From Chloroflexota bacterium (lineage in GTDB: Bacteria > Chloroflexota > Dehalococcoidia > Lucifugimonadales > UBA3495), in the NCBI GenBank assembly GCA_022562475.1, contig JADFPD010000001.1, forward strand, positions 15,172-79,171: a DNA stretch of 64,000 nt, in the 5' to 3' direction. Below are positions 1-64,000 of this stretch, piece after piece. The notes under the pieces were generated by a model. That model did not search any database and had not been told where the DNA came from. It worked only from the letters and a program-made list of their open reading frames with translations. Numbering within the stretch: position 1 is the first letter of the stretch; every line of letters begins with the position of its first letter. The position numbers were made by a program, and so were the translations under genes.

Positions 1-286
1 AGGTGGCAATGCCGGCCATGATAACTTTGCGCGCGCCGTAGCGGTCGGTGCAATAACCGCTCAGAGGGGCCAGCACGGCCCCGACGATGCTGGCCATGGC
101 GTAGGCCAGGGTGACCGTTGCCGGGCTCCATCCCCTGGTTTCTTCCAGGGGCACGATGAGCACGCCGAATGCCTGCCGGATGGACCCGCCGGCCATGTGC
201 ATGACGGCCGCGATGGCGATGACCACCCAGGCGTAGTGAACGGGGCTCGAAAGGCCAAAGGCGCCTTTATTCTTGGGTCTTATCAT
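1..286 (-). CDS. MFS transporter, N-terminal fragment (gene continues beyond window start)
   Basis: Absent from the ORF track because it runs off the edge. Reverse translation from ATG at 284-286 gives MIRPKNKGAFGLSSPVHYAWVVIAIAAVMHMAGGSIRQAFGVLIVPLEETRGWSPATVTLAYAMASIVGAVLAPLSGYCTDRYGARKV. This parallels the N-terminus of the MFS protein at 29756-31120. Confidence 0.75.
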   Translation of the reverse strand, partial: MIRPKNKGAFGLSSPVHYAWVVIAIAAVMHMAGGSIRQAFGVLIVPLEETRGWSPATVTLAYAMASIVGAVLAPLSGYCTDRYGARKVIMAGIAT

Positions 287-455
287 GGGCAAAACTCATT
301 CTGCGCCTAGGGCGTACCCGTGTCAATTGATAAACCTACTATTTCAATATTCAACTTTCAGATACGAGCTATGCCTATCCGGGGCCGATGCCGCTCCGGG
401 TATAATCTCCTGAAGAAACAGACTCGGCGAACGCCGACGGCCTTGGAGGTTTTTC

Positions 456-920
456 ATGGCAGCGGAACAGAAGCTGAAGGAGATGGGCCTGGAACTGGGG
501 CCGGTGGGCACCCCGGTGGCGAACTACGTCCCGGCGGTGCGCACCGGAAACCTGCTTTACGTAGCCGGACACATCGCCGGCAAGCCTGACGGGTCGGTGC
601 TGAACCCCGGAAAGGTGGGCCGCGACGTGACCGAAGAGCAGGCCTACGAGTCAGCCAAACTGGCCATGCTCAACTGCTTGGCGTCCATCAAAGGAGCGTT
701 GGGGGACCTGGACAAGGTCAAGCGGGTGGTGAAGCTGCTGGTGATGGTCAACGCCGACCCCGAGTTCGACCGCCATTTCGTGGTGGCCAATGGCGCATCC
801 GACCTGCTGGTGGAACTCTACGGAGACCAGGGCCGGCACGCCCGCTCCGCCGTGGGCATGAGCGGCCTCCCCCGCAAGAGCTGCGTCGAGATTGAGATGA
901 TTCTGGAAGTCGAGGAGTAA
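456..920 (+). CDS. RidA/YjgF/endoribonuclease L-PSP family protein
   Basis: 154 aa with the typical RidA-family layout (LLYVAGHIA..., C-terminal SCVEIEMILEV). GGAGG at 445-449 precedes the ATG. Confidence 0.9.
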   Translation: MAAEQKLKEMGLELGPVGTPVANYVPAVRTGNLLYVAGHIAGKPDGSVLNPGKVGRDVTEEQAYESAKLAMLNCLASIKGALGDLDKVKRVVKLLVMVNADPEFDRHFVVANGASDLLVELYGDQGRHARSAVGMSGLPRKSCVEIEMILEVEE

Positions 921-967
921 TGACTCTACAAGTGCTGCGGCGGGTATACACGCCATTCAGGCAAAAG

Positions 968-1006
968 AAAATACCGCTCCAAACGAGAGATAGAGGGCGG
1001 TATTTT
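968..1006. terminator. A-tract/stem/T-tract hairpin, probable bidirectional terminator
   Basis: AAAATACCGC (968-977) pairs perfectly with GCGGTATTTT (997-1006). It lies between the convergent RidA gene (+) and the small ORF at 1089-1355 (-). Confidence 0.5.
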
Positions 1007-1088
1007 CTACGCCAAATGAAGATTTAATTCCCGAGATACCGAGGACGCCGTTCAAATTTTGTCTTAAAGGCCGACCTGCCTATTAGAA

Positions 1089-1355
1089 CTAACCTTGTCG
1101 ATAGATGTTTCCGTCGTCATCAATCAACAGATGGCGCGTTTGCGTACCCGCAGGGGCGGTCGGAAGATCTGAAATCTTCAAACCATCGGACAGTGAAATT
1201 ACTAATAGCCTTCCTCTGCCGTCCGTCCTGCGGCTATCAATGTTATTCACATTATCGTAGGCGCCGACCCTCATATATTCGCCGGAACCGGAATCCTCTA
1301 TGTAATAAATTACCTTGGGTGCGCCATTGTCGTTGTTATGTTCTACTCTAGACAT
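1089..1355 (-). CDS. hypothetical small protein (88 aa) in an AT-rich island
   Basis: The internal ATG (MSRVEHNNDNG...) is preceded by GGAGGAGAAAAAG, a strong RBS. I recognise no family. The local composition is clearly AT-richer than the flanks. Confidence 0.45.
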   Translation of the reverse strand: MSRVEHNNDNGAPKVIYYIEDSGSGEYMRVGAYDNVNNIDSRRTDGRGRLLVISLSDGLKISDLPTAPAGTQTRHLLIDDDGNIYRQG

Positions 1356-1713
1356 CTTTTTCTCCTCCAATCATGGTTTGATTATTGGCTAAATAGAGGA
1401 ATTTCACTCCCTCGGGCAATGGTCCATTTTGACTGTGGTTATCTCCCTCGGCGATTCCCGATAGGCAACGTCGGTGAGGTAGATTACCAGAAACCAGTTT
1501 AAGTGTCCAATTTGTGTAGGATTCAAAACACAAACCTGCACAAACCGTTAAGAGGTAATCGATAGCGGTATCTGTAGACCCAAGAGCCCGATCAGTCCGC
1601 CCGAGACTCGGAGATCGTGATGTCTTGGTAAGCGAAGGCCCAGGTCCAAAATCCAAGCTAGGCCGCTATTTCTTGGACCGAGTAAGCGGACGGGCACTTG
1701 AGTTGGAGCCTCG

Positions 1714-3486
1714 CTATGCCTCATGCTGGCGGTAGCGGTTCACTATCGGCAGGCGGCGGTCTTTGCCGAAGGCGCGGTGGGTGATCTTGACGCCAGGCGG
1801 GGCCTGGCGGCGTTTGTATTCATTCCGGTCCACTGCGGCGATCACTTGCCGGACCACCTGGGGGTCGAAGCCCTGGGCCACCATGTCCTGGTAACTCAGG
1901 TCATCCTCCACGTAGGCCTCCACCACCGGGTCCAACACCTCGTAGGGCGGCAGGCTATCGGCGTCCAGTTGGTCTTCCCGCAGTTCGGCGCTGGGCGGTT
2001 TGTCGAGGATGGCCGCGGGAATCACATCATCCATCGTCCCAAAATCCCCGCCGTGCCGGTTGCGCCACCGGCATAGCTCGTAGACTGTGGTCTTGGGCAC
2101 GTCCTTTAGCACCGCGAAGCCGCCGGCCATGTCTCCGTATAGCGTGGCGTAGCCCATCGCCATCTCTGACTTATTGCCCGTGGTAAGCACGATCCAGCCG
2201 AATTTATTGGACACCGTCATCAGCACATTGCCCCGCACCCGTGCTTGAACGTTCTCCTCGGCTACGTTGGCCTCAGTGCCTTTGAACCGCTCTTCCAGCA
2301 TCTCGGTGAAGGCCCGGTGGGCCGGCTCGATGGGCACCTCCCACAGGTCCAGGCCCAGGTTCTCGGCCAACTTCTTTGAATCGCTGACGCTGCCCTCGGA
2401 CGAATAGCGGGAGGGCATGGTGATACCCACCACGTTCTCCTTGCCCAAGGCGTCCACGGCGACCGTGGCCGTTAGCGCCGAGTCCACTCCGCCCGACAGG
2501 CCGATCAGCGACTTGGTGAACCCCGACTTCCGGAGGTAGTCGCCGGTGCCCATGACCAAGGCCCGGTAGACCTCTTCGGGCCCATTCATGCCGTCTAAGA
2601 TGGGCTGAGCTTTTAGTGGGCTCTTGCTGGCAGCGCTTGCCTCGGAAACGGACATTGTTTTGGGCGCGCCCACAGCCTCGCCGGCGTTCGCCGGGCTTCG
2701 TTTCGGTCTGGCCGCAGTCTCCGGGAAGCTCAAGTCCTTTAGCAAAAGCGATTCTTGGAATGCGGGCCCTCGGGCGATCAGGCTGCCGCTGGCGTCACAG
2801 ACGATGCTGGCGCCGTCAAAGACCAGTTCGTCCTGTCCACCTACCGTGTTCACATAGGCCACGGCAACGGCGTTCTCCGAGGCGCGCTGGGCGATCATGT
2901 CTTCCCGGAAGGCCCGTTTGCCCGCGTGGAAGGGCGATGCGTTTATGTTGACGATCAACTCGGCTCCGGCTTGGCATTGGACCGAGGTTGGCCCCACCGG
3001 GTACCAGATGTCCTCGCAGATATTGACGCCGACGGCCACTCCGCCGATGCGGTAGACCGGGCACTCCGAGCCCTTCTGGAAGTAACGTTGTTCGTCGAAC
3101 ACGCCGTAGTTGGGCAGGAATATCTTGTGGTAGGTGTCAACCAACTTGCCGCCATAGCACAGCGCGGCGGCGTTGGTGACCCGCGGCCCAACCTCTTCCG
3201 ATTGCCGCTCCAATGAAAGTATGTGCACGTAGCCCAAGACAACGGCGATGCCCTTGGACGCCGCGGCCACCTTTTCCATGGCGGCCACGTTATCGGTCAG
3301 GAAGGATTTCTTGAAGAGGAGGTCTTCCGGAGGGTAACCGGTGGTGGCCATCTCGGGGAAGGCAATGAGGTCGGCCTGAGCCTCCCTGGCGCGTTCCAGG
3401 TAGTCCAGAATCTTGGCGGTATTCCCGGTGATGTCCCCTACCGTTGGGTTGATCTGGGCCAAGGCCAGGCGGAAGGTCCGTGCCAT
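1714..3486 (-). CDS. nadE: glutamine-dependent NAD+ synthetase
   Basis: N-terminal CN-hydrolase domain (FRLALAQINPTVGD, NICEDIWYP) plus a C-terminal NAD synthetase domain with the SGGVDSAL PP-loop. The start is set at MARTFRLALAQ rather than the longer track ORF. Confidence 0.93.
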   Translation of the reverse strand: MARTFRLALAQINPTVGDITGNTAKILDYLERAREAQADLIAFPEMATTGYPPEDLLFKKSFLTDNVAAMEKVAAASKGIAVVLGYVHILSLERQSEEVGPRVTNAAALCYGGKLVDTYHKIFLPNYGVFDEQRYFQKGSECPVYRIGGVAVGVNICEDIWYPVGPTSVQCQAGAELIVNINASPFHAGKRAFREDMIAQRASENAVAVAYVNTVGGQDELVFDGASIVCDASGSLIARGPAFQESLLLKDLSFPETAARPKRSPANAGEAVGAPKTMSVSEASAASKSPLKAQPILDGMNGPEEVYRALVMGTGDYLRKSGFTKSLIGLSGGVDSALTATVAVDALGKENVVGITMPSRYSSEGSVSDSKKLAENLGLDLWEVPIEPAHRAFTEMLEERFKGTEANVAEENVQARVRGNVLMTVSNKFGWIVLTTGNKSEMAMGYATLYGDMAGGFAVLKDVPKTTVYELCRWRNRHGGDFGTMDDVIPAAILDKPPSAELREDQLDADSLPPYEVLDPVVEAYVEDDLSYQDMVAQGFDPQVVRQVIAAVDRNEYKRRQAPPGVKITHRAFGKDRRLPIVNRYRQHEA

Positions 3487-3679
3487 GCATTCCCTCGTGT
3501 GTGCTTTCGCCGAGTATACAGACTTCAGAAATGACATGCCAATCTATCATGGCAAGCAACGATGAGCCTGGCTGCGAGGCCGGTGGTGGACAAGGGCTGC
3601 CTGCCGACGCTAACATTCGGACGTGAATCAGCGCGGGCGTGAAGCCCGGCGGCCCCAGACCTTATTAAGGAGAATCCCC

Positions 3680-4075
3680 ATGGAATACGCCATCAACCAC
3701 GTTCACATCAGGGCTGCGGACCCAAGGGCGTCGGCTTCCTGGTATGAGAAGATCTTCAACGCCAAGATAGTTTCGGAGCGCGAGGTCATGCCGGGCACCA
3801 TCACCATTGGCATGCAGGTCGGCGGCCCGACGCGGCTGAACATCTCTTCCCAGCCGGAGGGGTCGTCCCCCAAAAGGGCCTCCGCCGAACTCCACCAACT
3901 GGGACTGGAGCACTTCGGCTTCCACGTGGAAGACCTGGAAGCGGAGATGACCCGCCTGGAAGCCGAGGGCATCCGAGTGGTCCTGCCCCTCACCGTTACT
4001 CCCCAGGGGATCAAACTGGCCTATATCGAGGGCCCGGACGACGTGCTGATCGAGTTGGTGCAGGCCGCCGCCTGA
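3680..4075 (+). CDS. VOC (glyoxalase/bleomycin resistance/dioxygenase) family protein
   Basis: MEYAINHVHIRAADPRASASWYEKIF...LEHFGFHVEDLEAE is a typical VOC fold. AAGGAG lies upstream of the ATG at 3680. Confidence 0.85.
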   Translation: MEYAINHVHIRAADPRASASWYEKIFNAKIVSEREVMPGTITIGMQVGGPTRLNISSQPEGSSPKRASAELHQLGLEHFGFHVEDLEAEMTRLEAEGIRVVLPLTVTPQGIKLAYIEGPDDVLIELVQAAA

Positions 4076-4133
4076 ATCCTAGCGTAGATAGAAATTGTTT
4101 ACTTGGCCTTATTGCTCGGATGGAAGGTTTTAG

Positions 4134-5804
4134 ATGTCTCAAAAGATGACCGGAAAACAGGCGATATTGGAGATGCTGAAGGCTGAGGGCGTGAAGCATA
4201 TCTTCGGCAACCCCGGGACCAGCGAAGCGCCCCTCATCGACATGCTGGGCGACTACCCAGAACTCCAGTATTTCCTGACCTTGCAGGAGAGCGTCGCCAT
4301 GGGCATGGGCGAGTCCTATGCCAGGGCCACGGAGAAACCGTCCTTCGTCAGCCTCCACGTGGACAGCGGGCTGGCCAACGGCATCGCCTTGATGCTGGAC
4401 GCGCTGAATACCGGGACCCCAATGGTCATCACATCGGCCAACTACGACGCCCGCAAGATCAACGAAACCAAGACCGATCTGGCCGAGTTGGTGCGTCCGG
4501 TTACCAAATGGTCGGTGGAGTTGAACCTTCCGGACCAGATACCGTCCGTCATGCGCCGCGCGTTCCACGAGGCCAATAGCCACCCCAAGGGCCCGGTCTA
4601 CGTGGGCTTCACCGCCAATGCCCTTGAGGGCGAAGCGGAGATGAACATCGTGCCCTCCAGCAAGATCCACGACGCCTACCGTCCCGACCCCAAGGGCATC
4701 GAAGAAGCGGTGTCCCTGATCATGGCCGCCAAGCGCCCGATGATGATGGTAGGAGACCGGGTATCCGAGGACCATGCCAACGACGTGGCCGTGGAACTGG
4801 CGGAACTGATGGGATTCCCGGTCCACCAGTCCCGGGGCGCCGAGGTGTCGTTTCCCACGACCCATCCCCAATTCTTCGGCAACCACAGCCTCCGCGTCGC
4901 CAGCAACCGCGAGGCGCTCAAAGAGACCGACCTGGTCTTGGCCATCGGCATGGACGCCATGGACGAGCTGTTCTACTGGGGCGACATCATCTTGGGAGAG
5001 AACACCAAGTTGGTCCACATCGACCCGATACCGGGCCGGGTTGGAAGGTCGGAACCCACGGACGTCGGCATCGTTTCCCACTGCGCGCTGGCCATCGAGG
5101 AACTGATACGCTCGATCAAACCCCTCCTCACGCCTGCTCTAAAGAACGAGATCGATGGACGGAAAATCGAAGTCGTGGCGGCGGCGGCAGAGAAACGGAA
5201 GGCCTTTGACGACTCGGTGGCCGCCAAATGGGACAACAAGCCGATGATTCCGGCGCGGATGATGTCGGAGTTGGCCAAAGCCATCCCAGCCAACGCGATC
5301 GTGGTGGACGACTCCGTCAGCAACCGGGCCACCTTGCGCCATTATTTCCATGCCCAGAAGCGGGGAGACCTCCGGGCGTTCCGAGGCCAGTCCATCGGCG
5401 GTGGCATCGGCGCCACCATGGGCACCCAAGTCGCCAATCCAGACCGGCCGGTGTTCGGGATCATCGGCGACGGCAGCGCCCTGATGACCATCCAGGGCCT
5501 GTGGACGGCGGCCAACGACAACATCCCCTGCATCTTCGTCATCTGCAACAACGGCATGTACCGGGTCTTGAAGGTGAACTTTGACGTTTATCAGCGGGAG
5601 ATACTCCAGCAGAAGGAATCGTCCGGTGAGAACCTCCCCTACTCAGATTTCCCAACGCCCTTCGACGTCGCGGGCATGGCCACGAGCATGGGCGTTCACG
5701 GTGAGCGGATCACCGACCCGGCCGAGATAGCCCCGGCGGTGCAGCGGGCGCTTGCCTCGGGCAAGCCGGCCCTACTGGATATTGTCATCGACGGCTCCCT
5801 CTAG
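4134..5804 (+). CDS. thiamine pyrophosphate-dependent enzyme (acetolactate synthase / benzoylformate decarboxylase-like)
   Basis: 556 aa. The N-terminal TPP-pyrimidine domain reads AILEMLKAEGVKHIFGNPGTSE. The C-terminal TPP-binding motif reads GIIGDGSALMTIQGLWTAANDNIPCIFVICNNG. Confidence 0.9.
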   Translation: MSQKMTGKQAILEMLKAEGVKHIFGNPGTSEAPLIDMLGDYPELQYFLTLQESVAMGMGESYARATEKPSFVSLHVDSGLANGIALMLDALNTGTPMVITSANYDARKINETKTDLAELVRPVTKWSVELNLPDQIPSVMRRAFHEANSHPKGPVYVGFTANALEGEAEMNIVPSSKIHDAYRPDPKGIEEAVSLIMAAKRPMMMVGDRVSEDHANDVAVELAELMGFPVHQSRGAEVSFPTTHPQFFGNHSLRVASNREALKETDLVLAIGMDAMDELFYWGDIILGENTKLVHIDPIPGRVGRSEPTDVGIVSHCALAIEELIRSIKPLLTPALKNEIDGRKIEVVAAAAEKRKAFDDSVAAKWDNKPMIPARMMSELAKAIPANAIVVDDSVSNRATLRHYFHAQKRGDLRAFRGQSIGGGIGATMGTQVANPDRPVFGIIGDGSALMTIQGLWTAANDNIPCIFVICNNGMYRVLKVNFDVYQREILQQKESSGENLPYSDFPTPFDVAGMATSMGVHGERITDPAEIAPAVQRALASGKPALLDIVIDGSL

Positions 5805-5838
5805 AGTCCCTCTTGCGTCACAGAAACATGGAGGCACG

Positions 5839-6324
5839 TTGGATATTTTCGAGACCATAGTCGCCAAGGCGGCCGGGCTCACCGCCGGTAGTCCGCTGAC
5901 CGCTGTCCTAAACCTTCGCAGTGAAATCCTGGAACTGACGGAGAATTCCCATGAGGCGTCTCTTAGGCCCAACCAGCCGGGCGGCCTGAAGCGCTCCGAA
6001 CGGGCCGGCCTGGCCTGCCGGATCGCCAAGCGAAACAACGATCCGGTACTGGCGAAGCATTACGAAAGCATGTTCGGAGTGGGCAGCCAGGCCATCGCCG
6101 ACACCGGGTTTGACGGCGGCGATGACGCCCGGTTGAAGGCCATCATCCGGCACACGGACCTGGTGACACTCAACCCCAAAGAAGCGACGGCAAGCGATAT
6201 CACTGAATTGCTCTCAGCGGGGCTCGACGACGCGGATATCGTCCGGCTCTCGGAGCTCATCGCTTTCATCAGCTACCAAGTCCGGGTGATTGCCGGCCTG
6301 AGGCTGATGGCGGAGGTTGCATGA
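5839..6324 (+). CDS. CMD domain protein, Avi_7170-like (partner of the next gene)
   Basis: Carboxymuconolactone-decarboxylase-like helical protein without a CxxC motif. TTG start at 5839 with GGAGG at 5830-5834. Its stop overlaps the next gene's start (ATGA at 6321-6324). Confidence 0.7.
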   Translation: MDIFETIVAKAAGLTAGSPLTAVLNLRSEILELTENSHEASLRPNQPGGLKRSERAGLACRIAKRNNDPVLAKHYESMFGVGSQAIADTGFDGGDDARLKAIIRHTDLVTLNPKEATASDITELLSAGLDDADIVRLSELIAFISYQVRVIAGLRLMAEVA

Positions 6325-6911
6325 GTGAGCCGATCAAATATTTCACCACAACTGTTCCCTTCTGGCAGCCCCGGGTGACCCCGGTTGAACTGGAAAACGC
6401 CACGGAGGAGCAACTGGAGGCGATGAAAGTAACGGTCTCCAACACCAAGATCGGGGAATATACATTGGTCCTGGCGCTGGACCCGGAGACGCTGAAGCAA
6501 CGCACGCCCCTCTTCAACGGGATCATGTACAGCCGGGGCGGGCTGTCCCGGGCCGAGACCGAGTTGGGCGCGGTGGCGGCTTCGGTGGTCAACAGATGCA
6601 TCTATTGCGCCGCCGTCCATGCCAACCGGTACAACGAGTTGACCAAAGACGAGACCGTCATGGACAGCATCTTCGCGTCGAGTGAAAACACTGGCGAAGA
6701 CTCGGGCATCGATCCCCGCCAAATGGCGCTATTGGATTTTGCCACCAAGTTGTCAAAATGCCCGTCCGAGGCGACCAAAGCGGACGTGGAGCGGCTGATG
6801 GAGAATGGGCTCGGCGTGGGCGAGGTCCTGGACCTGGTGCTGTCGGCGTCGTTATTCGGCTGGGCCAACCGGTTGATGCATGTATTGGGAGACCCCCTGC
6901 CCCAGGACTAG
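6321..6911 (+). CDS. alkylhydroperoxidase (AhpD-like) domain protein, Avi_7169-like
   Basis: 196 aa with the AhpD-type motif NRCIYCAAVH. It is translationally coupled to the upstream CMD-domain gene. Confidence 0.78.
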   Translation: MSEPIKYFTTTVPFWQPRVTPVELENATEEQLEAMKVTVSNTKIGEYTLVLALDPETLKQRTPLFNGIMYSRGGLSRAETELGAVAASVVNRCIYCAAVHANRYNELTKDETVMDSIFASSENTGEDSGIDPRQMALLDFATKLSKCPSEATKADVERLMENGLGVGEVLDLVLSASLFGWANRLMHVLGDPLPQD

Positions 6912-7017
6912 GTCCGCCCGATATGGTTCTTACTCTTATCGCCGCAGGCGGCCCGGCCATTCCACTCTACCCAACCGGCTTGAATCGCCTCGTCCGACGA
7001 AATCGGAGTGAACTCGA

Positions 7018-8358
7018 TTGAACTTCGCGGGGCTGCGCGCCCGGTTGGCTCGGCGTTTGCCGTTCTACTACGGCTGGGTGATATTGGCCGCCGCCTCCGT
7101 GCCCAGTTTTGGGGCGCGGCCGGTGATGGCGGTCGCCACCCTTTCGGTCTTCGTGGTCCCCATGACCGACGAGTTCGGTTGGTCCCGGGGTCAGTTCTCC
7201 GGCGCCGTTAGCTTGGGCGCCCTATTCGGGCTCATCGTCTCACCCTTCGCCGGGAGATTGGTGGATCGGTACGGCTCCGGTGTGCTGCTTTCGGCCTCAT
7301 CGGCCGTGGTGGGGCTGTGCGCCATCGGGCTGGCTCTAACCTCGCCGATCTGGTCTTTCTACGCTCTGTACGTCCCAGGCCGGGCGGTGTTCTCCAGTCC
7401 CCTGGAGTTGGGCACCTCAACCGCGGTCAGCAACTGGTTCATCCGCCGCCGGCCCATGGGACTGGCCTATATGGGAATCATCCAAGGCATCGGACTAACC
7501 ATATTCCCTGTCATCGCCCAGGTGTTGATCGACGGCTGGGGTTGGCGGACGGCGTGGCTGGCCGTAGGAATCTTCACCCTGAGCACCGGCATCATCCCGG
7601 TGCTGCTGCTGATGGCGCGGCGGCCCGAGGATATGGGACTGGAACCCGACCCGGAGAAGGACCGCCGGTCCGGACCTGACAGCGATGCCCCAACAGCCAA
7701 ACGGCCGGCCCCATCTACCTACACCGAATCCAACTACACCGTGCGGCAGGCATTGGCGACCAGGGCCTTCTGGATGCTGGCCCTGTTCTCGGTATTCGGT
7801 TTCGTGGTCCAATCTGGGGTTAGCCTGCACCAAGTGCCCCATTACATCGACCAGGGTGTGCCCACTCACTTGGCGGTATTGACGGCCAGCACCTTCGCCT
7901 TTGGACAGGTGCCCGGCGGGCTGTTCTGGTCGGTCTTGGCCCGGCGTGTCCCGCTTCGAGTCCTATTATCGGCGGCGGCGGTCACCATGTCCGTGGGAGC
8001 CATCGGCACCGGGTTTAGCACTTCACTCTCCCTGGGAATTCCCATGGCTTTCCTGCTTGGGGCTGGCGTTGGCGGGATACATCTGCTGCTGCGGCTAACC
8101 TGGGCCGATTACTACGGCAGGCTGCACCTGGGGACCATCCGGGGACTGACCCTGCCCGCGCAGATCGGCGGACAGGCGCTGGGGCCGATCATCGCGGGGT
8201 TCATGTTCGACTCAACCGGCGGCTACGAGACGCCGTTCACCATCTTCGGGATCCTCGTGGCCTTCGCTGCGGTGATAGTCCTGACCGCCACCCCGCCTGG
8301 TCCTCTGCCGGAGGGCAGCGCCTCGTTGCAGCCTGCGGTTGAGCCGGTCGGGGACTAG
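7018..8358 (+). CDS. MFS transporter
   Basis: 446 aa and multi-TM. It has the MFS signature GRLVDRYGSG after TM2 and a central hydrophilic loop. It uses a TTG start. Confidence 0.85.
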   Translation: MNFAGLRARLARRLPFYYGWVILAAASVPSFGARPVMAVATLSVFVVPMTDEFGWSRGQFSGAVSLGALFGLIVSPFAGRLVDRYGSGVLLSASSAVVGLCAIGLALTSPIWSFYALYVPGRAVFSSPLELGTSTAVSNWFIRRRPMGLAYMGIIQGIGLTIFPVIAQVLIDGWGWRTAWLAVGIFTLSTGIIPVLLLMARRPEDMGLEPDPEKDRRSGPDSDAPTAKRPAPSTYTESNYTVRQALATRAFWMLALFSVFGFVVQSGVSLHQVPHYIDQGVPTHLAVLTASTFAFGQVPGGLFWSVLARRVPLRVLLSAAAVTMSVGAIGTGFSTSLSLGIPMAFLLGAGVGGIHLLLRLTWADYYGRLHLGTIRGLTLPAQIGGQALGPIIAGFMFDSTGGYETPFTIFGILVAFAAVIVLTATPPGPLPEGSASLQPAVEPVGD

Positions 8359-8404
8359 CTTGGAAATGGGACGAAAGTATTAACGGAACCTGGTTACCGA
8401 AAGT

Positions 8405-8497
8405 TTGGGGCGCCGCTCATATTTCACTCTGAGCGTAGCGATGGGTCTGCCAACTTGCTGATCGGAAGATTCTTCGGCTAACGCCTCAGAATGACAG
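8405..8497 (-). repeat. imperfect inverted-repeat intergenic element (REP/MITE-like), copy 1
   Basis: Read on the minus strand: CTGTCATTCTGAGGCGTTAGCCGAAGAATCTTC ... CCCATCGCTACGCTCAGAGTGAAAT. The two arms are mutually complementary and resemble the element at 54958-55055. Confidence 0.5.
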
Positions 8498-8566
8498 CTT
8501 GGAGTCGATGTCGAAGGGTATTTGACCACCTCATAAGGGCATCCCGATCCCATCGGGACCATTCCC

Positions 8567-9247
8567 CTACGCCGTCTTGGATTTGCGGCTGGACACGACA
8601 TACATGGGGTCGTCGGGCGGGCTGGTTTCGGCGTTTATGAAGGTGGCTTGGATGTCCTCGAAGTTCTCCGCGGACTCCATGTAGCTCCCCACCAAGTCGA
8701 TCCGGCCCCGGTCGGTGGAGTTGCGCCAGACCAGCACGGCCTTGGTGGGGAACATCCGGTTGGAGAAACTGACGATGAACACGCCTCCCGGCCTCAATAT
8801 CCGGTTCACGTGGTGGAACGTATCAACGGGCTTGGTCAGATACTGGGCTGAGACAGTGATGACAACAGCATCGAATGTCTCGTTCTCAAAGGGCAGTATG
8901 GGATTGATGTTCACGTTATGAACAACATAACCGTCCAGGTCCGGGTTCTCCCTCATTTCAACATCGTTTAGGCCCAGTCCGACCATCCGTTTCTTGGGGT
9001 GGTCCTGGGGCCAATGGGAGCGCCAACTGCTCATCAAGTCCAAAATTTCGGCGTTCTCGGGTATCTGTTCCTTGAAAAACCGGCCTATGGCGGCGATGGC
9101 CCCATCGTCGATATGCACCACCAGGCGCGGGAACTCATAGAAGACTCCGTCGTCCTCTTCATCCACACGCTGAAAATTCTCGGGCGTGAACCTAGACTCA
9201 GTTATGGGACCTCCCAACGGGCTGATTCGGGCTTGCCCTGGCGGCAT
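8567..9247 (-). CDS. class I SAM-dependent methyltransferase
   Basis: The ILDLMSSW...FDAVVITVSAQYL...RILRPGGVFIVSF motifs fit a type-11 methyltransferase. The start is set at MPPGQARIS (ATG at 9245-9247). Confidence 0.8.
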   Translation of the reverse strand: MPPGQARISPLGGPITESRFTPENFQRVDEEDDGVFYEFPRLVVHIDDGAIAAIGRFFKEQIPENAEILDLMSSWRSHWPQDHPKKRMVGLGLNDVEMRENPDLDGYVVHNVNINPILPFENETFDAVVITVSAQYLTKPVDTFHHVNRILRPGGVFIVSFSNRMFPTKAVLVWRNSTDRGRIDLVGSYMESAENFEDIQATFINAETSPPDDPMYVVSSRKSKTA

Positions 9248-9365
9248 CGGCGAATTGTACCACGGCCAAATTACGCCCAGTGGTGGCGCGGCCTTGCAGG
9301 GATTACAATTCGCCCACCAAACTGGATTTGAAACCACTTATTTATACCAACGAAGGAGCAAAAAC

Positions 9366-9743
9366 ATGGCTTCAGAAAGCAAAGAGGAGATGCTAAAAAG
9401 GGTCTCTGAGAGCCGGGGTTATTCTCTGGAGATGCACCGGATCATGGCGGAGGTGGACATCGATTGGGTGACCAGCTACAACCAGTTCATCGACGCCACC
9501 TACACGGGACAGCGGTTGTTGGACCGGAAGACCAAGGAACTGCTGCAGGTGGCGGTGGAAGCCGCGCTCCGGGCGGACATCGACCAGATCCAAGCCCACA
9601 TCCGCGTGGCGATCAAGGAAGGCGCCACCCCCATGGAGGTGCTGGAGGCCATGCAGTGCGTGATCATGCCCATGGGCGCATTGGCCTTCCGCCGCGGCCT
9701 CCAGGCCTGGTCCGCCGAAACCGGCATCGGGCAAAACGCCTAG
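9366..9743 (+). CDS. carboxymuconolactone decarboxylase (CMD) family protein
   Basis: 125 aa, reading MASESKEEMLKRVSESRGYSLEMHRIMAEVDIDW...KTKELLQVAVEAAL. AAGGAG lies upstream of the ATG at 9366. Confidence 0.85.
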   Translation: MASESKEEMLKRVSESRGYSLEMHRIMAEVDIDWVTSYNQFIDATYTGQRLLDRKTKELLQVAVEAALRADIDQIQAHIRVAIKEGATPMEVLEAMQCVIMPMGALAFRRGLQAWSAETGIGQNA

Positions 9744-9754
9744 GGGCGGCGTGC

Positions 9755-9782
9755 GTAGGGGCACGGCATGCCGTGCTCCTAC
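9755..9782. repeat. palindromic element GTAGGGGCACGGC/GCCGTGCTCCTAC, probable bidirectional terminator (copy 1)
   Basis: A 13-bp-arm hairpin between convergent genes (9743 + end, 9813 - end). It is nearly identical to the hairpin at 39273-39301. Confidence 0.65.
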
Positions 9783-9812
9783 GGATTTGGCGCCCATCGG
9801 CGGATAATCCCT

Positions 9813-10607
9813 TTATTTTTGCCAGTTGACTTTGTTGGTCAGGGTGCCGATATCGTTGATGGATATGGCGCAGACATCGCCGTCCTTCATATTCTCGGTG
9901 GCGCCGTCGGTGCCCATCCACAACACATCCCCGGGCACTAGGGTCAAATACTGACTCATCTTGCTGATGAAGGTGCGCACGCCGAAGATGGCCGTGGCTG
10001 CGTCGTACTCGCCGACGATCTTGTCGTTGACCCTGATGACCACGTGCAGGTCGTCGGGGTTCAGACCGGTCACGATCCACGGGCCCATGGGCTTGAAGGT
10101 GTCGGTGTTCTTGGCCCGCCACATGGTGCGGTCGTTCCGCTGCCAGGTGCGCTCGCTGACATCGTTGCCGATGGTGAACCCAAGCACATAGCCCAGCGCC
10201 TGTTCCTCGGTTACGTTACGGCAGGTCTTGCCGATCACCGCCACCAACTCACCCTCGTATTGAAGCATCTCCGTCGCATCTTTCGGGACGATTATGTCGT
10301 GGCCGTCGGGCACCAAGGCGTTGATGGCCCGGTAGCCGACGTCCGCCTGTTGGGGAAGCACCGGCTCTTCGCCGCGCATCTGGGCGGCCCAGGTCACATG
10401 CTCCGGATAATTGATACCTGCGGCATAGAAGGTCGGCGGTATCACCGGCACCTCCAGCTTCACCGCATCCAGTTTGTAGGTATTGGAGGTCTTCTTGTAG
10501 CTGTCGAAGGGGGTGCCCTCAACCTCGGTAATTGTGTCGCCCCCTGTGGCGCTTTCAATGATGCCGTAGGAGATGGGTCCGCCGGTGGAGAATCTGCACC
10601 ATTTCAT
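9813..10607 (-). CDS. fumarylacetoacetate hydrolase (FAH) family protein
   Basis: 264 aa. The segment YEGELVAVIGK...GFTIGNDVSERTWQ...KNTDTFKPMGPWIV is typical of the FAH fold. A GAGGTGA RBS is present. Confidence 0.9.
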   Translation of the reverse strand: MKWCRFSTGGPISYGIIESATGGDTITEVEGTPFDSYKKTSNTYKLDAVKLEVPVIPPTFYAAGINYPEHVTWAAQMRGEEPVLPQQADVGYRAINALVPDGHDIIVPKDATEMLQYEGELVAVIGKTCRNVTEEQALGYVLGFTIGNDVSERTWQRNDRTMWRAKNTDTFKPMGPWIVTGLNPDDLHVVIRVNDKIVGEYDAATAIFGVRTFISKMSQYLTLVPGDVLWMGTDGATENMKDGDVCAISINDIGTLTNKVNWQK

Positions 10608-10804
10608 GTCTGTTTCACCTCGTATCGGCCACGAACGCTGCGGTGGCCATCGATCGTTCAGGGGAATTCTACACCGCGCCCCGGCCCGGTCAAGCCGGCG
10701 TCCGCCGATGCTTTTGGGGCGAGGTGGTAAAATCTAGCACGCTTGGCAAGCAGAGCTGAGGCGAAACAAAAGACAACGACTAAGAACCATAAGGTGGAAC
10801 AGCC

Positions 10805-11575
10805 ATGCGACTGGTAGGAAAGACGGCCCTCATCACCGGCGCCAGCCGGAACATCGGAAGAGAGGTTGCTTTAACCTTTGCCCGGGAGGGCGCGGACCTT
10901 GTCCTCAACACCCGCACCAGCCAGACCGAGCTGGACGAGGTGGCCGCGAAGTGCCGCGAGTTGGGCGTGAAAACCCACACGGTGATCGCCGACGTCTCCG
11001 ACTCCGCCAGCGTTTCCAAGATGGTGACGGAGGGCATCCAAGCGCTGGGCAAGATCGATATCTTGGTCAACAACGTGGCCATCCGCCCCCACAAACCCAT
11101 CCTGGAGGTGTCCGACGAGGAGTGGCACCACACGCTGGCGGTAAACCTGGACGCGGCCTTCTACCTGTGCAAGGCTGTGTTGCCGGGGATGATGGAGCGC
11201 CGGACCGGCAGCATCATCGCCCTGGGCGGGCAGTCGGCCATCACCGGCCGCCCAGAGACCAGCGTCGTGACCACGGCGAAGACCGGGGTGCTGGGCCTGA
11301 TGCGGGCTATTGCTGCGGAGATGGCGCCCTACAACATCCGCGCCAACATGGTGAACCCCGGCTCCACCGACACCACCCGGGGCAACCCCGTGTGGTACCC
11401 AGAGTTCCAGAGCGGCGTGGACCGAGGCTCAAGCGAACACTTGAGATCCATACCCATGGGCCGCCAAGCCACGGTGCAGGACATCGCCAACGCCTGCCTG
11501 TTCTTCGCCTCCGACGAGTCCGGCTACATCACCGGCGACAGCCTGAACGTCATGGGAGGCCGCTACATCTTCTAA
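10805..11575 (+). CDS. SDR family oxidoreductase (FabG-like)
   Basis: ITGASRNIG Rossmann motif, NNVAI, and a catalytic Y-x3-K region. 256 aa. Confidence 0.9.
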   Translation: MRLVGKTALITGASRNIGREVALTFAREGADLVLNTRTSQTELDEVAAKCRELGVKTHTVIADVSDSASVSKMVTEGIQALGKIDILVNNVAIRPHKPILEVSDEEWHHTLAVNLDAAFYLCKAVLPGMMERRTGSIIALGGQSAITGRPETSVVTTAKTGVLGLMRAIAAEMAPYNIRANMVNPGSTDTTRGNPVWYPEFQSGVDRGSSEHLRSIPMGRQATVQDIANACLFFASDESGYITGDSLNVMGGRYIF

Positions 11576-11616
11576 CCAACGCCTGCTCAGCCGGGTTTTA
11601 TTCGGCCAGCCGCCGA

Positions 11617-12618
11617 TCAATTGCTTACCCCCAACTGCTCCCACACCAGCGCAGCAGCACCCGCCAGGCCCACCGAGTCGCCCAACCGGGCTGTGGTGAG
11701 TTGAAACTCTTTGTGGAGCTCGCTCATGGCGCGGTCCCGGATCCCCTGTTGTATTCGCGGCAGCAGGTCCAGCTTTACCAAGCCATCGGTCACCCCGCCG
11801 CCCATCACGATCATGTCTGGGTTGAACAGGTGGACCACGTTGGTCAGCCCGATAGACAAGGCGGACACGGCGCTGTCCAATATCGACACGGCCAGTGGGT
11901 CCTTCTTCTCCGCGGCGTCGAAGACCGCCGCGGAATCAACCGAGTCTATGTTCAGTGCGGCTAGGGCAGAGTCCGAGAACCCGCCGGAAGCCAACTTCTG
12001 CTTGGCGATACGTTCGATACCGGTGCCGGATGCCATAGCCTCGAGACATCCCCTGGAGCCGCACTGACACGCCAAGGCCGAATCGGACGTGTCCACCAGG
12101 GTATGGCCGATCTCCGCCGTAAGTCCGTTGGCGCCCAGGAACAACGATCCTTTATCCACCAATCCGCCGCCGACGCCGGTGCTGACGGTAACGTAGAACA
12201 GCGTTTTCACGGGGCGGCCGTTGTCCGCGGACTCCTTGCCGGCGCCGAAGTGATGCTCGCCCAAGGCGGCCAGGTTGGCGTCGTTGCCCACCCAGACCGG
12301 CAAGTCGAAAGCCTTTTCCCAGAGGGCCTTGAAAGATACCCCGACAAGTACCATCAGATTAGGCGGCTGATAGAAGGTGCCCGTGGTCGGCTCCACGGGC
12401 CCGGCCACGGCGGCGCCGATTCCCGCCACGGGGCCGCCGGCCTGCTGGATGGCGACCGCCAGCAGCTTCTCAGCATTGGCCAGGTATTCTTCTTTTGAGC
12501 CGTTCTGGGGGTTGGGCTCCCGCGCTTGCCAGAGGATCTCCCCCTGCCTGTTGATGACCGCGGTCCTGGTCCAGGTCCCTCCCCAGTCCATGGCCACCGC
12601 TACTTGTGGTGTACTCAT
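11617..12618 (-). CDS. ROK family sugar kinase (glucokinase-like)
   Basis: DWGGTWTR N-terminal ATP motif and the ROK zinc motif CQCGSRGCLE. There is no N-terminal HTH, so a kinase is more likely than a repressor. Confidence 0.85.
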   Translation of the reverse strand: MSTPQVAVAMDWGGTWTRTAVINRQGEILWQAREPNPQNGSKEEYLANAEKLLAVAIQQAGGPVAGIGAAVAGPVEPTTGTFYQPPNLMVLVGVSFKALWEKAFDLPVWVGNDANLAALGEHHFGAGKESADNGRPVKTLFYVTVSTGVGGGLVDKGSLFLGANGLTAEIGHTLVDTSDSALACQCGSRGCLEAMASGTGIERIAKQKLASGGFSDSALAALNIDSVDSAAVFDAAEKKDPLAVSILDSAVSALSIGLTNVVHLFNPDMIVMGGGVTDGLVKLDLLPRIQQGIRDRAMSELHKEFQLTTARLGDSVGLAGAAALVWEQLGVSN

Positions 12619-12643
12619 CGCCTATTCTTTACCATGTTCGGTA

Positions 12644-13201
12644 TCATCTTCCCAGGAGCTCGTTGATGGTGTCCCGGAGGACCGTTTCGGTCAACGGGCC
12701 CGACAGCTTCTTCAACAATGAACCGTCCGGGCCGATGAAATACTTCTCAGGGATTCCCCGCACCCCGTAATCGATCGCCACAACGCCACTGGCGTCAAAA
12801 CCGTTGGGGTAGCTCTGCCCCTCCTGTAGAAGAAAGATCTCGGCGTCGCCGATGTTGTCCCAAATATCCACCCCTACGAACTCCACCGGTTGCCCTTGGA
12901 ACTCCTCGTAAACCCTGGCCAGAGCCGGAGCTTCCGCTCGGCAGGGCGGGCACCACGCGGCCCAGAAATCGACCATCACGACCTTGCCACGGAGGTCGGA
13001 GAGTTTCAACGTTCCGCCGCCGATCAGATCTAATTCAAAGTCCATCGCCGGACCGGCCTCAAACCGGGATTCGACAAGGTCGGAGTTCACTGCCAGTCCG
13101 CCCGGGTTGCCACCGGTGCTGATGGATGCCCAGGTCAAGAGAGCGATCAACGCCGCTAACGGCACGCCCCCACCCAATACTATCCAACTGCGCTTGGTCA
13201 T
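12644..13201 (-). CDS. TlpA/ResA/CcmG-type membrane-anchored thiol:disulfide oxidoreductase
   Basis: N-terminal TM helix and the thioredoxin motif FWAAWCPPCRAEAP. It is the last gene of the ccm-linked string, and its ATG overlaps the upstream stop (ATGA). Confidence 0.85.
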   Translation of the reverse strand: MTKRSWIVLGGGVPLAALIALLTWASISTGGNPGGLAVNSDLVESRFEAGPAMDFELDLIGGGTLKLSDLRGKVVMVDFWAAWCPPCRAEAPALARVYEEFQGQPVEFVGVDIWDNIGDAEIFLLQEGQSYPNGFDASGVVAIDYGVRGIPEKYFIGPDGSLLKKLSGPLTETVLRDTINELLGR

Positions 13202-14442
13202 TCCGGTTGCTCCCCAGAGGGTTTTTCGTCTTCGCCGGAGTATTGGCTAAAGCCCTGGTCCAGAACCCTGGCCGTAAGCTCCATCCGTTGGGTGCGGTAC
13301 TCTACTTCCGGCAGATCGCCCTCCTGGTATCGCTGGTCCAAGGCTGACACCGCCCGCACAACTGCCGCCCTCTCCGCTGGGTCCACGGTCCGAGCGGCAA
13401 CGTCCGGCTCAACGCCTGCGGGAACCGGGCGGTAGCCCCGTATAATGCCCCACAACAGCATAGCAGCCAAAGTCGCGCCCAGCGCGCTGGGAATGGCGAT
13501 CAGCCAAAAGTCGCCCCCGGTCACCGAGTTGGTGAACCGGACCCAAACTCCTGGCAGCGGCAGGCCTGTGATCTCCAACTGCAATCCCTGGCCCGGAGCA
13601 AAGTCGCGCGCCTCGTAGGCCCGGTAGGCGGTCCCTTGGACATTTATCGGAGCGATGTTGGTCAGGCCAGGCACAGCTAGATCAGGGATGCCCTCCGGCA
13701 CCCACACTTGGAATAGGTCCGCTCCTTGGGGCAGGCTTTGCCGGTAGGCAATGGTTTCATCCTGGTAGCGAAAGCTGTAAGCAAAGTTCAGACTGTGAGC
13801 TCCGGGAACAACGGGCGAGGTGAGAGCGAACCCGGTGCCGATGGACACGATGTCTCCGCCGGGGAGGTCGGATTCCACGGTCAGTTCCGAAGGGTTGGGG
13901 GGTAGGGCGAAGCGGAGGAAGCTGATTGGGTCAACTTTGGTTAGGTCGGGGACCAAGGTCCGGTCTGTGGGATTGTCGAATCTAACAAATTCAAGGACGC
14001 TGACTAGTTGGTCATCTTTGTCCAAGGCGGCAACTACCATCACATGCTGCTCCACATGGATGATAGAGGCATCCTGCGTCGTCTCGAACACGGTCAACAA
14101 TAGATCGTCGGCAAGTCCGCCGCTGTCCAGAGAAATCCCGTAGAAGACGCCCTGGTGGTCCACGCTAACGGTGTAAGAGCCTCCATTTACTATCTGAACG
14201 TCCTCAAACACGAACCTCCCCTGGGCGTCGGGCGCCGCTTGTCCGGTGCCGGCCAGTCTGCCGTCAGCGGCGGTTATCAGCATCAACACGTTAAGGTCGT
14301 CCGGTATTTTCGCGCCTTCCGTGCCGTTCACCACCTGTCCGTGAACTTCGGTGGTTTCCTGGGCCAGGAGCAAGGCCCCTTCAGAGGGGAATAGATATAG
14401 CGCTACGGCCAGAGCCGGCAACAACCACAATTTTCCTTTCAC
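13198..14442 (-). CDS. uncharacterized exported protein with beta-sandwich (carboxypeptidase-regulatory-like) region, C-terminal TM helix and SHOCT-like tail
   Basis: The GTG start at 14442 (VKGKLWLLPALAVALYLF signal-like N-terminus) overlaps the upstream stop (GTGA). HGQVVNGTEG...GRFVFEDV resembles CarboxypepD_reg. The C-terminus is a TM helix followed by LDQRYQEGDLPEVEYRTQ. Confidence 0.6.
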   Translation of the reverse strand: MKGKLWLLPALAVALYLFPSEGALLLAQETTEVHGQVVNGTEGAKIPDDLNVLMLITAADGRLAGTGQAAPDAQGRFVFEDVQIVNGGSYTVSVDHQGVFYGISLDSGGLADDLLLTVFETTQDASIIHVEQHVMVVAALDKDDQLVSVLEFVRFDNPTDRTLVPDLTKVDPISFLRFALPPNPSELTVESDLPGGDIVSIGTGFALTSPVVPGAHSLNFAYSFRYQDETIAYRQSLPQGADLFQVWVPEGIPDLAVPGLTNIAPINVQGTAYRAYEARDFAPGQGLQLEITGLPLPGVWVRFTNSVTGGDFWLIAIPSALGATLAAMLLWGIIRGYRPVPAGVEPDVAARTVDPAERAAVVRAVSALDQRYQEGDLPEVEYRTQRMELTARVLDQGFSQYSGEDEKPSGEQPE

Positions 14443-14888
14443 GGTAGTGGCGCCATCTCCGCGCCGCAGTGGGGGCAGGCGGGTGTGCTTCGCGGGACAG
14501 CGGCGCTGCAGTTGGGGCAGGCGATGACCCTTACCCCGGCGATTCCCTTGGCGTCCCGGGCCAGAAGAATCTCCTGTTCCAAGACCCACGCCGGGTCAGC
14601 GCTGCCGGCCTCGAGTTGGTCTCTAAGCGCGGTGGCGGCCTGCACGCGGTAAGCCTGGAATTGCGCTTGGAAATCTTCTTCAGGCATCCGGCCCAGTTGG
14701 TACTCCAGGTCCAGGGTCGTTATGGCGTCGAATATATCGGCCAGGGCTTGGTCGTCGGTCCCCGGTGGGGCGTCGGCGGCGGTGGGTTGGGGTTGCCGCC
14801 TACGTATGAATGCATAGAACACCACGGCGAAACTGAAGGCTGCCAACAACGCGCCCAAGAAGATGGATATGACGGTTTCCGCGTCCAT
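14439..14888 (-). CDS. uncharacterized membrane protein: N-terminal TM, SHOCT-like helix, C-terminal zinc ribbon
   Basis: VISIFLGALLAAFSFAVVFYAFI is the TM helix. LDLEYQLGRMPEEDFQAQFQ follows it. CPNC-x10-CPHC forms the zinc ribbon. Confidence 0.6.
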   Translation of the reverse strand: MDAETVISIFLGALLAAFSFAVVFYAFIRRRQPQPTAADAPPGTDDQALADIFDAITTLDLEYQLGRMPEEDFQAQFQAYRVQAATALRDQLEAGSADPAWVLEQEILLARDAKGIAGVRVIACPNCSAAVPRSTPACPHCGAEMAPLP

Positions 14889-14918
14889 GGGACTCAGTTT
14901 ACCAGGCCGGCAATCGTC

Positions 14919-16916
14919 CTAGGCAGCCGAAGGCCGGGGTCCGGAAGCGAAACGGCGTGGGCCCGGAACAGGGACCGGGGCGCGGATCTTCTGCGGCCAG
15001 AGGGCTATTACCGTTCCGACCATCATCACCGGGCCGGCCACCCACATCCACCAGATCAGCGGGTTCACCAGGATGCGGAAGCCCACTCTACCGTCAGGCA
15101 GGTTCTCACTGGGGACGATGTACAGGTCCTCAACGGGTGTGGAGCGGATAGCCGCGGTTGTGGCGGCCATGTTAAAGCTGGGGTAGAAATCCCGTTTGGC
15201 GCGGACCGTCTCCAGAAGGTCTCCGTCACGGAACACCTGGACCGTGGATATGAACTCGGTCCGGTTGCCCTTGGGAGTCTCGACGGTGCCCAGAAAGACC
15301 AACTCGTAGTCTCCGACAACGGTGGATTCACCAGGGCTCAGGACCACGTCTCTTTGAGTGCTGAAAAATGACGTGCCGACGATGCCCAGGGTCACCATGA
15401 CTATAGACAGGTGCACGATGTAGCCGCCGTAGCGGGGGCGGTTGGCCATGATGAGGCGCAGGAACGCAGTTGCGTAATTCTCCCCGGAACCGCGGTGACG
15501 CGAGCGTGTCCCCCGGTACCATTCCATCAGGATGCCGCTGGTGACGAAAGCCGCCAGCCCAAACGCCAAGAGGGCGAATTCCTTATGCAGGCCAAGGGAC
15601 GCCAGAATCGCCACCGTAGCCAGTCCGCCGACAGCCGGCGGCAGCAGTGTCTTCCGTAGACTAGCCATGCCGGCTTTGCGCCACGGGATCAACGGCCCAA
15701 CACCCATCAGGAAGATCAAGGCAAGCATCAAGGGCCCGTTCACCTGGTCGTAGAACGGACGGGCCACCGTGATCTCAGTGTCGCTGGTCAAGCGGGAGAC
15801 CAGAGGATAGACGGTGCCCCAAAGGGTCACGAATGCGATAGCCAGCAGCAGCAGGTTGTTAACCAGGAACGCGGCCTCCCGCGAGAGCATCGAGTCCAGA
15901 TTTTGAGCGCTCTTCAGCAGTGGATAACGCCAGATGAAGATGGCGAATGGGACCGCTATTCCGACCGCTAAGAACAAAAGGAAGATCCAACCCAACTGGG
16001 AAGCGCCGAAGGAATGGACCGATGGCACCGAGCCTCCCCGGTTCATGAACATCCCATAGAGCGCCAGCCCAAAGGCCACATTTATCAGAATGATGTTCCA
16101 CATGCGGAACATGCCCCTGCGCTTTTGCACCATGATCGAATGGATAAAGGCTGTGATGCCCAACCAGGGCATGAAGGCCGCGTTTTCCACTGGGTCCCAG
16201 AACCAGAAACCGCCCCAGCCCAGGATGGTGTAGGCCCACCATGACCCAAGGAGCAGCCCCGAAGCCAATAATACCCAAGAGATCATGCCCCAGACCCGCC
16301 CGGCGTCGACCCATTCATCTCCGGTCTTGCCGGCCAGCAAAGATCCCATGGCGAAGGCGAAGGGCACAGTTATGCCGATCAACCCCGCCATCAAGGCTGG
16401 CGGATGAAAGAACATGCCGAAGTGGGTGAGCAGGGGGTTTATTCCGTCGCCGTCCAGGGGCACGAAGGACAGCTTGTCGAAGGGGTTGGCCATGACGGCG
16501 GTTACCGCCAAGAAAAAGGTCAAGGTCAGCATCAGGACGGCGGTGGTGTAGGGTAGGGCGTCCTTGAACTTCTCCGGGGCACGCCAGACGGCGATGGCCG
16601 ACATGATGGACAGGACGGTGGCGATGTACAGCAGCGAGCCCTCGTTTCCGGCGTAGAAGGCCACCCAGGTGAACCGGTAAGGCATGGCAAGGTCGCTGTG
16701 CGCGGCGACGTAGGCAATCTCAAAGTCCCGGCTGATGAAGGCGATGACCAGGCTGAGGGTAGCCACCAAAAGAGCCAGGCCGGCGGCGTACATCGCTGAC
16801 TGGGCACTCTCCACCAACGCCGGCGACAAACGCAACTTGCCGGCCACGGACCCGACCGTGGAATACGCGGCCAGAGCCAGAGCGATCCAAAGGCTTAATG
16901 CGCCAAGCTCAGACAT
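14919..16916 (-). CDS. ccmF: cytochrome c-type biogenesis heme lyase CcmF/NrfE
   Basis: 665 aa and polytopic. It carries the WWD-type motif GWGGFWFWDPVENAAFMPWL. Confidence 0.92.
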   Translation of the reverse strand: MSELGALSLWIALALAAYSTVGSVAGKLRLSPALVESAQSAMYAAGLALLVATLSLVIAFISRDFEIAYVAAHSDLAMPYRFTWVAFYAGNEGSLLYIATVLSIMSAIAVWRAPEKFKDALPYTTAVLMLTLTFFLAVTAVMANPFDKLSFVPLDGDGINPLLTHFGMFFHPPALMAGLIGITVPFAFAMGSLLAGKTGDEWVDAGRVWGMISWVLLASGLLLGSWWAYTILGWGGFWFWDPVENAAFMPWLGITAFIHSIMVQKRRGMFRMWNIILINVAFGLALYGMFMNRGGSVPSVHSFGASQLGWIFLLFLAVGIAVPFAIFIWRYPLLKSAQNLDSMLSREAAFLVNNLLLLAIAFVTLWGTVYPLVSRLTSDTEITVARPFYDQVNGPLMLALIFLMGVGPLIPWRKAGMASLRKTLLPPAVGGLATVAILASLGLHKEFALLAFGLAAFVTSGILMEWYRGTRSRHRGSGENYATAFLRLIMANRPRYGGYIVHLSIVMVTLGIVGTSFFSTQRDVVLSPGESTVVGDYELVFLGTVETPKGNRTEFISTVQVFRDGDLLETVRAKRDFYPSFNMAATTAAIRSTPVEDLYIVPSENLPDGRVGFRILVNPLIWWMWVAGPVMMVGTVIALWPQKIRAPVPVPGPRRFASGPRPSAA

Positions 16917-17573
16917 CTATCTACTCTCTTCCGGACCAGAAGGTTCTGTTTGACCGGATGCTTCCGTTCCCGGTGATTCTACGGCAAGACCGGGTTGATT
17001 GGATGTGCCGCCGGGCCGGGAACCGCCGCGAGTCCTTTCCAGGTGGCGGTCGACCAGTTGCAGGTAGGGAACCAAACTAGCGTCTTGGACCGGCCGCGGC
17101 GTGGCGGGTACGGGTCCCCGGCGGGTCATGGAACGAATGATGAAGAACACGGCCACCAATGCGGCGGCCACGCCACCAGCGGGCAGCAGCCACGCCACCA
17201 GATCAGCCCCGGACTTGGGTGGCGCGCCCAAGATGTCTTGTCCGTAACGGTCGACGAAGAAATCCAGTATCTCTCCCCGGTCTTTGCCCTCAGCCAGCAT
17301 CTCCCGGACCTTCGCCCGCATCTGCAGGGCGATCTGGACCTGGGCCTGGTCAATGGTCTCGGCCGGACAGACGGGACACATGATCATGCGGTCGATTCCC
17401 TGGGCCTCGCTTTCACTGAAGGCGGCTTCCCCCGACACTGGTTCCGGGGTCTGGGCGTGAAGATGACTGGTCTGGCCCACGGCAAATGCCGCGAGGACGA
17501 CCAGAAACAAGAAGGCCCTGGTAGTGGGCTTGGCCGAAAAGGGGAGTTGGGAGGATTGAATCGAAGATCTCAT
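16917..17573 (-). CDS. ccmH: cytochrome c-type biogenesis protein CcmH/NrfF-like
   Basis: Signal peptide, CPVC redox motif (MIMCPVCPAETIDQ), then a TM helix. It abuts ccmF with no gap. Confidence 0.8.
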   Translation of the reverse strand: MRSSIQSSQLPFSAKPTTRAFLFLVVLAAFAVGQTSHLHAQTPEPVSGEAAFSESEAQGIDRMIMCPVCPAETIDQAQVQIALQMRAKVREMLAEGKDRGEILDFFVDRYGQDILGAPPKSGADLVAWLLPAGGVAAALVAVFFIIRSMTRRGPVPATPRPVQDASLVPYLQLVDRHLERTRGGSRPGGTSNQPGLAVESPGTEASGQTEPSGPEESR

Positions 17574-17633
17574 ATGTCAACCGTAGCCGGAAACGCGGCC
17601 CTAACGCGCTCCGGATTTTCTGATGCGGGCCGT

Positions 17634-18173
17634 TTACTTGGGCAGCGAGCTGATGAACCGGGCAATGGCGTTTCGCTCATCCCCGCTCAACAGCTTACCG
17701 AATGGCGGCATGACCGACGTGGGTCCAAGGGGCCTGGTGACAGCTTCCAATCTAGACACGATCAACTCTACCGGCCTATTAGTGATATTAGTGGAAACGA
17801 TGGGATCGTACCCGTATCTCTCGACCATTTTGGCCAAAACCGGGCCGGTCCCCTTGGCGTCGGCGCCGTGGCACATCTGGCAGTTGACCCGGAATAGGTC
17901 TGCGCCGGTGTTGGTCACTATGGATGCGGTGGGCGGGTAGAATGCGACCGCATCGGCCACGCCGGTCAAACGGGGCGGCTCATGGGACCGGTAGGACTGC
18001 TGGTAGTGCTGTTCATAGAAGATGTCCACGGGGTAGGTCCCCTGACTGCAGCCGACCAGCACGATACCCAAAAGCGTGGCAATCCCAAAGAACCAGCGCC
18101 TCAGTCCGCGCTTGCCCTGTTCCGTCCGGGGCCGGCTGGTGACCGGCTGTGATTCAACCCGGTTTAGCATCAA
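17634..18173 (-). CDS. actE: ACIII monoheme cytochrome c subunit (ActE-like), probable lipoprotein
   Basis: Single CQMCH heme motif and a lipobox-like LVGC after the signal region. It overlaps actD by 4 nt. Confidence 0.75.
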   Translation of the reverse strand: MMLNRVESQPVTSRPRTEQGKRGLRRWFFGIATLLGIVLVGCSQGTYPVDIFYEQHYQQSYRSHEPPRLTGVADAVAFYPPTASIVTNTGADLFRVNCQMCHGADAKGTGPVLAKMVERYGYDPIVSTNITNRPVELIVSRLEAVTRPLGPTSVMPPFGKLLSGDERNAIARFISSLPK

Positions 18174-18694
18174 GCGCTTATCTTCTCCGCTTTGCGCACC
18201 ACATCGATCGCTCCAGCCTGGGTGAGCAAGGTCTGCGTCTGGGTCAGGTCTGCGTCGTCAACGTTTACTAGAACGCCGATGTAACCTTCTGTGATCCGGG
18301 TGTCATACAAGCCCTCCTTGAATGCGGGCAGCCGGGACTCGAAGACGATTCCGATGATGGTGAAGATGATGGCGGTGAGCATGGTGCTTTCGTAAGTCAC
18401 CACGGCCATGGGAGGCAGCGATAAGATGGGCTTGCCGCCCTGGACCAAGGGGTAGGCCATCTGGGTCATGGAGGTCAGTAATATACCGACGGTTAATCCG
18501 ATGAGCGCGCCAACGAAGGGGAAGATATAGAGCCGGTGGCTCTCGTATCTCTCCCCGAATGCGCCCTCGGGATAGGGCGTGTCCGTCAGAAAATCGTAAT
18601 CGGCCTGTGGGACGCCGGCTGCCTTTAGAGCGTCGCCTGCATCGGCGGCGTGGTCCGCACTTTCAAACAGCCCTAGTATTGGTGATTTGGCCAT
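18170..18694 (-). CDS. actD: ACIII membrane subunit ActD (DUF3341-like)
   Basis: 174 aa with two central TM helices flanked by soluble domains. Its position is within an ACIII-type cluster. Confidence 0.75.
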   Translation of the reverse strand: MAKSPILGLFESADHAADAGDALKAAGVPQADYDFLTDTPYPEGAFGERYESHRLYIFPFVGALIGLTVGILLTSMTQMAYPLVQGGKPILSLPPMAVVTYESTMLTAIIFTIIGIVFESRLPAFKEGLYDTRITEGYIGVLVNVDDADLTQTQTLLTQAGAIDVVRKAEKISA

Positions 18695-18735
18695 TTCTGT
18701 TCCCTCTAGATGCCTACGCTATATTGGTCTTCCCG

Positions 18736-20127
18736 TTAGTCTTCCCTGAAGACCGCCGGGATTGTCACCCGGCCGATCTTTATCTCTGTTCTTAGGATCT
18801 CGCCCTCTTTGATGTCGTAGAGCGGGATCAGCGGCACCACCCTGGCGATGGTCAGCATCAGCATGGAGACCATGGCGAAGGTGCCTATGATAATGATCCA
18901 TTCCACCGAACTGGGCCGGTAGGTGTACCAGTCAAAGGTCAGCAACTGCTTGCGGGCCAGGCCGGGCACGATGATCAAGAACCGCTCCAGCCACATGCCT
19001 ATGTTCACCGAGACACACGCGAGGGACATGATCCACAGGTTCCTGCGCATGGACCTGCTGAGCCAGATGGAAACCGGCACGAAGTAAGTTAACCCCACGA
19101 ATATCATCATCCAGATGTTCCACGGGCTGACCGTAAACTGGAAGTTTCTGACGGCTATCTCGTCCGCCTCACGGCCGTAGAAGCCAAAGATGACTTCCAT
19201 CACGAAGAAGTAGAACCATCCGGTGGCCACCACGATCAGAAGCCGGGCCAGAGCATCGATATGCTCGTGACGGATATAGTTCTGCCAACTGTAGATGTAG
19301 CGCAGAATGATCAATACCAGGGCAACGGCCGACACCCCTGAGTGGACCGCGCCCACCACGAAGTAAGGGGCAAATATCGTTGAGTGCCAAGACTTGACGG
19401 AGACCGCCATTCCGAAGTCCCAGGACACTATGCTGTGCACCGAGACGAACACCGGAAGGATCAATGCCGATAGCAGGACCCCGGCGATAACCTGCAATTT
19501 CCATTGCCTGGCGTTGCCCTGCCAACCCATGGCCAGCATTCCATAGATGCGATGGCTGATACCGGTAGTACGGTCGCGCAAAACCGCGAAGTCAGGGATC
19601 AACGCCACCATGACGAAAAGGATACTCGACGTCAAATAGGTGTAAACGGCGCTGGGGTCCCAGACCAAAGGCGACCGGATGTTGGGCCAGATGCCACGGG
19701 CGAAGTCGAACGGGATGAACGGCAGCGTGTAGATCCAATAGACCGTGCGCCACGGGCGGCCGGTATGGATCAGCGGCATCATCATGGCTGTCATCAGCGA
19801 GAAGACGGTCAATATCTCGGCTGCCCGGGTGGCGGGACGCCGCCATTCGGCCTTGGACAGGCGTAGGATGGCCGAGAGCATCACACCGGCGTGGCTGATA
19901 CCGATCCAAAAAACGAAGTTGGTGATGAAGAAGCCCCACATCACCGGACGGTTCAGGCCGGTCACGCCGAAGCCTTGGTTGATCATGAAGCCGGCGGCGC
20001 TCATGGCGGCAAGCACGATGAAGCCAAGGATCGCAAGGGCCATGAAAAACCACTTGGGCGAGTTCAGGATACTGACCAGCAGTTCCCTGTTTACCTGTCT
20101 AGAATTTAGCGGTTTGCCTTCCTGCAT
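18736..20127 (-). CDS. actF: ACIII NrfD/PsrC-family integral membrane subunit (ActF-like)
   Basis: 463 aa polytopic NrfD-like protein. It is the second such paralog in the cluster. Confidence 0.8.
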   Translation of the reverse strand: MQEGKPLNSRQVNRELLVSILNSPKWFFMALAILGFIVLAAMSAAGFMINQGFGVTGLNRPVMWGFFITNFVFWIGISHAGVMLSAILRLSKAEWRRPATRAAEILTVFSLMTAMMMPLIHTGRPWRTVYWIYTLPFIPFDFARGIWPNIRSPLVWDPSAVYTYLTSSILFVMVALIPDFAVLRDRTTGISHRIYGMLAMGWQGNARQWKLQVIAGVLLSALILPVFVSVHSIVSWDFGMAVSVKSWHSTIFAPYFVVGAVHSGVSAVALVLIILRYIYSWQNYIRHEHIDALARLLIVVATGWFYFFVMEVIFGFYGREADEIAVRNFQFTVSPWNIWMMIFVGLTYFVPVSIWLSRSMRRNLWIMSLACVSVNIGMWLERFLIIVPGLARKQLLTFDWYTYRPSSVEWIIIIGTFAMVSMLMLTIARVVPLIPLYDIKEGEILRTEIKIGRVTIPAVFRED

Positions 20128-20154
20128 GATGCTCCGCCGGGTTAATACTTCGAA

Positions 20155-21585
20155 TTACTCAGGTTTGCCCAATATTAGATATTCGCCACGCATAAACTTG
20201 CCCCACTTTTGGTACAGCGTGCCTTCCTTGACCTCCCAGAGCGAGATCAAGGGCAGCATCTTGGTGGCTGCCAGGTAGATGAAGATGGCCGCGCCGAGTC
20301 CTCCGACCACCATGAAAACGTCCCAGACGTCCGGATAGACCGGCGCGGGAAGGTGTTCAAATGTCAAATTGTATATATCTGACCCAGGAGCGGCGTTGGC
20401 CGACCCGACAAAGACCCTGATGTTGAACATCAGGCCGCCGAACAGCACCATCAATCCGGCGAGGGCCGGCCCCCAGGCGCTGCGGCGAACGGGGTTCCAG
20501 AGCAGTACCGCAAAGGGCGCGGCAAAACTGAATATCAGGTTCAGAAGGAAGATTATGGCGTAGGTATCAACCACCAAGTATTTGATGATGTTCTGTTCCA
20601 CTTCCAACCGGCCGTACCAGAAGGTGATGAAGAAGGCGAACAGGTGGTAGACCCAAAGCAGGGTTACCCCCAAAAGCACTTTGCTGGCCGACCAGAAAGT
20701 CGACTTGCCGATATAGCCTTCGTAGCCGCCCCATCGCCGCATGATGAACAGGACGACGAGGATCGCGCCGAGGGACATCTGGAGGCTAGATATCGTGTAG
20801 ATAACCGGGAATATCGAGTCTTTCCACCCGGGGATCAAGCTCTGAGCGTAATCGGAGCTGATCACGAAATGTATGAAGACCAGAATCATGAAATAGAATG
20901 CGCCTAGCAGCGCAAGCCCCGCTTTCTGAGCGTTCCATTGACGCTTGGTGCCGTACCAATTACCGGCCAATTTGTTGTATAGCCAGCGTCTGAAACCGGT
21001 GGCGGTGAAGCGGCACTCGGCCATGTCCGGCATCGCGGATAACCAGAGTATCGCCAGGGACGTTATCGTCAGGAACGCAACCCCTACCAGGTCCCAAGCA
21101 TGAGGGGAGCCTATCGGGCCCTCGAACCAGATGGTCCTCCGGACTGCCATCTGGCCTTCCACAACCCCCTCTGGATTGCCTATGGACGGGAGTAAGAACA
21201 TCAGGGGGATGAACATTAGAAGGTTCAAGATTCCAACTATGGCAAACAGTTCCGCAACCCGTGAAAGTGGCCTGCGCCAGTGGCTCTTGGTGAAACGGAA
21301 TGCCACCGCCACCAAGGGCGCTCCGCTGGTAACCATAAAAACCATGGAGAAGATGGCCATGTAATAGCCCCAGGGAGCGATCTCGCCGAACCCGTCATCG
21401 ATGGCGCGGGCTATGAACCCCACGATGCCCAGAAAGAACAAGACACCGGTCACCGCCAAAGCCATGGTGAAAGGCTGAGGCATGGCCTTCGTCTTTTCCC
21501 CCATGTCTTGAGTCATCACCGTGGCATCGGGGAATACCCACATGCCGGCGTGTTGACCGTGACCCTTTGGTTCGATTACCGCCAT
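20155..21585 (-). CDS. actC: ACIII NrfD/PsrC-family integral membrane subunit (ActC-like)
   Basis: 476 aa polytopic NrfD-like protein. It starts 4 nt after the Fe-S subunit gene. Confidence 0.8.
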   Translation of the reverse strand: MAVIEPKGHGQHAGMWVFPDATVMTQDMGEKTKAMPQPFTMALAVTGVLFFLGIVGFIARAIDDGFGEIAPWGYYMAIFSMVFMVTSGAPLVAVAFRFTKSHWRRPLSRVAELFAIVGILNLLMFIPLMFLLPSIGNPEGVVEGQMAVRRTIWFEGPIGSPHAWDLVGVAFLTITSLAILWLSAMPDMAECRFTATGFRRWLYNKLAGNWYGTKRQWNAQKAGLALLGAFYFMILVFIHFVISSDYAQSLIPGWKDSIFPVIYTISSLQMSLGAILVVLFIMRRWGGYEGYIGKSTFWSASKVLLGVTLLWVYHLFAFFITFWYGRLEVEQNIIKYLVVDTYAIIFLLNLIFSFAAPFAVLLWNPVRRSAWGPALAGLMVLFGGLMFNIRVFVGSANAAPGSDIYNLTFEHLPAPVYPDVWDVFMVVGGLGAAIFIYLAATKMLPLISLWEVKEGTLYQKWGKFMRGEYLILGKPE

Positions 21586-21589
21586 CTAA

Positions 21590-22420
21590 CTAGGCCTTAT
21601 CCAACGGGAATGGTTCAACTTTCTTCAGGTAGATCACATTGGGCTTAGTGCCGATCTCTTCAAACAGCCGGTAGACACGGGTGTGGGCTTCATCAACGTG
21701 CCCGCCCTGATGCCGGGTCTCGATCTGTTCATTGGCCTCGTCGAAATACTCCTTCACCGGGCCGGTGTTGTCATTTTGGTCAGCGAATTGCAAAGCGTTG
21801 GTCGGGCAGGCCTGGACGCAGGCAGGCAGATAGTTGCCCTCTTTCATCTGACGGTAATTGAGTTTCCGGTCGGCGGCCGGGATCCTTTCGCCGGTCAAGG
21901 GCTCGATGCCGCGCCGTTCCACGTTCACCTCACCGCGGCGCAGGCGTTGCACGCAGAAAGAGCACTTCTCCATGATGCCCCGGGTCCTGATGGTCACATC
22001 GGGGTTCAACTGGTTCCGTAGGCTCTTCGGCCACTTCGGGTCCCAGAAGTTAAACATCCGGACGGTGTAGGGGCAGTTCACCGAACAATAGCGGGTCCCG
22101 ATACAGCGGTTGTAGACCTGTACATTCATCCCTTCGTCGTTGTGGTAGGTGGCGAACACCGGGCAAACCGGCTCGCAGGGTGCGTTCTCGCAGTGCTGGC
22201 ACATAATGGGGATGAACTTGGCCTTGACGTTGGGGAACTCGCCTTCCCAATACCGCTCGATGCGTATCCAGTGGTAGGCCCGCCGTTGCTGGTAAAAAGA
22301 CTTGGTATTTATCGGAATGTTGTTCTCTGCTTGGCAGGCCACAACACAGGCCTGGCATCCGGTGCACCGGTCCAGGTCCACTACCATTCCCCATTTATGG
22401 TCTATGCGCTGAGTAACCAT
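21590..22420 (-). CDS. actB: ACIII iron-sulfur subunit (ActB2; 4Fe-4S ferredoxin, PsrB/NrfC-like)
   Basis: Multiple Cys clusters: CTGCQACVVAC, CQHCENAPCEPVCP, CIGTRYCSVNCP and CVQACP. Confidence 0.88.
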   Translation of the reverse strand: MVTQRIDHKWGMVVDLDRCTGCQACVVACQAENNIPINTKSFYQQRRAYHWIRIERYWEGEFPNVKAKFIPIMCQHCENAPCEPVCPVFATYHNDEGMNVQVYNRCIGTRYCSVNCPYTVRMFNFWDPKWPKSLRNQLNPDVTIRTRGIMEKCSFCVQRLRRGEVNVERRGIEPLTGERIPAADRKLNYRQMKEGNYLPACVQACPTNALQFADQNDNTGPVKEYFDEANEQIETRHQGGHVDEAHTRVYRLFEEIGTKPNVIYLKKVEPFPLDKA

Positions 22421-22474
22421 TGATCAACCTGTCTCTTTGCGTTTTATCGTCGAATCGTCGCCGGCCAGGCGCCC

Positions 22475-24793
22475 TTAAGCGTTCTCCGGGGCGATGGTCT
22501 TGATGATTTCTTCACCAGGCGTCAGGCCGATCTCCACCGCCCTGACGTCGCCCTCCAACTTGGAGATGCTGATACTCTCCCCGGTCTTGGACACTCGCAC
22601 CCTGGTCCCGGCCCATGCCAAAGAGCCGGTGTCTTTCACCAGGGTCGTCTCCAATATGTCCATGACATTGGAGCTTTCGCTGCCGCTGCGGTCGGTGGCG
22701 TATTCCGACCCGTGCTTGCGCCCTTGGCCGAACGGCACGCTCACGGTATCGGGAGGCACGGCTGGCGTCGGGTAAGCCACGGCCCTGATGGAATCTTTGG
22801 AAGACGTTAGACGGAGGATGTCCCCTTCCTTCACTCCCATGCTTTTAGCCGTGGTGTCGTTCAACTCAACCCACGTCTGCCAAGTAACCGTGGACAATGG
22901 GTCCGGCGCTGCTTGGAGCCACGGGAGATGCCCATTGTAGCCGTCCAGTAGGGTGTTGTGGGCGAAAGGAACCAAGTAGAACGAATCGGCGCCGATGCCG
23001 AATCCATCAAATACAGGGCTCGACGCCTTCTCCGCGATGGTCCGTAAAAGCCCGTCGGCCGGCCGCACGCTGGTGGGGCCGTTACGGAGTTCGTCCCACC
23101 ACCCGCCGCGCCGCAGTAGGTTGTTCCAGAATTCATCGGCGGAAGACGCTTCGATGGAACCCCGGTTCAGATTGAACAAAGCGTCGGAGCCTTCCCGGAG
23201 CATGGCCTTGAAATTGGCCCACGGCAGGTCTGATTCCTTTCCGAGTTCCTGGGCCATGGTCAACAGAACGTCGGGGAAACTCAGGGGGTCAAGGTCGAAC
23301 AGCGGGTTCACCACCGGCTGTTGGAATCCCACGACCTGGTACCCGGGACCTGGTTCGGAGATATCGTCGCCCCAGTCCTCCAGATATACACGGTCGGGGA
23401 GAATGAGGTCGGCCATCACGCTGGTGTCGTCCAAGAAAGGCGAGAAGCTGACCACGAATAGGTCATTGGCCTGGGCGATGGCGTCCCTAAGTTGCAGGGA
23501 GTCGGGCAGGCCGTGCACCGGATCTGCGCCGTGCAGCAGTAACAGTTTCGTCTTTCCGCTGCGGATCTGGTCGGTAACGCGGGCCCAGTCTTCCAGGCTG
23601 CCCGCGGTGCTGGCGTTGGGGACATCGGCCCAAGGACTGGCGGGATTGAATTTGACCCCACCTTTTTTGCCGACGCTTCCCACCAGGAAGTTGAGGGCGT
23701 AGATGGCCTCCAAGTTGAAAAGGCCGTTGCTCTGGGCCCCGGCGGAGCCGCCGCCGATGGCGACGCTGGGCCGGTTGGCGGCGAAACTGCGGGCTAGGCT
23801 CTTCAGGAAATTCACCGGGTCTCCGCCGGTCATTTCCGGGGTTAGCCCGGCCAATGGGACCACGATCTCGGGCCGGAAGTTATTCAGGGTCTGGATGCCG
23901 GGAGCACCGCCGACCAGTGAGTCCACGTCGACGCCTCTGGCTTGGAGGTTCTCCGACACGATCACCTGGGCCAAGCTGAGCGCCAGGTAGCCTTCCCAAC
24001 CGGGCCGCACCGGCAGCCATTTGTCGGCGTTGGCCGCGGTCATGGAGAACCGGGAATCTATCTGATAGAACATGCCCCGGCCGCGCCCTGCGCCCTGGCG
24101 GAACTCGCCAAACCCACGGTTGAACCGGGTCGGAGAGACCCAGGTGGAAAGGAAATCCGCACCGAAGGAGAGGATGAACTTACTGTTCTCCAGATCGAAG
24201 TCGGGCAGAGAGTCCTGTTGGAAGACGTTCTTGACCGCGGTCCGGAAGGTATTGTTGTCGATGGCTTCAAAGCCCAAACGCTCGCCGCCGATGGCAGCTA
24301 CGAAGCGGTCTGCCAGAAGCGCCATGTGCCCTCTGAGGGGCTCGGTGATCATCACCGAAGATGAGCCGTTGGCCTGGAGAGCGCTCCGGAGAGAGTCCAT
24401 GCCGTTGGGCTGCCAATTGATCGGCAGAAACTCCCCTGAACCACGGGGGCCGCTGCGGCGCATGGGCGTCGGTATCCGGTCCGGATGGTAAAGGGCCTGG
24501 AGTCCTGCTTCGCAACGGGCGTGGGTCTTCCCTTGGTTGGTCGGATAGTAGGGGTTTCCCTGTATCTTCTTGGCCCGGCCTTCCATCACCCGTATGACGA
24601 TGCCCTCGCAAGACGGGCAGGTCCGGCACAGGCTGGCATACCAGTTGTCGCTTCCCCGGACCAGGTCTTCCGGCAATCGGACGGAGCTTTGGATATCCAA
24701 TTCTCCGCGACGGATGCCAAAGCCCTCACAAGCAACGGCTCCCACCGCGCCCAGGCCGGCCCAGGCAAGAAAATTTCGCCGGGTTAGTTTCAT
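22475..24793 (-). CDS. actB: ACIII molybdopterin-oxidoreductase-like subunit (ActB1) with Tat signal
   Basis: Twin-arginine signal MKLTRRNFLAWAGLG. The N-terminal Cys cluster is CRTCPSC...C. 772 aa with a molybdopterin-oxidoreductase fold. Confidence 0.85.
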   Translation of the reverse strand: MKLTRRNFLAWAGLGAVGAVACEGFGIRRGELDIQSSVRLPEDLVRGSDNWYASLCRTCPSCEGIVIRVMEGRAKKIQGNPYYPTNQGKTHARCEAGLQALYHPDRIPTPMRRSGPRGSGEFLPINWQPNGMDSLRSALQANGSSSVMITEPLRGHMALLADRFVAAIGGERLGFEAIDNNTFRTAVKNVFQQDSLPDFDLENSKFILSFGADFLSTWVSPTRFNRGFGEFRQGAGRGRGMFYQIDSRFSMTAANADKWLPVRPGWEGYLALSLAQVIVSENLQARGVDVDSLVGGAPGIQTLNNFRPEIVVPLAGLTPEMTGGDPVNFLKSLARSFAANRPSVAIGGGSAGAQSNGLFNLEAIYALNFLVGSVGKKGGVKFNPASPWADVPNASTAGSLEDWARVTDQIRSGKTKLLLLHGADPVHGLPDSLQLRDAIAQANDLFVVSFSPFLDDTSVMADLILPDRVYLEDWGDDISEPGPGYQVVGFQQPVVNPLFDLDPLSFPDVLLTMAQELGKESDLPWANFKAMLREGSDALFNLNRGSIEASSADEFWNNLLRRGGWWDELRNGPTSVRPADGLLRTIAEKASSPVFDGFGIGADSFYLVPFAHNTLLDGYNGHLPWLQAAPDPLSTVTWQTWVELNDTTAKSMGVKEGDILRLTSSKDSIRAVAYPTPAVPPDTVSVPFGQGRKHGSEYATDRSGSESSNVMDILETTLVKDTGSLAWAGTRVRVSKTGESISISKLEGDVRAVEIGLTPGEEIIKTIAPENA

Positions 24794-24825
24794 CTACCTT
24801 TGACCCTGGTTCGCATCAAAATCCA

Positions 24826-25452
24826 TCACTTGTGGCAGACCGTGCAATCAGTGGGTACGCTGTTGTTCCGATGACAATCTACGCAGGTCCCCATCTTCAG
24901 CGACTGGCCCGTCTTGGGTTGCACTACTGTTTTGTTGCCAACGTCTCCATGGCATATGGTGCACGTCTGAGCGACATCGAGTGACTGGATGATCTCTTCT
25001 CCGTTGATGCCGTATTTAACGGGAATCGTCTCATCGGTGAAGTACCTGATGTGGGCTTCATGGATGAAGCGGACGTGGTCGGGGAGACGGTGGACCCGCT
25101 CCCAGTTTATCGGCGTGTCGGTCTCGAAGGCAGTCCTGATCTTCTCGATCTCTGATTGAGCGGTGACAGTCCCGCCGTCGATGTCTTTATGGCAGAAGAG
25201 GCAGGTCTCCACGGCAGGCACGGTAGCTGCCGCGCCCTTGGTCACATTCCGGTGACAGAACTCACACTGGATATTGTTCTCCGCCACATGGACCGTGTGG
25301 GGGAATGCGATCGGTTGCGCCGGAGCGTTGCCGAGGCCGAACGGGGGGTTGGAGAACCAGGATATGAACAGAACGACCACGATGAAGCCCATTATTACGG
25401 TTACGACCCCTCCGGCCACCATGAGGGGCAACATTTTCCGGCTTGGCATCAT
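24826..25452 (-). CDS. actA: ACIII pentaheme cytochrome c subunit (ActA)
   Basis: N-terminal TM anchor and five CxxCH motifs: CEFCH, CLFCH, CTICH, CVDCH and CTVCH. Confidence 0.88.
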   Translation of the reverse strand: MMPSRKMLPLMVAGGVVTVIMGFIVVVLFISWFSNPPFGLGNAPAQPIAFPHTVHVAENNIQCEFCHRNVTKGAAATVPAVETCLFCHKDIDGGTVTAQSEIEKIRTAFETDTPINWERVHRLPDHVRFIHEAHIRYFTDETIPVKYGINGEEIIQSLDVAQTCTICHGDVGNKTVVQPKTGQSLKMGTCVDCHRNNSVPTDCTVCHK

Positions 25453-25516
25453 CTAGTCGGTTGTTCCATTCAATTTCTATTTACCTTTCTACTGGCGCCG
25501 AGGTTCGGGCGCTGGC

Positions 25517-25813
25517 CTAGATCAAGAACCGGTTGTAGATCTCCCGGACATCCAGCGTTGCGTTGATCCCAAGGACCAAGATAACCACGCCGGCGGAGAA
25601 CAGCAGAACCGCGAACACGGTTAAGGGGGGCCTCAGGCGCTGGGCCGATTCAGGGAGTTGGCCTGTGTTCACTAAGGAAGGGATTATCGCGTGAGCCGTC
25701 AATAAGGTAAGCGCAAACGTCACCACGATGGGGAAATAGATCCAGAACCACTGAAGGAACATGTGGATGTTATTCCACTCAACACTCGTTAATGCCTTTG
25801 GATCATCGAACAT
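25517..25813 (-). CDS. small two-TM membrane protein, first gene of the ACIII string
   Basis: 98 aa with two hydrophobic helices (WFWIYFPIVVTFALTLLTAHAII and LTVFAVLLFSAGVVILVLG). I recognise no family. Confidence 0.5.
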   Translation of the reverse strand: MFDDPKALTSVEWNNIHMFLQWFWIYFPIVVTFALTLLTAHAIIPSLVNTGQLPESAQRLRPPLTVFAVLLFSAGVVILVLGINATLDVREIYNRFLI

Positions 25814-25876
25814 CGGTGCACTTTAGCGGTTAAAATCGACGAATCTGCGGGTGTTTTTCCTGCCTAGCCCATGCGC

Positions 25877-25899
25877 AAAAAAGCCTCCGGTCAGAGGCC
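25877..25899 (-). terminator. rho-independent terminator after the deacetylase gene
   Basis: The minus strand reads GGCCTC-TGACCG-GAGGCT followed by TTTTTT. Confidence 0.55.
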
Positions 25900-26048
25900 A
25901 AGTGAAAAATATCACAACTGCCTATGGGTGTCAAGGGATTTCAGCTACGATTACGCTTGGCCGGGGACTCACCGCGGCGGTATGATCCGGCCCCGGTTTT
26001 GGGCGTGTTACATGGCCGGTTTTGCCGGTGGCGCCGTGAGCCCGAATT

Positions 26049-26951
26049 TTACGCTGGCGGGTTGTTATTGAACCAGTCGATGATCTCCGAACCCGATGCG
26101 GACCAGACTCCGTCGTGACCCATTATGTGGGCCAAGGCTTCTTCCAGATAGCCGATGCGGAAGGGCTGGCCCACCAGCCACGGGTGGAGATTGATCGCCA
26201 AGAGCCGTCCGTTGTCCTCGCCGTCCTGGTACATGATATCGAAGCAGTCCTTCAACGATTGGGCGTAGCGCTCGATCTCCACGCGGCGGTTGGACATGGC
26301 GAACACGTCGTCCATCTCCAGCATCGTCGGCAGCGCGACCAGACCGTCCGCCATGGGATAGGGCTGCTCGTCGTTGACCCAATCGCACAGGTAATCGATG
26401 CCGGCTTTACGTAGCAGGTCTGGGGTCCGCTCCGATTCTCCGTAGTCGGTCCCGAACCAGCCCCGGGGCGCCGAGCCGGTGGCCTTCTTCATCGCATCCA
26501 TGGAAGAGCGGATGAAGTCTGCTTCTTCTTCGATGGACATATCCCCTGAGATCATCTGGCTCCCGGAAACGCCGTGGGCAATGATCTCGCACCCCCGGTC
26601 CAGGCAATGCTTCACCAGGTAGGGGTAGCCTTCGGCGGTCTGGGCGTCCATGGCTACGGTTGCTTTTATGCCCAGGCGTTCCAGCGTGTCCAGCACCCTG
26701 AAGATGCCCACCCGGTGGCCGTACTCCCGGTGGGAAAACCGGGGGTAGTCGGGGAAGGGACGCAGGCCCAAGCCGCCGGCTTGGTCGGCGCTGAAGCTGC
26801 CCTCCGGCGGCTCCCATTCGGCGTGCTCCAGGGTAACGATGACGCACAAGGCGACTCTGGCGTTGTTGGGCCAGTTAAGTTTGCCACGAGTGGATATAGG
26901 GGACCACTCGTGGTGCTCGTGGTCCATCCCTTGTCGTCTTTTAGCGGGCAT
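26049..26951 (-). CDS. polysaccharide deacetylase family protein (PuuE/allantoinase-like), paralog 1
   Basis: 300 aa, including WPNNARVALCVIVTLEHAEW...REYGHRVGIFRVLDTLERLGIKATV...INLHPWLVGQPFRIGYLEEAL. Confidence 0.85.
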   Translation of the reverse strand: MPAKRRQGMDHEHHEWSPISTRGKLNWPNNARVALCVIVTLEHAEWEPPEGSFSADQAGGLGLRPFPDYPRFSHREYGHRVGIFRVLDTLERLGIKATVAMDAQTAEGYPYLVKHCLDRGCEIIAHGVSGSQMISGDMSIEEEADFIRSSMDAMKKATGSAPRGWFGTDYGESERTPDLLRKAGIDYLCDWVNDEQPYPMADGLVALPTMLEMDDVFAMSNRRVEIERYAQSLKDCFDIMYQDGEDNGRLLAINLHPWLVGQPFRIGYLEEALAHIMGHDGVWSASGSEIIDWFNNNPPA

Positions 26952-27022
26952 GTGGCAGGTCTCCTAGGGCCTTAGATTTTGAAATGCTAGCACCTATTTT
27001 CGGAAAATCCCTTTACGCTCAT

Positions 27023-27050
27023 CCGTTCACCCTGAACCTGTCGGAGGGCG
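27023..27050. repeat. short intergenic hairpin element (family with 56829-56857)
   Basis: CCGTTCACCCTGAACCTGTCGGAGGGCG compares with CCGTTCGTGGTGAGCCTGTCGAACCACCG. The loop core GA.CCTGTCG is shared, and the stem halves differ in a compensatory way. Confidence 0.4.
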
Positions 27051-27139
27051 CATGGTAAGTGGTCCGGCATCCTCATGCGGAAGGACACCATGAGCGGAAT
27101 CAGCGACAACGGTTTTTTGCGGCCAGGTTTCTAGACCGG

Positions 27140-28048
27140 CTAAGCCTTGAACTGTTGGGCGTGGTCCACCGCTTGGTCGTAGTAGTTCTCGATGTAATAC
27201 TCTGCGATGTCGTCGGCGGTGGTCTGCCAGACGCCGTCGTGAGACATGATGTAGCTGAGAATCTCATCCAGGTATTTGATGCGGTGGGGTTGGCCGATCA
27301 GGAAGGGATGGAGGGCGATGCACATGACCCGTCCGCTCTCTGCCCCCTCCTTATAGAGCTGGTCGAACTGCCTCTTGCAGATCTCGGCGAAATAATCGGC
27401 TTCGTAGTTCACCCGGAACAATGGCGAGTCGTTCAACTCGATGGAATAAGGGACCGAGACCAGCTTGCCCGACTCCACGTTGATCGGCACCGGCTGGTCG
27501 TCATGCATCCAGTCCGTGTGGTAGATCAGCCCGGCCTCGGCCATCAGGTCCGGGGTGCGGACCGTGCCCGAGATGGCCGGACCCAGCATGCCCTTCAACT
27601 GTTTGCCGGTCTCACGTTTCAGGGTATCGATATTGTCCCGGTAGAACTCCCGTTCCTCCTCTTCCGTGTAGGCGTAGAGGTAGCGGGTGTTGTAGATGCC
27701 GTGGCTCATGAAATCCCAGTCCCGTTCCACCATTGCGTCGCGAATCTCCGGGAAGTGTTCCAGTACGGCCAAGTTCAGGGACACGCAGGCACGGATCTTG
27801 TGTTGGTCCAAAACCTCGAGCATGCGCCAGAACCCGACCCGGTTGCCGTAGTCCCGGTAGGAATATTGCTGTACGTCGGGATATGGGGTGCGCGGCCAAG
27901 GGTCGCGGGGCCCGTACTTAACGGGCATGTATTCGTAGTGCTCCACATTGGGAGCGATCCATAACGCCACCCGTTCGCCGTTGGGCCATTTGATGGGCGG
28001 GCGTTCGATGATTGGGCTGTAATCTACGCGATGCGGAGGGAGGGACAT
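27140..28048 (-). CDS. polysaccharide deacetylase family protein (PuuE-like), paralog 2
   Basis: The start is set at MSLPPHRVDYSPIIERPPIKWPNGERVALWIAPNVEHYEY (ATG at 28046-28048, GGAGG upstream). The track ORF carries a spurious 90-aa extension. Confidence 0.85.
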   Translation of the reverse strand: MSLPPHRVDYSPIIERPPIKWPNGERVALWIAPNVEHYEYMPVKYGPRDPWPRTPYPDVQQYSYRDYGNRVGFWRMLEVLDQHKIRACVSLNLAVLEHFPEIRDAMVERDWDFMSHGIYNTRYLYAYTEEEEREFYRDNIDTLKRETGKQLKGMLGPAISGTVRTPDLMAEAGLIYHTDWMHDDQPVPINVESGKLVSVPYSIELNDSPLFRVNYEADYFAEICKRQFDQLYKEGAESGRVMCIALHPFLIGQPHRIKYLDEILSYIMSHDGVWQTTADDIAEYYIENYYDQAVDHAQQFKA

Positions 28049-28262
28049 GGCTTGAGGCCTCCTATCTTGATGCGGCCGGCCGGATTGTGTGCCCAGACTA
28101 GGGTAATCGACTGTGACTGTCAAATGTTTCCGCCCACCGGCGTGTCTGTTGTCCAGCGGGGTGAGCCGATTGGCTCTGGTAAAACCTGGGAAGATAAAGC
28201 AAAATATCGGCGAGCAATTTTCGACAATGAATGCCGGGCGTTGAACGCCAGGAGGGGACCGG

Positions 28263-29714
28263 ATGCCAGCCAGAACCGGCAAGCAGTACATCGATGGCCT
28301 CAGGGAACGGCCGCCCAACCTCTATATGTCTGGCAAAAAAGTAAAAGACGCGACCAAAGAGCCTGGACTGATGGGCGGCATCCGCACCGTGGCCCGGTTG
28401 TACGACCTGCAGCACGACCCAAAGGTCGGCAAGGAGATGACCTACGAGTCGCCGACCACCGGCGACCAGGTGGGCATGTCCTTTTTGACCCCCAAGACCC
28501 ACGAAGACTTGGACCGGCGGCGCGAGATGATGCGGCGCTGGGCCCAGATCACCTGCGGGATGATGGGCCGCACCCCCGATTTCCTCAACGTAAGCCTGAT
28601 GTCCATGGCCGCCGCGGGCAAGTACTTCGGCCAGAACCGCCCTGAGTTTGAGAAAAACATCCAGGATTACTACGAGATGGTCCGGGAGAAAGACCTGGTG
28701 CTGACCCACACCTTGGTCAACATCCAGCGGAACCGCTCCGGAGCCGCCACACCCTTGGACGACTCTGTGGACCTGGCCCTGTCGGTGGTCAAGGAGACCG
28801 ATGCGGGAATCATCGTCCACGGCGCCCGGATCCTGGCGACGCTCCCCATCTCCGACGAGATCGCCGTCTACCCAGCCCGCTCCCACCGGCTGCCCTCCGG
28901 CGCGCCGGGCAAGACCTCATTCGCTTTCGCCGTGCCGTGCGACGCCCCCGGGCTCAAGTTCCAATGCCGGGAGCCATTCGACCTGGAACGCTCCAGCTTC
29001 GATCACCCCCTGGGGTCGCGGTTCGAGGAGATGGACGCCCTAGCCTTCTTCGACAATGTCCTCGTTCCCTGGGAAAGGGTGTTTCTGTATGAAGACGTGG
29101 AGATGTGCAACGAAATGTCTCTGCGGACCCACCAATTCCTCCATTCGGGCCATCAAGTCGTTACCAAAAACGTGGTGAAATGCGAGTTCATCCTGGGGTT
29201 GGCCAACCTGATGGTCAAAACCTTAGGTTCACAGGAGATGCCCCAGGTCCACAACCTGATGGCGGAGATCATTGAGAATCTGGAGATCACCAAAGCCCTG
29301 CTGCGGGCTGCGGAAGTAGACGCCGAATTGGACGAGTGGGGGGTCATGTGCCCGGTTGACATGCCGCTGATGGTGGCCCGTCAGCAGTTCATCATGATGT
29401 ACCCGCGGATGGGCGAGATCCTGCATCTGCTGGGATCCAGCAGCCTGATGGCCCTGCCTACCGAAGAGGACTTTGAAGGCCCCCTCGCCGAACACCTGAA
29501 CAAGTACCTGGAGACCGACTTCTCATCGGCCAAGGACCGGGTGCGGCTCTTCCGGCTGGCGTGGGACACCTGCTGCAGCGCCTTTGGCACACGGCAGATA
29601 CTCTACGAGCGGTTCTTCCAGGGCGACCGGAACCGAAACGTGGTGCTGATGAACAACCGATACGACAAAGAGCCCATGAGCCAATTTGTCTTGGATTTCT
29701 TAAACCAGGAATAA
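28263..29714 (+). CDS. 4-hydroxyphenylacetate 3-hydroxylase (HpaB) family flavin-dependent monooxygenase, oxygenase component
   Basis: 483 aa, reading MPARTGKQYIDGLRERPPNLYMSGKKV...TPDFLNV...HTLVNIQRNRS. A GGAGGGG RBS is present. No reductase partner is adjacent. Confidence 0.88.
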   Translation: MPARTGKQYIDGLRERPPNLYMSGKKVKDATKEPGLMGGIRTVARLYDLQHDPKVGKEMTYESPTTGDQVGMSFLTPKTHEDLDRRREMMRRWAQITCGMMGRTPDFLNVSLMSMAAAGKYFGQNRPEFEKNIQDYYEMVREKDLVLTHTLVNIQRNRSGAATPLDDSVDLALSVVKETDAGIIVHGARILATLPISDEIAVYPARSHRLPSGAPGKTSFAFAVPCDAPGLKFQCREPFDLERSSFDHPLGSRFEEMDALAFFDNVLVPWERVFLYEDVEMCNEMSLRTHQFLHSGHQVVTKNVVKCEFILGLANLMVKTLGSQEMPQVHNLMAEIIENLEITKALLRAAEVDAELDEWGVMCPVDMPLMVARQQFIMMYPRMGEILHLLGSSSLMALPTEEDFEGPLAEHLNKYLETDFSSAKDRVRLFRLAWDTCCSAFGTRQILYERFFQGDRNRNVVLMNNRYDKEPMSQFVLDFLNQE

Positions 29715-29755
29715 AAAGCACGGCCGTAAAAACTAGCAGCCGGAACGCCGGAAGT

Positions 29756-31120
29756 CTAGTCGTCGGCCCCGGCCGTGCCCGGCACGAAATTGCTCCTGGC
29801 TTCAGGCGGCAGCGCGTCCTCCCAATCGGGGATCAGGACGTGAGAGGTGCTCTCCAACGTGGCGATGACCAGCAGTCCGGAGGCGCTAAAGGCCGCGGAC
29901 AGCACAAACACCGGATAGAAGGAGCCGGTTACGTAGATGACCAAGCCTGCTAGGAACGTTGTCACGGCGTGTCCGACGAACGCGCCGGTCATCTGCCATC
30001 CGTACACGCTCCCCATGGGACCGTCGCCAAAGTACCGCCGGTTGATCTCCAGATATCCGGTCCACTCGGCTCCAAACCCCAATCCGAACGTGGCGGCGAA
30101 GATATAAAAGACCCACGGGTCGTGTGCCCAGAGCAAAATAAGCACCGTTAGTGCCTGGATGCTCAAGCTGGCAGCCATAACCTTTCTGGGGCCCCAAAAC
30201 TCGGCCACCACCGGCGCTCCGAGCCTGCTGGCGATACTTACCAATGAGATAATGGTGATGATTAGCGCCGCGGAAGTAATGCTGAGGCCTTGTTCGACCG
30301 CCAAAGGAATCACGTAGATGAGAACGATCCCCATCCCGGCACAACCCAAAGCATGGATGACAGGGAGGTTCCAAAATGCCTTGGTGTGCCGCATCTCTTG
30401 ATTGAACACCTTGAGTCGAAGGGCCACCACGGCCCGGTCCTTGGGCGGAACTTCGGGTTCGTCGCTCGCCATCCCGTAGGGCCGGATTCCGATATCTGCC
30501 GGCTTGCTTCGTATGAATGGGAAGACCAAGAGCATGATTCCGGTACCTGCCAGGCCCACGATCGTGAAGGTCTGCTGCCACCCCATCGTGTCCAGCATGT
30601 AGGCGACCAAGGGCGCCAGGATCGCAGTCCCGATACCACCGGTGGCCCATAAGATGCCAACTCCCCAACCCAGGTGGCGTCGGAACCAGCCGCTGATGGA
30701 CGCCATCATCGGCACCATGGTGATGGAGGCGGCGAACGACATCAGGAAGCTGTAGAAAACGAAGAAATGCCACAGTTCGCTCACGAAACCCATCGCGACC
30801 ATGCCCACGCCGTACATCACAGCTCCCGCAAACATCATGGGCCGGGCGCCAAATCTGTCTCCCAGATATCCCGTTATGGGAGCGAATATGGCGCTGAATA
30901 CGTAATAGAGGCCGATGGCCATGCTAAGCTCACCGATGCCCCAACGGAAGCTGCCTTCGGGGTCGGTCAGGGGCGGCACCATAACACCGGCAATCATGAA
31001 AATGGAACTGCCGAAAACTTGGACGATCGCCAGCACTGCCACGATCACCCAGCTATAGTGGATGCCGAAGGGCAAATTGCTGGCCGAGAATCCCAGCCTT
31101 GGTTTATGTAGAAGGGCCAA
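29756..31120 (-). CDS. MFS transporter (oxalate/formate antiporter-like)
   Basis: 454 aa with 12 TM-like segments and the GYLGDRFGARP motif. It uses a TTG start. Confidence 0.88.
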   Translation of the reverse strand: MALLHKPRLGFSASNLPFGIHYSWVIVAVLAIVQVFGSSIFMIAGVMVPPLTDPEGSFRWGIGELSMAIGLYYVFSAIFAPITGYLGDRFGARPMMFAGAVMYGVGMVAMGFVSELWHFFVFYSFLMSFAASITMVPMMASISGWFRRHLGWGVGILWATGGIGTAILAPLVAYMLDTMGWQQTFTIVGLAGTGIMLLVFPFIRSKPADIGIRPYGMASDEPEVPPKDRAVVALRLKVFNQEMRHTKAFWNLPVIHALGCAGMGIVLIYVIPLAVEQGLSITSAALIITIISLVSIASRLGAPVVAEFWGPRKVMAASLSIQALTVLILLWAHDPWVFYIFAATFGLGFGAEWTGYLEINRRYFGDGPMGSVYGWQMTGAFVGHAVTTFLAGLVIYVTGSFYPVFVLSAAFSASGLLVIATLESTSHVLIPDWEDALPPEARSNFVPGTAGADD

Positions 31121-31228
31121 TTTCCGCGAACCGCCTATTTGGCTTTACTTCCGTATCTACGTAGTCCGTTAACCCGATGATGCGCCTCCCGCATTATACC
31201 GAATCGCTGATACTAAAACAGTCCACGA

Positions 31229-32041
31229 TCAAATCATGATGTTCATCTGATTGACGATTTTCTCGCCCAGCGCAGTGTCGCCGGCGACGGTGATCTTGCC
31301 GGAACCGAGGGCTTCGGCCGGGTTCCAGCGTCCGCAGCCCAGGCAGACGAAGGTCTCTACGTCGGTTGTGATCTTGACCGTCGGCGATGCCGGTTCCGAG
31401 TCCAGTTCGCTTCCCCGGCCCCCTTCGATCCCAACTGGGACCACACAGCCCGCCGGCCCGGTGATGTCGAACACCACGGTGACGCCGTCCGGGGATTGGG
31501 CTTTCCTGGCGGCCACGAAGGGCATCGCCCGGGCGACCCGGCCGACGGAATGGGCTGCGGTAAGTCCTTCCAGTTCGCCTGGAGTATTCAGCGCCCGCCG
31601 CATGTCTTGCTCGTGGACCCAGGCGTCAAAGATGCGGATGCGCACGAATTCAGTGACCGTGCCGGGACCGATGGGCGTCTGGGTCTCGGCGGCGAATCCC
31701 TCGTCGGTCAGGCCCCTCAGGAACGCCAGCCGTTGGCCGGTCAACTCCCGGAACTCATCCAGGACCCTTTGTCCGGGCCAAGAGCGGCGAAAGTCCACGA
31801 CCACCTCGTTCGACTGGCCGACGTCGTTCTTGACATGGGCCGTGTCTTCTGGCGTGTGGTCGGGCCGGGGATTGCCCAATATCCCAGACTCGGCGCCCAC
31901 CAGATGGGATACCTGGTCTTGGACCGACCAGCCGGGGCAGTCGGTAGGTGTCTTCCACTGGGCTTCTGTAAGGGGAGAACACAAAGAGTCGATGGAACTC
32001 CAGACGTGTTCCATCAGATCGACCACTTGCTGGTTACCCAT
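31229..32041 (-). CDS. maleylpyruvate isomerase-family (DinB/MDMPI_N) mycothiol-dependent-type enzyme
   Basis: The N-terminus reads HVWSSIDSLCSPLTEAQWKTPTDCPGWSVQDQVSHLVG, which is DinB-like. The C-terminal domain is SCP2-like. The RBS is AGGGAGAG. Confidence 0.8.
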   Translation of the reverse strand: MGNQQVVDLMEHVWSSIDSLCSPLTEAQWKTPTDCPGWSVQDQVSHLVGAESGILGNPRPDHTPEDTAHVKNDVGQSNEVVVDFRRSWPGQRVLDEFRELTGQRLAFLRGLTDEGFAAETQTPIGPGTVTEFVRIRIFDAWVHEQDMRRALNTPGELEGLTAAHSVGRVARAMPFVAARKAQSPDGVTVVFDITGPAGCVVPVGIEGGRGSELDSEPASPTVKITTDVETFVCLGCGRWNPAEALGSGKITVAGDTALGEKIVNQMNIMI

Positions 32042-32069
32042 GGCTCTCCCTTTAAATTGCTGGTTTGGG

Positions 32070-32573
32070 TTAGTGGGCCGCGCCCTCTTCTTCCTTCCGC
32101 ATGTTCTCCCGGCGGGTGATCAGGCGGATGGCTTCATCGGCGCCCATGCGCCCCACCGGTCCGGATGCGTACATGGCGCCCAGCACCGTGCCACCCCGGC
32201 CCAACAATAGCTCGGTGGGCTGGATGTACCCACCCCGGTCCTCTGACCACCATGACCCTAGTAGGTCGCCGTCGGCTTTGGTTGCGCCGTAGGCCATGGG
32301 GAAGGTCAATTTATTGTTGTCTCTGACCTCTGTGGCCAGTTCCTTGGTATCAACGCTGACAGCGTAGGTGGTGACGTCCAGTTCTTTCAGCGCCGCTTTG
32401 TTCGCTTCCCATTCGGCTAACTGCCGATTGCAGTAGGGTCACCAATGGCCCCTATAAAACAACAACGCCGTGTACCGGGTGGGTGCGTCGTCAGGTAGGG
32501 TTATCGAGCCCCCGTCCAGCATCTGGAGAGTCATCTTGGGGAGACGGTCTCCCTGTTGCAGTTTTTCGCCCAT
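32070..32573 (-). CDS. AhpC/TSA-redoxin (thioredoxin-fold) protein with in-frame TGA at the CxxC position: candidate selenoprotein (U-P-Y-C)
   Basis: The frame is open from ATG 32571-32573 (AAGGAG RBS) to the stop at 32070, with a single TGA at 32439-32441. The context is LLFYRGHW[TGA]PYCNRQL, where homologs carry WCPYC. The track shows only the 79-aa tail. Confidence 0.65.
32417..32436 (-). promoter_or_regulatory. hairpin immediately 3' of the in-frame UGA (possible bacterial SECIS)
   Basis: The RNA CUACUGC-AAUCG-GCAGU(U)AG forms a 7-bp stem with one bulged U, starting 3 nt after the UGA. The loop does not obviously match the classical GGUC-type loop. Confidence 0.3.
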
Positions 32574-32850
32574 TTCCACTCCTTCTTTTGGCCGCCTCGG
32601 GCCTTTGGATGCGCGCCAGATATACGATGCCCCACCACGGAAACGGTTGCGGCGTGATGGGCTAGATGGTGGGCGCCGCCAGAATCGGTGCCAGCATAGC
32701 CTTGGCTGAGCACGCCGTCAACAGAGGGGGATCTCAACGCGACCGTGCCCGTATGCCCGCGATTCAATACGCCGCCTTACTGAATCATGTCATAATACCG
32801 GCAACTCTTTAGGCGGCTCGCCCAAGTGCCCTTACAAACGTGAACTCCGC

Positions 32851-35800
32851 ATGAACGACGAGCGAAAAACCAAGAAACAGCTATTGGAAGACCTGAAGCG
32901 GGAGCGAGAACGCTCGATCGCGCTTCAGGACGTATCCAACCGGCTGGCAGGGGCCCACGACTCTGCTGAGGTCCTGGACCTCATTGTCAACGAGGCCACA
33001 CGGCTCCTAGGCGCGACCGCCGCGTGGATTCGGCTGATGGAGGGAGGCGTGCTGGTGCTTGCGGCAAGCACAACGGCGGCGGCGGGCTACCTTGCCGAGA
33101 TGGCGGAGATCAGTCCGGCCCTTTCAGTCGGGAAGGGCTTGACGATACCGGGCGAAGTGTTGGCCACCAAGAAGCCGTTTGCCGGTGTCGTTGCCGAAGA
33201 AACCAACATAACGCCACAAGCGCGTCAAGCCTTCGATAATTATGGGTTCCAGGGGATAGCCGTGATCCCTATGCTGGCGAATGACCGGCCGATCGGGGTA
33301 TTGATCGTGACGGACAGCCGCGAACGCCGCTTCACCGAGGATGAGGTCTCTCTCCTGATGGCCTTTGCCGACCAGGCGTCGCTGTCCCTGGAGAAGGCGC
33401 GCCTATTGAGTGAGGCAGGGCGTGAGAAAGATCGGTCCGAGGCGCTCGTCCAAGTTTCCAACCAACTGGCCGGCGTCCACGACACGGAAAAAGTGCTGGA
33501 CCTGATCGTGAACGAGGCCGCCCGGCTCGTGGGGGCATCTGCTGCGTATCTGCGGTTGTTGGAAGGAGGCGTTTTGGTTCCCAGCGCCGCCACGGAGTCG
33601 GCGGCAAGTTTTCTCGCCCAGCAAGCTGAGGTCCAGCCGGCCCAACCCGTCGGAGCTGGGGGGAGCATGGTGGGCCGCGTGATGGCCACCAAGAAACCTT
33701 ATCTAACGGAGGACGTACGGGAAAGCGAGATCATCAGTTCCGCCGGGCGTCTCATCTTTCAAACACATGGCTTCCAAGGCGTGGCCATTGTCCCACTGCT
33801 GGCTAATGACCAGTCCATAGGCGTGCTAACGGTGATGGACAAGCGTGTACGCCTATTCACCGATGATGAAGTCTCCCTCTTGGCCGCCTTCGCCGACCAG
33901 GCGTCTCTGGCCCTGGAGAAAGCCCGGCTCTTGAACCAGGCGGAGCGGGAGAAGGAACGCTCGGACACCCTCTACGAGATCTCCAACAAACTGGCCGGCG
34001 TCCACGACACCGACGATGTGTTGGACCTGATCGTCAACGAGGCTGCACGGCTCTTGGGCGCGTCCGGCGCCTGGATTAGGTTGCTGGACGGAAACGTGAT
34101 GGTACCAAGTGCCGCCACAGGGTCCGCCGCCGCCTATATCGCCGAGCAGGCCAAGATTAGGCCTACTCTCGCAGTGGGGGAGGGGGTGAGCATGATCGGT
34201 CACGTGATGGCCACTAGGAAACCCATGGTCGCCGATGATGTCCCAGATATTACGACTCCCGAAGTGCGCGCCATGCTCCACGAACATGGATTTTACGGGT
34301 CCGCCGCGGTTCCTTTGGTCGCCAACGACCGGTCCATCGGTGTGCTCACTGTCACGGACAGCCGCATCCGCCGATTTACTGAAGACGAAGTCTCCCTCCT
34401 GATGGCCTTCGCCGACCAGGCATCTCTGGCCCTGGAGAAAGCCCGGCTCTTGAACGAAGCGGAGCGGGAGAAGGAACGCTCCGAAGCCCTCTACCAAGTC
34501 TCCAACAAGCTGGCCGGTGCCCACGACACGGACGAAGTTCTGGACCTAATCGTGAATGAGGCTGCCCGGCTCGTAGATGCATCCGCCGCATATCTGCGTT
34601 TGTTGGAGGGCGAAGTATTAGTGCCCAGCGCCGCGACAGAGTCCGCTTCCGCTTATCTTGCCGATGCTGCCGAAGAGAGGCCGGCTATCGGAATTGGTAC
34701 AGCCTCGACGGGTCATGTGATGGCAACCAAGAAACCCTTGGTCGGAGATAATGCCCAGCGGCTAAGATCTCCAGAAGCGATTCGGAGTCTCAACGAACAC
34801 GGTTTTCACAGTTCGGCTCTGATTCCATTGCTGGCCAACGACCGGTCCATAGGAGTGCTCATCGTATATGACAAGCGCATTCGCAGCTTCACCGAAGATG
34901 AAGTTTCCCTTTTAACAGCCTTCGCCGACCAAGCGTCGCTGGCCCTGGAGAAAGCCCGGCTTTTGAACAATGCGGAGCGGGAAAAGGAACGCTCGGACAC
35001 CCTCTACGAGATCTCCAACAAGCTGGCCGGCGTCCACGACACCAACGAAGTGCTGGACCTAATCGTGAACGAGGCTGCCCGGCTCATCGGCGTGTCTGCG
35101 GCCTGGATTTTTTTGTTGGACGGAGAAGTGATGGTTGCCGGAGCCGCCACGGAGCCTGAACGAGGAATGCTTGCGGACATCGTCAATTTTAATCCAAACC
35201 TCAAAGCGGAAGAAAAGTCGAACGTGCTTGGCCATGTGATGGCCACCAAAAAACCCTTGTTCGGAGAGGATGCCGAGCAGATGATGTTTCCAGAAACTCG
35301 TCAGATCTTCCTAGAACACGGTTTTCAACCCAGCGCCAGCGCTAGTGTACCTCTGGTGACAAATGACCGGTCCATCGGCGTTCTCGCTGTGATGGACAAG
35401 CGGACCCGCCGTTTCACCGATGATGAAGTCTCCCTCTTGTCCGCCTTCGCCGACCAAGCGTCGCTGGCCTTGGAAAAAGCAAGACTCTTGAACGAAGCGG
35501 AGCGGGAGAAGGAACGCTCGGACGCGCTCTACCGAGTCTCCAACATGCTAGCGGGAGCCCACGACACGGGCGAAGTTTTGGACCTGATCGTGAATGAGGC
35601 TGCCCGGCTCGTCCATACAGACGCCTCTTATTTCCATCTGTTGGATGAAGAAAACTTGGTGATCGGCGCCAATACCGATTCCGTATCCGGGTATCTCGCA
35701 GAGGCACCAGCTCTCCTAGTTGGGGAAGGGACTAGCATTGCGGGTCACGTGATGGCCACCAAAAAACCACTGGTGGTGGAGGATGTGACGGAAAATGAAT

Positions 35801-38346
35801 TGATCTCTCCCGCACGGCGCCTGAAACTTGAAGAACACGGGTTCCATGGTAGGGCTTCAGTTCCTCTGCTGGCCAATGACCGCTCGATAGGCGTGCTAGC
35901 TGTTATGGACAAGCGTATACGCCGCTTCACCGAGGATGAAGTCTCACTTTTGATGGCCTTCGCCGACCAGGCAGCCCTCGCCCTAGAGAAGGCGCGGCTC
36001 TTGAACGAGGCGGAGACGGAGAAGGAACGCTCGGACGCCCTCTACCAAGTCTCCAACCGGCTGGCCAGCGTCCACGACACAGACGAAGTGCTGGACCTGA
36101 TCGTGAACGAGGCCGCCCGGCTCGTGGGGGCGTCCGCAGGGTATATGCGGTTGTTGGAAGGAGACGCATTGGTGATTCGCGCCAGTACGGACTCTGTTGC
36201 CGACTACCTTGAAGCAAGCAACTCGACCGTCCCCGTCGAGGAAAGGACAAGCAATGCGGGACATGTGATGGCTACGAGGAAGCCATTGGTCAGCGATGAC
36301 GCGGCAGAGGATGAATTCATTCACCCCGAACAACGTCTGATACTCAAAGAACACGGGTTCCACGGGAGAGCTTCAGTTCCCCTGGTGGCCAATGACCGGT
36401 CCATCGGCGTGCTCGTAGTCATAGACAAGCGCATCCGCCGATTCACTGACGACGAAGTCTCTCTATTAACAGCCTTCGCGGACCAAGCCGCCCTGGCACT
36501 GGAGAAAGCCCGGCTTTTGAACGAGGCGGAGCGGGAGAAGGAACGCTCGGACGCCCTCTATCAGGTCTCCAACCGGCTGGCCGGCGCCCATGACACGGAC
36601 GAAGTTCTGGACCTGATCGTGAACGAGGCCGCCCGGCTTGTCGGCGCGACAGGAGCCTACATCCGGCTGTTGCAGGGAGATCAGTTGGCATCCAGCGCCA
36701 CCACCGATTCCGTAGCTGATTTTGTTGCCGAGATTATTCCGGCCGTTTATGTGGTTGGACAAGATTGGAACATGATGGGCCATGTGATCGAAACCAAGAA
36801 ACCCTGGGTCACAGAGGACGCCGTGGAGGATGAGCGAAGATCTCCAGAGGGGCGTTCCTTGTGCAAAAAATACGAGATCCACGGAACGGCTGCAATTCCT
36901 CTGATCGCCAACGACCGCTCAATCGGCGTTCTTAATTTAATGGACAACCGCGTCCGCCTCTTCAGCGATGATGAAGTTTCCTTGCTCACTGCCTTCGCCG
37001 ACCAAGCGTCGCTGGCCCTGGAGAAAGCCCGGCTCCTGAACGAAGCGGAGGCCCGGGAGCGGCAGGCCACCCAACTCTATGAGGTAACCTCACAACTGGC
37101 CTCCAACCACAACCTGGATAGCGTGCTGGACTTGATAACCCAACAAGCTGTCGAACTTACCGGCGGAAAACGTGGGGCGATTTTCCGCTACGACGAAGTT
37201 AGGAAAGGCCTTGTCGTTGCCACCATGCACAACCACCTCCCGGAATTCCGGGACATGTTTATTCGGCCCGGCGAAGGGGTTTCCGGGCGCGCCTATGACC
37301 TGCGAAAATCGGTTTGGACAGATGACCTTAATCACGATGTTTCGGTCGTATATTCTGATGATGAATCCGAAAAACTTGCGAGGAGAACGGATTCAGAATT
37401 GGCAATGGGCGTTGTGTCCGCTCCCATCATGATTCAGGACGAGGTATACGGTATCCTCTGTGTGACTTTTCACAGGCGCAAAGAGTTTTCCGACGACGAG
37501 GTTAATCTGGTCCAGAACCTAGCCGACAGCGCCGCAGTGGCCATCAACAACGCCCGGTTCATCGAGGATACCCAGCGGGCCCGGGACGAAGCGGAAGAAG
37601 CCAACCGGACCAAGAGCGAGTTCCTGGCCAATATGAGTCACGAACTGCGCACCCCGCTCAACGCCATCATCGGCTACAGCGAGATGCTGCAAGAAGATGT
37701 CGCAGGTCTTGAGAACGAAGAATTCGAGGAAGACCTCGAGCGGATCAACGGCGCCGGCAAACACCTGTTGGGCCTGATCAACGACGTCCTGGACATCTCC
37801 AAGATCGAGGCCGGCGCCATGGACATCTATCTGGAGACATTCCCCCTTGAGCCCATGATCCAAGACGTGGTGACTACCATGCGGCCCTTGGTGGAAAAGA
37901 ACTCCAACACCCTGGAGGTCGATTGCCCGGGTTCCGTGGGCTCCATCCACGCGGACACGACCAAGGTCAGGCAAGGTCTGTTCAACCTGCTCAGCAACGC
38001 CAGCAAGTTCACCGAACAGGGGACGATCTCCCTTAATATTAGCCGGGAGACCCGCGAAGGCCAAGATTGGATCAACTTCTCCGTAGCTGACACCGGTATC
38101 GGCATGACCGAAGAACAGATGGGAAAGCTATTCGAGGCGTTCACCCAGGCGGAGGCCTCAACCAGCCGACGTTACGGCGGCACGGGGTTGGGCCTGGCTA
38201 TCACCCGCCATTTTTGCGAGATGATGGGGGGCACAGTGTTGGTGGAAAGTGAGCTTGGCAAAGGGTCGACGTTCACCATGAAACTTCCGGCGGTCGTGGA
38301 AGACTCGCTGGGAACACAGGTGGCCGAACACGGAGATTCGCAATGA
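32851..38346 (+). CDS. soluble multi-GAF sensor histidine kinase (9 x GAF + HisKA + HATPase_c)
   Basis: 1831 aa with no TM segment. There are nine GAF modules separated by LEKARLLNEAEREKERS coiled-coil linkers. The H-box is MSHELRTPLNAI and the ATPase boxes are DTGIGM and GGTGLGLAI. Confidence 0.92.
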   Translation: MNDERKTKKQLLEDLKRERERSIALQDVSNRLAGAHDSAEVLDLIVNEATRLLGATAAWIRLMEGGVLVLAASTTAAAGYLAEMAEISPALSVGKGLTIPGEVLATKKPFAGVVAEETNITPQARQAFDNYGFQGIAVIPMLANDRPIGVLIVTDSRERRFTEDEVSLLMAFADQASLSLEKARLLSEAGREKDRSEALVQVSNQLAGVHDTEKVLDLIVNEAARLVGASAAYLRLLEGGVLVPSAATESAASFLAQQAEVQPAQPVGAGGSMVGRVMATKKPYLTEDVRESEIISSAGRLIFQTHGFQGVAIVPLLANDQSIGVLTVMDKRVRLFTDDEVSLLAAFADQASLALEKARLLNQAEREKERSDTLYEISNKLAGVHDTDDVLDLIVNEAARLLGASGAWIRLLDGNVMVPSAATGSAAAYIAEQAKIRPTLAVGEGVSMIGHVMATRKPMVADDVPDITTPEVRAMLHEHGFYGSAAVPLVANDRSIGVLTVTDSRIRRFTEDEVSLLMAFADQASLALEKARLLNEAEREKERSEALYQVSNKLAGAHDTDEVLDLIVNEAARLVDASAAYLRLLEGEVLVPSAATESASAYLADAAEERPAIGIGTASTGHVMATKKPLVGDNAQRLRSPEAIRSLNEHGFHSSALIPLLANDRSIGVLIVYDKRIRSFTEDEVSLLTAFADQASLALEKARLLNNAEREKERSDTLYEISNKLAGVHDTNEVLDLIVNEAARLIGVSAAWIFLLDGEVMVAGAATEPERGMLADIVNFNPNLKAEEKSNVLGHVMATKKPLFGEDAEQMMFPETRQIFLEHGFQPSASASVPLVTNDRSIGVLAVMDKRTRRFTDDEVSLLSAFADQASLALEKARLLNEAEREKERSDALYRVSNMLAGAHDTGEVLDLIVNEAARLVHTDASYFHLLDEENLVIGANTDSVSGYLAEAPALLVGEGTSIAGHVMATKKPLVVEDVTENELISPARRLKLEEHGFHGRASVPLLANDRSIGVLAVMDKRIRRFTEDEVSLLMAFADQAALALEKARLLNEAETEKERSDALYQVSNRLASVHDTDEVLDLIVNEAARLVGASAGYMRLLEGDALVIRASTDSVADYLEASNSTVPVEERTSNAGHVMATRKPLVSDDAAEDEFIHPEQRLILKEHGFHGRASVPLVANDRSIGVLVVIDKRIRRFTDDEVSLLTAFADQAALALEKARLLNEAEREKERSDALYQVSNRLAGAHDTDEVLDLIVNEAARLVGATGAYIRLLQGDQLASSATTDSVADFVAEIIPAVYVVGQDWNMMGHVIETKKPWVTEDAVEDERRSPEGRSLCKKYEIHGTAAIPLIANDRSIGVLNLMDNRVRLFSDDEVSLLTAFADQASLALEKARLLNEAEARERQATQLYEVTSQLASNHNLDSVLDLITQQAVELTGGKRGAIFRYDEVRKGLVVATMHNHLPEFRDMFIRPGEGVSGRAYDLRKSVWTDDLNHDVSVVYSDDESEKLARRTDSELAMGVVSAPIMIQDEVYGILCVTFHRRKEFSDDEVNLVQNLADSAAVAINNARFIEDTQRARDEAEEANRTKSEFLANMSHELRTPLNAIIGYSEMLQEDVAGLENEEFEEDLERINGAGKHLLGLINDVLDISKIEAGAMDIYLETFPLEPMIQDVVTTMRPLVEKNSNTLEVDCPGSVGSIHADTTKVRQGLFNLLSNASKFTEQGTISLNISRETREGQDWINFSVADTGIGMTEEQMGKLFEAFTQAEASTSRRYGGTGLGLAITRHFCEMMGGTVLVESELGKGSTFTMKLPAVVEDSLGTQVAEHGDSQ
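32905..37560 (+). repeat. in-frame tandem repeat array (period about 513-525 bp, 9 GAF units) inside the kinase gene
   Basis: The CTGGAGAA(A/G)GC linker motif recurs at 33388, 33913, 34432, 34945, 35470, 35983, 36499 and 37018. Neighbouring units share long near-identical nucleotide runs. Confidence 0.9.
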
Positions 38347-39224
38347 AACAGATAACCAGCAACGTTTGGGTTGAGACCGAGGTTAGGGGTTGCAACTTTG
38401 GGTTCGTGACCACCACCGACGGCATAGTCATGATCGACAGCCCCCATAAACCCACCACGGCCATGTGGCTGAGATCCGAGATCGAGAAACGGGGCCTGCT
38501 CCGCTACATCATCAATACCGAGCCCCACGGCGACCATTGGACCGGGAACGCCTTCTTCGATGCCCCGGTCATCGCCCACGAAGGGGTCCGCACGCGCATG
38601 CTGAACACCGACATGGCCGAGCATGCCGCCAGGGTCGGGACCTTCGGGCCCGACGAGCCTGCTCTCCTGGAAGGATATACGGCCAACATGCCGGTCATCA
38701 CCTTCCGCGACACTATGACCATGCATGTCGGCGACCACACTTTCGAGATGATTCACATGCCCGGCCACACCCTCTATCAAGCGGCGGTGATCGTTAAAGA
38801 AGAAGGGGTGGTCTTCACCAGCGACAACATCTTCCACGGGGTGCATTCCTGGCTGCACGAAGCCGACCCGGACCTGTGGTTAGTTGCTTTGGAATCGCTA
38901 CGTGGTCTGAACGAAGACATCTTTGTGCCTGGACACGGCGATATGTGCGGCAAGGGCTATCTGGACGAGCAAGGGGCGTTCATATCCGAGTGGAAGGACT
39001 ACGTCCAAGACGCCGTGGACCGGGGCATGACCAGGGAGGAGTCGGTCTCGACACTGACGGCCCTGATCGACCGCTACCCAATGGACGTGGAGCAGGCCGC
39101 CCTGGCGCCGATGGTCATGGGCATCAACGCCGGCAACCTCTACGACTACCTAACCGGCCCCTGGCCCCCCGCGTCCATCACCGGGGGAACAGTCGCCACA
39201 AGACTGCCCAGCGACGATAAGTAA
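38343..39224 (+). CDS. MBL-fold metallo-hydrolase
   Basis: 293 aa. The metal motif region is INTEPHGDHWTGN, followed by later His/Asp ligands (HMPGHT, VPGHGD). Its ATG overlaps the kinase stop (ATGA at 38343-38346). Confidence 0.85.
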   Translation: MKQITSNVWVETEVRGCNFGFVTTTDGIVMIDSPHKPTTAMWLRSEIEKRGLLRYIINTEPHGDHWTGNAFFDAPVIAHEGVRTRMLNTDMAEHAARVGTFGPDEPALLEGYTANMPVITFRDTMTMHVGDHTFEMIHMPGHTLYQAAVIVKEEGVVFTSDNIFHGVHSWLHEADPDLWLVALESLRGLNEDIFVPGHGDMCGKGYLDEQGAFISEWKDYVQDAVDRGMTREESVSTLTALIDRYPMDVEQAALAPMVMGINAGNLYDYLTGPWPPASITGGTVATRLPSDDK

Positions 39225-39272
39225 AACGAAATCCCCAGACCTCCTCTACGAAATGCGGGGCTGAATACACCC

Positions 39273-39301
39273 GTAGGGGCACGGCAATGCCGTGCCCCTA
39301 C
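39273..39301. repeat. palindromic element GTAGGGGCACGGC-AAT-GCCGTGCCCCTAC, probable terminator (copy 2)
   Basis: A perfect 13-bp stem followed by TATTTTG, between convergent genes (39224 + end, 39368 - end). It belongs to the same family as 9755-9782. Confidence 0.7.
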
Positions 39302-39367
39302 TATTTTGCGTGGTCTGGCTTCTTGCATCCGCAGGAATGATAGATGCAATCAAAAACGCCCGGCTAA

Positions 39368-40561
39368 TTACTCGTCGAACGTTGCTATGGTCCGTTGGGC
39401 GGCCGACAGGCTGGCGCCGAAGGCCACTTCGTAGCCTTCTTTGGAGAGGATGGACTCCAGGGCGGAGAGCACCGCGAAGACGTTCTTCTCCCGGCAAGAC
39501 TCGCCCATCAAGCCGATGCGCCAAGCCTTGCCCGCGAACTCCCCCAAGCCGCCGCCAATCTCGATGTCGTAGTCGTTGAGCAAGGACCGCCGCACCCTGG
39601 CATCATCGATGCCCTCTGGGATGGATATCGCCGTCAGGGGGTTCACCCGGTGCCCTTCTTCTGCCAGCAGAGTCATGCCTAAGGCTTCCACTCCGGCGCG
39701 AAGCCCGGCGGCCACCCTGGCATGTCTATGGACCCGGTTGTCCAGACCCTCCTCCATCATCATGCGCAGGGCCTCCCGCAGGGCGTAGGTCATGTTGATG
39801 GGCGAAGTGTGGTGATAGGCCCGGGTCTGGCTCCAGTAGGCCTCCAGGTCCTTGAGATTGAAATAGAAGCTCTGTACCTTGGACGCCCGGTTATTAACCA
39901 CGTCCATGGCCGCTGGGCTCAGACTGATTGGGGCCAGTCCCGGAGGGGCGCCCAAGCACTTCTGGGTCGCGCTGTAACAAATGTCGATGCCCCAATCGTC
40001 CATCCTAACTTCATGGCCGCCCAGAGACGTTACGGCGTCCACGATGGACAGCGCGCCATACTCGTGAATCACGTCCATCAACTCTTCTAGGCTGCTCAGC
40101 ACCCCGGTGGAAGTCTCAGCGTGGACCACGCCCACCACTTTGAGGCCCGGATGCTTCTTGAGCTCGTCCCGCAGCATCTGGGGGTCCACGGCTTTGCCCC
40201 AGGGGGTGTCCATCATGTGCACGGTGGCCCCGCACCGATCCGCGATGTCAGCCAAACGTGCGCCAAAGAAGCCGTTCCGGCAGATGAGCACTTCGTCGCC
40301 CGGCTCGATGATGTTGGCGCAGGCCGTCTCCATGGCGCCCGTGCCGGTGGACGAGATGGGTAGAGTCATGCTGTTCTTGGTGTGAAAGACCTCGCGCAGC
40401 ATCTCGCACACGTCATCCATCACTCGAAAGAACGACGGGTCCAGGTGACCCACCACCGGCATCGTCATCGCCTGCAACACTCTTGGGTGTACGGTACTGG
40501 GTCCGGCCCCAAGCAGGACCCTCTGCGGTAGCTGCGCTTCGTTCATGTATGAGCTAGTCAA
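39368..40561 (-). CDS. class V aminotransferase (alanine-glyoxylate / serine-pyruvate aminotransferase family)
   Basis: 397 aa. The PLP-lysine context is SATQKCLGAPPG. TTG start with GGAGG 9 nt upstream. Confidence 0.9.
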   Translation of the reverse strand: MTSSYMNEAQLPQRVLLGAGPSTVHPRVLQAMTMPVVGHLDPSFFRVMDDVCEMLREVFHTKNSMTLPISSTGTGAMETACANIIEPGDEVLICRNGFFGARLADIADRCGATVHMMDTPWGKAVDPQMLRDELKKHPGLKVVGVVHAETSTGVLSSLEELMDVIHEYGALSIVDAVTSLGGHEVRMDDWGIDICYSATQKCLGAPPGLAPISLSPAAMDVVNNRASKVQSFYFNLKDLEAYWSQTRAYHHTSPINMTYALREALRMMMEEGLDNRVHRHARVAAGLRAGVEALGMTLLAEEGHRVNPLTAISIPEGIDDARVRRSLLNDYDIEIGGGLGEFAGKAWRIGLMGESCREKNVFAVLSALESILSKEGYEVAFGASLSAAQRTIATFDE

Positions 40562-40638
40562 CTTCTATGACCTCCGGCCGCATGGACTGAATCATTGGCT
40601 AAACATTCGGGCCGTCGATGGCCCGGGGCGCACGGAGG

Positions 40639-41436
40639 TTAGAGCACAGCCGATGCGCCGCCGTCGAGGTTCACGGCGATGCCGGTCAGGTAGCTGGCCC
40701 GCTCCGAAGCCAAGAATGCGATGACATCGCCGGCTTCTTCGGGCTCGGCCACCCGGCCGATGGGCACGCTCCTGGCCTGGGCCAGTTCGTCGTAGAAGGT
40801 ATCGAGGGTCAGGTTGGGTTCCTTCTCTAGGCGGGCGTCATACCGGCGCTGGTGCTGGCCGCTCTTGACCAGCCCGATGCAGACGGTGGTGACCAGTATG
40901 TTTTCCTTGGCCAGGTCCTTGGACAGGCCCTTGGTGATGGCGATGCCCGCGGCACGGGAGATAGAGGTGGGCATCGAGGCTGGGCCGGGTGTCCGGCCGC
41001 CCAGGTTGGTCACGTTGATGATCCGGCCGCCGCCGACCTTCCGCATCTCAACGATGGACTCTTGCATCAGCCGGACGGCGGCCCAGACCTTCAGTTCGAA
41101 GTCGGATTGCCAGTCCTCGTGGCTCACACTCTCGAAGGGTTTGGCCATGGACGTCCCGGCATTGTTGACGATGATATCCAAACGCCCAAAGTTATCCAGG
41201 GCCGTCTTGATCATCTTCTTGGCCGCGCCCTCCGTGGTGACGTCCAAGGACAGGGGCACCACGGAGCCCTCTGTGGCCGTTTTGATCTCTTGGACCGCCT
41301 GGTCCAGCACTTCTTGGCGGCGGGCCACGATTACTACGTTGGCCCCCTCTTTGGCCATGCTCAATGCCGCCGCTTTCCCGATCCCGTCACTTCCGCCCGT
41401 GATGATTGCAACCTTGCCTTCGAGGCCCATGTCCAT
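40639..41436 (-). CDS. SDR family oxidoreductase
   Basis: ITGGSDGIGKA and NNAG motifs plus a catalytic S/Y/K region. 265 aa. Confidence 0.9.
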   Translation of the reverse strand: MDMGLEGKVAIITGGSDGIGKAAALSMAKEGANVVIVARRQEVLDQAVQEIKTATEGSVVPLSLDVTTEGAAKKMIKTALDNFGRLDIIVNNAGTSMAKPFESVSHEDWQSDFELKVWAAVRLMQESIVEMRKVGGGRIINVTNLGGRTPGPASMPTSISRAAGIAITKGLSKDLAKENILVTTVCIGLVKSGQHQRRYDARLEKEPNLTLDTFYDELAQARSVPIGRVAEPEEAGDVIAFLASERASYLTGIAVNLDGGASAVL

Positions 41437-41598
41437 AGTGGTTTCTCCTGTTTCTTAGGCGGAATCCGAGTCTAGATCAAGCCGGTGTACGCTCAGAAAA
41501 GGCCCCGGCGAATCGGCAGCCATTATAACACAGGGGTCCCCTCTGGATTACGCCTGGCGCAGCTTCGTGCGGGACCGATGTCCGGTAAGTCGAAATAA

Positions 41599-42813
41599 CT
41601 AGATCTGAATTCCCGACGCCTTCGCAACGATGTCGATATCTTTGTCGCCCCGGCCGCTGAGGCAGACCAGGATTATCTGGTCTTGGGTCAAGGTTTTTGC
41701 CAGCTCGACGGCGGCGGATACCGCGTGGGATGACTCCAGCGCCGGGATGATGCCCTCGGTGCGGCACAGCAGATGGAACGCCTCCAACGCCTGGGAGTCG
41801 TTCACCTCCCGGTATTCAGCCCTTCCGGAGTCTTTCAGGTAGCTGTGCTCCGGGCCCACTCCGGGGTAGTCCAGCCCCGCTGAGATGCTGTGGGTCTCCT
41901 GCACCTGCCCGTGCTCGTCCTGAAGCAGATAGGACATCGCGCCGTGCAGCACGCCCGGACGCCCGGCGCTCAGGGTGGCCGAATGTTTGCCGGTACCCAC
42001 TCCTTCGCCCCCGGCTTCCAAGCCCAGCAGCCGCACGTCTTCGTCGGGCACGAAGGGATGGAAGATGCCGATGGAGTTGCTGCCGCCGCCGACGCAGGCC
42101 AGCACGTAGTCCGGAAGCCGGCCTTCGGCCTCCAACAACTGGGCCTTGGCCTCCCGGCCGATGACCGTCTGGAAGTCTCGCACCATCACCGGGTATGGGT
42201 GCGGCCCCACCACGCTGCCGATCAGATAGTGAGTTGTTTCCACATTGGTCACCCAGTCGCGGATCGCCTCATTGATGGCGTCTTTCAGGGTGCGGGTGCC
42301 CGAGTCGACCGGCACGACTTCAGCCTCCAGCAGCTTCATCCGGAAGACGTTCAGCGACTGCCGTTGAATGTCCTCGCTGCCCATGTAGACGATGCATTCC
42401 AGGCCGAGCATGGCGCAGGCAGTGGCCGCGGCAACGCCGTGCTGCCCGGCCCCGGTCTCGGCGATGATCCGCTTCTTGCCCATGTGCTGGGCCAACAACG
42501 CCTGGCCTAGGGCATTGTTTATCTTGTGGGCCCCGGTATGGGCCAGGTCTTCACGTTTTAGGTAGATCTTGGCGCCGCCGCAGACGCGGGTCAGGTTCTC
42601 GGCGAAGTACAAAGCGGTGGGCCGCCCGGCGTAGGTATGTAGCAGATGACCCAGACGCTCCTGAAATTCAGGGTCCTCCTTGGCCGTACGGTAGGCCTCA
42701 TCCAACTCCGCAACGGCGGCCATCAGCGTCTCGGGAATGAATTTCCCACCGAAATCGCCGAAGCGCCCACGGTCATCAGGAAAGCGGAGGCTGGCCTCGT
42801 TTTTATCCGGCAT
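41599..42813 (-). CDS. trpB: tryptophan synthase beta chain (TrpB1 type)
   Basis: The [19 protein letters not shown] and GGGSNSIG motifs are present. The start is set at [11 protein letters not shown] (ATG 42811-42813, GAAGGA RBS). Confidence 0.95.
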
Positions 42814-42832
42814 AGATGATTCCTTCTTTCCG

Positions 42833-43516
42833 CTACGCCGCCCTGGCGGCGGCTGCCCGGGCGATCTGCATGAAATCACGTATCTTCTGATGGTCTTTGT
42901 TGCCGTCTGTTTCAACGCCGCTGGAAACGTCCACGCCCCAGGGTCTGACGGTCATGATTGCTTCTGAAACATTTTCGGGGGTTAGCCCACCGGCCAGCAA
43001 GAATGGATGGCCCGCCTGGGAGAGGGATGCAGCCACATCCCAGTCAAACCCCTTCCCGGTGCCGCCTTGGATGCCCTCGACATATCTGTCCAGCGTTACT
43101 AGGTGCCCGACCCCGCTGAATTCCTTGACCCGGGCGCCGGTCCCCGCATCGTCGGCCGACGTAGCTGACTCTGCCACGTGCACCACTTTGATCACGTCGC
43201 AGCCGACTTGGCCGGCGTATTCGACCGTTTCCTGGCCGCAGAGCTGGGCCAGGTCCAGTCCGCAAAATTTCACTATTCCGCCAACCTCTTCGATCGGCTG
43301 GTCGGCGAAGAGGCCGACGATCCGGGGAACCGGGCCGCCGGAGTTCCTGACTCCATCGACGATGACTTTGGCCTCTTTAGGCGTGATACGCCGGCGCCGC
43401 TCCGGCACGAACACCAAGCCGATGAGATCGGCCCCCGACTCGGCGGCCACCAGTGCGTCGTCCAAGGCACGGATACCGCAGATCTTTACCCTTATATCTT
43501 GCGGGTCTATGTTCAT
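42833..43516 (-). CDS. trpF: phosphoribosylanthranilate isomerase
   Basis: 227 aa with VKICGI near the N-terminus and a TIM-barrel PRAI pattern. It overlaps trpC by 4 nt. Confidence 0.9.
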
Positions 43517-44313
43517 GCCGCCGGCGTTTTCTGCCCGGTCAGCTCCCGGACCTTTTCTCCGACGTCTGGGGCAGTCACCAGGGCCTCACCGACCAAAACC
43601 GCATTGACCCTGGAGCGTTCCATCCGCCGGAGATGCTCGCGGGTGAAGATGCCGCTTTCGCTGACGATCTGCTTGCCTCTGGGCACCAGCGGCGCCAGGC
43701 GTTCAGTCACAGTTAGATCGGTGGTGAATGTGCGCAGGTCCCGGTTGTTGATGCCGATGATGTCCGCTCCGGCATCCACCGCGGTCTCCAGCTCATTCTC
43801 GTCGTGGACCTCTACCAAACACTGCATCAAGTGTGCCTGGGCGGCAGCCAGCAGCTCCTTTAGTTGGGTCGGCTCCACGATCGCCACGATGAGCAACATT
43901 GCATCGGCCCCAGCCGCCCGAGTCTCGACAACCTGGTAGGGGTCAAAGATGAAATCTTTGCGTATAACCGGCGCGCGCTGGGAGGCCCCGGTCTCCTTGA
44001 TCTGCCGCAGGTGGTCCAGTTCACCCTGGAACCTGGGGTCGGTGAGGCACGAGATGGCCGCCGCCCCGTTGCCGGCGTAGGTCTCAGCCAACTTCAGGTG
44101 GTCGAAGTTGGGCATCAGCAGCCCTCGGGAGGGCGAGGCCTTTTTAACCTCGGCGATGAGCCGCACCCCACCACCCAGCAGCGCCCCAGACAGATTCAGG
44201 GGCCGTGGCTGGCCGGCGGCAGCAGCCTCCAAGTCGGCCAGAGAAACCTGAGTCTTGCTCTCGGCCAGCTCAACTCGCTTGGCGGCAACTATTTCATCGA
44301 GGATGTTTGGCAT
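43513..44313 (-). CDS. trpC: indole-3-glycerol phosphate synthase
   Basis: LIAEVKKASPSRG, IGINNRDL and ESGI motifs. 266 aa. Confidence 0.93.
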   Translation of the reverse strand: MPNILDEIVAAKRVELAESKTQVSLADLEAAAAGQPRPLNLSGALLGGGVRLIAEVKKASPSRGLLMPNFDHLKLAETYAGNGAAAISCLTDPRFQGELDHLRQIKETGASQRAPVIRKDFIFDPYQVVETRAAGADAMLLIVAIVEPTQLKELLAAAQAHLMQCLVEVHDENELETAVDAGADIIGINNRDLRTFTTDLTVTERLAPLVPRGKQIVSESGIFTREHLRRMERSRVNAVLVGEALVTAPDVGEKVRELTGQKTPAA

Positions 44314-44315
44314 GA

Positions 44316-44522
44316 TTAGGGCAGACTTACCTCTTCTTCGTTGACCAGACTGGTGATCGAACTTAGAAGAAATTCCCGGCCGCCCTGTATCTCCAGCATT
44401 ACCGGATTTCCGGCAGCGCTGAAATGGGTAATTACCCCGTCCGATTCTTGGGCATGGTCTGCGGGTGTCTCGGAAACCTGAATGGTCAGAATATCGACTT
44501 CCCGGTTATATTTAATCTTCAT
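44316..44522 (-). CDS. DUF2283-like small protein (putative antitoxin-like partner)
   Basis: 68 aa, MKIKYNREVDILTIQVSE..., a typical DUF2283 beginning. It overlaps the upstream gene by 11 nt and ends 2 nt before trpC. Confidence 0.65.
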   Translation of the reverse strand: MKIKYNREVDILTIQVSETPADHAQESDGVITHFSAAGNPVMLEIQGGREFLLSSITSLVNEEEVSLP

Positions 44523-44766
44523 AACGGTCCTGCCTCGCTGGATAAATGGTGATAATGACCACCTCGCTGTTCTCCTCATATACTACCCGCAAGACGTGGT
44601 CCTCATCTAGTCGGAGCCGTGCAACAAATCGTCCTCCATACCCAGGAGACGACTCATGAGGGTTGGCCATGTCGTTGATCACCCTTTCAGGATCAACCGT
44701 TAATCCCCACTGGCCTAGGAGTTCGAACTTACCTAAGGCGTGCCGCGTTAATCGGATGGGTTTCAT
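44512..44766 (-). CDS. DUF4258-like small protein (putative toxin-like partner)
   Basis: 84 aa, MKPIRLTRHALGKFELLG...VVIITIYPA, matching the DUF4258 pattern. It starts 9 nt after the trpD stop. Confidence 0.65.
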   Translation of the reverse strand: MKPIRLTRHALGKFELLGQWGLTVDPERVINDMANPHESSPGYGGRFVARLRLDEDHVLRVVYEENSEVVIITIYPARQDRYED

Positions 44767-44775
44767 GATTGTTTA

Positions 44776-45792
44776 TCAGCCCCTCGCCTGGCTGACCTCG
44801 ATCATCGACTCCATTCGGTCGTTGGCCGCGCCGCTGTCGATGGCTTTGGCGGCCAGTTGAACGCCGTCCCGGATGTTAGAGACCAGGTCTCCGACCAGCA
44901 GCACCCCGGCGCTGTTCAGCAGCACGTAGTCGCGCACCGGGCCACCGGCGCCGCCCAACAACTCCCGCATGGTCTTGGCGTTGGCCGACTTGTCGCCACC
45001 ACGCACCGCCTCGATGGGCGTGATGGGCAGTCCGGTGTCCGCCACGGATAGCGTCCAATTGCTTACCTTGCCCCCGGCAACCTCCCAGACCGAGGTGTCT
45101 CCCGAAAGGGTCATCTCGTCCAGGCCGCCGTCGCCGTGGACGATGATCGAATGATGCGTGTCCAAGAGATTCAAAACCGCCGCCATCTTTTCGCCCAGTT
45201 CCGGGAAGGCCACGCCCACCAGCATCGATTGCGCCCCCGCCGGGTTGGTCAACGGCCCCAGGATGTTGAAAACGGTGCGGATGCCGATCTCCCGGCGCAC
45301 CGGTCCGGCGTGCCGCATGGAGGGGTGGAACGCCTGGGCGAACATGAACCCGATGCCGCACTCTCTGATGCAACGCTCTACGCTCTCGGGTGTAAGCTCG
45401 ATGCGCACGCCCAGTTCTTCCAACACGTCGGCGCTGCCGCAGTTGCCCGAGGCGGCCCGGTTGCCGTGTTTGGCCACCTTCAGCCCGGCGCCGGCGGCGA
45501 CGAACGCCGCCGCCGTGGAAATGTTGAATGTGTTCAGGCCGTCCCCTCCGGTGCCCACGGAGTCGACCAACATACCGTCCACATTTACCCGCAGAGCGAA
45601 TTCACGCATGACGGTGGCCATGCCGGCGATCTCTTCGGTGCTCTCACCCTTGAGCCGGAGCGCGGTCAAGAACGAGCCCAATTGGGCCTGGGTTGCCTCG
45701 CCGGACATGATCTGCCGCATGACCGACGCAGCGTCGTCCATGGACAGATGATTTCCCGAGACGACTATGTCTATCGCTTCACGGATTTCCAA
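44776..45792 (-). CDS. trpD: anthranilate phosphoribosyltransferase
   Basis: GEATQAQLGSFLTALRLKGES and DSVGTGGDGLNTFNIST motifs. TTG start with GGAG upstream. Confidence 0.93.
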   Translation of the reverse strand: MEIREAIDIVVSGNHLSMDDAASVMRQIMSGEATQAQLGSFLTALRLKGESTEEIAGMATVMREFALRVNVDGMLVDSVGTGGDGLNTFNISTAAAFVAAGAGLKVAKHGNRAASGNCGSADVLEELGVRIELTPESVERCIRECGIGFMFAQAFHPSMRHAGPVRREIGIRTVFNILGPLTNPAGAQSMLVGVAFPELGEKMAAVLNLLDTHHSIIVHGDGGLDEMTLSGDTSVWEVAGGKVSNWTLSVADTGLPITPIEAVRGGDKSANAKTMRELLGGAGGPVRDYVLLNSAGVLLVGDLVSNIRDGVQLAAKAIDSGAANDRMESMIEVSQARG

Positions 45793-45864
45793 CGTTAAAA
45801 GGCTCCAGCGCAGTTGTTTGAGACGGCGGCTACCTCTCCGCTGATAGGCGCCGGCTTAGCTCTA

Positions 45865-46167
45865 TCAGATCGGGTCAAGTCGTTCAAGAGGCATCGCACC
45901 GTGATGAATCAGCAAAACTTCGACCCGGTCTTGTTCTGTCATCACGCGGTAAATGATGCGGTAACTTTGGGCTATTAACTCCCGGACATCATCGCTATCC
46001 CACTCGGAAACTACCCGGCCAGACCTGGGAAAATCCTCCAATCTTGTGGTGGCCTGATACAAGCGGTAATTGACCAAGCGGGCATATTCCGGGGTATCCC
46101 TTGCCATAAACAGATAGATGGCTTGCAGGTCATTCAGCGCACGCTCAGTCCAGACTACTTCAGCCAC
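45865..46167 (-). CDS. type II toxin-antitoxin system RelE/ParE family toxin
   Basis: 100 aa, reading VVWTERALNDLQAIYLFMARDTPEYA...IIYRVMTEQDRVEVLLIHHGA, which is ParE-like. Confidence 0.85.
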   Translation of the reverse strand: MAEVVWTERALNDLQAIYLFMARDTPEYARLVNYRLYQATTRLEDFPRSGRVVSEWDSDDVRELIAQSYRIIYRVMTEQDRVEVLLIHHGAMPLERLDPI

Positions 46168-46346
46168 TTTTCCATTCGGCGCTTCGCTTCTTCTTGGGAA
46201 ACAACCTGTCCACGGTCCGCCTGTTCGATCCCCTGCTCGATTTTGTAGAGGAGGTAAAGCCGTTCCATAGCTGATTCAACGGTGGCGTCGTCGGGCAAAT
46301 CTTGGATCGCCTTAAGAATTTGGTCTTTTACGCTCTGGTTACTCAT
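46155..46346 (-). CDS. antitoxin partner of the ParE-like toxin
   Basis: 63 aa, MSNQSVKDQILKAIQDLPDDATVESAMERLYLLYKIEQG. GGAGG lies 8 nt upstream of the ATG at 46344-46346. It overlaps the toxin gene by 13 nt. Confidence 0.7.
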   Translation of the reverse strand: MSNQSVKDQILKAIQDLPDDATVESAMERLYLLYKIEQGIEQADRGQVVSQEEAKRRMEKWLK

Positions 46347-46405
46347 GCACCGGTCCTCCACTAGCAATTTCCCGCCGTTACCTCAGGACGTTCCTTCTGC
46401 CAATT

Positions 46406-46993
46406 TTAACTCTTTACAGCGCTGTCCCTCACCTGGTCCAGAAAATTCTGCAGCAGGTGTTTTCCGTCGGGGGTCAAGATGGACTCGGGATGGAACTGTA
46501 CGCCCTCCACAGGGTGTTCTTTGTGCCGCAGTCCCATGATCAGGCCGTTGTCGGTCCGGGCGGTGACCTCCAGCGTATCCGGGACGGTCTCCGGGTAGAC
46601 GACCAACGAGTGGTACCGGATGGCTTCGAAGGGGTTGGGCAGTCCGGCCAGCACCCCGGCGCCATTGTGGTTCACCATGGAGGTCTTGCCGTGGCGAATC
46701 TCGCCCGCCCGGTCCACCTTCGCGCCGTAGACGTAGCCGATGCATTGGTGGCCCAGACAGACACCCAAAGTCGGCGTCTTGGGACCGAACCGGCGTATCA
46801 CATCGTTGGAGATCCCCGCCTCCAGGGGCGTGGCCGGCCCCGGAGATATGATTATTCCCTCCGGCGACATATCCTGAATCTCTTCCAGCGAGATCTTGTC
46901 GTTGCGGGCCACCTCAACCTCGGCGCCCAACTCGCACAGGTATTGGTACAGGTTGTAGGTGAAGCTATCGTAGTTGTCGATCATCAATAGCAT
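46406..46993 (-). CDS. trpG: anthranilate synthase component II (glutamine amidotransferase)
   Basis: MLLMIDNYDSFTYNLYQYL, GVCLGHQ and the catalytic H/E at QFHPES. Confidence 0.93.
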   Translation of the reverse strand: MLLMIDNYDSFTYNLYQYLCELGAEVEVARNDKISLEEIQDMSPEGIIISPGPATPLEAGISNDVIRRFGPKTPTLGVCLGHQCIGYVYGAKVDRAGEIRHGKTSMVNHNGAGVLAGLPNPFEAIRYHSLVVYPETVPDTLEVTARTDNGLIMGLRHKEHPVEGVQFHPESILTPDGKHLLQNFLDQVRDSAVKS

Positions 46994-47023
46994 GATATTT
47001 ACCTTAAAACGTTTTGGCTGAAT

Positions 47024-47464
47024 CTAGAGGGTCTCCACGAACTCCAGCCGGTTGCCATCGGGGTCCTGGGCGTAGCAGGCTTTCATCGAAACTTTACCAG
47101 GGTCATCGAGTTGGGAAGCCGGGGGATTGTTGTACTTGAGACCTTTTTTGGAGGTTTCTTCGTAGAACCCGTCCAGGTCGTCCACGAAGAAAGCCAGGTG
47201 GGCAGCGCCCAGGTCATTGCGGTTAACCTTTGGGGTGCCGCTGGACGGGGAGAGGTATTGGATCAGCTCGAGCTTGTGGCCTTCGCCCTTGTCCAACATC
47301 GCCCCGTCTATATGTGCGCCAGGAAAGGCCAAGACTTGCTCGACGAACTCGCCTTGCCGCTCGAACCGTTCGCCTATTCGCATGCCCAGGACTTCGGTAT
47401 AGAACTTCGCCGACTTGCCGATGTCTTTAACCACGAACCCCGTATGAAAGAACGACTTCAACAT
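47024..47464 (-). CDS. VOC/glyoxalase family protein inserted between trpE and trpG
   Basis: 146 aa, reading FHTGFVVKDIGKSAKFYTEVLGM...AHLAFFVDDLDGFYEE. Confidence 0.85.
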   Translation of the reverse strand: MLKSFFHTGFVVKDIGKSAKFYTEVLGMRIGERFERQGEFVEQVLAFPGAHIDGAMLDKGEGHKLELIQYLSPSSGTPKVNRNDLGAAHLAFFVDDLDGFYEETSKKGLKYNNPPASQLDDPGKVSMKACYAQDPDGNRLEFVETL

Positions 47465-47483
47465 TTTTATCTCCTAAGTATGG

Positions 47484-48938
47484 CTATTCTGAGCCTTCAG
47501 CCACATCGATGGCGCGCATCAGAGCGCCGGCCTTGTGGCGGGTCTCTTGGTACTCGTCCTCACCGACGCTGTCGGCCACGATTCCGCCTCCCGCCTGAAC
47601 GTACATCACCCCGTCCTTGTAGACGCCGGTGCGGAGCACCAACGCCGTGTCCATGTCGCCTGAATAGCTGAAGTAGCCCACCGCGCCGCCGTATGGCCCT
47701 CGTTTCTCGCCCTCCACCTCAGCGATTATCTCCATGGCCCGAATCTTCGGCGCGCCGGACACGGTGCCCGCCGGGAAGCAGGACCGCAGGGCGTCGTAGG
47801 AGGTCATTTCAGGCCGGAGGTCTCCTTCCACATGGGAGACCAGGTGCATCACGTGGGAGAATTTCTCCACGTCCATGAGCTGCGTGACCGACACGGTGCC
47901 GGGCCGGCTGACCCGGCCGATGTCATTGCGGCCCAGGTCGACCAACATGATGTGCTCGGCCCGTTGCTTCTCGCTGGACTTCAGTTCAGCCTCGTTGGCA
48001 TCGTCCTCTGCGGGTGTCGCGCCCCTGGGCCGGGTCCCGGCGATGGGATGGGTGGCGGCCCTGCCGTTATGGACCGTGACCACCGTCTCGATGGCCGCGC
48101 CCACGATCTGGAAGCCGTCCAGGTCCAGGTAGTACATATAGGGCGAGGGATTGATGCTGCGTAAAGCCCGGTAGATCTGGAACGGGTGGGCTTCGGTCCG
48201 GCGGGAGAAGCGCTGAGAGTTCACCACCTGAATCACATCGCCCGCGTAGATGTACTCGATGCACCTGTCGATTATCTTGGTGTACTCGTCCGGGGTGAAA
48301 TTGGACTCGGTGCTCGAGGAAACCAACTTCGCGCCCCCGTTGGACTGTAATTCCGGAGGCAGGTCCAGGGGTTGGGACAATCTGCGGACCATCTCGTCAA
48401 TCTTGGCCGTGGCCTCGGCGTAGGATCGTTCGATATCGCCATCCAGATGGACGTGGCTGACCACTTTTATATCGTGGCGTACGTGGTCAAACAGCAACAA
48501 TGTGTCGCAGAACATGAACACCGACTCGGGCACCCCCACCGGGTCTTCGGGCATCTCCGGGACCCTGGGCTCGAAGTAGCGGACCGTGTCGTAAGCCAGG
48601 TAACCCACCGCGCCCCCGTGGAAACCGGGCAGACCTTCAACCTTGACCAAGTGATACTTATCCATTTCTTCTTGGACCGGAATTAGGGGGTCGATCTCGC
48701 CCAATTCTTCTTTGGCGCCCGTCTTGGCCACCTTGTAGGGGTTGGTGCCGATGAAGCTGTAGCGGCCGATGCGTTCCCCTCCTTCCACGCTCTCCAACAG
48801 GAACGAATATGGGCCATGGGCCACCTTCAGATAGGCAGAAACCGGGGTTTCCAGGTCGGCGTTTATGGAACGGAAGACCGGCGCCAAGTTGCCTTGGCCG
48901 GCCATCTCCTTTATTTTTTCCAGTGTCGGTTGGTACAT
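47484..48938 (-). CDS. trpE: anthranilate synthase component I
   Basis: 484 aa with the SFLLESVEGGERIGRYSFIG motif and a C-terminal chorismate-binding domain (GAPKIRAMEII, GGAVGY). Confidence 0.95.
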   Translation of the reverse strand: MYQPTLEKIKEMAGQGNLAPVFRSINADLETPVSAYLKVAHGPYSFLLESVEGGERIGRYSFIGTNPYKVAKTGAKEELGEIDPLIPVQEEMDKYHLVKVEGLPGFHGGAVGYLAYDTVRYFEPRVPEMPEDPVGVPESVFMFCDTLLLFDHVRHDIKVVSHVHLDGDIERSYAEATAKIDEMVRRLSQPLDLPPELQSNGGAKLVSSSTESNFTPDEYTKIIDRCIEYIYAGDVIQVVNSQRFSRRTEAHPFQIYRALRSINPSPYMYYLDLDGFQIVGAAIETVVTVHNGRAATHPIAGTRPRGATPAEDDANEAELKSSEKQRAEHIMLVDLGRNDIGRVSRPGTVSVTQLMDVEKFSHVMHLVSHVEGDLRPEMTSYDALRSCFPAGTVSGAPKIRAMEIIAEVEGEKRGPYGGAVGYFSYSGDMDTALVLRTGVYKDGVMYVQAGGGIVADSVGEDEYQETRHKAGALMRAIDVAEGSE

Positions 48939-48955
48939 GCCGAAGCTCCCTTTGC

Positions 48956-49720
48956 CTAATCGTCCGCGCCGCGCCGGCCGGAAAAGAATATGACTCCCTG
49001 CTGTACTTGGTTGGGGTCGAGACCTTCGTTCTTTATGTCATTGAGGATGCCGGCGAAAAGTTTGAACCGGACATTGCTTTTCGCCGCGTTGGTTGCCGCC
49101 GTGCTGGGGCAGAATTCAGTACATTTCTCAACAAAGCCGGGCACGCCAAGCAGCGATTCTTCAAGTTCATCCGCGTATCGGAAATCCATCTGGCCTCGGA
49201 TTTGCGCCATCCGGCGAAACATCTCGGCGGCCTGGTTCTTTTCGGCCATGCAGGGAACAACGGCCCGGAAGACGCCGCCCGGCCGCAGCAGCCGGTATAC
49301 GGCATCGAAAAGGGACGGCACAGCGTCAGCAGGCAACTCTTGGACCAGGTTGAGGCTGGTGACCACATCGAAACTCTTTTCCTTGAAGGGTAACCCGGTT
49401 GCGGCGTTTCCCTCCAACAGATTCACGCCACAACCCAACTCAGCCCTGGCCAGTCTCAGCATGTGCGGCGTCAGGTCCAGACCGGCCAATAAACCCTTCC
49501 CCTGGGTACGGTCCGCCGCCTGGCGCAACAGTTGCCCGGTGCCACAGCCCAGGTCCAGCAGGCTTCCGCCGGGACGCAGAGTCTCCAACGCCCAATCGAT
49601 ACGCTGCATCAGGGCTGCACCGCTGACGAACTGGCCTCGGTCTTCGTCGTAAGACCGGCTGTACTCGCGGTAAACCGAGCGCTTGAGCGCTGCGTAGCTT
49701 GTCTTCGATTTCTGTGTCAT
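48956..49720 (-). CDS. class I SAM-dependent methyltransferase, first gene behind the T-box leader
   Basis: LLDLGCGTG motif and RLLRPGGVF. 254 aa. It ends 17 nt before trpE. Confidence 0.85.
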   Translation of the reverse strand: MTQKSKTSYAALKRSVYREYSRSYDEDRGQFVSGAALMQRIDWALETLRPGGSLLDLGCGTGQLLRQAADRTQGKGLLAGLDLTPHMLRLARAELGCGVNLLEGNAATGLPFKEKSFDVVTSLNLVQELPADAVPSLFDAVYRLLRPGGVFRAVVPCMAEKNQAAEMFRRMAQIRGQMDFRYADELEESLLGVPGFVEKCTEFCPSTAATNAAKSNVRFKLFAGILNDIKNEGLDPNQVQQGVIFFSGRRGADD

Positions 49721-49741
49721 GAGTCTTGGGCTTTTTCCAGA

Positions 49742-49773
49742 TAAAAAAAGACCCGTCCATCAAGGGACGAGTC
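49742..49773 (-). terminator. intrinsic terminator of the T-box leader
   Basis: GACUCGUCC-CUUGAU-GGACGGGUC forms 9 bp including one G-U pair. It is followed by UUUUUUU, 20 nt upstream of the methyltransferase ATG. Confidence 0.8.
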
Positions 49774-50060
49774 AGATCGTGTTGCCACCCTATTTGCCGG
49801 CGGCTCCCCAATTGTAGACGGGGTTGTTCCGGCTTCTCGATCGGCGGGAGGGGCCCTGGTCTACTGTTGCCCCTGTGCCGTGGACCTTTAACGGCGCCCA
49901 ACCGTCACAGCCTAGTTCCGTCCCGATCACATCGAGGACTTAGATCGGCCTGCGGCTCCGGGGTCCATTCGTTCTTCTGCTCTGAGCGCCGGCTCACACC
50001 AAACCCGGCTCGCTTTGCCCCGCTGGAAGACTACTACTCCCCTTCACAGCCTTTATATAT
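49742..50060 (-). promoter_or_regulatory. T-box riboswitch leader with UGG (Trp) specifier
   Basis: On the minus-strand RNA, AGUA follows GGGG and the specifier context is GAACGAA-UGG-A-CCCC (UGG at 49965-49967). The T-box motif AAAUAGGGUGGCAACACG lies at 49778-49795. A terminator hairpin plus a U7 run follows. Confidence 0.85.
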
Positions 50061-50079
50061 ATTCGTTTGTGTAATCTTG

Positions 50080-50109
50080 AGTATAAGGTTGCCCAAAATT
50101 TAAAGTCAA
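50080..50109 (-). promoter_or_regulatory. candidate sigma-70 promoter of the T-box/trp operon
   Basis: On the minus strand, TTGACT (50104-50109) is separated by an 18-nt spacer from TATACT (50080-50085). Confidence 0.45.
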
Positions 50110-50140
50110 GTTTTCGAGGGTGGGCGGGTGATTTATTTCC

Positions 50141-50581
50141 TTAAACCGTCGGTTCTCCCAGACCGCCATGCTTCACCGGAACCGCCTCGTCTGCGCCCGG
50201 CCACGGCGGAGTGGTATGGCACAGGAACCGCAGCGGCCCATCCGGGCCGGCGCTGAACTGGAAGCTCCAGCCGGTGGGAATTACCAAGGCATCGCCGGGC
50301 ATTACGTCTGCCGGTGGAATGCTCTCCGAGGCGGCATCTGGTGGGCAGCGCCAGACCTTTCCGGCGCCCTCCAATACGTACCAGATTTCTTCCACCGTGC
50401 GGTGAAAGACCGGGCTGGTGACTTCGCCGCGGCCGAGCGTAACCTCAACCAAACTACTTTTCGTTGCGCCTTGGTGGGCGTCCGCCAGCAGTCGTATCTC
50501 CGAGCCGTCGGGGGCTGTTACGTCGGGCTTTGGCTTTCGGTGCCCGTGGGGAGGAACGGGATAGTCGTTAGAAGCGCTCAT
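50141..50581 (-). CDS. cupin domain protein
   Basis: PVFHRTVEEIWYVLEGAGKVW...GDALVIPTGWSFQF is a cupin fold. The start is set at MSASNDY (the RBS-like GAAGGGG), and the upstream TTG is an alternative. Confidence 0.75.
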   Translation of the reverse strand: MSASNDYPVPPHGHRKPKPDVTAPDGSEIRLLADAHQGATKSSLVEVTLGRGEVTSPVFHRTVEEIWYVLEGAGKVWRCPPDAASESIPPADVMPGDALVIPTGWSFQFSAGPDGPLRFLCHTTPPWPGADEAVPVKHGGLGEPTV

Positions 50582-50607
50582 TTTGGCCCCTTCTATAGTA
50601 AATCCGG

Positions 50608-52041
50608 TCAAGGAGTCAGGCTTTCACCCACGAGACTCCAGTAGGGCAGGACGATGGTGAACAGCACTCCGATGGCGATCACGGTCATGATCATGCCCAT
50701 CCGGACCACTTCGGTGGCTTTGATCTCCGCCCGCTGGTAGATGAATACGCTGCCGGTGGCGCTGGCGGGATAGAAGACCACCGAGTCTCCCACCACGACC
50801 ACCGCCAACCCGCAGACCACTGGGTTCAGTCCCAGAGCCGCGCCGGTGGACATTGCCACGGGAATGATGAACGCCAGATAGCCGGAGATATTGGGCATGA
50901 CTACCCGCACGGCCGCGGCCGCGCCCGTCATCGCCAGCAGGATCAGCGCGGGGTGCTCCCGAAGGCCTTCGACGCTTCCCACCAGCGTGTCGGCGAACCA
51001 TGCGGCTGCCCCGCTGATTATCAGCGCGTTGGCCAACGACAAAGACGATGCGATGACAAAAATGTTGGCCCAACCCATGTTGGTCTCCAGCTCGCGCCAC
51101 GTAAGGAGACCCACGCCCGGCAACAGGATCACCGTCATGGCGATGAGCGCCGGCACCACGGGGGGCAGGCCGTGGGCGAAGTCGGTGAACCATAGCAAGG
51201 CCGTGCCCAAAGCGATCAACCCCGCTTTTATCTCCTTGGTCTGGACCGGGCCGGTCTTTAACTCGAACGTGGCAACGCCCTGAGCCAAAGTGAATCCCGA
51301 CCGGTACAAAAGGAATACGGCAAATCCGCCAAATATCAAGATCAGGTAAAAGGGCACGGCCATCAAGATGAACCACCTGGTCCAGGAAAAATCATCGATC
51401 AGCCCGAAATCGGCGATCAACGCCGATGCCACCACCGGGGTTATGCCTCCGGCCAACAGAGCAGTGGAACCCAAGCGGTTAAGTCCGCCCATGGCGATCA
51501 TTACCGCCCTATTTAACGGGTCGCTCTTCTTGACTCCCCAATGCTCCAACACCTGCTCATACACGTGGACCATGATGGCCCCGCGGGTGCTTGCGGAAGG
51601 GAGGGCGAAGGTCAACCCGGCGAAGGCGGCCAGCATCTGGACGTAGAGCATCTTCGGGCTTCCGCCGGCGAACCGGATGATGTAGGCGGCCATCCGCTCG
51701 GCCAGGCCTGACTGGTGCACCGCCAACCCCAGGGTGAGGATGCCCAAAAGAAAATAGGTAACGGGTTGGGAAAACCCGTACAACGCCACGGTGACGTCGT
51801 CCACGGCGTTCACCAGCACCAGTAGGACGATGCTCAACATGCCGGTCACGGCGATATGCAAGGTCTCCGTGGCCCACAGCACGACCGCCATGGCCATCAC
51901 AGCCAATGCCCGCTGTCCCTGGTCGGTGAGGCCTTCGGGGTTGGGCGCTAGGACCACTGCGAGGAATACGGCAGCCGGGAGACCGAAGCGAAAAGCCAGG
52001 GTGCCCAGTCTCATATTTCGAATAGCGGCTAGATCGATCAA
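50608..52041 (-). CDS. SLC13/DASS-family (ArsB/NhaD superfamily) anion transporter
   Basis: 477 aa polytopic permease with the two-repeat architecture typical of divalent anion:Na+ symporters. The start is uncertain (TTG at 52041 or ATG at 52014). Confidence 0.75.
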   Translation of the reverse strand: MIDLAAIRNMRLGTLAFRFGLPAAVFLAVVLAPNPEGLTDQGQRALAVMAMAVVLWATETLHIAVTGMLSIVLLVLVNAVDDVTVALYGFSQPVTYFLLGILTLGLAVHQSGLAERMAAYIIRFAGGSPKMLYVQMLAAFAGLTFALPSASTRGAIMVHVYEQVLEHWGVKKSDPLNRAVMIAMGGLNRLGSTALLAGGITPVVASALIADFGLIDDFSWTRWFILMAVPFYLILIFGGFAVFLLYRSGFTLAQGVATFELKTGPVQTKEIKAGLIALGTALLWFTDFAHGLPPVVPALIAMTVILLPGVGLLTWRELETNMGWANIFVIASSLSLANALIISGAAAWFADTLVGSVEGLREHPALILLAMTGAAAAVRVVMPNISGYLAFIIPVAMSTGAALGLNPVVCGLAVVVVGDSVVFYPASATGSVFIYQRAEIKATEVVRMGMIMTVIAIGVLFTIVLPYWSLVGESLTP

Positions 52042-52141
52042 ATTGGTTATCCGGCAGAACGGCGAAACATCCGCCGTTTATTCAGCGGCACTTACTCTAC
52101 CCCAGCAGGATATGCGGTACAAGACAAATCCCGGGCATAGC

Positions 52142-52169
52142 AAAAGGCCCCCGGGACCAATCAGGGGCC
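52142..52169 (-). terminator. rho-independent terminator after the enoyl-CoA hydratase gene
   Basis: The minus strand reads GGCCCC-TGATTGGTCCCG-GGGGCC followed by TTTT. Confidence 0.5.
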
Positions 52170-52199
52170 TTAACCGCAATCAAGACTCGGCGGTGTCAA

Positions 52200-52979
52200 C
52201 TATCCACTGGAGACCCGGGGCTTGCGGCCCTTCCGCTCCAAGAAGTCCTTGAACCCGTCTTCCACGCTCAAGCCCTTGAAACGTCCCATTCGGCCCTCGA
52301 TCTCCGCCCGGAACTGGGCTTCCAGGGCCTCGCCGGTGTGCTCGATCAGCAGAGACTTTATGTTGGCCACACCCTCGGCCCGGTTCTTGGCGATGCCCGC
52401 CGCAACCTCGACGGTCCGGTCGATCAATTCCCCCGACGGCACCAGGTGGTTGAGCAGCCCGATGTGATAGGCCTCGTCGGCGAAGACCTCGCGTCCGCTA
52501 TAAAGCAGTTCTTTGGCCTTGGGCCAACCCACCATGGTCGGCAGGCTCCAGGTAGCGTTCAGTTGTCCGTAATTCACCGCCAGGAACCGGAAGCTGCTTT
52601 TTTCGCTGCCCATGAGGAAGTCCAGGCTGGTGGCCATGACCGTTCCGCCGCCGTAGCAAAGGCCGTTGATGGCCCCGATGACCGGCTTGGTGGAGGCGGC
52701 CAGGTGCCAGGTGTATTCGGCGCGGGCCGCCGCGCCTGCGGCGCGCTGTTCGTCCGAATTCTCCCGGTTCTCGTGAATGTCGGCGCCCGCCGAGAATGCC
52801 CGGTCGCCGGCTCCGGTGATCACGATGGCGCCGATGCTGTCGTCCTGCTCGGCCTCGGTAACGAACTCATCCAGTTCCCGCACCAGTTGCAGACTCAGGG
52901 CGTTAAGGACCTCGGGCCGGTTCAACGTCACGATGGCCACCCGGTCCATTTGGTCGGTTTTAATCAATTCAAAACTCAT
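52200..52979 (-). CDS. enoyl-CoA hydratase/isomerase (crotonase) family protein
   Basis: 259 aa, including VAIVTLNRPEVLNAL...ITGAGDRAFSAGADI...NGLCYGGG. Confidence 0.9.
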   Translation of the reverse strand: MSFELIKTDQMDRVAIVTLNRPEVLNALSLQLVRELDEFVTEAEQDDSIGAIVITGAGDRAFSAGADIHENRENSDEQRAAGAAARAEYTWHLAASTKPVIGAINGLCYGGGTVMATSLDFLMGSEKSSFRFLAVNYGQLNATWSLPTMVGWPKAKELLYSGREVFADEAYHIGLLNHLVPSGELIDRTVEVAAGIAKNRAEGVANIKSLLIEHTGEALEAQFRAEIEGRMGRFKGLSVEDGFKDFLERKGRKPRVSSG

Positions 52980-53274
52980 AGCTTAAGCTGCTCCCTGTTT
53001 GTCACCAAATAACCGCGCCGGAACGCATCATGCTTACCGGGCCAAACGCACGACAACGCGAGTTCTAATAAATCATACCAGGCCCGCAAAGTAAACTTCC
53101 CAACCGCCCCACCAGAGGCATCAACGCAAAGGCTGGGCCCAACTATGTGACCAGGCTCACATGCCCGGTATGCCACACGTCATGGCTCGCACCGGCGGGT
53201 GAGAGTTTACTGGAGGTAGCAACAACGGAATCTGGGAAACGAAAGCTCCAGGGACCCAAAAAGGTGAGAGCAAG

Positions 53275-53691
53275 ATGTTGTACCTACTCAAGGGATGCGG
53301 AAAATGCGGCGGCGACCTTTCGCAGGATGGCGACGAATGGCGCTGCTTCCAGTGCGGCCGCGTCTACTACCCGGCGCACTCTCCCGAGGAACTGAATTTT
53401 GACCGGATAGACGTCGAGTCTTCAATAGGCAACGGTGAGGCAACCTCAGACCGCGAACGGCCCATCGTCCGCCGGTCGGCCCGCCATCTAAATCCTGTGG
53501 TTGGGGCCACTAGGTATAACGAAGAACTGTGGTGGAACAAGAACCAGCAGGTGATATTCCATCTTGACGAGGGCAAGAAGGTGCGGGAGATCGCCAAGAT
53601 CGTTGGCCAGGGCCCCAGGCAGATCCGCGTGGTCCGTGAGCGGCTCCGCGATCTACGCTCCGCGGAACCGGAGTTGGTGGCCGTCGGCTGA
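53275..53691 (+). CDS. small zinc-ribbon plus HTH protein (putative transcription regulator)
   Basis: 138 aa. The N-terminus carries CGKCGG-x10-CFQCG. The C-terminus carries the HTH-like KKVREIAKIVGQGPRQIRVVRERL. The RBS is GGTGA. Confidence 0.55.
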   Translation: MLYLLKGCGKCGGDLSQDGDEWRCFQCGRVYYPAHSPEELNFDRIDVESSIGNGEATSDRERPIVRRSARHLNPVVGATRYNEELWWNKNQQVIFHLDEGKKVREIAKIVGQGPRQIRVVRERLRDLRSAEPELVAVG

Positions 53692-53848
53692 GCCCGGCAG
53701 GAAACCGTACTACCCACTCCCTTTCTACTTCCGGGCCGTAAGATTGTTGGATCCCCTTCCCGCAATTTTGCGGCCCGTAAATATCTTTCCTTCCCTCCCG
53801 CCCCACGGTGCTGTAACCTAGCCTCCATCCCCCGACAGTGAGGCAAAC

Positions 53849-54820
53849 ATGAAGGCGATACGCGCGTATGAGATCGGCGGACCCGAGGTCCTGAAACTGG
53901 AAGAGGTCCCTGAGCCCACACCTGGGCCCGGCCAAGCCGTGGTCGACCTCAAATCCATCGGCGTCAATTACACCGACGTTTCCAGCCGCAAGGGCACCAA
54001 CCCACCGGCCAGTTTCCCCTGGACTCCGGGACGGGAAGGCTGCGGAGTAGTCACCTCCATCGGCGAAGGCGTGAGCGAAGTGGACGTCGGAGACCGGGTG
54101 GCCTACGCCATGCACACCGGCTCCTACGCCGAGCGCCAGGCCGTGCCGTCGTGGCTGCTGGTCCGTATACCCGACGCCATGGACTTTGCCACCGGCTCGG
54201 CATCGCTCCTCCAGGGGATGACGGCCCATTTCCTGGTATTCGGCATCGCCCGGCTCAATCCCGGCGACCAGGTATTGGTCCACGCCGGGGCCGGCGGGAT
54301 GGGGCTGCTCTTGATCCAGTTGCTGAAGCGGCTGGGCGTCCACGTCTTCACCACGGTCTCCACCGAGGCCAAGGCCGAGATGGCCCAGCAGGCCGGCGCC
54401 GACCAGACGATCCTCTACACCCAACAAGATTTTGAAGAAGAGGTCCGTAAGGCCACCGGCGGCCAGGGCGTGAATATGGTGTTCGACGCCGTGGGTCAGA
54501 CCACCTTTGAGAAGGGTTTCAAGTGCCTGGGACGGAGAGGATACATGGTCCTCTACGGACAGGCCGGAGGACCAGTCACGGACACCAACACCCGAGCGTT
54601 GCAGAACGGTTCGCTATATCTCACCCGGCCCAGTCTCGGGGATTACACCGCCACCCGCGACGAACTGCTCCAGCGGGCCCAGGAGGTCCTGGGGTGGGTG
54701 CAGTCGGGCGAGTTAAAACTGCACATCGGCCTAACGCTGCCCCTATCAGAAGCCGTGGAAGCCCACCGCCAACTGGAAGGCAGAGAAACCGTCGGCAAGA
54801 TTCTCCTGACTCCAGGCTGA
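53849..54820 (+). CDS. NADPH:quinone oxidoreductase (zinc-type ADH superfamily, Qor-like)
   Basis: 323 aa, including MKAIRAYEIGGPEVLKLEEVPEP...VLVHAGAGGMGLLLIQL...HRQLEGRETVGKILL. Confidence 0.9.
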   Translation: MKAIRAYEIGGPEVLKLEEVPEPTPGPGQAVVDLKSIGVNYTDVSSRKGTNPPASFPWTPGREGCGVVTSIGEGVSEVDVGDRVAYAMHTGSYAERQAVPSWLLVRIPDAMDFATGSASLLQGMTAHFLVFGIARLNPGDQVLVHAGAGGMGLLLIQLLKRLGVHVFTTVSTEAKAEMAQQAGADQTILYTQQDFEEEVRKATGGQGVNMVFDAVGQTTFEKGFKCLGRRGYMVLYGQAGGPVTDTNTRALQNGSLYLTRPSLGDYTATRDELLQRAQEVLGWVQSGELKLHIGLTLPLSEAVEAHRQLEGRETVGKILLTPG

Positions 54821-54957
54821 GCCTGGACACAAAGACCCCCGGTGGACGGGATTTTTGCGTTTCTGGGCCTTGCCTGCCGCGCTTCGCTTCGTGGTGTTCT
54901 TCCGCGGGAGGATGTCGAATCCTCGCTGGGGGTAAACCGTATCTCTACCCTGCCCCT

Positions 54958-55055
54958 CTGTGATTCCGAGGGATCAGCCGAAGAATCTCGTTGCTAGAAG
55001 CAAAGTCCGTGATGGCTGGCGACGAGACCCTTCGCTTCACTCAGGGTGACAATCT
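54958..55055 (+). repeat. imperfect inverted-repeat intergenic element (REP/MITE-like), copy 2
   Basis: CTGTGATTCCGAGGGATCAGCCGAAGAATCTCG ... CCCTTCGCTTCACTCAGGGTGACAAT has the same two sub-motifs, in the same order, as the minus-strand copy at 8405-8497. Confidence 0.5.
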
Positions 55056-55149
55056 TCACGGGAGCGCCCAGTCAACGAACACGCCTAGTCAGCCGGACAC
55101 AAAACTGCGTGTAGAATATCTCCGGCTGACACTAGATCGGAGGTGTACC

Positions 55150-56046
55150 GTGGCTGAGAAGTTTTCAGGGGTCCATTGGATGCTGGCTACGCCCTTCCAC
55201 GAAGACGAGGGCATCGACACGGCGTCCTTGGTTAATCTGGTGGACAAAGCCGTCGCATCGGGATGTCAGGGCATGGTGTGCCTGGGCGTAACCGGCGAGG
55301 CTGCGCGTCTGACCGACCGGGAGCGCCATCAGGTGGCGGAGACGGTCATCCAGCACTCGGAGGGCCGACCGGTGACTGTGGGGACCACCGCCGGCAGCAC
55401 CGCCGCAGCGATCGAACGCAGCAGGGAAGCTCAGGAATTGGGCGCGGCGGCGGTCATGGTCTCGCCTCCGCCCATGGGCAAACCCAATCCGGACGCCGTC
55501 CTGGCCCACTACTCCCGGCTGGCCGACGCCATCGACCTGCCCATCGTGGTCCAGGACTACCCCAGCACCTCCGGCGTGCATATGTCCCCCGACTTTATCG
55601 CCAGGCTCTGCAATAGCGTTCCCGCCGCCCGATATCTGAAGCTGGAAGACCCGCCCACGCCGCCCAAGATCTCGGCCATCCGCAAGCTGGTGGGCGACGA
55701 TATGCCCATCTTCGGCGGGCTGGGCGGGGTGTTCTTGCTGGAGGAATTGTCCCGGGGTTCCGCCGGCGCCATGACTGGGTTCGCCTATCCCGAAGTCCTG
55801 GTGGATATCTGCCGTAAGATGGCCGAAGGCGACCGGGACCAGGCCGAAGAGCTCTTCACCCGTTGTCTGCCGTTGATGCTGTTCGAGTTCCAAGAAGGCA
55901 TCGGCGTTGGCATCCGCAAGTACGCCCTGCACAGCCGCGGCCTGATCGAGAATCCCAGGGTCCGCCACCCCGGTCCCAACCCGACCGACGAGACCAAAGC
56001 CGAATTCCACCGCCTGGTGGAAGCCGTGGGGTTGTCGTCGCTCTAA
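55150..56046 (+). CDS. dihydrodipicolinate synthase/N-acetylneuraminate lyase family protein
   Basis: GTG start at 55150 with GGAGG upstream. The protein reads FSGVHWMLATPFHEDEGID...GMVCLGVTGEAARL. The track ORF's 5' extension is a translated repeat element. Confidence 0.85.
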   Translation: MAEKFSGVHWMLATPFHEDEGIDTASLVNLVDKAVASGCQGMVCLGVTGEAARLTDRERHQVAETVIQHSEGRPVTVGTTAGSTAAAIERSREAQELGAAAVMVSPPPMGKPNPDAVLAHYSRLADAIDLPIVVQDYPSTSGVHMSPDFIARLCNSVPAARYLKLEDPPTPPKISAIRKLVGDDMPIFGGLGGVFLLEELSRGSAGAMTGFAYPEVLVDICRKMAEGDRDQAEELFTRCLPLMLFEFQEGIGVGIRKYALHSRGLIENPRVRHPGPNPTDETKAEFHRLVEAVGLSSL

Positions 56047-56168
56047 CACCACTTCGCTGGCATTCACCTACCGATGGGCGGCCTGGTGAATTATTGGAGC
56101 GCCTCCCCGGTGTTGGAAGCGCTGGGAAAATCGGGGTCCACCATGACTCACAGTGAGGAGCATTAATC

Positions 56169-56813
56169 ATGGGTTTCTTTGATGCCATATTAGGGTTTTT
56201 CAAAAGTGGCTCGGGGACGCCTGGCTCTCCAGGCGAAAAGGGAGATAAGGGAGATAAAGGTGATAAGGGTGACCCGGGCGAAGATGCGGTGGGTCCTCAG
56301 CTGATCAAACTGCCGGTCAACTTCGTTTTGGTTACTTCGACGCTCAACATCAACCGGATGCTTCCGGTAAGAACAGCCATGACGGACGTGAAAGCGTTCT
56401 GGGCCCTGCTGGACATTGACATCCAGCCTCGTATCTCCGGGATGGTTGCAGATGAAAACATCCTTACTTTCGATATCGCGAGTCCGGAACTCATAGACCG
56501 TCATTTCTGGGAGGTCCGGGGCAATCCATTGACCTTGTACATCGGATGGGAATCAACGAGGGTCGGCGATGACCTATTGGGGCAAGCTAGAGCTGACGGC
56601 CTCGCCATCGTGGCGGGTGGGAATGCGCTACCTGGAGGCGGCAACCTGATGGCCGATATCATCAACCATGAACTCGGCCACCTTCTGGGCCTGGGCGCCG
56701 GCCACGTAGAAGGCACATTTATGCGGGAGATTGTTGACGTGCCAAACGATACCGTTACCGCTGACCAGCGAGTGATACTCAAGGCCACTGCGTACGAGCT
56801 CGGAGGGTTTTGA
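56169..56813 (+). CDS. collagen-like (GXY)8 repeat protein with C-terminal HExxH zinc-metalloprotease-like motif
   Basis: 214 aa with the RBS GAGGAG. The collagen stretch is GTPGSPGEKGDKGDKGDKGDPGED. The metalloprotease-like motif is IINHELGHLLGLGAGH. It is AT-richer than its neighbours and I see no signal peptide. Confidence 0.65.
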   Translation: MGFFDAILGFFKSGSGTPGSPGEKGDKGDKGDKGDPGEDAVGPQLIKLPVNFVLVTSTLNINRMLPVRTAMTDVKAFWALLDIDIQPRISGMVADENILTFDIASPELIDRHFWEVRGNPLTLYIGWESTRVGDDLLGQARADGLAIVAGGNALPGGGNLMADIINHELGHLLGLGAGHVEGTFMREIVDVPNDTVTADQRVILKATAYELGGF

Positions 56814-56828
56814 CCCGTTACGGGTGTT

Positions 56829-56857
56829 CCGTTCGTGGTGAGCCTGTCGAACCACCG
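56829..56857. repeat. short intergenic hairpin element (family with 27023-27050)
   Basis: In CCGTTCGTGGTGAGCCTGTCGAACCACCG, the stem GTGGT/ACCAC flanks the conserved GAGCCTGTCGA core. Confidence 0.4.
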
Positions 56858-56937
56858 TTGTTAAGCAGTCATTTTCAACAGCAGCACGACTTATGCGGGT
56901 CCTTCGGCGGGCTCAGGAAGAGTGGAGCCGGGGAGGC

Positions 56938-57690
56938 CTACTGCGCCGTCCAGCCGCCGTCTATGACCAACTCGCTGCCGGTGACGAAGGACGACTCGTC
57001 GGAGGCCAGGTACAAGACGCCGTAGGCCACGTCTTCGGACTCGCCGTACCGGCCCAGGGGGATGCGGGAGACCATAACTTCCTGGACCGCTGGGTCGGAC
57101 CGCCGCGCCTCGGTCATGGGAGTGACGATGGGGCCGGGGTGGACAGAATTGACCCGGATCCCCTCGGCCGCATACTGGATGGCCGCCGATTTGGTGAAGA
57201 TCCGGACTGCTCCCTTGGACGCCTGGTACTGAGGGCTACTTTCGCTCATGCCCACCAGCCCCAACTGTGATGAGATGTTGATGATGGAGCCACCGCCGGC
57301 CTTCCGCATCTCGGGGATGGCGGCGCGGGTGCCCAGGAACACACCCTTAGCGTTTATGTTCATCACCCGGTCCCAATCGGCCACGGTGGTCTCTTCGATG
57401 GTGCCTCTGGCGCTGATCCCCGCGTTGTTCACCAACACGTCTAGCTTGCCGTAGCGGTCCACCGCCTCCCTCACCACCCCCTCCCAGTCCGTTTCACTGG
57501 TCACGTCCAGGCGCACGAAGACGGCATCGCCGCCTTCGACGGTAATCTTCTCAACCAGGCTGCGGCCCTCTTCCTCCAGCACGTCTCCCACCACCACCTT
57601 GGCCCCTTCCTTGAGGAACAACTCCGCCTCAACGGCCCCCATGCCCCGGCTGCCGCCGCTGATGATGGCTACTTTTCCTGCTAAGCGCAC
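56938..57690 (-). CDS. SDR family oxidoreductase
   Basis: ISGGSRGMGA, NNAGI and YQASKGAV motifs. 250 aa. Confidence 0.9.
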   Translation of the reverse strand: MRLAGKVAIISGGSRGMGAVEAELFLKEGAKVVVGDVLEEEGRSLVEKITVEGGDAVFVRLDVTSETDWEGVVREAVDRYGKLDVLVNNAGISARGTIEETTVADWDRVMNINAKGVFLGTRAAIPEMRKAGGGSIINISSQLGLVGMSESSPQYQASKGAVRIFTKSAAIQYAAEGIRVNSVHPGPIVTPMTEARRSDPAVQEVMVSRIPLGRYGESEDVAYGVLYLASDESSFVTGSELVIDGGWTAQ

Positions 57691-57772
57691 GGTGAGACTC
57701 CTTATGGGTGAAGTTTGGGTTGCTCAGCAATATTGCTTGAAGGAGAGGGTCGAGGTGAGGGCTCTCCGTCAA

Positions 57773-58591
57773 CTAATACCTGGTCTGCTGGCTCATGGGC
57801 GTGAAGGTGCCGGGGTGAACCGCCGTGAGGCCTGCGTCCACGGGCAGGCAGATGCCGGTGATCCAGCGGGCTTCATCACTGGCCAAGAACAATGCCGCGT
57901 AACCAACGTCCCAGCCGGTGCCTTCGGTCTTCAGCGGTGCGGCCTCGGTGCGGTACTGCCGGAGGTCGTCGTTCATGCGCGGCGCCACCATCGGCGTGTA
58001 GACCAAGCCGGGGGCGATGGCATTCACCCGGATGTTGTCGGCGGCGTGGTCGGCGGCCATGGAAAAAGTCAATCCAATGACACCGGCCTTGGACGTTGTG
58101 TAGGGTGTACTGCTGTGGGCCCTCAGCCCGGCGATTGACGATATGTTGATTATCGCCCCACCGCCCCCGCTGGCAATGATGTGAGGAATGGTAGCCTTGC
58201 TGGCCAGCATGATGGTCTTCAAGTTGACCGTCATCACCCTGTCCCAGTCCTCCTCGCTGACCTCCACCACTGTGCCTCGCTGGGAGATGCCCACGTTGTT
58301 GTCCAGGATATCCACCCGGCCGTAGCGCTCGATCGCCGTTTGAGCCATGCGCTCGCAGTCCTCGATCTTGGTCATGTCGCCCTGAAGGGTTGAGGCGACG
58401 CCGCCCTCTTCCTGGATGATTCGAAGGGTCTCCCGCGCCCGGTCTTCTTGGAAGTCAACCAATAAGACCTTGGCCCCCTCCCTGGCGAACAGGATGGACG
58501 CCGCCTTGCCGTTCCCCACTCCATCGCCGCTGGACCCGGCGCCGGTTACGATCGCTACTTTGCCTTCAAGTCTGGGTGGTCGGTCCGCCAT
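57773..58591 (-). CDS. SDR family oxidoreductase
   Basis: The start is set at MADRPPRLEGKVAIVTGAG (ATG 58589-58591, GAGGTG RBS). The YTTSKAGV catalytic motif is present. Confidence 0.88.
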   Translation of the reverse strand: MADRPPRLEGKVAIVTGAGSSGDGVGNGKAASILFAREGAKVLLVDFQEDRARETLRIIQEEGGVASTLQGDMTKIEDCERMAQTAIERYGRVDILDNNVGISQRGTVVEVSEEDWDRVMTVNLKTIMLASKATIPHIIASGGGGAIINISSIAGLRAHSSTPYTTSKAGVIGLTFSMAADHAADNIRVNAIAPGLVYTPMVAPRMNDDLRQYRTEAAPLKTEGTGWDVGYAALFLASDEARWITGICLPVDAGLTAVHPGTFTPMSQQTRY

Positions 58592-58751
58592 CGGTGGCAC
58601 CTCTCGATATACGCTGCCAATCATCTTTTCGGGCCGTATTACATTGGGGTACAATCAAGGAAAGCCTATCCATTGTCAAGACCGCCGGTGCCGCGATGGC
58701 CGAGCGTTCCAGCGAAATTCGTCGGCCAGCCCGAAATCCGCGCACGGTTTC

Positions 58752-58780
58752 TTGACTCCACCTGGGCAGCACTCTACACT
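58752..58780 (+). promoter_or_regulatory. candidate sigma-70 promoter of the NYN-LOTUS gene
   Basis: TTGACT (58752-58757) is separated by a 17-nt spacer from TACACT (58775-58780). Confidence 0.4.
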
Positions 58781-58833
58781 GGTAGGGACACACATTGGTG
58801 CGCCTGAAATCGGCCACCGGGACGTATTACTGC

Positions 58834-60621
58834 ATGCAGACCAATCTCAACCGCGGGGCGGACGTCGCCCTATTCATTGACTGGGAAAACTTCAAGATCA
58901 GCCTGGCCGTAGGCCACCGCACCCCCAACGTTTCCGCACTAAAGGAAGAAGTCTCCAACCACGGACGCGTGGTGATTGCCAAGGCCTATGCGGACTGGGT
59001 TACCAGGGCCCCCGAACTCAGGGGCGCCAGCCAGTTTCTAAACGACCCTCCCTCCCTCTACGCCGCCGGCATCGAGCCGGTGTTCGTGCCCACCCGGGCC
59101 CCCTCTCCCAACGCCACCAACGCCAACGGAATGCGCACGAGCCGCATCAAGAACAGCGTCGACGTCAAGATGACCGCCGACTGTATCGAGATTGCCCACT
59201 CGTACCCCAACATCGGCACCTTCGTGCTGGTTTCCGGAGATTCCGACTTCATCCACGTCGTCAACGCCCTCCGCACCATGGGCAAGCATGTGATCGTAAT
59301 CGGCATCTCCTGGAGCACTTCACGCCGTCTGGCCGACCAGGTTGACACTCTGATCCTCTACGACGTGGATGTTGACCCCCCGGCACCCTCCGAGCCCGCC
59401 ACCCCCGCCGCCGCCCCCACCGCCGATACCGCTGCCGCCAGCGCCTCGGCCGGGGACCTGAATGACATGATCCAGGCCATCGAAGACATTATCCGGGACG
59501 AGCGTAAGGCCGGCGGCAACCCGCTGTTGACCTCCATCAAGCAGCGTTTGGTGCGCCGATATCCCGAGTTTGACGAGAAGAAACTGGGCTACTCCGGGTT
59601 CAAACGCCTGATGGCCCGCGTGGCGCAGAACGGCAACGTCCGGCTGATCACTGCCGGTTTGGTAGACTGGGCCATCATGTCCGACGAAGAAATCCCCGAG
59701 GGCGCCACCGAAGCCACATTCTCCAGTCCCGGCGCTCGGCTAGGACGGCGTAGGGGCCGCCTTCCCCGTTCCAGACAGCGCGATGAGACCCCGATTCTGG
59801 AACCTGTTAGCTCCGAGTTTGACGATACTTCGGTTGTCGAGGATACCGAAACCGACCACGAACCTACCCCGGCGATCGCAACCAACGGACAGCATGACCA
59901 TGACAACCAGCCGGAGCACTCGTATCAATCGGACGAAGGCGAGCCTGCCGGTTCCGGTTCTCCCTTTGGCAGCAACGAGGAATTAGCCCAGGCCCTGCAG
60001 GATGCAATCAGCGGTTTGGGCATGCCTGCTGAACCGGACGACGGAATGCTGGCCGAACGCGTCTCCGACCTGATCTTCATGGCAAATACCCTGGAACACC
60101 AGGAAGGGGTCAGTCATGTCGCTTTCAACTTCCTGGCCTCCGAGATCTGCGACGCCCTTGGCCAGGGGCTGGACGCGGGGCACCCAGAGATCACCAAACG
60201 ATGGGGCCAGTCCAGTTCCCGTCCTTACGTGAGCAAGATCCTTCGCAGCCTGAGCGACGGGGAGTTCTTCCTGAAGGGCAACCATAGTTGGCGCGATGAG
60301 ACATCCGGCCAGAACCGCCGCCGCCGCACTTTCAACCTGAACCACGAACACCCGTTGGTGCAGCAGGTGATCGCCGCCCGTTCTAGCGCTGTCGCTGAGA
60401 CCGCAGACGAGGAAACTGATCCAGCCGTTGACCAAATTGATTCACCGGAATCCCCAGAATCTGCCGCGATCATGGAGAATGGCGCTTCCGAGGAGGAGAG
60501 CCCGGATGTGCCCGACAGCCCAGACTTCGACGACGAAGACTACGAATCTGGCAAATCGGCGGCCGAGGCCCGCGCCGAGACCGGTTTCATCTCCCGGCTG
60601 TTCCGGCCCCGCCGAAATTAA
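58834..60621 (+). CDS. NYN (LabA/DUF88) nuclease-domain protein with OST-HTH/LOTUS domain and long acidic disordered regions
   Basis: The NYN domain reads VALFIDWENF...KNSVDVKMTADCIE...VLVSGDSDFIHVVNALR. The LOTUS-like domain reads LTSIKQRLVRRYPEFDEKKLGYSGFKRLMARV. The start could instead be the TTG at 58795. Confidence 0.8.
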   Translation: MQTNLNRGADVALFIDWENFKISLAVGHRTPNVSALKEEVSNHGRVVIAKAYADWVTRAPELRGASQFLNDPPSLYAAGIEPVFVPTRAPSPNATNANGMRTSRIKNSVDVKMTADCIEIAHSYPNIGTFVLVSGDSDFIHVVNALRTMGKHVIVIGISWSTSRRLADQVDTLILYDVDVDPPAPSEPATPAAAPTADTAAASASAGDLNDMIQAIEDIIRDERKAGGNPLLTSIKQRLVRRYPEFDEKKLGYSGFKRLMARVAQNGNVRLITAGLVDWAIMSDEEIPEGATEATFSSPGARLGRRRGRLPRSRQRDETPILEPVSSEFDDTSVVEDTETDHEPTPAIATNGQHDHDNQPEHSYQSDEGEPAGSGSPFGSNEELAQALQDAISGLGMPAEPDDGMLAERVSDLIFMANTLEHQEGVSHVAFNFLASEICDALGQGLDAGHPEITKRWGQSSSRPYVSKILRSLSDGEFFLKGNHSWRDETSGQNRRRRTFNLNHEHPLVQQVIAARSSAVAETADEETDPAVDQIDSPESPESAAIMENGASEEESPDVPDSPDFDDEDYESGKSAAEARAETGFISRLFRPRRN

Positions 60622-60656
60622 GCCGAATAAACCCTGGTAATCCCGGCCAACTAAAA

Positions 60657-60680
60657 AGCGCCCCGATAAATCGGGGCGCT
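60657..60680. terminator. bidirectional rho-independent terminator
   Basis: AGCGCCCCGA-TAAA-TCGGGGCGCT is flanked by an A-run upstream and TTAATTTTT downstream. It lies between convergent genes. Confidence 0.7.
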
Positions 60681-60708
60681 TTAATTTTTCACACTCCACG
60701 TCGGACCA

Positions 60709-61950
60709 CTACATATCCAATATCAACGTTGACCAGCCGAAGTCCCTGGCGCCCAAGCCCTCGGCGGTATAAGGATGGTAATACTCTCTGAATCCCGATT
60801 TTTCGATACACTCGTGACTCTTGGCCACGATGGTGTCGGCCAGTTCAGTGTAACCGTGACCGCGAAGGGCGTGGGACAAGAACCAATTGGTGTTGATCCA
60901 TGAGGGACCCCGCCAGATGAATCCCCTGGGATTTCCGGGCATGAACTTGGGGTCCGAGGCCGGAACGGACGGCAGCGGATAAGGGGTCCAAAAATGGTCG
61001 GGCGAAGACACCCAGTCATTCACCAACCGCTCCACGAATGGCCTGGGGAGGTCGTCCAATATCAGCGGCATCAAAGAGCTGATGGTCACAACCCGCACCG
61101 GCTTTTCAGCGACGCCTGAAAGGTCGAAGAAAGCACCTGCATCTTCGTCCCAGCACTTCTCCAGCAGGGCGTCTCGGGTGCGGCCGGCCTCGCGGTTGAA
61201 CTCTTCCGCCTGCGTAGAATCCCCGGAATCTCCCAGCAGGCGGGCCAGGGAGCGCATCCCCAAGGCGTAGATCGAATTCACCAACACGTCCTCGAAGTGG
61301 AAAAGGTCGGCGGCCAGTATCTTTTGGTCGTCGCCCCGCAGCGGCTCGTAGGCCCGGTAGATCTTTTTCAACGCTGCGATGAACCCTTGATTCGAAAGCT
61401 CGGTGAGCCCCAGGGCCTCATCGTACTTGGGAGAGCAGTCGGTCCCCGCTTCCTCAGGCTGAATGACCGCGATCAGACCGTCGTTGTCGGGGTCCCTGGT
61501 ATTCCGGAGCCAACGGTAGAAATCGACCAACACCGGCAGCGCCGCGTCCCGGAATTCCTCATCGCCGGTGGCCCGGTACACCCGTTCCACGGCGTAGGCG
61601 ATGATGGGCGGCTGCATGGTGGAACTGTAGTGGGGGTCGCCGGCCTGGCCGACGATATTCCGGCTCAGGAAATCAGGTTGTTTCTCCATCTCCCAGAAGA
61701 TGATGTGGGGCATGAAGCCGTTGGGCAGGGCGCCGCTCATCAACGTCCGAAGCTCGGCCTTGGCTTGGTCAGGGTCAAGGTGCAGCAGGGCAATGGCGTG
61801 GAAGCACGAGTCCCAGAACCACTGGAAGGGGTAACCGGTGAGGGAGGGGCAGACGAAGCTGTATGCTTTACCGTTCCAATCGGCCACGCCTTGGCGCAGA
61901 TTGGTCAGCAGTATCTTTCGTGCGCCTTCTTCCAGCGCTGCCCGGTCCAA
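60709..61950 (-). CDS. (alpha/alpha)6-barrel glycoside hydrolase, GH63/MGH1-like (glucosyl-/mannosylglycerate hydrolase-like)
   Basis: 413 aa, including YPFQWFWDSCFHAIAL...WRGPSWINTNWF...REYYHPYTAEGLGARDFGWST. Confidence 0.72.
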   Translation of the reverse strand: MDRAALEEGARKILLTNLRQGVADWNGKAYSFVCPSLTGYPFQWFWDSCFHAIALLHLDPDQAKAELRTLMSGALPNGFMPHIIFWEMEKQPDFLSRNIVGQAGDPHYSSTMQPPIIAYAVERVYRATGDEEFRDAALPVLVDFYRWLRNTRDPDNDGLIAVIQPEEAGTDCSPKYDEALGLTELSNQGFIAALKKIYRAYEPLRGDDQKILAADLFHFEDVLVNSIYALGMRSLARLLGDSGDSTQAEEFNREAGRTRDALLEKCWDEDAGAFFDLSGVAEKPVRVVTISSLMPLILDDLPRPFVERLVNDWVSSPDHFWTPYPLPSVPASDPKFMPGNPRGFIWRGPSWINTNWFLSHALRGHGYTELADTIVAKSHECIEKSGFREYYHPYTAEGLGARDFGWSTLILDM

Positions 61951-61966
61951 CGATTATTCCCTGGAA

Positions 61967-63163
61967 TCAGGCCGCGGGCCGGGATTGTTGGTAGACTTCC
62001 AGATACTTTTCGGCCACCACCGGCCAGGTGAACTCGGAAAGGGCGTACCGCTGTGCTTGTTGCCCCAACTCCCGGCGGGCTACGTCGTCGTTCACCAGCC
62101 GGACCAGTTCGTGGGCCGCGGCAGCCCCGTTGAACCTGGGGACCACCACCGCTCCTTGCGACAACACTTCCCGGTTGGCGCCGACGTCGTGGGTCAGCAC
62201 TGGGGCGCCATGGGCCATGGCTTCCAAAAACACCAGGCCAAAGGCCTCGTACCGGGAGAAGAGAGTGAAAAGGTCGGCTTCGGCGTACCATTCGTCCAAC
62301 TCGCTGTCCGAGACTTCACCAGTGACAATCACCTCTCCTTGAAGATTATTTTGGGCGATGAATCTCTCGATTCCGGCGGTGGCGCCCTCGTCCCGGCCTA
62401 CCAACACCAAACGAACCGGACGTTCAAACTCGGCGCGAGCCATCAGGTAAATATCGAGCAGCCAACGTTGGCCTTTATGGCTGCCCAAGCGACCGACGCA
62501 GAGTATGGTCAGGGGTCCGCTTTTCAGGCCGTCATCCGATCGCTGATCGTCATGGACCGTAGCAGGGGTGCATTTTTTGCCGATGGATGCACCCCAGCCG
62601 ATCACGCCCAATTTATCCTTGCCGGTGCGGTAGGCCCTGCGGACACTCTCCGCCTCGAGGCTGGTCAACGCCACCACGCGGTCGGCTTTGTGGCACAGAA
62701 AGGTGTTGATGGGCTTCAGCCACCATCTGGTGATCGGCAGAGTGTGGAAGGAAGGCGTGAACACGAACCGGGCTCGGCCCCGGTACCAGAACCACGCCCA
62801 GAAGTGGCCCCAGAACCAGCCGTCGCCCACGAAATGAATCACGTTGGGCTTGAATTCATCCAGATATCGCTTGATGCGCAGAGGCGAGAACCAGACCAGC
62901 GGGACAGAGTAGATCGGGAGCGACCGGCGGGGGAACCCGGAGAGACGGTAGATGGAGATACCCTCGGGGGTTGTCTCCCGGTCATCCCAGGTAGGTTCAG
63001 GACGCCGGGGGAAGGAGTACTTGGTGGTGAGTACGCCGACAGCTTCGACGGCGGCCGAACGTTGCATCTGGAACGAGAGCTGCTCGATCGCCCTCTCTAT
63101 ACCCCCCAAGTAAGGCCGGAAATATGGGGTCAGAAACAGAACGCGCAGTGGCGTGCTATCCAC
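61967..63163 (-). CDS. glycosyltransferase family 4
   Basis: The GT-B C-terminal motif is EAFGLVFLEAMAHGAPVL. The GTG start at 63163 has GGAGG 6 nt upstream and overlaps the purL stop by 8 nt. Confidence 0.85.
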   Translation of the reverse strand: MDSTPLRVLFLTPYFRPYLGGIERAIEQLSFQMQRSAAVEAVGVLTTKYSFPRRPEPTWDDRETTPEGISIYRLSGFPRRSLPIYSVPLVWFSPLRIKRYLDEFKPNVIHFVGDGWFWGHFWAWFWYRGRARFVFTPSFHTLPITRWWLKPINTFLCHKADRVVALTSLEAESVRRAYRTGKDKLGVIGWGASIGKKCTPATVHDDQRSDDGLKSGPLTILCVGRLGSHKGQRWLLDIYLMARAEFERPVRLVLVGRDEGATAGIERFIAQNNLQGEVIVTGEVSDSELDEWYAEADLFTLFSRYEAFGLVFLEAMAHGAPVLTHDVGANREVLSQGAVVVPRFNGAAAAHELVRLVNDDVARRELGQQAQRYALSEFTWPVVAEKYLEVYQQSRPAA

Positions 63164-64000
63164 TGGCTGCCTCCAGACCGTTGTTCCACGCATCCTTGAT
63201 CTGCGAGATGGGCAAGTCCACCTGCCCATTGAGCCGGAACCGGTCGCCGCTAGTATACCCCAGTTTCACGATAGGCACCCTGGCGCCTGAAGCCAGGCCA
63301 ACCAGGGCAACCCAACCATCCTCCGGCAGGCCGACGACGATGCGCGACTGCCGTTCCCCGAATAGAGTCACGTCCCAACGGCTCGCCACGGAAAACTCGC
63401 CGGTGAAGCCAACGCCGCCTTGGATGGAGCACTCGGCCAGCGTCACCGCCAGACCGCCCTCGGAGCAGTCATGGGCGGATGCGATCATGCCCTTTTCAAT
63501 GGCGCCGCGGCAGACCTGTTGCACCCGTTTCTCGAGGTCGATGTCTATCTTTGGGCTGCCTTCCACCCGCCCGTGGATGTGCTTCAGGTACTCGCTGCCG
63601 GCCAGGTCGTTAACTTCAACCCCATCGGTGTCGGCGCCCAACAAGCCGACCACCAGCCCTTCCCCAGCGAAAGCCGACCTGGTCGCCCAGCTAGCGTCTT
63701 CCAACAGGCCCAAGCCGCCCACCACCGGAGTGGGGAAGATCGCTTTTCCCCTGGACTCGTTATACAGGCTCACATTGCCGCTGACCACCGGCACTTCCAA
63801 GACCCGGCAGGCCTCTGCGATTCCCCGGATGCACTGCTCCAATTGGTGATAAACCTCGGGCCGCTCGGGACTGCCAAAATTCAGGCAGTCGGTCACCGCC
63901 AAAGGCAGCGCCCCGGAACAACTCAGGTTCCGGCAGACCTCGGCGACCACGATCTGGCCTCCCTGATAAGGGTCCAATTGACAGAGACGCCCGTTGCCGT
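63156..64000 (-). CDS. purL: phosphoribosylformylglycinamidine synthase subunit PurL, C-terminal part (gene continues beyond window end)
   Basis: AIR-synthase-related C-terminal domain: LAVTDCLNFGSPERPEV...VSGNVSLYNE...AHDCSEGGLAVTLAE. Confidence 0.92.
   Translation of the reverse strand, partial: GNGRLCQLDPYQGGQIVVAEVCRNLSCSGALPLAVTDCLNFGSPERPEVYHQLEQCIRGIAEACRVLEVPVVSGNVSLYNESRGKAIFPTPVVGGLGLLEDASWATRSAFAGEGLVVGLLGADTDGVEVNDLAGSEYLKHIHGRVEGSPKIDIDLEKRVQQVCRGAIEKGMIASAHDCSEGGLAVTLAECSIQGGVGFTGEFSVASRWDVTLFGERQSRIVVGLPEDGWVALVGLASGARVPIVKLGYTSGDRFRLNGQVDLPISQIKDAWNNGLEAASG

Follow-up and report, generated by a model that had tools for sequence, protein, structure and literature searches.

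The minus strand of the window (the whole stretch of DNA analysed here, 64 kb in length) carries a 167-codon frame at 32070–32573, composed of 44 codons, a TGA, 121 codons and a terminal TAA (32070–32072). The frame begins at an ATG (32571–32573) that is preceded, across a 5-nt spacer, by the Shine–Dalgarno sequence AAGGAG (32579–32584), and its sole internal stop is the in-frame TGA at 32439–32441, the putative selenocysteine (Sec) codon, which corresponds to residue 45. Around the TGA the translation reads FYRGHW*PYCNRQ, which would place a U-P-Y-C redox motif (Sec45 to Cys48) at 32430–32441. A preliminary description of this DNA had reported a frame open to this ATG, the AAGGAG and a single TGA; every element was reproduced, with an identical translation, and the gene had indeed been missed by ORF calling, as the ORF list holds only two pieces of this locus, a 79-aa ORF with a TTG start (32070–32309, minus strand) and one of 46 aa that terminates with the TGA (32439–32579). 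The predicted product has 166 residues and an AhpC/TSA-Redoxin domain: with U replaced by C, it matches Pfam AhpC-TSA (PF00578) at 1.9e-17 (63.8 bits; cut-off, 26) and Pfam Redoxin at 3e-12. The CPYC found in Cys homologs bears out the placement of the TGA at the first Cys of a redoxin motif. Upstream of the gene lies a weak promoter-like site (TTGACG, 17 nt, TATGCT; 32693–32721, minus strand), with one match to the promoter consensus in the region versus 0.4 expected in shuffled sequences. Downstream, on the same strand and 28 nt after the redoxin stop, is a gene (31229–32041) whose product matches MDMPI_N (1.4e-27), DinB_2 (1.8e-09) and SCP2 (1.4e-06).

The in-frame TGA is conserved across relatives far above chance. 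It occupies the Sec column in all 80 Dehalococcoidia/SAR202 species genomes, with identity down to 62% and one stop in each, and in 78 of 80 metagenome loci, with identity down to about 43%; altogether, it is present in 158 of 163 related loci. Metagenomes hold more than 480 matches. Full-length tblastn matches run across the TGA in 80/80 genomes, and homologs carry either this TGA or Cys, as the preliminary description had anticipated for a selenoprotein. CPYC is found in Cys homologs P0005, P0010, P0029, P0062 and others, and TGC or TGT at the Sec column was verified in the DNA of five more distant Cys forms, so that Sec and Cys forms number 158 and 5 in the present data; the homologous residue is Cys, never Trp or Gly. 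The start codon lies exactly 44 codons 5' of the TGA in relatives (ATG in 72 of 81, GTG or TTG in 3), and an SD-like 4-mer is present 5–18 nt upstream of the start in 78 of 81 orthologous loci. Nucleotide diversity at codon positions 1, 2 and 3 is 0.26, 0.17 and 0.50 on the 5' side of the TGA versus 0.19, 0.19 and 0.49 on the 3' side, a pattern indicating that both halves are under coding-type (purifying) selection, equal on the two sides.

These comparisons bear directly on the alternative put forward in the preliminary description, namely that a recent TGC-to-TGA mutation has killed the redoxin, of which at most fragments would be made. Such an event would leave a lone in-frame stop where Cys was encoded, a single change away from TGC or TGT, and public gene callers do give fragments only. 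However, the TGA recurs in 158 of 163 independent loci, each ortholog has exactly one stop with no further stop or frameshift, selection is equal on either side of the TGA, the start and Shine–Dalgarno sequence are conserved, and a hairpin under synonymous constraint, described below, goes with the TGA forms. The comparative data thus refute this alternative, and we consider a pseudogene vanishingly improbable. The locus might instead yield two products, a 44-residue peptide ending at the TGA and a separately initiated C-terminal protein, in which case the hairpin would serve translational coupling or attenuation. Internal starts (Met-Ala-Glu-Trp..., Met-Glu-Glu-Leu...) are called in many orthologs, but their positions vary from one ortholog to another, and the window offers just a TTG at 32309, far downstream. 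As judged from the structure model, neither the active-site motif, lost in its entirety, nor the opening beta-strands of the thioredoxin fold would be present in a C-terminal fragment. Moreover, the two parts always share a frame with exactly one stop and are continuous with full-length Cys homologs, which makes separate products highly improbable.

Relatives share a conserved stem-loop 3' of the TGA, as the UxxC selenoprotein reading of the preliminary description had called for. The RNAalifold consensus contains a core hairpin, U-CGGC-AGUUA-GCCG-A (32413–32427, minus strand), that begins 11 nt after the UGA and has a 5-bp stem with a 5-nt apical loop, AGUUA, with G-U at loop positions 2–3. 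The codons CGG, CAG, TTR and GCC that encode it are frozen in 81/81, 81/81, 81/81 and 80/81 sequences, respectively, and codons 50–53 are the only ones in which synonymous sites are frozen. The stem is short: four G-C pairs are invariant, to which one closing pair is added. Among the 81 sequences, this closing pair is G-C in 55, U-A in 16 and broken in 10, with a covariation score of 0.109 versus 0.041 in shuffles, none of 500 of which reached the observed score. Compensated variants of the hairpin occur in divergent Sec forms (GGCGGC-AGUUA-GUCGCC, GACGCC-AGUU-GGCGUC and AGCU-AGGU-AGCU). The mean minimum free energy is -9.7 kcal/mol in 129 Sec forms versus -3.4 kcal/mol in 5 Cys forms, and the core hairpin is missing from all of the latter, a control that consists of these five sequences only. 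As a stem-loop located 3' of the UGA, the 32413–32427 hairpin is a putative SECIS element of the bacterial type. Folding of the 66 nt around the hairpin of the preliminary description, which is discussed below, gave a result no better than shuffles (z = -0.14), and in this one sequence taken alone the core does not stand out statistically from shuffles either; because the thermodynamics of one sequence neither supports nor rejects a SECIS, support had to come from comparison. No Rfam SECIS model matched at gathering thresholds, and when E values up to 10 were allowed on 32340–32480, the sole match was an unrelated frameshift-site model (E = 1.5). The consensus, N-CGGC-AGUUR-GCCG-N' located 11 nt after the UGA, could together with its compensated variants seed a covariance model.

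The preliminary description had proposed a different hairpin as the SECIS, a 7-bp stem with a bulged U (CUACUGC / GCAGUUAG; 32417–32436, minus strand), which overlaps the core and cannot form together with it. This hairpin is present in the sequence, and 98.5% of the cells in the alignment are pairable; however, every change is a synonymous C-to-U wobble, and the observed covariation values are matched in 500/500 shuffles. It is also less stable than the core, both here (-5.8 versus -7.6 kcal/mol) and in the commonest sequence type (-5.1 versus -9.7 kcal/mol), and it leaves the frozen GCC codon unexplained. As it provides no covariation information and is of lower stability, we rejected it as the primary element; its proposed SECIS role has no independent support, and the core at 32413–32427 is the better candidate.

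Within the window, 10 of the 39 long ORFs end in TGA as an ordinary stop, some of these at overlapping stop–start junctions; TGA therefore has not been globally reassigned. No tRNA-Sec was present among the 19 tRNAs that ARAGORN found in the 64-kb window and 80 loci, and E. coli SelA, SelB and SelD queries had no tblastn match to selA, selB or selD in the window or in 1.9 Mb of related loci. The sel genes are unlinked to the redoxin locus, an observation that says nothing about the genome as a whole. BSepDB, in which only species with at least two of SelA, SelB and SelD were searched, credits the genome of the ortholog locus L011 (OY761986.2) with 46 selenoproteins as well as a Sec pathway; this link was made by name, for one of the 80 ortholog genomes. 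The Sec trait and an unusual 8/4 tRNA-Sec have been reported in Chloroflexi, and Dehalococcoidia are already counted among selenoprotein-rich bacteria. A search of the window for other in-frame-TGA or UxxC genes found no second selenoprotein, and in the flanks of 160 loci the recurrent in-frame-TGA/UxxC matches, besides the target cluster itself (159 loci), were off-frame translations of conserved neighbours.

It can be argued that the UGA is read as Trp, Gly or Cys, through a reassigned stop codon, near-cognate read-through or a non-Sec tRNA that depends on SelB, with the hairpin promoting read-through and no selenium involved. The residue inserted is not readable from sequence alone, Sec machinery was not seen in the 64-kb window, and the JGI annotation gives Trp at this codon in P0001–P0004. 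Against this stand the termination of 10 of 39 long ORFs by TGA, the redox-active Cys, rather than Trp or Gly, in homologs, the position and apical-loop G that the hairpin shares with bacterial SECIS elements, the Sec pathway and 46 selenoproteins that BSepDB gives for an ortholog-bearing genome, and the publication of Prx-like 1 as a selenoprotein family. Insertion of a standard amino acid is accordingly very unlikely.

We therefore consider it very probable that the gene encodes a cytoplasmic, thioredoxin-fold Prx-like 1 redoxin of a marine SAR202/Dehalococcoidia bacterium, with the UGA at 32439–32441 putatively decoded as selenocysteine; the UxxC selenoprotein reading of the preliminary description is thus supported over that of a pseudogene by the conserved TGA, the Cys homologs, the lack of decay and the conserved stem-loop. 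SelB binding, selenium insertion and the substrate are matters that we infer. By analogy with E. coli fdhF, SelB would bind the mRNA hairpin at 32413–32427, with its AGUUA loop, and would deliver Sec-tRNA(Sec) to a ribosome with the UGA in its A site. The redox centre of the product would then be a thioredoxin-like U45-P-Y-C48, located at a helix N-terminus; we propose that Sec45 makes the nucleophilic attack and that Cys48 resolves the intermediate, giving a selenenylsulfide. The protein would accordingly act as a thiol/disulfide-type oxidoreductase rather than as a classical peroxiredoxin.

The genomic neighbourhood may provide a lead to function. In 51 of 80 genomes a DinB/MDMPI gene comes next after that of the redoxin, in the same orientation, and the gene at 31229–32041 is likely to be the operon partner of the redoxin; the two are probably co-transcribed, and the selenoprotein may serve the DinB/MDMPI-type enzyme as a redox partner. 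An MFS transporter and a metallo-beta-lactamase-fold protein often adjoin the redoxin–DinB/MDMPI pair, and an HpaB-type hydroxylase gene is located nearby in the window. Tentatively, and with a good deal of doubt, the Sec-redoxin and the DinB/MDMPI-SCP2 protein could be viewed as a dedicated two-component thiol/selenol system in SAR202, with the selenoprotein as the obligate redox partner of the DinB-type enzyme. Such a system may, for example, regenerate or transfer a low-molecular-weight thiol while aromatic or recalcitrant organic matter is being oxidized or detoxified. If this were true, it would give the Prx-like 1 family a function and link selenium to deep-ocean carbon turnover.

In all probability, the gene is a true selenoprotein gene that belongs to a known family and has been systematically mis-annotated, and our analysis is a confirmation, not a discovery: Prx-like 1, with its FYRGHWUPYC... 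motif, is already part of the published GOS selenoproteome and the gene is therefore not of a new kind. Its practical value lies in the annotation of a widespread SAR202 protein. Among the close relatives listed in public protein collections, most are 96–123-aa C-terminal fragments, and four JGI entries have a spurious Trp at the Sec position; consequently, the active site of the SAR202 redoxin is invisible to protein-based surveys. What we add is the assignment of the subfamily to Dehalococcoidia/SAR202, with a nearly universal Sec form (158/163 loci), a compact and well-defined consensus for the putative SECIS, and the conserved pairing with a DinB/MDMPI-family gene, which is a testable lead to function; these are modest additions.

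UxxC selenoproteins of this kind, named 'Prx-like 1' or 'Prx-like thiol:disulfide oxidoreductase' (pfam00578), were catalogued in the Sargasso Sea (2005) and GOS (2008) selenoproteomes (PMC1088965, PMC2398784), and a 2026 review lists the 'Prx-like 1' family and describes its exact function as unknown (PMC13188914). The protein encoded here shares 45% identity (E 3e-40) with JCVI_READ_1161201 and 40% (E 7e-37) with JCVI_READ_286511 over about 130 residues, both entered under '#Prx-like 1'. With the same Pfam domain (pfam00578), UxxC rather than TxxU, the extended motif LFYRGHWUPYC..IQPSEF..SGP(L/V)GR and significant similarity to published members, it would belong to Prx-like 1, and the presence of the FYRGHWUPYC family in the GOS selenoproteome confirms the earlier remark that UxxC Prx-like proteins are an established class. 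Sec forms outnumber Cys forms in both data sets, with 22 versus 4 in the Sargasso data (PMC1088965) and 158 versus 5 here. The portion of the GOS supplement that was searched does not contain the exact ortholog motifs WUPYCNRQ and SGPVGRM. The GOS reads have no lineage assignment, whereas the present data place the subfamily in genomes of Dehalococcoidia/SAR202 and add to its description a SECIS consensus that is defined and the DinB/MDMPI neighbour that is conserved beside it.

The putative SECIS resembles that of E. coli fdhF in that the hairpin lies within the coding sequence, a spacer of 11 nt separates the UGA from the upper stem in both cases, and the small apical loop contains G-U (GGUC in fdhF; AGUUA or AGUUG here). 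In contrast to fdhF, the element described here is shorter (5 bp) and has neither a bulged U nor a conserved lower helix back to the UGA, and its loop is 5 nt with the G-U 2 nt closer to the UGA.

For the fold, a structure model of the Cys-form homolog P0062 (pLDDT 89) stood in for the window protein. Its top Foldseek matches are Bcp4, BCP and AhpC (TM 0.73–0.86), and in the model the CxxC motif is at the N-terminus of helix 46–57, which points to a predicted thioredoxin/peroxiredoxin fold of the BCP-like type. The likeness to BCP/PrxQ (PDB 3hjp, 3drn, 2cx3) extends from the fold (TM-score 0.79/0.86 to Bcp4 for the P0062 model) to the sequence, the nearest PDB sequence match being 2cx3 (E 5e-5); in the alignment, the peroxidatic Cys corresponds to Cys48, and the Ser of the BCP F-S-P-V-C stretch to Sec45. 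Peroxiredoxins have the active-site motif P-x-x-x-T/S-x-x-C, whereas the protein here reads R41-G-H-W-U45-P-Y-C48, with Arg for Pro and Sec for Thr/Ser. A catalytic Arg is also conserved in them, ahead of the beta-strand next after the active-site helix region; in alignments to 2cx3 and 6q5v, which are of low confidence there, the Arg of the peroxiredoxin K/V-R-A-V-F stretch is paired with Gln118 or Pro119, both invariant, and there are further Arg residues that are invariant (R126, R142). Sec-peroxiredoxins differ as well, as their motif is TxxU and that found here is the thioredoxin-like UxxC. With TlpA, ResA and StoA, the protein shares W-[C/U]-x-x-C at a helix N-terminus and weak sequence matches (to ResA and StoA), although all NCBIfam scores are far below cut-offs (27 bits versus 170 for ResA). 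TlpA/ResA/StoA proteins are membrane-anchored or extracytoplasmic; inspection of the N-terminus MGEKLQQGDRLP by eye revealed no evident signal peptide or membrane anchor in the redoxin.

The redoxin gene occupies a single minus-strand frame of 167 codons (32573..32070), which opens at an ATG (32571-32573) five bases 3' of an AAGGAG (32579-32584), ends at a TAA (32070-32072) and contains one internal stop, a TGA at 32439-32441. The conceptual translation around this codon is ...FYRGHW[TGA]PYCNRQLAEW..., and with Cys in place of Sec the protein matches the Pfam families AhpC-TSA (1.9e-17) and Redoxin (3e-12). The frame, ATG, AAGGAG, lone TGA and translation given in the preliminary description were all reproduced from the window sequence. 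As it also held, the gene is missed by ORF calling: the mechanical listing splits the frame into a 46-aa ORF ending at the TGA and a 79-aa TTG ORF far downstream. Two antisense ORFs on the plus strand, 31251-32210 (319 aa) and 31496-32119 (207 aa), share sequence with the adjacent DinB/MDMPI gene and with the redoxin 3' end; in view of the 60% G+C content, we take them for shadow ORFs rather than genes.

In the protein search, most close relatives (65-91% identity) are stored as C-terminal fragments of 96-123 aa, whereas full-length homologs are more distant, at only 48-64% identity. The preliminary description expected Cys or Sec at the TGA column, and this is what was found: full-length homologs of 48-60% identity show C-P-Y-C in the alignment, and the column is TGA in all 80 loci of a genome scan that took one genome per species (Dehalococcoidia, SAR202 and Chloroflexota MAGs, with one labelled Caldilineales). 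Four JGI 'peroxiredoxins' (P0001-P0004) have W at this column (H-W-W-P-Y-C); the DNA of P0001 reads TGG-TGA-CCC, so its W comes from translating the TGA with a different code. The tblastn matches at the 80 genome loci begin at residue 1 and continue through the stop, while protein identity falls from 91% to 62%. Even in a metagenome scan seeded with Cys forms, 78 of 80 loci carried TGA forms, some of them sharing only ~43-50% identity with the query. The 43 codons before the TGA have nucleotide diversities of 0.26, 0.17 and 0.50 at codon positions 1, 2 and 3, and those after it 0.19, 0.19 and 0.49, a similarity which indicates equal protein-coding selection on both sides of one frame. In the relatives, the start 44 codons 5' of the TGA is ATG in 72 of 81 sequences, with an SD-like motif ahead of the start in 78 of the 81. 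A recent TGC-to-TGA pseudogene, the alternative raised in the preliminary description, is incompatible with a TGA kept across these loci, with two-sided coding selection and with the conserved start and SD motif; nor was decay seen in the orthologs, as each of the 80 genome alignments contains exactly one stop. Of the window's 39 non-overlapping ORFs that reach 200 aa or more, 10 end in TGA, which rules out a global change of code. Recoding of this TGA is thus site-specific. Between Sec and Cys, residues 46-47 show limited variation, being predominantly P-Y across the collected loci (L001-L164), with S-Y, G-Y, T-Y, Q-Y, P-P, P-C and P-F also present; the P-C variant yields U-P-C-C, with one additional Cys.

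Codons 50-53 are frozen at synonymous sites. Among 81 aligned sequences, Arg50-Gln51-Leu52-Ala53 is encoded by CGG (81/81), CAG (81/81), TTR (81/81) and GCC (80/81), whereas the remaining invariant Arg, Leu and Ala columns have codon entropies of 1.3-2.4 bits and prefer CGC/CTG as usual; codons 50-53 have a third-position diversity of 0.09, compared with 0.51 elsewhere in the gene. Unguided RNAalifold returned one helix only, pairing alignment columns 15-19 with 25-29, which corresponds to a SECIS-type hairpin, U-CGGC-AGUUA-GCCG-A, at 32427-32413 (minus strand). Four of its pairs are invariant apart from a single G-C to G-U change; at the closing pair, 55 sequences have G-C, 16 have U-A and the other 10 are unpaired. 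None of 500 shuffles reached the covariation score of 0.109 (0.041 in shuffles), and shifting the 3' partner strand abolishes pairing. Divergent metagenome Sec forms, with altered sequence, have at the matching place a hairpin whose loop is of the AGUU type (for example, GGCGGC-AGUUA-GUCGCC, GACGCC-AGUU-GGCGUC, GC.GGC-AGUUA-GCC.GC); a further one, AGCU-AGGU-AGCU, was read by eye. In the DNA of five Cys forms the hairpin was absent, the same or a similar peptide being encoded by other codons (for example, AGG-CAG-CTC-GCG or CGC-CAT-CTC-GCT), and over the position-matched 26 nt these forms averaged an MFE of -3.4 kcal/mol, compared with -9.7 kcal/mol in 129 distinct Sec forms. Single-sequence folding of the target is uninformative alone (z = -0.14), and no Rfam model matches the hairpin. 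As in the E. coli fdhF SECIS, whose upper stem, measured on its DNA, begins at nucleotide 15 counting from the U of UGA (11-nt spacer, loop GGUC), the present hairpin begins at nucleotide 15, and the second and third bases of its loop are G and U.

A conserved stem-loop after the TGA had been anticipated in the preliminary description, whose selenoprotein reading is supported; its choice of hairpin, 32417-32436, has less in its favour than 32413-32427. The two hairpins overlap and are mutually exclusive. Although 32417-32436 is pairable in 98.5% of cells, all its changes are C-to-U wobbles at synonymous Tyr, Cys and Pro sites, and 500 of 500 shuffles match the observed values, leaving no covariation signal. 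It is also less stable than 32413-32427 (-5.8 versus -7.6 kcal/mol in the window; -5.1 versus -9.7 kcal/mol in the commonest sequence type), and it accounts for neither the frozen GCC codon nor the covarying pair. Separately, a TGA form near the Cys-form clade (L086:407-892, plus strand; FYRGTW[TGA]PYCKRHLVGYQ) is without the canonical CGGC-AGUUR-GCCG hairpin and has a different 7-bp hairpin farther downstream, CCUGGUA-GGC-UACCAGG, which may be an independent or remodelled SECIS.

No tRNA genes were found in the window, no tRNA-Sec was among the 19 tRNAs found at the 80 genome loci, and E. coli SelA, SelB and SelD had no matches in 1.9 Mb of related-locus DNA; these searches indicate only that the sel genes are unlinked to the redoxin locus. 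Good indirect evidence for Sec machinery comes from relatives. BSepDB, which was restricted to species having two or more of SelA, SelB and SelD, assigns 46 selenoproteins to 'Dehalococcoidia bacterium 10f4566d-ab44-49ae-b774-fc9f760c6436' (PMC13326102), the genome of L011 (OY761986.2), in which the redoxin ortholog has both the TGA and the hairpin. Selenoproteins (PMC1794560) and an unusual 8/4 tRNA-Sec (PMC5389517) have also been reported in Chloroflexi.

The AlphaFold model of a Cys-form homolog 51% identical to the target (P0062; pLDDT 89, pTM 0.84) adopts a thioredoxin/Prx fold in which the CxxC sits at the N-terminal end of helix 46-57; the solved structures closest to it are those of BCP/PrxQ-type peroxiredoxins (Bcp4 3hjp, TM 0.79/0.86). 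In a sequence alignment with the BCP 2cx3, Cys48 of the target is matched with the peroxidatic Cys, and Sec45 with the Ser of F-S-P-V-C, which occupies the Thr/Ser position of the Prx motif P-x-x-x-T/S-x-x-C; the Pro of this motif is replaced by Arg41. The Arg of the Prx 'K/V-R-A-V-F' stretch aligns, in a low-confidence region, with the invariant Gln118 or Pro119. The target thus combines a Prx-like scaffold with a thioredoxin-like UxxC redox centre, from which we infer that Sec45 would be the nucleophile, resolved by Cys48 as a selenenylsulfide, and that the activity would be that of a thiol-disulfide oxidoreductase without peroxidase chemistry. Inspected by eye, the N-terminus shows no obvious signal peptide or membrane anchor, and an NCBIfam search gave sub-threshold matches only.

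The gene 28 bases 3' of the redoxin, co-oriented with it, encodes an MDMPI_N/DinB_2 plus SCP2 protein (31229-32041, minus strand); no terminator-like site was found between the two, and a weak promoter-like site lies upstream of the redoxin at 32693-32721. A DinB/MDMPI gene is directly 3' and co-oriented in 51 of 80 genomes. Because many DinB/MDMPI-superfamily proteins are thiol-dependent enzymes, a functional partnership with the redoxin may reasonably be proposed. Within 3 kb of the redoxin, an MFS gene occurs in 36 of 80 genomes (here 29756-31120, minus strand, next after the DinB/MDMPI gene), a metallo-beta-lactamase-fold gene resembling that at 38343-39224 in 30, and an HpaB-type 4-hydroxyphenylacetate 3-hydroxylase gene in just 3 (here 28263-29714, plus strand, adjoining the MFS and DinB genes). 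Divergent from the redoxin is a sensor histidine kinase of 1831 aa with nine GAF domains and C-terminal HisKA and HATPase_c (32851-38346, plus strand); just 4 of 80 related genomes have a homolog of it close to the redoxin, compared with 30 for the metallo-beta-lactamase-fold gene, so the kinase appears to be a lineage-specific insertion in a neighbourhood that is conserved. A few genes away, a 208-aa protein (24826-25452, minus strand) has weak multihaem cytochrome c matches (Cytochrome_C7, c3, MtrC/MtrF-like).

The target is very probably a real selenoprotein gene that has been mis-annotated, and it belongs to a known family. Errors in the public annotation of this family are systematic: most of the close relatives are recorded as fragments with differing artificial starts (P0006-P0120), and the four JGI entries give the TGA as Trp. 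A second redoxin on a metagenome contig with a Cys-form homolog (L083:6181-6912, plus strand) was likewise called as a 41-aa AhpC-TSA fragment and a 174-aa ORF; it forms one frame with a single TGA (...VVLFAWASW[TGA]ACREQLPVWQEF...) and a CUGCC-UGUAU-GGCAG hairpin 16 nt after it, and is a candidate W-U-A-C ('UxC') selenoprotein.

Among the papers covered by our literature search, none joins SAR202 and selenoproteins, so small additions may lie in assigning the subfamily to a lineage, in the SECIS consensus and in the pairing with DinB; the value of the target lies in annotation correction and a lead to function, rather than in novelty. The UxxC class was rightly described as established. The GOS selenoproteome lists 'Prx-like 1, pfam00578, UxxC' with 225 Sec forms, and the reads that its supplement groups under this name include ...LFYRGHWUPYCRRQLVAFEEHK...IQPSEF...SSGPLGRV... 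(PMC2398784); a 2026 review still counts the 'Prx-like thiol:disulfide oxidoreductase, PF00578, UxxC' as one of the families 'predicted with high confidence' (PMC13188914). Two GOS reads of Prx-like 1 share 45% (E 3e-40) and 40% (E 7e-37) identity with the target, which is one more member of this family; neither the family, nor its pairing of Sec and Cys forms, nor its hairpin of the SECIS type is therefore new.

Follow-up and report, generated by a model that had tools for sequence, protein, structure and literature searches.

The window, the whole 64-kb stretch of DNA analysed here, contains at positions 32851–38346 of the + strand a single open reading frame of 1831 aa, the frame of which is unbroken over 5.5 kb. 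The gene belongs to a marine Chloroflexota (Dehalococcoidia-like) bacterium, and its product is a true sensor histidine kinase of class I that lies in the cytoplasm. The start codon is backed by the positional ortholog P0015 (in L002), the N-terminus of which reads alike (MNDxxKTKxQLLExL) and the upstream DNA of which is homologous. The gene, its output domains and its downstream neighbour are located as follows.

32851..38346, + strand: whole gene of the multi-GAF sensor histidine kinase (ORF list; Pfam, 9 GAF + HisKA + HATPase_c)
37612..37815, + strand: HisKA (DHp) domain, aa 1588–1655 (Pfam E = 2.2e-23)
37639–37641, + strand: predicted phospho-acceptor His1597 in the H-box SHELRTPLN (motif position)
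37954..38292, + strand: HATPase_c domain, aa 1702–1814 (Pfam E = 1.7e-27)
38343..39224, + strand: MBL-fold hydrolase gene, downstream context outside the array (its ATG overlaps the kinase stop, ATGA)

Pfam models GAF_2 (E = 2.5e-182), GAF and GAF_3 each match nine stretches of the 1831-residue protein; these three models (PF01590, PF13185 and PF13492) give whole-protein scores of 598, 536 and 352 bits, the curated thresholds being 28.6, 22.4 and 27. The same scan places PAS, PHY and Response_reg (PF00072) domains nowhere in the protein. There is no TM segment: the maximum Kyte–Doolittle mean over 19 residues is 1.77 and comes from a single window within a GAF strand. Cysteine occurs four times in the whole protein, not at all in units U1–U7 and once each in U8 and U9, at non-equivalent positions. 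Nine tandem GAF modules in one soluble histidine kinase, lacking TM segment, PAS domain, receiver and a conserved bilin Cys, had been the central claim of the original prediction; domain scan, hydropathy and Cys count agree with it.

The kinase module has the sequence features of a class I histidine kinase, with the H-box His in the DHp domain and the N (NLLSNA, aa 1712), G1 (DTGIGM, aa 1747), F (FEAFTQ, aa 1761) and G2 (GGTGLGL, aa 1776) boxes in the catalytic domain, and AF2 predicts the helical hairpin of the DHp. A hybrid histidine kinase was considered and rejected; there is no PF00072 match and the protein stops 17 residues past HATPase_c. A phmmer search of the 64-kb window with one CheY query, which a divergent domain could escape, returned no receiver domain. 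Kinase and MBL-fold hydrolase are probably co-transcribed because start and stop codons overlap, and an MBL-fold neighbour also lies downstream of the ortholog in L002. A SECIS-like fold downstream of an in-frame TGA in a neighbouring gene was no better than shuffled sequence.

The sensory part of the protein divides into nine units, the boundaries of which are set by the peptide LEKARLL.

32851..33387, + strand: U1, type-A GAF with N-terminal helix, aa 1–179 (unit alignment)
33388..33912, + strand: U2, type-A GAF, starting at LEKARLL, aa 180–354 (unit alignment)
33913..34431, + strand: U3, type-A GAF, aa 355–527 (unit alignment; modelled, pLDDT 87)
34432..34944, + strand: U4, type-A GAF, aa 528–698 (unit alignment; AF2 model)
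34945..35469, + strand: U5, type-A GAF, aa 699–873 (unit alignment)
35470..35982, + strand: U6, type-A GAF, aa 874–1044 (unit alignment)
35983..36498, + strand: U7, type-A GAF, aa 1045–1216 (unit alignment)
36499..37017, + strand: U8, type-A GAF, aa 1217–1389 (unit alignment)
37018..37542, + strand: U9, divergent type-B GAF adjoining the kinase, aa 1390–1564 (25–33% aa identity to U1–U8)

LEKARLL occurs eight times, at aa 180, 355, 528, 699, 874, 1045, 1217 and 1390 (nt 33388, 33913, 34432, 34945, 35470, 35983, 36499 and 37018). A repeat search recovers the eight copies at spacings of 525, 519, 513, 525, 513, 516 and 519 nt, in agreement with the predicted period of 513–525 nt. While the peptide is present at every site named beforehand, the exact DNA string CTGGAGAA(A/G)GC proposed with it is found at six of the eight; position 35470 reads TTGGAAAAAGC and position 35983 CTAGAGAAGGC. 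Tandem Repeats Finder, which handles periods up to 500 nt, reports no match in the kinase gene; the period here is longer, and identity between copies is only ~70%.

Whole units are 57–72% identical in amino acids and 68–73% in nucleotides among U2–U8, U1 is 52–58% identical to the others in amino acids, and U9 is as divergent (25–33%) as had been noted. The description of the units as near-identical sensor modules does not hold at these values, and it is the pocket-side elements that vary most. The motifs quoted as common to GAF2/4, GAF3/5 and GAF6–8 are visible in the unit alignment. At the DNA level, identity is high (80–94%) only at the two ends of a unit, over roughly 150 nt at its start and 90 nt at its end, and falls to 55–70% in the centre. 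The first ~150 nt of U5 are 92–94% identical to those of U3, and the tracts 33961–34053 and 34993–35085, for which about eight differences had been claimed, differ at 7 of 93 nt.

The sequence is metagenome-derived, and related genomes carry many paralogous multi-GAF genes with a common connector sequence that could invite chimeras, so one has to ask whether the array was mis-assembled, by expansion, collapse or chimera formation, from a shorter repeat gene or from several paralogs. Against this, the units differ at 27–32% of nucleotides, no exact repeat within the gene is longer than 46 nt, the frame is intact throughout and every unit is under purifying selection. An ENA scaffold (sample SAMN16252680) spans 27922–48346 at 99.956% identity and carries the same nine units, with nine mismatches to the window, six of them in the kinase gene; the two assemblies are perhaps not fully independent. 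We regard the array as real and an artefact as unlikely, mis-assembly of the kinds listed being extremely improbable to us. The assembly-collapse hazard that had been attached to the array is likewise unlikely, given the short exact repeats and the second assembly.

Comparison with the positional ortholog reveals a change in unit number. P0015 has five GAFs and is syntenic with the nine-GAF gene on both flanks, where an MDMPI-like gene upstream and the MBL-fold gene downstream mark the locus. Conservation between the two orthologs is much the highest in U9 (identity to G4 of P0015 97% in aa and 94% in nt, dS 0.21), and immediately after it the alignment jumps by one unit.

37563..37592, + strand: crossover zone of a one-unit in-frame indel (519 nt, 173 codons) relative to the L002 ortholog (offset shift)

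To the left of this zone the DNA aligns with the last part of L002 unit G4 (~97%), to the right with the G5-end/kinase segment (83–93%), and the offsets differ by exactly 519 nt. The crossover falls inside the repeated connector, which bears out the suggestion that the array is a substrate for recombination.

The predicted structure is that of a tandem GAF protein. An AF2 model of the U3–U4 di-GAF (pLDDT 87) has the order of helices and strands expected for GAF domains, with a continuous helix at residues 157–202, and Foldseek matches it with a probability of 1.00 to tandem-GAF crystal structures. The best PDB matches are the cyclase and phosphodiesterase tandems CyaB2, PDE2A and PDE5A [1ykd, 3ibj, 1mc0, 3lfv; E ~ 1e-13, TMq 0.42–0.69] and a GAF-PHY structure. 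The AF2 models are monomers built from shallow alignments (7 and 14 sequences). That the units are GAF domains is thus upheld twice, all nine by HMM score and the modelled pair by its fold. The connection to the kinase is also predicted to be helical.

37492..37701, + strand: predicted unbroken helix of 70 residues that starts as the last U9 helix, spans the connector and continues as DHp helix 1 (AF2 m354707e0e65a)

This helix (fragment residues 194–263, aa 1548–1617) contains the acceptor His. A standard 46-residue connector helix is common to the eight type-A units, and the spine helices are the most conserved unit elements, with a top-residue frequency of 0.85–0.91; conservation is lowest in helix a2, the loops and helix a4 (0.52–0.58).

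The connector had been called a coiled-coil linker. The continuous helix is indeed predicted, but a heptad scan finds no single register that fits (best a/d hydrophobic fraction 0.61, counting Ala) and the middle of the linker is a stretch of 12 exclusively polar or charged residues; a classical coiled coil is therefore not supported. The signature of the connector is ERS in seven of nine units, DRS in U2 and ERQ in U9. It is reminiscent of the S-helix (Anantharaman, Balaji and Aravind 2006), a conserved helix of ~40 residues with a polar centre that lies between sensor and output domains; it is a parallel coiled coil of five heptads, marked by ERT in the middle and by an Asn in an ‘a’ position (PMC1592074). 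Both have a polar centre, with ERS/DRS here in place of ERT; unlike the S-helix, the GAF connector as a whole fits no heptad register and an ‘a’-position Asn is not placed. Helices between GAF domains were set apart from the S-helix by its own describers (PMC1592074).

Two GAFs on one long helix are likewise found in the GAF-A/GAF-B tandems of PDE2A, PDE5, PDE6 and CyaB2, in which the connecting helices carry the effect of ligand binding on to the catalytic domain. Sequence identity to these modules is 15–19%, they comprise two domains instead of nine, and the output here is a histidine kinase. There is no sign in the residues of the units that they bind cyclic nucleotides: the cNMP-GAF motif NKFDE (N-K … F-x3-D-E) is absent, the units having no NK dipeptide and R-F-T-[ED]-D-E-V, that is F-x2-D-E, in place of its second half. 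DosS and DosT (DevS) of Mycobacterium tuberculosis resemble the protein in being soluble histidine kinases with a tandem GAF sensor and no TM segment. DosS has two GAFs, of which GAF-A binds heme via a His that is not conserved in the nine-GAF kinase, and its DHp belongs to the HisKA_3 family, differing from HisKA.

Among solved structures the best sequence match of the units is this heme-binding DevS/DosS GAF-A (E ~ 2e-9, a weak profile match), and the His of the unit motif EHGF, present in U2–U7, aligns with the DevS His that we take to be the proximal heme ligand His149. One might accordingly picture a multi-cofactor sensor of redox state, gas or light, the units of which carry heme, as GAF-A of DosS/DosT does, or bilin, as phytochromes and cyanobacteriochromes do. 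However, the His is missing in U1, U8 and U9 and occurs in only 67 of 191 (35%) type-A units of close relatives (48 of the 191 have Tyr there), so it is not a family feature, and a weak profile match does not make a heme pocket. Covalent attachment of bilin is excluded in U1–U7 because they have no Cys, and a phytochrome or cyanobacteriochrome was rejected for want of a conserved bilin Cys and of PAS and PHY domains. We judge a cofactor sensor highly improbable. Multi-GAF cyanobacteriochromes, in which GAFs in series are each a distinct sensor for one output domain (PMC6696110, PMC8707292), are nonetheless the closest model for a single chain that takes in many different signals; their GAFs bind bilin via a conserved Cys, and the host of the present gene is not a cyanobacterium.

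The resemblance of U2 to U4 and of U3 to U5 had been read as duplication of a two-GAF block. Bootstrapped NJ trees made segment by segment led us to reject this: support for U2/U4 and U3/U5 is 55% and 65% when only the first 62 residues are used and drops to 0–2% in the core and full-length trees. The nested pattern is therefore a property of the N-terminal ~60 codons and is lost in the cores. There U3, U8, U1 and U2 fall into clades with foreign units at 73–100% support, U1 with unit 1 of P0006 (96%) and U2 with unit 3 of P0010 (76%); the clade of U8 has 94–98%. The array is thus a mosaic, as core identities also illustrate. The U3 core is 74–76% identical to units of P0006, P0015 and P0003 and at most 57% within its own protein, that of U8 81% to unit 3 of P0018 and 77% to unit 3 of P0019, with no internal value above 48%, that of U7 67–68% to P0039 unit 2 and P0003 unit 3, and that of U9 98% to its best foreign unit (U3, U8 and U9 cores are 20–57% identical within the protein).

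The expansion had also been described as recent or homogenised. Core dS between units is 1.1–3.5 and exceeds that to the positional ortholog (0.5–0.7), and on this ground a recent expansion was rejected; the values, calculated by NG86 on short segments, are noisy. Homogenisation is seen in the connector tracts only: U3 and U5 have a dS of 0.26 at the N-terminus and 1.08 in the core, and the fraction of identical codons at identical residues is 0.68 in the connector and 0.49 in the core (expected ~0.37). As core dS lies above ortholog dS and the pairing is confined to the connector end, the units are old and individually distinct, and only connector DNA is partly homogenised. Gene conversion has probably in part kept the connectors alike, and selection at the nucleotide or codon level could explain part of the likeness. 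Each unit core is under purifying selection, with dN/dS below 0.45 everywhere, 0.12–0.43 in the distal cores and 0.20 for U3 against ortholog unit G3.

Such arrays are not rare: nine GAFs are nothing exceptional, and proteins with 9–19 of them are common. The closest relatives are 45–67% identical and have LEKARLL-type connectors and 4–11 GAFs in shuffled order; more distant ones combine HisKA and HATPase_c with 12–19 GAFs. A profile scan of 1.84 billion proteins gave 8566 matches at E ≤ 1e-30, and most of the top 150 have at least nine GAFs, with a maximum of 19. A contig search with very specific peptide patterns returned only two relatives at 47% identity, one in a Dehalococcoidia MAG and one in a MAG labelled Nitrospira; these two, together with protein matches named ‘Chloroflexi bacterium’, are the basis of the taxonomic placement. 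Uncharacterised multi-GAF kinases of Chloroflexota and other phyla, annotated as ‘GAF domain-containing protein’, have the same N × GAF + HisKA + HATPase_c arrangement. The nine-GAF kinase has eight type-A units and only one of type B, whereas most close relatives have two or three of type B, and it has no receiver, unlike its relatives P0002 and P0006. What is new to the record is another nine-GAF kinase in an already known, experimentally uncharacterised class, ordinary for its clade; the locus points to no new kind of system. The literature searched yielded no paper on long non-bilin GAF arrays or SAR202 GAF kinases and no experimental study of any long non-photoreceptor GAF chain.

If only the kinase-proximal GAF or GAFs sense, the distal type-A units would form a long stiff rod (~5–7 nm per unit by our estimate) that positions the kinase, stabilises the dimer or docks partners. 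The spine helices and not the pocket side are the most conserved elements, U9 is the best preserved unit, and unit number varies freely (4–11 in relatives, five against nine in the positional orthologs), which suggests that single distal units are dispensable. On the other hand, the distal cores are held by purifying selection, and the core types U3, U7 and U8 are kept at 67–81% identity in other proteins, which is unexpected of a pure spacer; docking of specific partner proteins would fit conserved distal cores equally well. A spacer or scaffold seems to us unlikely. Less probable still is a cooperative counter, an idea raised in the original prediction, in which all type-A units bind one ligand, perhaps with graded affinities, to give an ultrasensitive or wide-range response. 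The eight type-A units do share one chassis, and the pocket-adjacent G96, K103, P134, D139 and G143 (unit numbering) are invariant among them. Yet identity between the cores is only 48–62%, variation is greatest in the parts that lie over the ligand site of known GAFs (a2, loops, a4), the strand position aligned with the distal Tyr171 of DevS differs between units (T, T, I, A, A, V, N), and each core type, taken singly, is conserved from protein to protein. Because the pocket cover varies and core types are kept across proteins, the unit pattern as read from the alignments suggests specialisation rather than redundancy, and we hold a counter to be distinctly unlikely.

The gene product is probably a dimeric kinase with a helical spine, onto which individually specialised GAF cassettes have been shuffled by recombination. 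We lean towards an explanation of the whole in which a dimeric nine-GAF kinase with distinct cores, homogenised connectors and recombining units sums its inputs. Eight type-A units are followed by the type-B U9 beside the kinase, the last connector continues as one predicted helix into the DHp helix that bears His1597, and the protein would be a parallel homodimer. Each core may answer its own small-molecule or protein signal with a shift in the packing of its flanking helices; these shifts would sum along the spine and govern the autophosphorylation balance at His1597. We know of no protein for which signal transmission across nine domains has been demonstrated experimentally. Identical connector tracts of 27–46 nt would allow in-frame recombination to add, remove or swap whole units, and such recombination would give rise to relatives with 4–11 units.

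That the type-A units and their homogenised connectors are exchangeable sensor cassettes, the connector similarity being maintained for the sake of exchange and of combinatorial rewiring, is a tentative and rather doubtful extension. Were it true, connector recombination within genes and among paralogs would keep making new numbers, orders and combinations of inputs, and cytoplasmic sensing in marine Chloroflexota would be rewired combinatorially. Long non-photoreceptor GAF chains are very common in environmental bacteria. The locus offers a clean natural comparison, since one genomic position carries nine units in one lineage and five in the other and the in-frame crossover has been mapped; together with the individually conserved cores this makes it a concrete case for the study of modular signal integration and for the engineering of helix-linked sensor chains.

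Phosphotransfer would proceed from His1597 to a response regulator encoded elsewhere. At related loci single-domain receiver genes adjoin a paralog, and on one related contig a stretch of ~30 kb holds four genes for multi-GAF proteins along with two for single-domain receivers.

The kinase gene is a single unbroken ORF of 1831 aa, in which Pfam finds nine GAF stretches with each of the models GAF_2 (E = 2.5e-182), GAF and GAF_3. Its features, and the gene that follows it, are:

32851-38346 (+), histidine kinase gene with nine GAF units (U1-U9)
aa 1588-1655 of the kinase, HisKA, C-terminal of the GAF array
aa 1702-1814 of the kinase, HATPase_c, after HisKA
38343-39224 (+), MBL-fold hydrolase gene, whose start overlaps the kinase stop by 4 nt (ATGA)

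All boxes expected of an active kinase (H, N, G1, F and G2) are there, and the putative phospho-acceptor His is aa 1597, within the H box. As predicted, Pfam detects no PAS or receiver domain in the 1831-aa protein, and no stretch is hydrophobic enough for a TM helix; there are four Cys in the whole kinase and none in U1-U7. The motif LEKARLL occurs eight times, exactly at the predicted nt positions (33388, 33913, 34432, 34945, 35470, 35983, 36499 and 37018), and an independent repeat search returns eight copies with spacings of 525, 519, 513, 525, 513, 516 and 519 nt. The linker DNA string quoted in the original prediction is exact at six of these sites and inexact at the other two. With the correct kinase motifs, nine GAFs, no TM segment and the LEKARLL positions in agreement, the descriptive core of that prediction, nine GAF modules in one soluble histidine kinase, is correct.

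The AF2 model of U3-U4 (pLDDT 87, pTM 0.67) has two GAF folds bridged by one continuous predicted helix of 46 residues (model residues 157-202), which is made up of one GAF's final helix and the connector and stops at the LAG turn preceding the first helix of the next GAF. In the PDB it is matched best by tandem-GAF regulators (CyaB2, PDE2A and PDE5A; TMq up to 0.69) and next by phytochrome GAF-PHY pairs, so the units fold as well as score as GAF domains. In a second model (end of U8, U9 and kinase; pLDDT 78) a single 70-residue helix is predicted, starting as the final helix of U9 and continuing into DHp helix 1, His1597 included. The proposed coiled-coil linker is thus a continuous predicted helix but not a textbook coiled coil: a register scan finds no single heptad register that fits the connector, and the 12 residues at its centre (NEAEREKERSDA) are all polar or charged. 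The connector has ERS at the place of the ERT of the S-helix and is a candidate member of that family; the S-helix paper puts inter-GAF helices in a separate category (PMC1592074).

When the protein is cut at each LEKARLL, U2-U8 share 57-72% protein and 68-73% DNA identity with one another, U1 is 52-58% and U9 25-33% identical in protein to the other units; the modules are not the near-identical copies that had been claimed. Similarity is a mosaic. Over roughly its first 150 nt and last 90 nt, each unit is 80-94% identical in DNA to at least one other; over the middle ~250 nt the figure is 55-70%. The segments 33961-34053 and 34993-35085, expected from hand alignment to differ at about 8 of 93 nt, differ at seven and fall within the conserved connector.

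That the nine-unit array is an assembly artefact is very improbable. A second assembly of the region (ENA scaffold, SAMN16252680) matches window 27922-48346 at 99.956% identity with nine mismatches, six of them inside the kinase gene, and also has nine units, though the two assemblies may share some reads. The reading frame is intact and every unit is under purifying selection. The longest identical tracts between units of the gene are 27-46 nt; identity of this length is enough for occasional homologous recombination and too short to mislead an assembler. Of the two hazards predicted for the array, assembly collapse is accordingly unlikely, whereas its role as a recombination substrate is borne out by comparison with P0015, a five-GAF protein (units G1-G5) on a 4-kb ENA scaffold (L002, sample SAMN16252661). 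P0015 shares the kinase N-terminus and homologous upstream DNA, and has the same MBL-fold gene downstream (84.6% nt identity), which makes it a positional ortholog. Its third unit matches U3 (79% aa) and its fourth U9 (97% aa, 94% nt); its fifth is a second unit of the divergent, kinase-proximal type B represented by U9 (U1-U8 are type A) and is not in the window gene. Up to about 37570 the window tracks the last part of unit four of the ortholog (~97%), and beyond that the last part of unit five and the kinase (83-93%). At this junction the offset is exactly 519 nt (173 codons) and the switch lies in the connector, the signature of in-frame recombination between two connector copies. The U9 tract (window 37018-37570 against L002 1688-2232; 94% nt, 97% aa, dS 0.21) is flanked by kinase and MBL sequence at ~84% nt and dS 0.5-0.7; it seems young for its surroundings, and a recent exchange between populations may be the reason.

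An HMM built from the nine units was run over the 120 best homologs and yielded 1007 units. Several window units are closer in core identity to units of other multi-GAF proteins than to those of their own.

Best core identity of window units outside and inside their own protein
U3: outside 74-76% (P0006, P0015, P0003), inside 57%
U8: outside 81% (P0018), inside 48%
U7: outside 68% (P0039), inside 62%
U9: outside 98% (P0015), inside 20%

In NJ trees U3, U8, U1 and U9 cluster with outside units (73-100% bootstrap). The U2/U4 and U3/U5 pairs, on which a nested duplication of a two-GAF block had been proposed, appear with the first 62 residues only (55% and 65%) and fall to 0-2% in core and full-length trees; whole-unit duplication of such a block is unsupported. 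On short segments, and so as rough values, dS between unit cores is 1.1-3.5, against 0.5-0.7 to the positional ortholog (MBL gene 0.53, kinase 0.70, U3/G3 0.59), and connector dS goes down to 0.26 (U3/U5). Where the residue is the same, so is the codon at 68% of connector, 49% of core and 59% of C-terminal-helix positions (~37% expected from codon usage alone), and dN/dS is below 0.45 for all comparisons. We read these sequences as pointing to old units, each individually maintained, whose connector DNA may have been partly homogenised by gene conversion. The evolutionary part of the original prediction is mostly wrong: expansion is not recent, and homogenisation holds in part for connectors but not for cores.

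Conservation among units is strong in the backbone helices (0.85-0.91) and lowest in helix a2, the loops and helix a4 (0.52-0.58). These last elements cover the pocket in ligand-binding GAFs (PDE2A, CyaB2). In the AF2 models the GAF folds are strung along an unbroken helical backbone, which terminates in the phospho-acceptor helix. From the conservation of unit-specific cores across proteins we infer that the kinase works as a parallel homodimer: every unit would respond to an input of its own and alter how the helices on either side of it pack, and these changes, added together, would set kinase activity. The leading alternative, in which the distal units serve mainly for structure or docking, seems doubtful, and counting of one ligand by all units is less likely again. 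A heme or bilin sensor is very unlikely: in alignment with DevS/DosS the His of the EHGF motif does fall on a DevS His, which we take to be the proximal ligand His149, but only 35% of 191 related type-A units have it.

Close relatives (45-67% identity, named 'Chloroflexi bacterium') have 4 to 11 GAFs in shuffled order, usually several type-A units, then one to three type-B units, then the kinase, with PAS or receiver domains added in some. Nine to 13 units are present in 53 of the 120 best hits of the first homolog search (own unit HMM). Searched with a profile, 1.84 billion representative proteins give 8566 matches at E ≤ 1e-30; most of the best 150 of these have at least nine matched stretches (maximum 19), and Pfam finds 16-17 GAFs in two of them, one also a histidine kinase. 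Proteins with at least nine GAFs are abundant, so nine is not exceptional, and the kinase is an ordinary member of a large, uncharacterised multi-GAF kinase class; no study of such arrays outside cyanobacteriochromes turned up in the literature searched. Of more interest are the standardised connectors with their mosaic of old cores, the mapped one-unit crossover and the nine- versus five-GAF ortholog pair. Among species-representative genomes, a marine Dehalococcoidia MAG comes closest (47% identity). One of the two closest genome-collection matches is a 6.7-kb contig binned as 'uncultured Nitrospira sp.' (CAYZKG010000137.1; 47% over full length), which could be mis-binned or reflect horizontal transfer; all other close relatives are Chloroflexota. 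A related genome (L018, L019 and L020; ENA ERZ24794642 NODE_622, ERZ24794639 NODE_9244) has four multi-GAF genes (2445, 1301, 786 and 1995 aa) within ~30 kb of one contig; immediately after the 2445-aa hybrid kinase come two genes for single-domain receivers and one for a pentapeptide-repeat protein.

A phmmer search with CheY detects no receiver domain within the 64-kb window. Neighbouring genes are metabolic (HpaB-like monooxygenase, MFS transporter, MDMPI/DinB-like protein, MBL-fold hydrolase, aminotransferase, SDR, trp operon). The overlap of the MBL gene with the kinase hints at co-transcription and a possible operon partner, with no clear pointer to the signal; in L002 it starts 16 nt past the stop of the five-GAF ortholog. 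A frame of 170 codons at 32070-32579 (-) contains just one in-frame TGA, at 32439-32441, and this codon occupies precisely the redox-active position (UxxC motif, LLFYRGHW-TGA-PYCNRQ). The portion after the TGA matches Pfam AhpC-TSA (E = 1e-7), public annotation has a 79-aa C-terminal piece only, and the frame probably encodes a selenocysteine peroxiredoxin-like protein, not a pseudogene. Between 14 and 29 nt past the TGA there is a small hairpin whose loop contains GU; it folds no better than shuffled sequence. The window yielded no tRNA gene. The trp operon, at ~44316-46346 (-) by the gene calls of the second assembly (trpB-like PALP, PRAI, IGPS, anthranilate phosphoribosyltransferase, GATase and chorismate-binding genes), is broken by a DUF2283 gene and by a gene for a ParE toxin, the latter preceded by a small partner gene.

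Follow-up and report, generated by a model that had tools for sequence, protein, structure and literature searches.

T-box control of trpE has already been described in Dehalococcoides (PMC2494555), which belongs to the same class, Dehalococcoidia, as the organism considered here. In the T-box trp operons of Firmicutes and Dehalococcoides (PMC2494555), a leader with a UGG specifier and terminator/antiterminator structures lies before the anthranilate synthase gene, and the core genes run in the order trpE-G-D-C-F-B. A locus within the 64-kb window (the whole stretch of DNA that we analysed) shares these features but lacks a terminal trpA, has a VOC gene fixed between trpE and trpG, carries a methyltransferase gene between the leader and trpE where some relatives have trpS or TrpB2, holds toxin-antitoxin (TA) cassettes at two junctions, and is headed by a leader that scores below the Rfam cut-off. 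The tRNA-Trp-sensing T-box of the Bacillus subtilis at operon (rtpA-ycbK) likewise drives genes other than those for Trp-biosynthetic enzymes, and its product, anti-TRAP, plays a defined part in regulation; in the present locus, by contrast, the extra genes sit within the biosynthetic operon and a regulatory role is not evident. Chromosomal type II TA cassettes (ParDE, HicAB, DUF4258/DUF2283-type), which are mobile and addictive passengers in, for instance, the Vibrio superintegron arrays, resemble the TA modules of this locus in being small, overlapping two-gene units of foreign composition, patchy among close relatives and interspersed among unrelated genes, and in toxin decay with retention of the antitoxin. 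Unlike those cassettes, the modules here are embedded in a housekeeping operon for biosynthesis that is controlled in a riboswitch-like manner, and they recur at two specific junctions, which showed no sign of an integrase, of attC-like repeats or of target duplications.

The region is the trp operon of a marine SAR202-clade Dehalococcoidia (Chloroflexota) bacterium and a lineage-specific version of the known T-box trp operon. We compared it with ~45 related loci, mostly from SAR202 Dehalococcoidia (labels such as L003 and L004 denote individual loci). By their ORF coordinates in the window, all operon genes are co-directional on the minus strand, running from promoter and T-box to trpB in the order of Table 1. 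The intergenic gaps along the operon are 17, 19, 30, 59, 72, 9, 2, -4 and 19 nt, values that depend on internal starts at 46346 (antitoxin), 44522 (DUF2283) and 42813 (trpB), all of which agree with public gene calls. Coordinates, strand and gaps match the earlier note, which had described a co-directional unit, led by a Trp T-box, into which four kinds of non-trp genes are inserted. An identical gene order in independent ENA, NCBI, JGI and Logan assemblies rules out an artefact of assembly. A terminator scan of the whole unit found no convincing minus-strand terminator within the operon; together with the close spacing, this suggests that the whole unit is co-transcribed.

Table 1. Features of the trp locus, listed 5' to 3' along the operon; protein family assignments are by Pfam/NCBIfam profiles.
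Feature	Position	Strand	Evidence or remark
Sigma70-like promoter, TTGACT-18-TATACT	50080..50109	-	upstream of leader; 10/12 matches
T-box leader RNA	49760..50056	-	RF00230, 83.8 bits, below the gathering score of 93; E=1.1e-18
Specifier codon UGG (Trp)	49965-49967		GAA-UGG-A in specifier position
T-box sequence AAAUAGGGUGGCAACACG	about 49777-49795		
Intrinsic terminator of T-box	49743..49773	-	9-bp stem, 6 G-C pairs, U7 tail
Class I SAM-dependent methyltransferase, 254 aa	48956..49720	-	PF13649, 74.5 bits; first gene
trpE, anthranilate synthase component I	47484..48938	-	family match
VOC/glyoxalase-fold metalloprotein, 146 aa	47024..47464	-	PF00903, 65.7 bits (gathering score 20.6)
trpG, glutamine amidotransferase subunit	46406..46993	-	family match
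Putative antitoxin, 63 aa	46155..46346	-	no family match; 13-nt overlap with ParE start
ParE/RelE-superfamily toxin, 100 aa	45865..46167	-	PF05016, 59.3 bits (gathering score 23); TIGR02385
trpD, anthranilate phosphoribosyltransferase	44776..45792	-	family match
84-aa ORF	44512..44766	-	upstream of and overlapping DUF2283; no Pfam match
DUF2283 protein, 68 aa	44316..44522	-	PF10049, 36.9 bits (gathering score 23); 2 nt upstream of trpC
trpC, indole-3-glycerol-phosphate synthase	43513..44313	-	family match
trpF, PRA isomerase	42833..43516	-	family match; 4-nt overlap with trpC
trpB, tryptophan synthase beta (TrpB1 type)	41599..42813	-	TIGR00263; final gene of unit
Extended -10 element TGTTATAAT	41522..41530	-	trpB-SDR spacer

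Judged by comparison with the related loci, the four inserts sort into three classes: the fixed VOC gene, the dispensable methyltransferase gene and the variable TA modules. The earlier note had raised the possibility that the inserts are absent from all relatives and are strain-specific hitchhikers. This does not hold for the VOC gene, which lies between trpE and trpG in 24 of the 25 SAR202-type loci covering both of these genes; the methyltransferase gene is patchy, and the TA modules do behave as variable hitchhikers. The reading that we favour, and consider probable, is a T-box-controlled trp core with a fixed VOC gene, a dispensable methyltransferase, selfish TA cassettes and an unlinked trpA. 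Non-trp genes would have gathered at permissive intergenic junctions of a biosynthetic core consisting of trpE-trpG-trpD-trpC-trpF-trpB.

The T-box that the earlier note had assumed is real. The match to RF00230 spans the full model (1-219), and the leader has a UGG specifier codon with its following purine, a T-box sequence with a UGGC bulge, and a terminator hairpin with a U-run, the 5' arm of which overlaps the antiterminator. The default Rfam scan missed it because its score lies below the gathering score, and the score is lowered because long insertions separate Stem I from the T-box sequence. Orthologous T-boxes are present in six relatives, and the promoter boxes TTGACA...TATACT are kept in L003, L004, L005 and L006. 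GAAUGGACCCCGGAGCC is found at the same position in 33/33 aligned leaders, of which 26 were retrieved using this 17-mer itself as the pattern, so that independent support for its conservation comes from the seven loci fetched by protein homology. The specifier, the T-box sequence and the overlapping terminator hairpin recur in the 33 aligned leaders, with compensatory changes in the stems. In T-box biology, pairing of uncharged tRNA favours the antiterminator over the terminator; the UGGC bulge suits bacterial tRNA-Trp, in which the discriminator base is G73. From the sequence and this established biology, we infer tRNA-Trp-dependent read-through: a sigma70-type promoter would drive the leader, uncharged tRNA-Trp would base-pair both at the specifier (UGG) and at the bulge (UGGC), an antiterminator would replace the terminator, and transcription would read through into the operon genes.

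The VOC protein has the ~145-aa, two-module beta-alpha-beta-beta-beta fold and the H-E-H-E metal-ligand pattern of glyoxalase I and other small VOC metalloenzymes (TIGR00068; PDB 1f9z, 6bnn, 4hc5, 3l7t). Its predicted ligands H7, E66, H89 and E141 do not vary among 20 homologues, and its best PDB sequence matches are lactoylglutathione lyases (E=1e-10). It differs from glyoxalase I in scoring only 43.3 bits against the TIGR00068 equivalog cut-off of 120, in forming a separate SAR202 cluster, and in its context, which is a trp operon rather than thiol or methylglyoxal metabolism. At E<=1e-30, only seven representatives were found among 1.84 billion; they make up one tight orthologous cluster that is essentially confined to the trp-operon context. 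The gene has a near-native GC3 of 0.74 and a dN/dS of 0.02-0.14 (0.04-0.10 for the trp genes), and in many loci its stop codon adjoins the start of trpG or overlaps it. The metal-binding fold, and purifying selection the same as on the trp genes, make the VOC protein almost certainly a working enzyme, predicted to be produced along with the trp proteins. Present in all but one of the loci compared and constrained to the same degree as the trp genes, it is a fixed component of SAR202 trp operons that likely has a selected role, and would be an old resident between trpE and trpG.

The methyltransferase has a Rossmann-type domain and carries the glycine-rich SAM motif LLDLGCG(S/T)G, in which D56, G58, C59 and G60 are invariant and L54, L55 and L57 occur in at least 90% of sequences. 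Its AF2 model (pLDDT 88.6) finds small-molecule methyltransferases as top Foldseek matches, and no NCBIfam equivalog model was reached. The gene is intact in 16 loci, truncated in three and frameshifted in five, although these frameshifts come from metagenome assemblies and may in part reflect errors of sequencing; the adjacent trpE, however, is intact on the frameshifted contigs wherever readable. The T-box stands directly before trpE in at least 11 loci that lack the methyltransferase, and the slot holds trpS or TrpB2 in other lineages. Its dN/dS of 0.13-0.30 is 2-4x that of the trp genes. The methyltransferase, which the earlier note had described as the first T-box-controlled gene, is not obligatory in that place, given these eight damaged copies and the absences from relatives. 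On this comparative evidence, the methyltransferase is an accessory, dispensable gene confined to some lineages, probably functional where intact and apparently being lost repeatedly.

It had also been proposed that these two inserts hint at an additional reaction or a detoxification function linked to limiting Trp. Profile and structure searches yielded no evidence for this proposal, giving only generic small-molecule methyltransferase and generic glyoxalase-fold matches and assigning no substrate. In its developed form, the VOC protein, and possibly the methyltransferase, would be enzymes of an extended Trp-limitation regulon, serving repair, detoxification or an extra step on a compound derived from chorismate, anthranilate or indole. 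The fixed position of the VOC gene with its tight or overlapping spacing, invariant metal tetrad, trp-like dN/dS and near-restriction to the trp context all fit such a role, as do the purifying selection on the intact methyltransferase (dN/dS <0.3), its invariable position downstream of the T-box, and a fold shared with small-molecule methyltransferases, a group with members, such as TleD and RebM/AtmM, whose substrates are indole-derived natural products. However, family and structure matches name no substrate, L004 has no VOC gene, and more than half of the related operons either lack the methyltransferase or carry it truncated or frameshifted, so that it cannot be a required step. Moreover, VOC-fold genes are common mobile cassette cargo, and the Foldseek matches of the VOC protein include Vibrio integron-cassette proteins; a methyltransferase consuming Trp or anthranilate during Trp starvation would also be counter-productive. 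We therefore hold this regulon to be possible but doubtful.

The TA modules differ from the rest of the operon in composition: their GC3 is 0.54-0.61 versus 0.73-0.84 for the trp genes, and they are compositionally foreign. The ParE module has a toxin domain above its gathering score and a small, overlapping upstream partner, as expected of a type II TA module. This 63-aa partner has no match in Pfam or NCBIfam and is called a putative antitoxin from its position and its pairing with ParE, which is conserved in five other loci, including L004, L088, L089 and L203. The 84-aa ORF is toxin-like by its position relative to DUF2283, and homologues occupy that position in L087, L088 and L169 as well as in L003, where an internal stop interrupts the ORF, and L005, where it is truncated. 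The label DUF4258, given to this ORF in the earlier note, found no support: the window copy has no match to PF14076 at E<=1, one homologue reaches only E=0.037 (14.7 bits against 25), and hhalign against the bona fide DUF4258 of L007 returned a probability of 0.6%.

Across relatives, the trpG|trpD junction is occupied in 12 of 20 loci (empty in eight), by ParE modules, HicAB, DUF4258 with an MqsA-like partner, DUF4258 with DUF2283, or a PEBP lipoprotein. The trpD|trpC junction is occupied in 10 of 19 (empty in nine), and trpC|trpF was never occupied in the relatives compared. At least five TA module types recur at the first two junctions. ParE is only 33-39% identical between loci whose flanking trpG is 80-85% identical, and a decayed toxin lies beside an intact antitoxin in L003, L005, L197 and L006. 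The ParE module and the ORF84/DUF2283 module would, in our favoured reading, be selfish type II TA cassettes that landed at trpG|trpD and trpD|trpC, are carried along by transcription of the operon, perhaps aided by their own promoters, and tend to lose the toxin first.

DUF2283 has a dN/dS of 0.05-0.09 and is always found 2-6 nt upstream of trpC, including in loci where the partner ORF has decayed or is missing. A selfish hitchhiker leaves this strong purifying selection unexplained, and DUF2283 may have been domesticated. Likewise, repeated occupation of the two junctions could stem from selection rather than permissiveness. The modules might even be wired into the operon, such that T-box read-through increases toxin expression and so couples uncharged tRNA-Trp to growth arrest, or such that addiction guards the trp genes against being deleted while streamlining pressure acts on the genome. 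The recurrence, in different lineages, of at least five TA types at this pair of junctions and the strong conservation of DUF2283 beside trpC argue for such wiring. So does the finding of these TA families only inside the operon, in the 64-kb window and nine 20-kb loci (none in the ~10-kb flanks or the rest of the window, where no other paired small ORFs were seen), but the enrichment test was seed-based, with seeds taken from the operons themselves, and is biased. Against wiring stand the many close relatives with an empty junction, the repeated inactivation of toxins and the foreign composition of the modules, and we judge it quite unlikely.

The operon holds six genes (E, G, D, C, F and B) of the canonical trpEGDCFBA set. 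TrpB is the canonical TrpB1 of the earlier note, scoring 646.9 bits against the TIGR00263 cut-off of 392 and only 200 bits against the TrpB2 model TIGR01415 (cut-off 519). Next comes, after a 162-nt spacer, an SDR gene with its own upstream region, as had been noted: the spacer carries TGTTATAAT, conserved in 7 of 8 aligned trpB-SDR spacers, a promoter-like element that would signal the beginning of a further transcription unit (SDR plus class V aminotransferase). The reported lack of trpA at the locus was confirmed, since none was found in the 64-kb window by motif regex or by tblastn with an E. coli TrpA query that was not a database sequence. Neither did tblastn find a TrpA match in 201 fetched loci, nor was the tryptophan-synthase alpha family present in annotated long loci, including two fetched after the 201, the stretch inspected reaching ~10 kb to either side of a locus. 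In every relative with a readable region after trpB, trpA is unlinked, and in this lineage it does not belong to the operon. TrpB1 normally partners TrpA, and we know of no other fate for indole-3-glycerol phosphate (IGP); because of both, we expect a trpA copy elsewhere in the genome.

Alternatively, trpA might be truly missing, with an inserted gene, the metal-dependent VOC being the best candidate, supplying an IGP lyase that displaced TrpA. The absence of trpA from the window, the 201 loci and the annotated long loci is consistent with this idea, as is the co-occurrence of the VOC gene with a trpA-less architecture in all but one locus. However, that exception, L004, still has no linked trpA, TrpB is of the type that normally works with TrpA, and with flanks of this size inspected it is far simpler to suppose that trpA is unlinked. 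To our knowledge, no VOC-fold retro-aldolase acts on IGP, and we consider displacement of TrpA highly improbable.

The points of interest of this locus are the conserved VOC gene and the junction hot spots. It is unlikely that both the VOC protein is an unrecognised Trp-pathway enzyme, for repair or detoxification or, at the extreme, a TrpA-type lyase, and the junctions are selected TA landing sites. If this were so, a VOC enzyme co-translated between TrpE and TrpG might repair or detoxify a reactive intermediate or by-product, and the TA landing sites would link uncharged tRNA-Trp to toxin dosage or guard the operon against deletion.

The best-supported reading of this region is a T-box-controlled trp operon, of a kind known in Dehalococcoidia, in a lineage-specific form. 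In this form, a VOC/glyoxalase-fold gene (VOC) would be one fixed additional enzyme and a SAM methyltransferase gene (MT) one decaying accessory gene, while selfish toxin-antitoxin (TA) cassettes would turn over at two permissive junctions and trpA would be encoded outside the operon. The gene order was read from an ORF listing and family scans of the window. These bear out the mosaic trp operon described in the earlier note, with identical intergenic gaps. Public gene calls (ENA ERZ27267525, contig k141_2159653, 84 kb) match as well, save that the 84-aa ORF is uncalled there. NCBI assigns the MT protein to a Chloroflexi MAG, and the protein's relatives are named SAR202-cluster. An assembly chimera was ruled out since the same gene order is found in independent assemblies.

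Features of the trp operon and its surroundings in the window
Feature	Position	Strand	Evidence or remark
Copy-like ORF of palindromic repeat	~56628-56855
Enoyl-CoA hydratase, Na/sulfate-type symporter, cupin block	50141-52041 and upstream
Promoter match	50080-50109	minus	TTGACT-18-TATACT
T-box leader, full-length	49760-50056	minus	RF00230, 83.8 bits, E=1.1e-18, gathering score 93
Terminator	ending 49743		9-bp hairpin then U7, 22 nt upstream of MT start codon
MT, class I SAM methyltransferase, 254 aa	48956-49720	minus	PF13649, 74.5 bits; below every NCBIfam equivalog
trpE	47484-48938	minus	family scan
VOC/glyoxalase-fold protein, 146 aa	47024-47464	minus	PF00903, 65.7 bits
trpG	46406-46993	minus	family scan
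63-aa ORF	46155-46346	minus	no family match; 13-nt overlap with ParE gene
ParE toxin	45865-46167	minus	PF05016, 59.3 bits
trpD	44776-45792	minus	family scan
84-aa ORF	44512-44766	minus	no family match
DUF2283	44316-44522	minus	PF10049, 36.9 bits
trpC	43513-44313	minus	family scan
trpF	42833-43516	minus	family scan
trpB, TrpB1 type	41599-42813	minus	TIGR00263, 647 bits vs cut-off 392
Perfect 13-bp G+C-rich palindromic hairpin	39273-39301		just after class V aminotransferase gene

Scanning the whole window with Rfam at default settings gave no match; the full-length T-box was recovered by a scan with an E-value threshold. Its specifier position reads GAA-UGG-A, hence a Trp codon, and its T-box sequence is AAAUAGGGUGGCAACACG, with a UGGC bulge that suits G73 as the discriminator base of bacterial tRNA-Trp. 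Six relatives carry an orthologous leader. The leaders of the window and of the related loci L003-L007, L088 and L089 score 52-84 bits, all below the Rfam gathering score. In an alignment of 33 leaders, we noted compensatory changes in the stems. The 17-mer around the specifier, GAAUGGACCCCGGAGCC, stands at one same position in 33/33; however, 26 of these leaders were fetched using GAAUGGACCCCGGAGCC itself, which guarantees its presence there, and the independent test of its conservation is confined to the other 7 loci, which came from protein homology. A Trp T-box upstream of trpE was reported earlier in Dehalococcoides (PMC2494555), so the regulatory principle is known already.

On other Chloroflexi contigs (L130, L144, L121, L095, L164 and L167), a Trp T-box with the identical specifier 17-mer lies ahead of different first genes: trpS then MT (L130), trpS with TrpB2, a type of tryptophan synthase beta (L144), TrpB2 then trpE (L121 and L095, the latter with a GNAT acetyltransferase gene in between), or TrpB2 alone. 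On its upstream side, the trp promoter of the window adjoins the enoyl-CoA hydratase/symporter/cupin block, the cupin gene ending ~30 nt upstream of it. This block is syntenic in the SAR202 relatives L003, L004, L005, L087, L202 and L203.

Related loci were gathered by exact-protein look-ups of MT and VOC homologues, by one profile scan of genome contigs with the MT alignment, and by a metagenome scan with the specifier 17-mer. Two of the 80 loci from the profile scan were true orthologues (L006 and L007), the rest having been drawn by a generic SAM-binding motif; 40 of the 112 stretches matching the 17-mer had T-box flanks. Gene maps were built by local tblastn with the window proteins, and all counts below are of loci, which do not equal phylogenetically independent events. 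The common plan is T-box, trpE, VOC, trpG, trpD, trpC, trpF, trpB; L202 follows it exactly, with no additional genes. Farther off, the Chloroflexi locus L192 (trpE 44% identical) has a plain T-box-trpEGDCFB without VOC.

Of the 25 SAR202-type loci that span the trpE-trpG junction, 24 have VOC in it, L004 being the sole exception, and in many loci the VOC stop codon directly adjoins the start of trpG or overlaps it. Among the homologues listed, all are 145-147 aa long (exactly 146 in all but three) and at least 66% identical. Their alignment shows no variation at the classical VOC metal ligands H7, E66, H89 and E141, nor at many further positions. The dN/dS of VOC (0.02-0.14) falls in the same range as that of the trp genes (0.04-0.10), and its GC3 of 0.74 is near native. 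A search of 1.84 billion 50%-identity representatives returned only 7 at E<=1e-30, the next single-domain relative being 49% identical; VOC thus appears to be one tight orthologous group restricted to this lineage. Given its fixed position, invariant ligands, trp-like dN/dS and tight group, VOC is very probably a functional metalloenzyme made together with the Trp enzymes.

As to substrate, NCBIfam, a PDB sequence search, an AF2 model and Foldseek gave generic matches only. The best solved relatives of VOC are lactoylglutathione lyases (E=1e-10), the glyoxalase I equivalog model gives it 43 bits where the cut-off is 120, and Foldseek returned only generic VOC proteins. The VOC fold often forms domain-swapped dimers, so a mediocre model (pLDDT 72) is expected. 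The trpE-VOC junction holds an intact enoyl-CoA hydratase gene in L106 (6333-7136) and a frameshifted enoyl-CoA hydratase remnant in L007 (12345-13168).

The earlier note described MT as the first gene of the T-box unit. Upon comparison, the slot between T-box and trpE holds an intact MT in 16 loci, a frameshifted MT in 5 (as read from metagenome assemblies; trpE of the same contig, where legible, is intact) and an internally deleted or truncated MT in 3, while in at least 11 loci the T-box lies directly before trpE; no MT gene was called in two more long loci. With MT broken in 8 loci in all and so often skipped, it is an accessory gene open to loss and no obligatory first step. Intact copies have a dN/dS of 0.13-0.30 and are under purifying selection, though relaxed. 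Their divergence is much faster than that of the trp genes (e.g. MT 48% vs trpE 78% identical).

The MT family comprises 96 clusters down to ~42% identity, below which generic methyltransferases follow. Wherever the upstream region is readable, MT stands under a Trp T-box; the sole exception is the outgroup L086 (43% identical). In L086 (3765-4499), the most distant family member follows nitroreductase and M20 peptidase genes after a 31-nt gap that leaves no room for a T-box, and the contig stops right after MT. An AF2 model of MT (pLDDT 88.6) resembles small-molecule methyltransferases, namely phosphoethanolamine N-methyltransferase, TleD, RebM/AtmM, MitM and GPP methyltransferase, with TM-scores of 0.6-0.75 and identity of at most 21%. 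For its substrate, the same four approaches as for VOC again yielded generic matches only.

The two TA modules of the window lie at junctions with varied cargo. The trpG-trpD junction is occupied in 12 of 20 loci, by ParE with a 63-aa-type partner in several (two tandem copies in L089), a HicB/HicA plus ParE module (L004), DUF4258 with an MqsA-like zinc-finger protein (L007, L138), DUF4258 with DUF2283 (L087), or a PEBP-domain lipoprotein (L005, L007, L169). The trpD-trpC junction, occupied in 10 of 19 loci, carries the 84-aa ORF with DUF2283, DUF2283 alone, a zinc-ribbon protein with a membrane protein, or a phosphodiesterase with a DedA-type protein. The trpC-trpF junction is never occupied, a 4-nt overlap being the rule. 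ParE proteins of different loci are 33-39% identical, whereas the flanking trpG are 80-85% identical, a contrast that suggests separate acquisitions or very rapid evolution. GC3 is 0.54-0.61 in the window TA genes and 0.73-0.84 in the trp genes. Comparison of filled and empty junctions revealed no target-site duplications or shared repeats at the insertion points. Homologues of these TA families were found only inside the operon in the 64-kb window and nine 20-kb loci, an enrichment test biased by search seeds that came from operons; no other paired small ORFs were seen in the 64-kb window.

The earlier note had labelled the 84-aa ORF DUF4258. This assignment was rejected as unsupported: the window ORF has no Pfam match, one homologue reaches only E=0.037 against DUF4258, and hhalign with a true DUF4258 protein gave a probability of 0.6%. 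By position alone, upstream of and overlapping DUF2283, it is a putative toxin. An internal stop interrupts the ORF in L003; it is truncated in L005 and absent in L007 and L160. In L197, ParE gives way after residue 24 to a palindromic repeat, with the antitoxin intact and no N bases; the same truncation is probable in L006, a weak case with many N bases. The toxin thus tends to decay ahead of the antitoxin. DUF2283 sits 2-6 nt upstream of trpC with a dN/dS of 0.05-0.09, even with a dead partner, a retention that does not follow from the selfish-cassette reading.

The palindromic repeats (L197:3884-4157, L006:~13560-13850) have translations such as VSLSNH..PFDRLRVSG and LRQAQGER. Related repeats fill a 2.3-kb trpF-trpB gap in L088 (15613-17964), and the window itself holds a copy-like ORF. 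The trpD-trpC spacers (50-64 nt) of L141, L146, L122, L006 and L101, which lack the 84-aa ORF and DUF2283, share the motif GAAGTATAATGC(G/T)AGTCTGGA, which includes a perfect TATAAT and may be either an internal promoter ahead of trpC or the scar of a lost module.

Downstream of trpB, a 162-nt spacer holds an extended -10 element, TGTTATAAT, kept in 7 of 8 aligned trpB-SDR spacers, in line with the earlier view that the SDR gene has its own upstream region. The SDR is followed by a class V aminotransferase, and the pair is absent or elsewhere in L004 and L089. The two genes were ruled out as operon members on the grounds of this placement and the conserved TGnTATAAT, and trpB is most likely the last operon gene. 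The hairpin after the aminotransferase gene probably acts as a bidirectional terminator at the end of the SDR-aminotransferase unit. In the otherwise passenger-free L202, an MmeI/Eco57I-type restriction-modification gene (15145-17741) lies on the opposite strand between trpB and SDR.

That trpA is missing from the locus held up: neither a motif regex nor tblastn with an E. coli TrpA query (not a database sequence) found it in the window, and tblastn with this query found none in 201 fetched loci. None of the annotated long loci lists a tryptophan-synthase alpha family, and our search of the SAR202/Dehalococcoidia literature for trpA, tryptophan or auxotrophy returned nothing usable. Since TrpB is of the canonical TrpB1 type and we know of no other use for indole-3-glycerol phosphate, trpA is expected elsewhere in the genome, unlinked to the operon.

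The earlier suggestion of an extra chemical step or detoxification function tied to Trp limitation is plausible for VOC only. We consider it unlikely that VOC is a real new Trp-pathway partner and, jointly, that TA occupancy of the junctions is selected rather than tolerated. VOC is a well-defined candidate new enzyme, possibly with a functional tie to anthranilate synthase or to Trp biosynthesis. SAR202, among the most abundant dark-ocean bacteria, are uncultured, which makes operon structure one of the few ways to learn about their physiology. With T-boxes below threshold and an unlinked trpA, automated pipelines may overlook the regulation in this clade and score its Trp prototrophy wrongly. 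The operon also offers a clean natural experiment, in which an operon for housekeeping biosynthesis, controlled by a single RNA switch, gains foreign genes that would meet three fates: VOC fixed, MT decaying, and TA cassettes streaming through two junctions. The TA pattern poses the testable question of whether addiction modules lodge preferentially in, or stabilise, essential operons of streamlined genomes.
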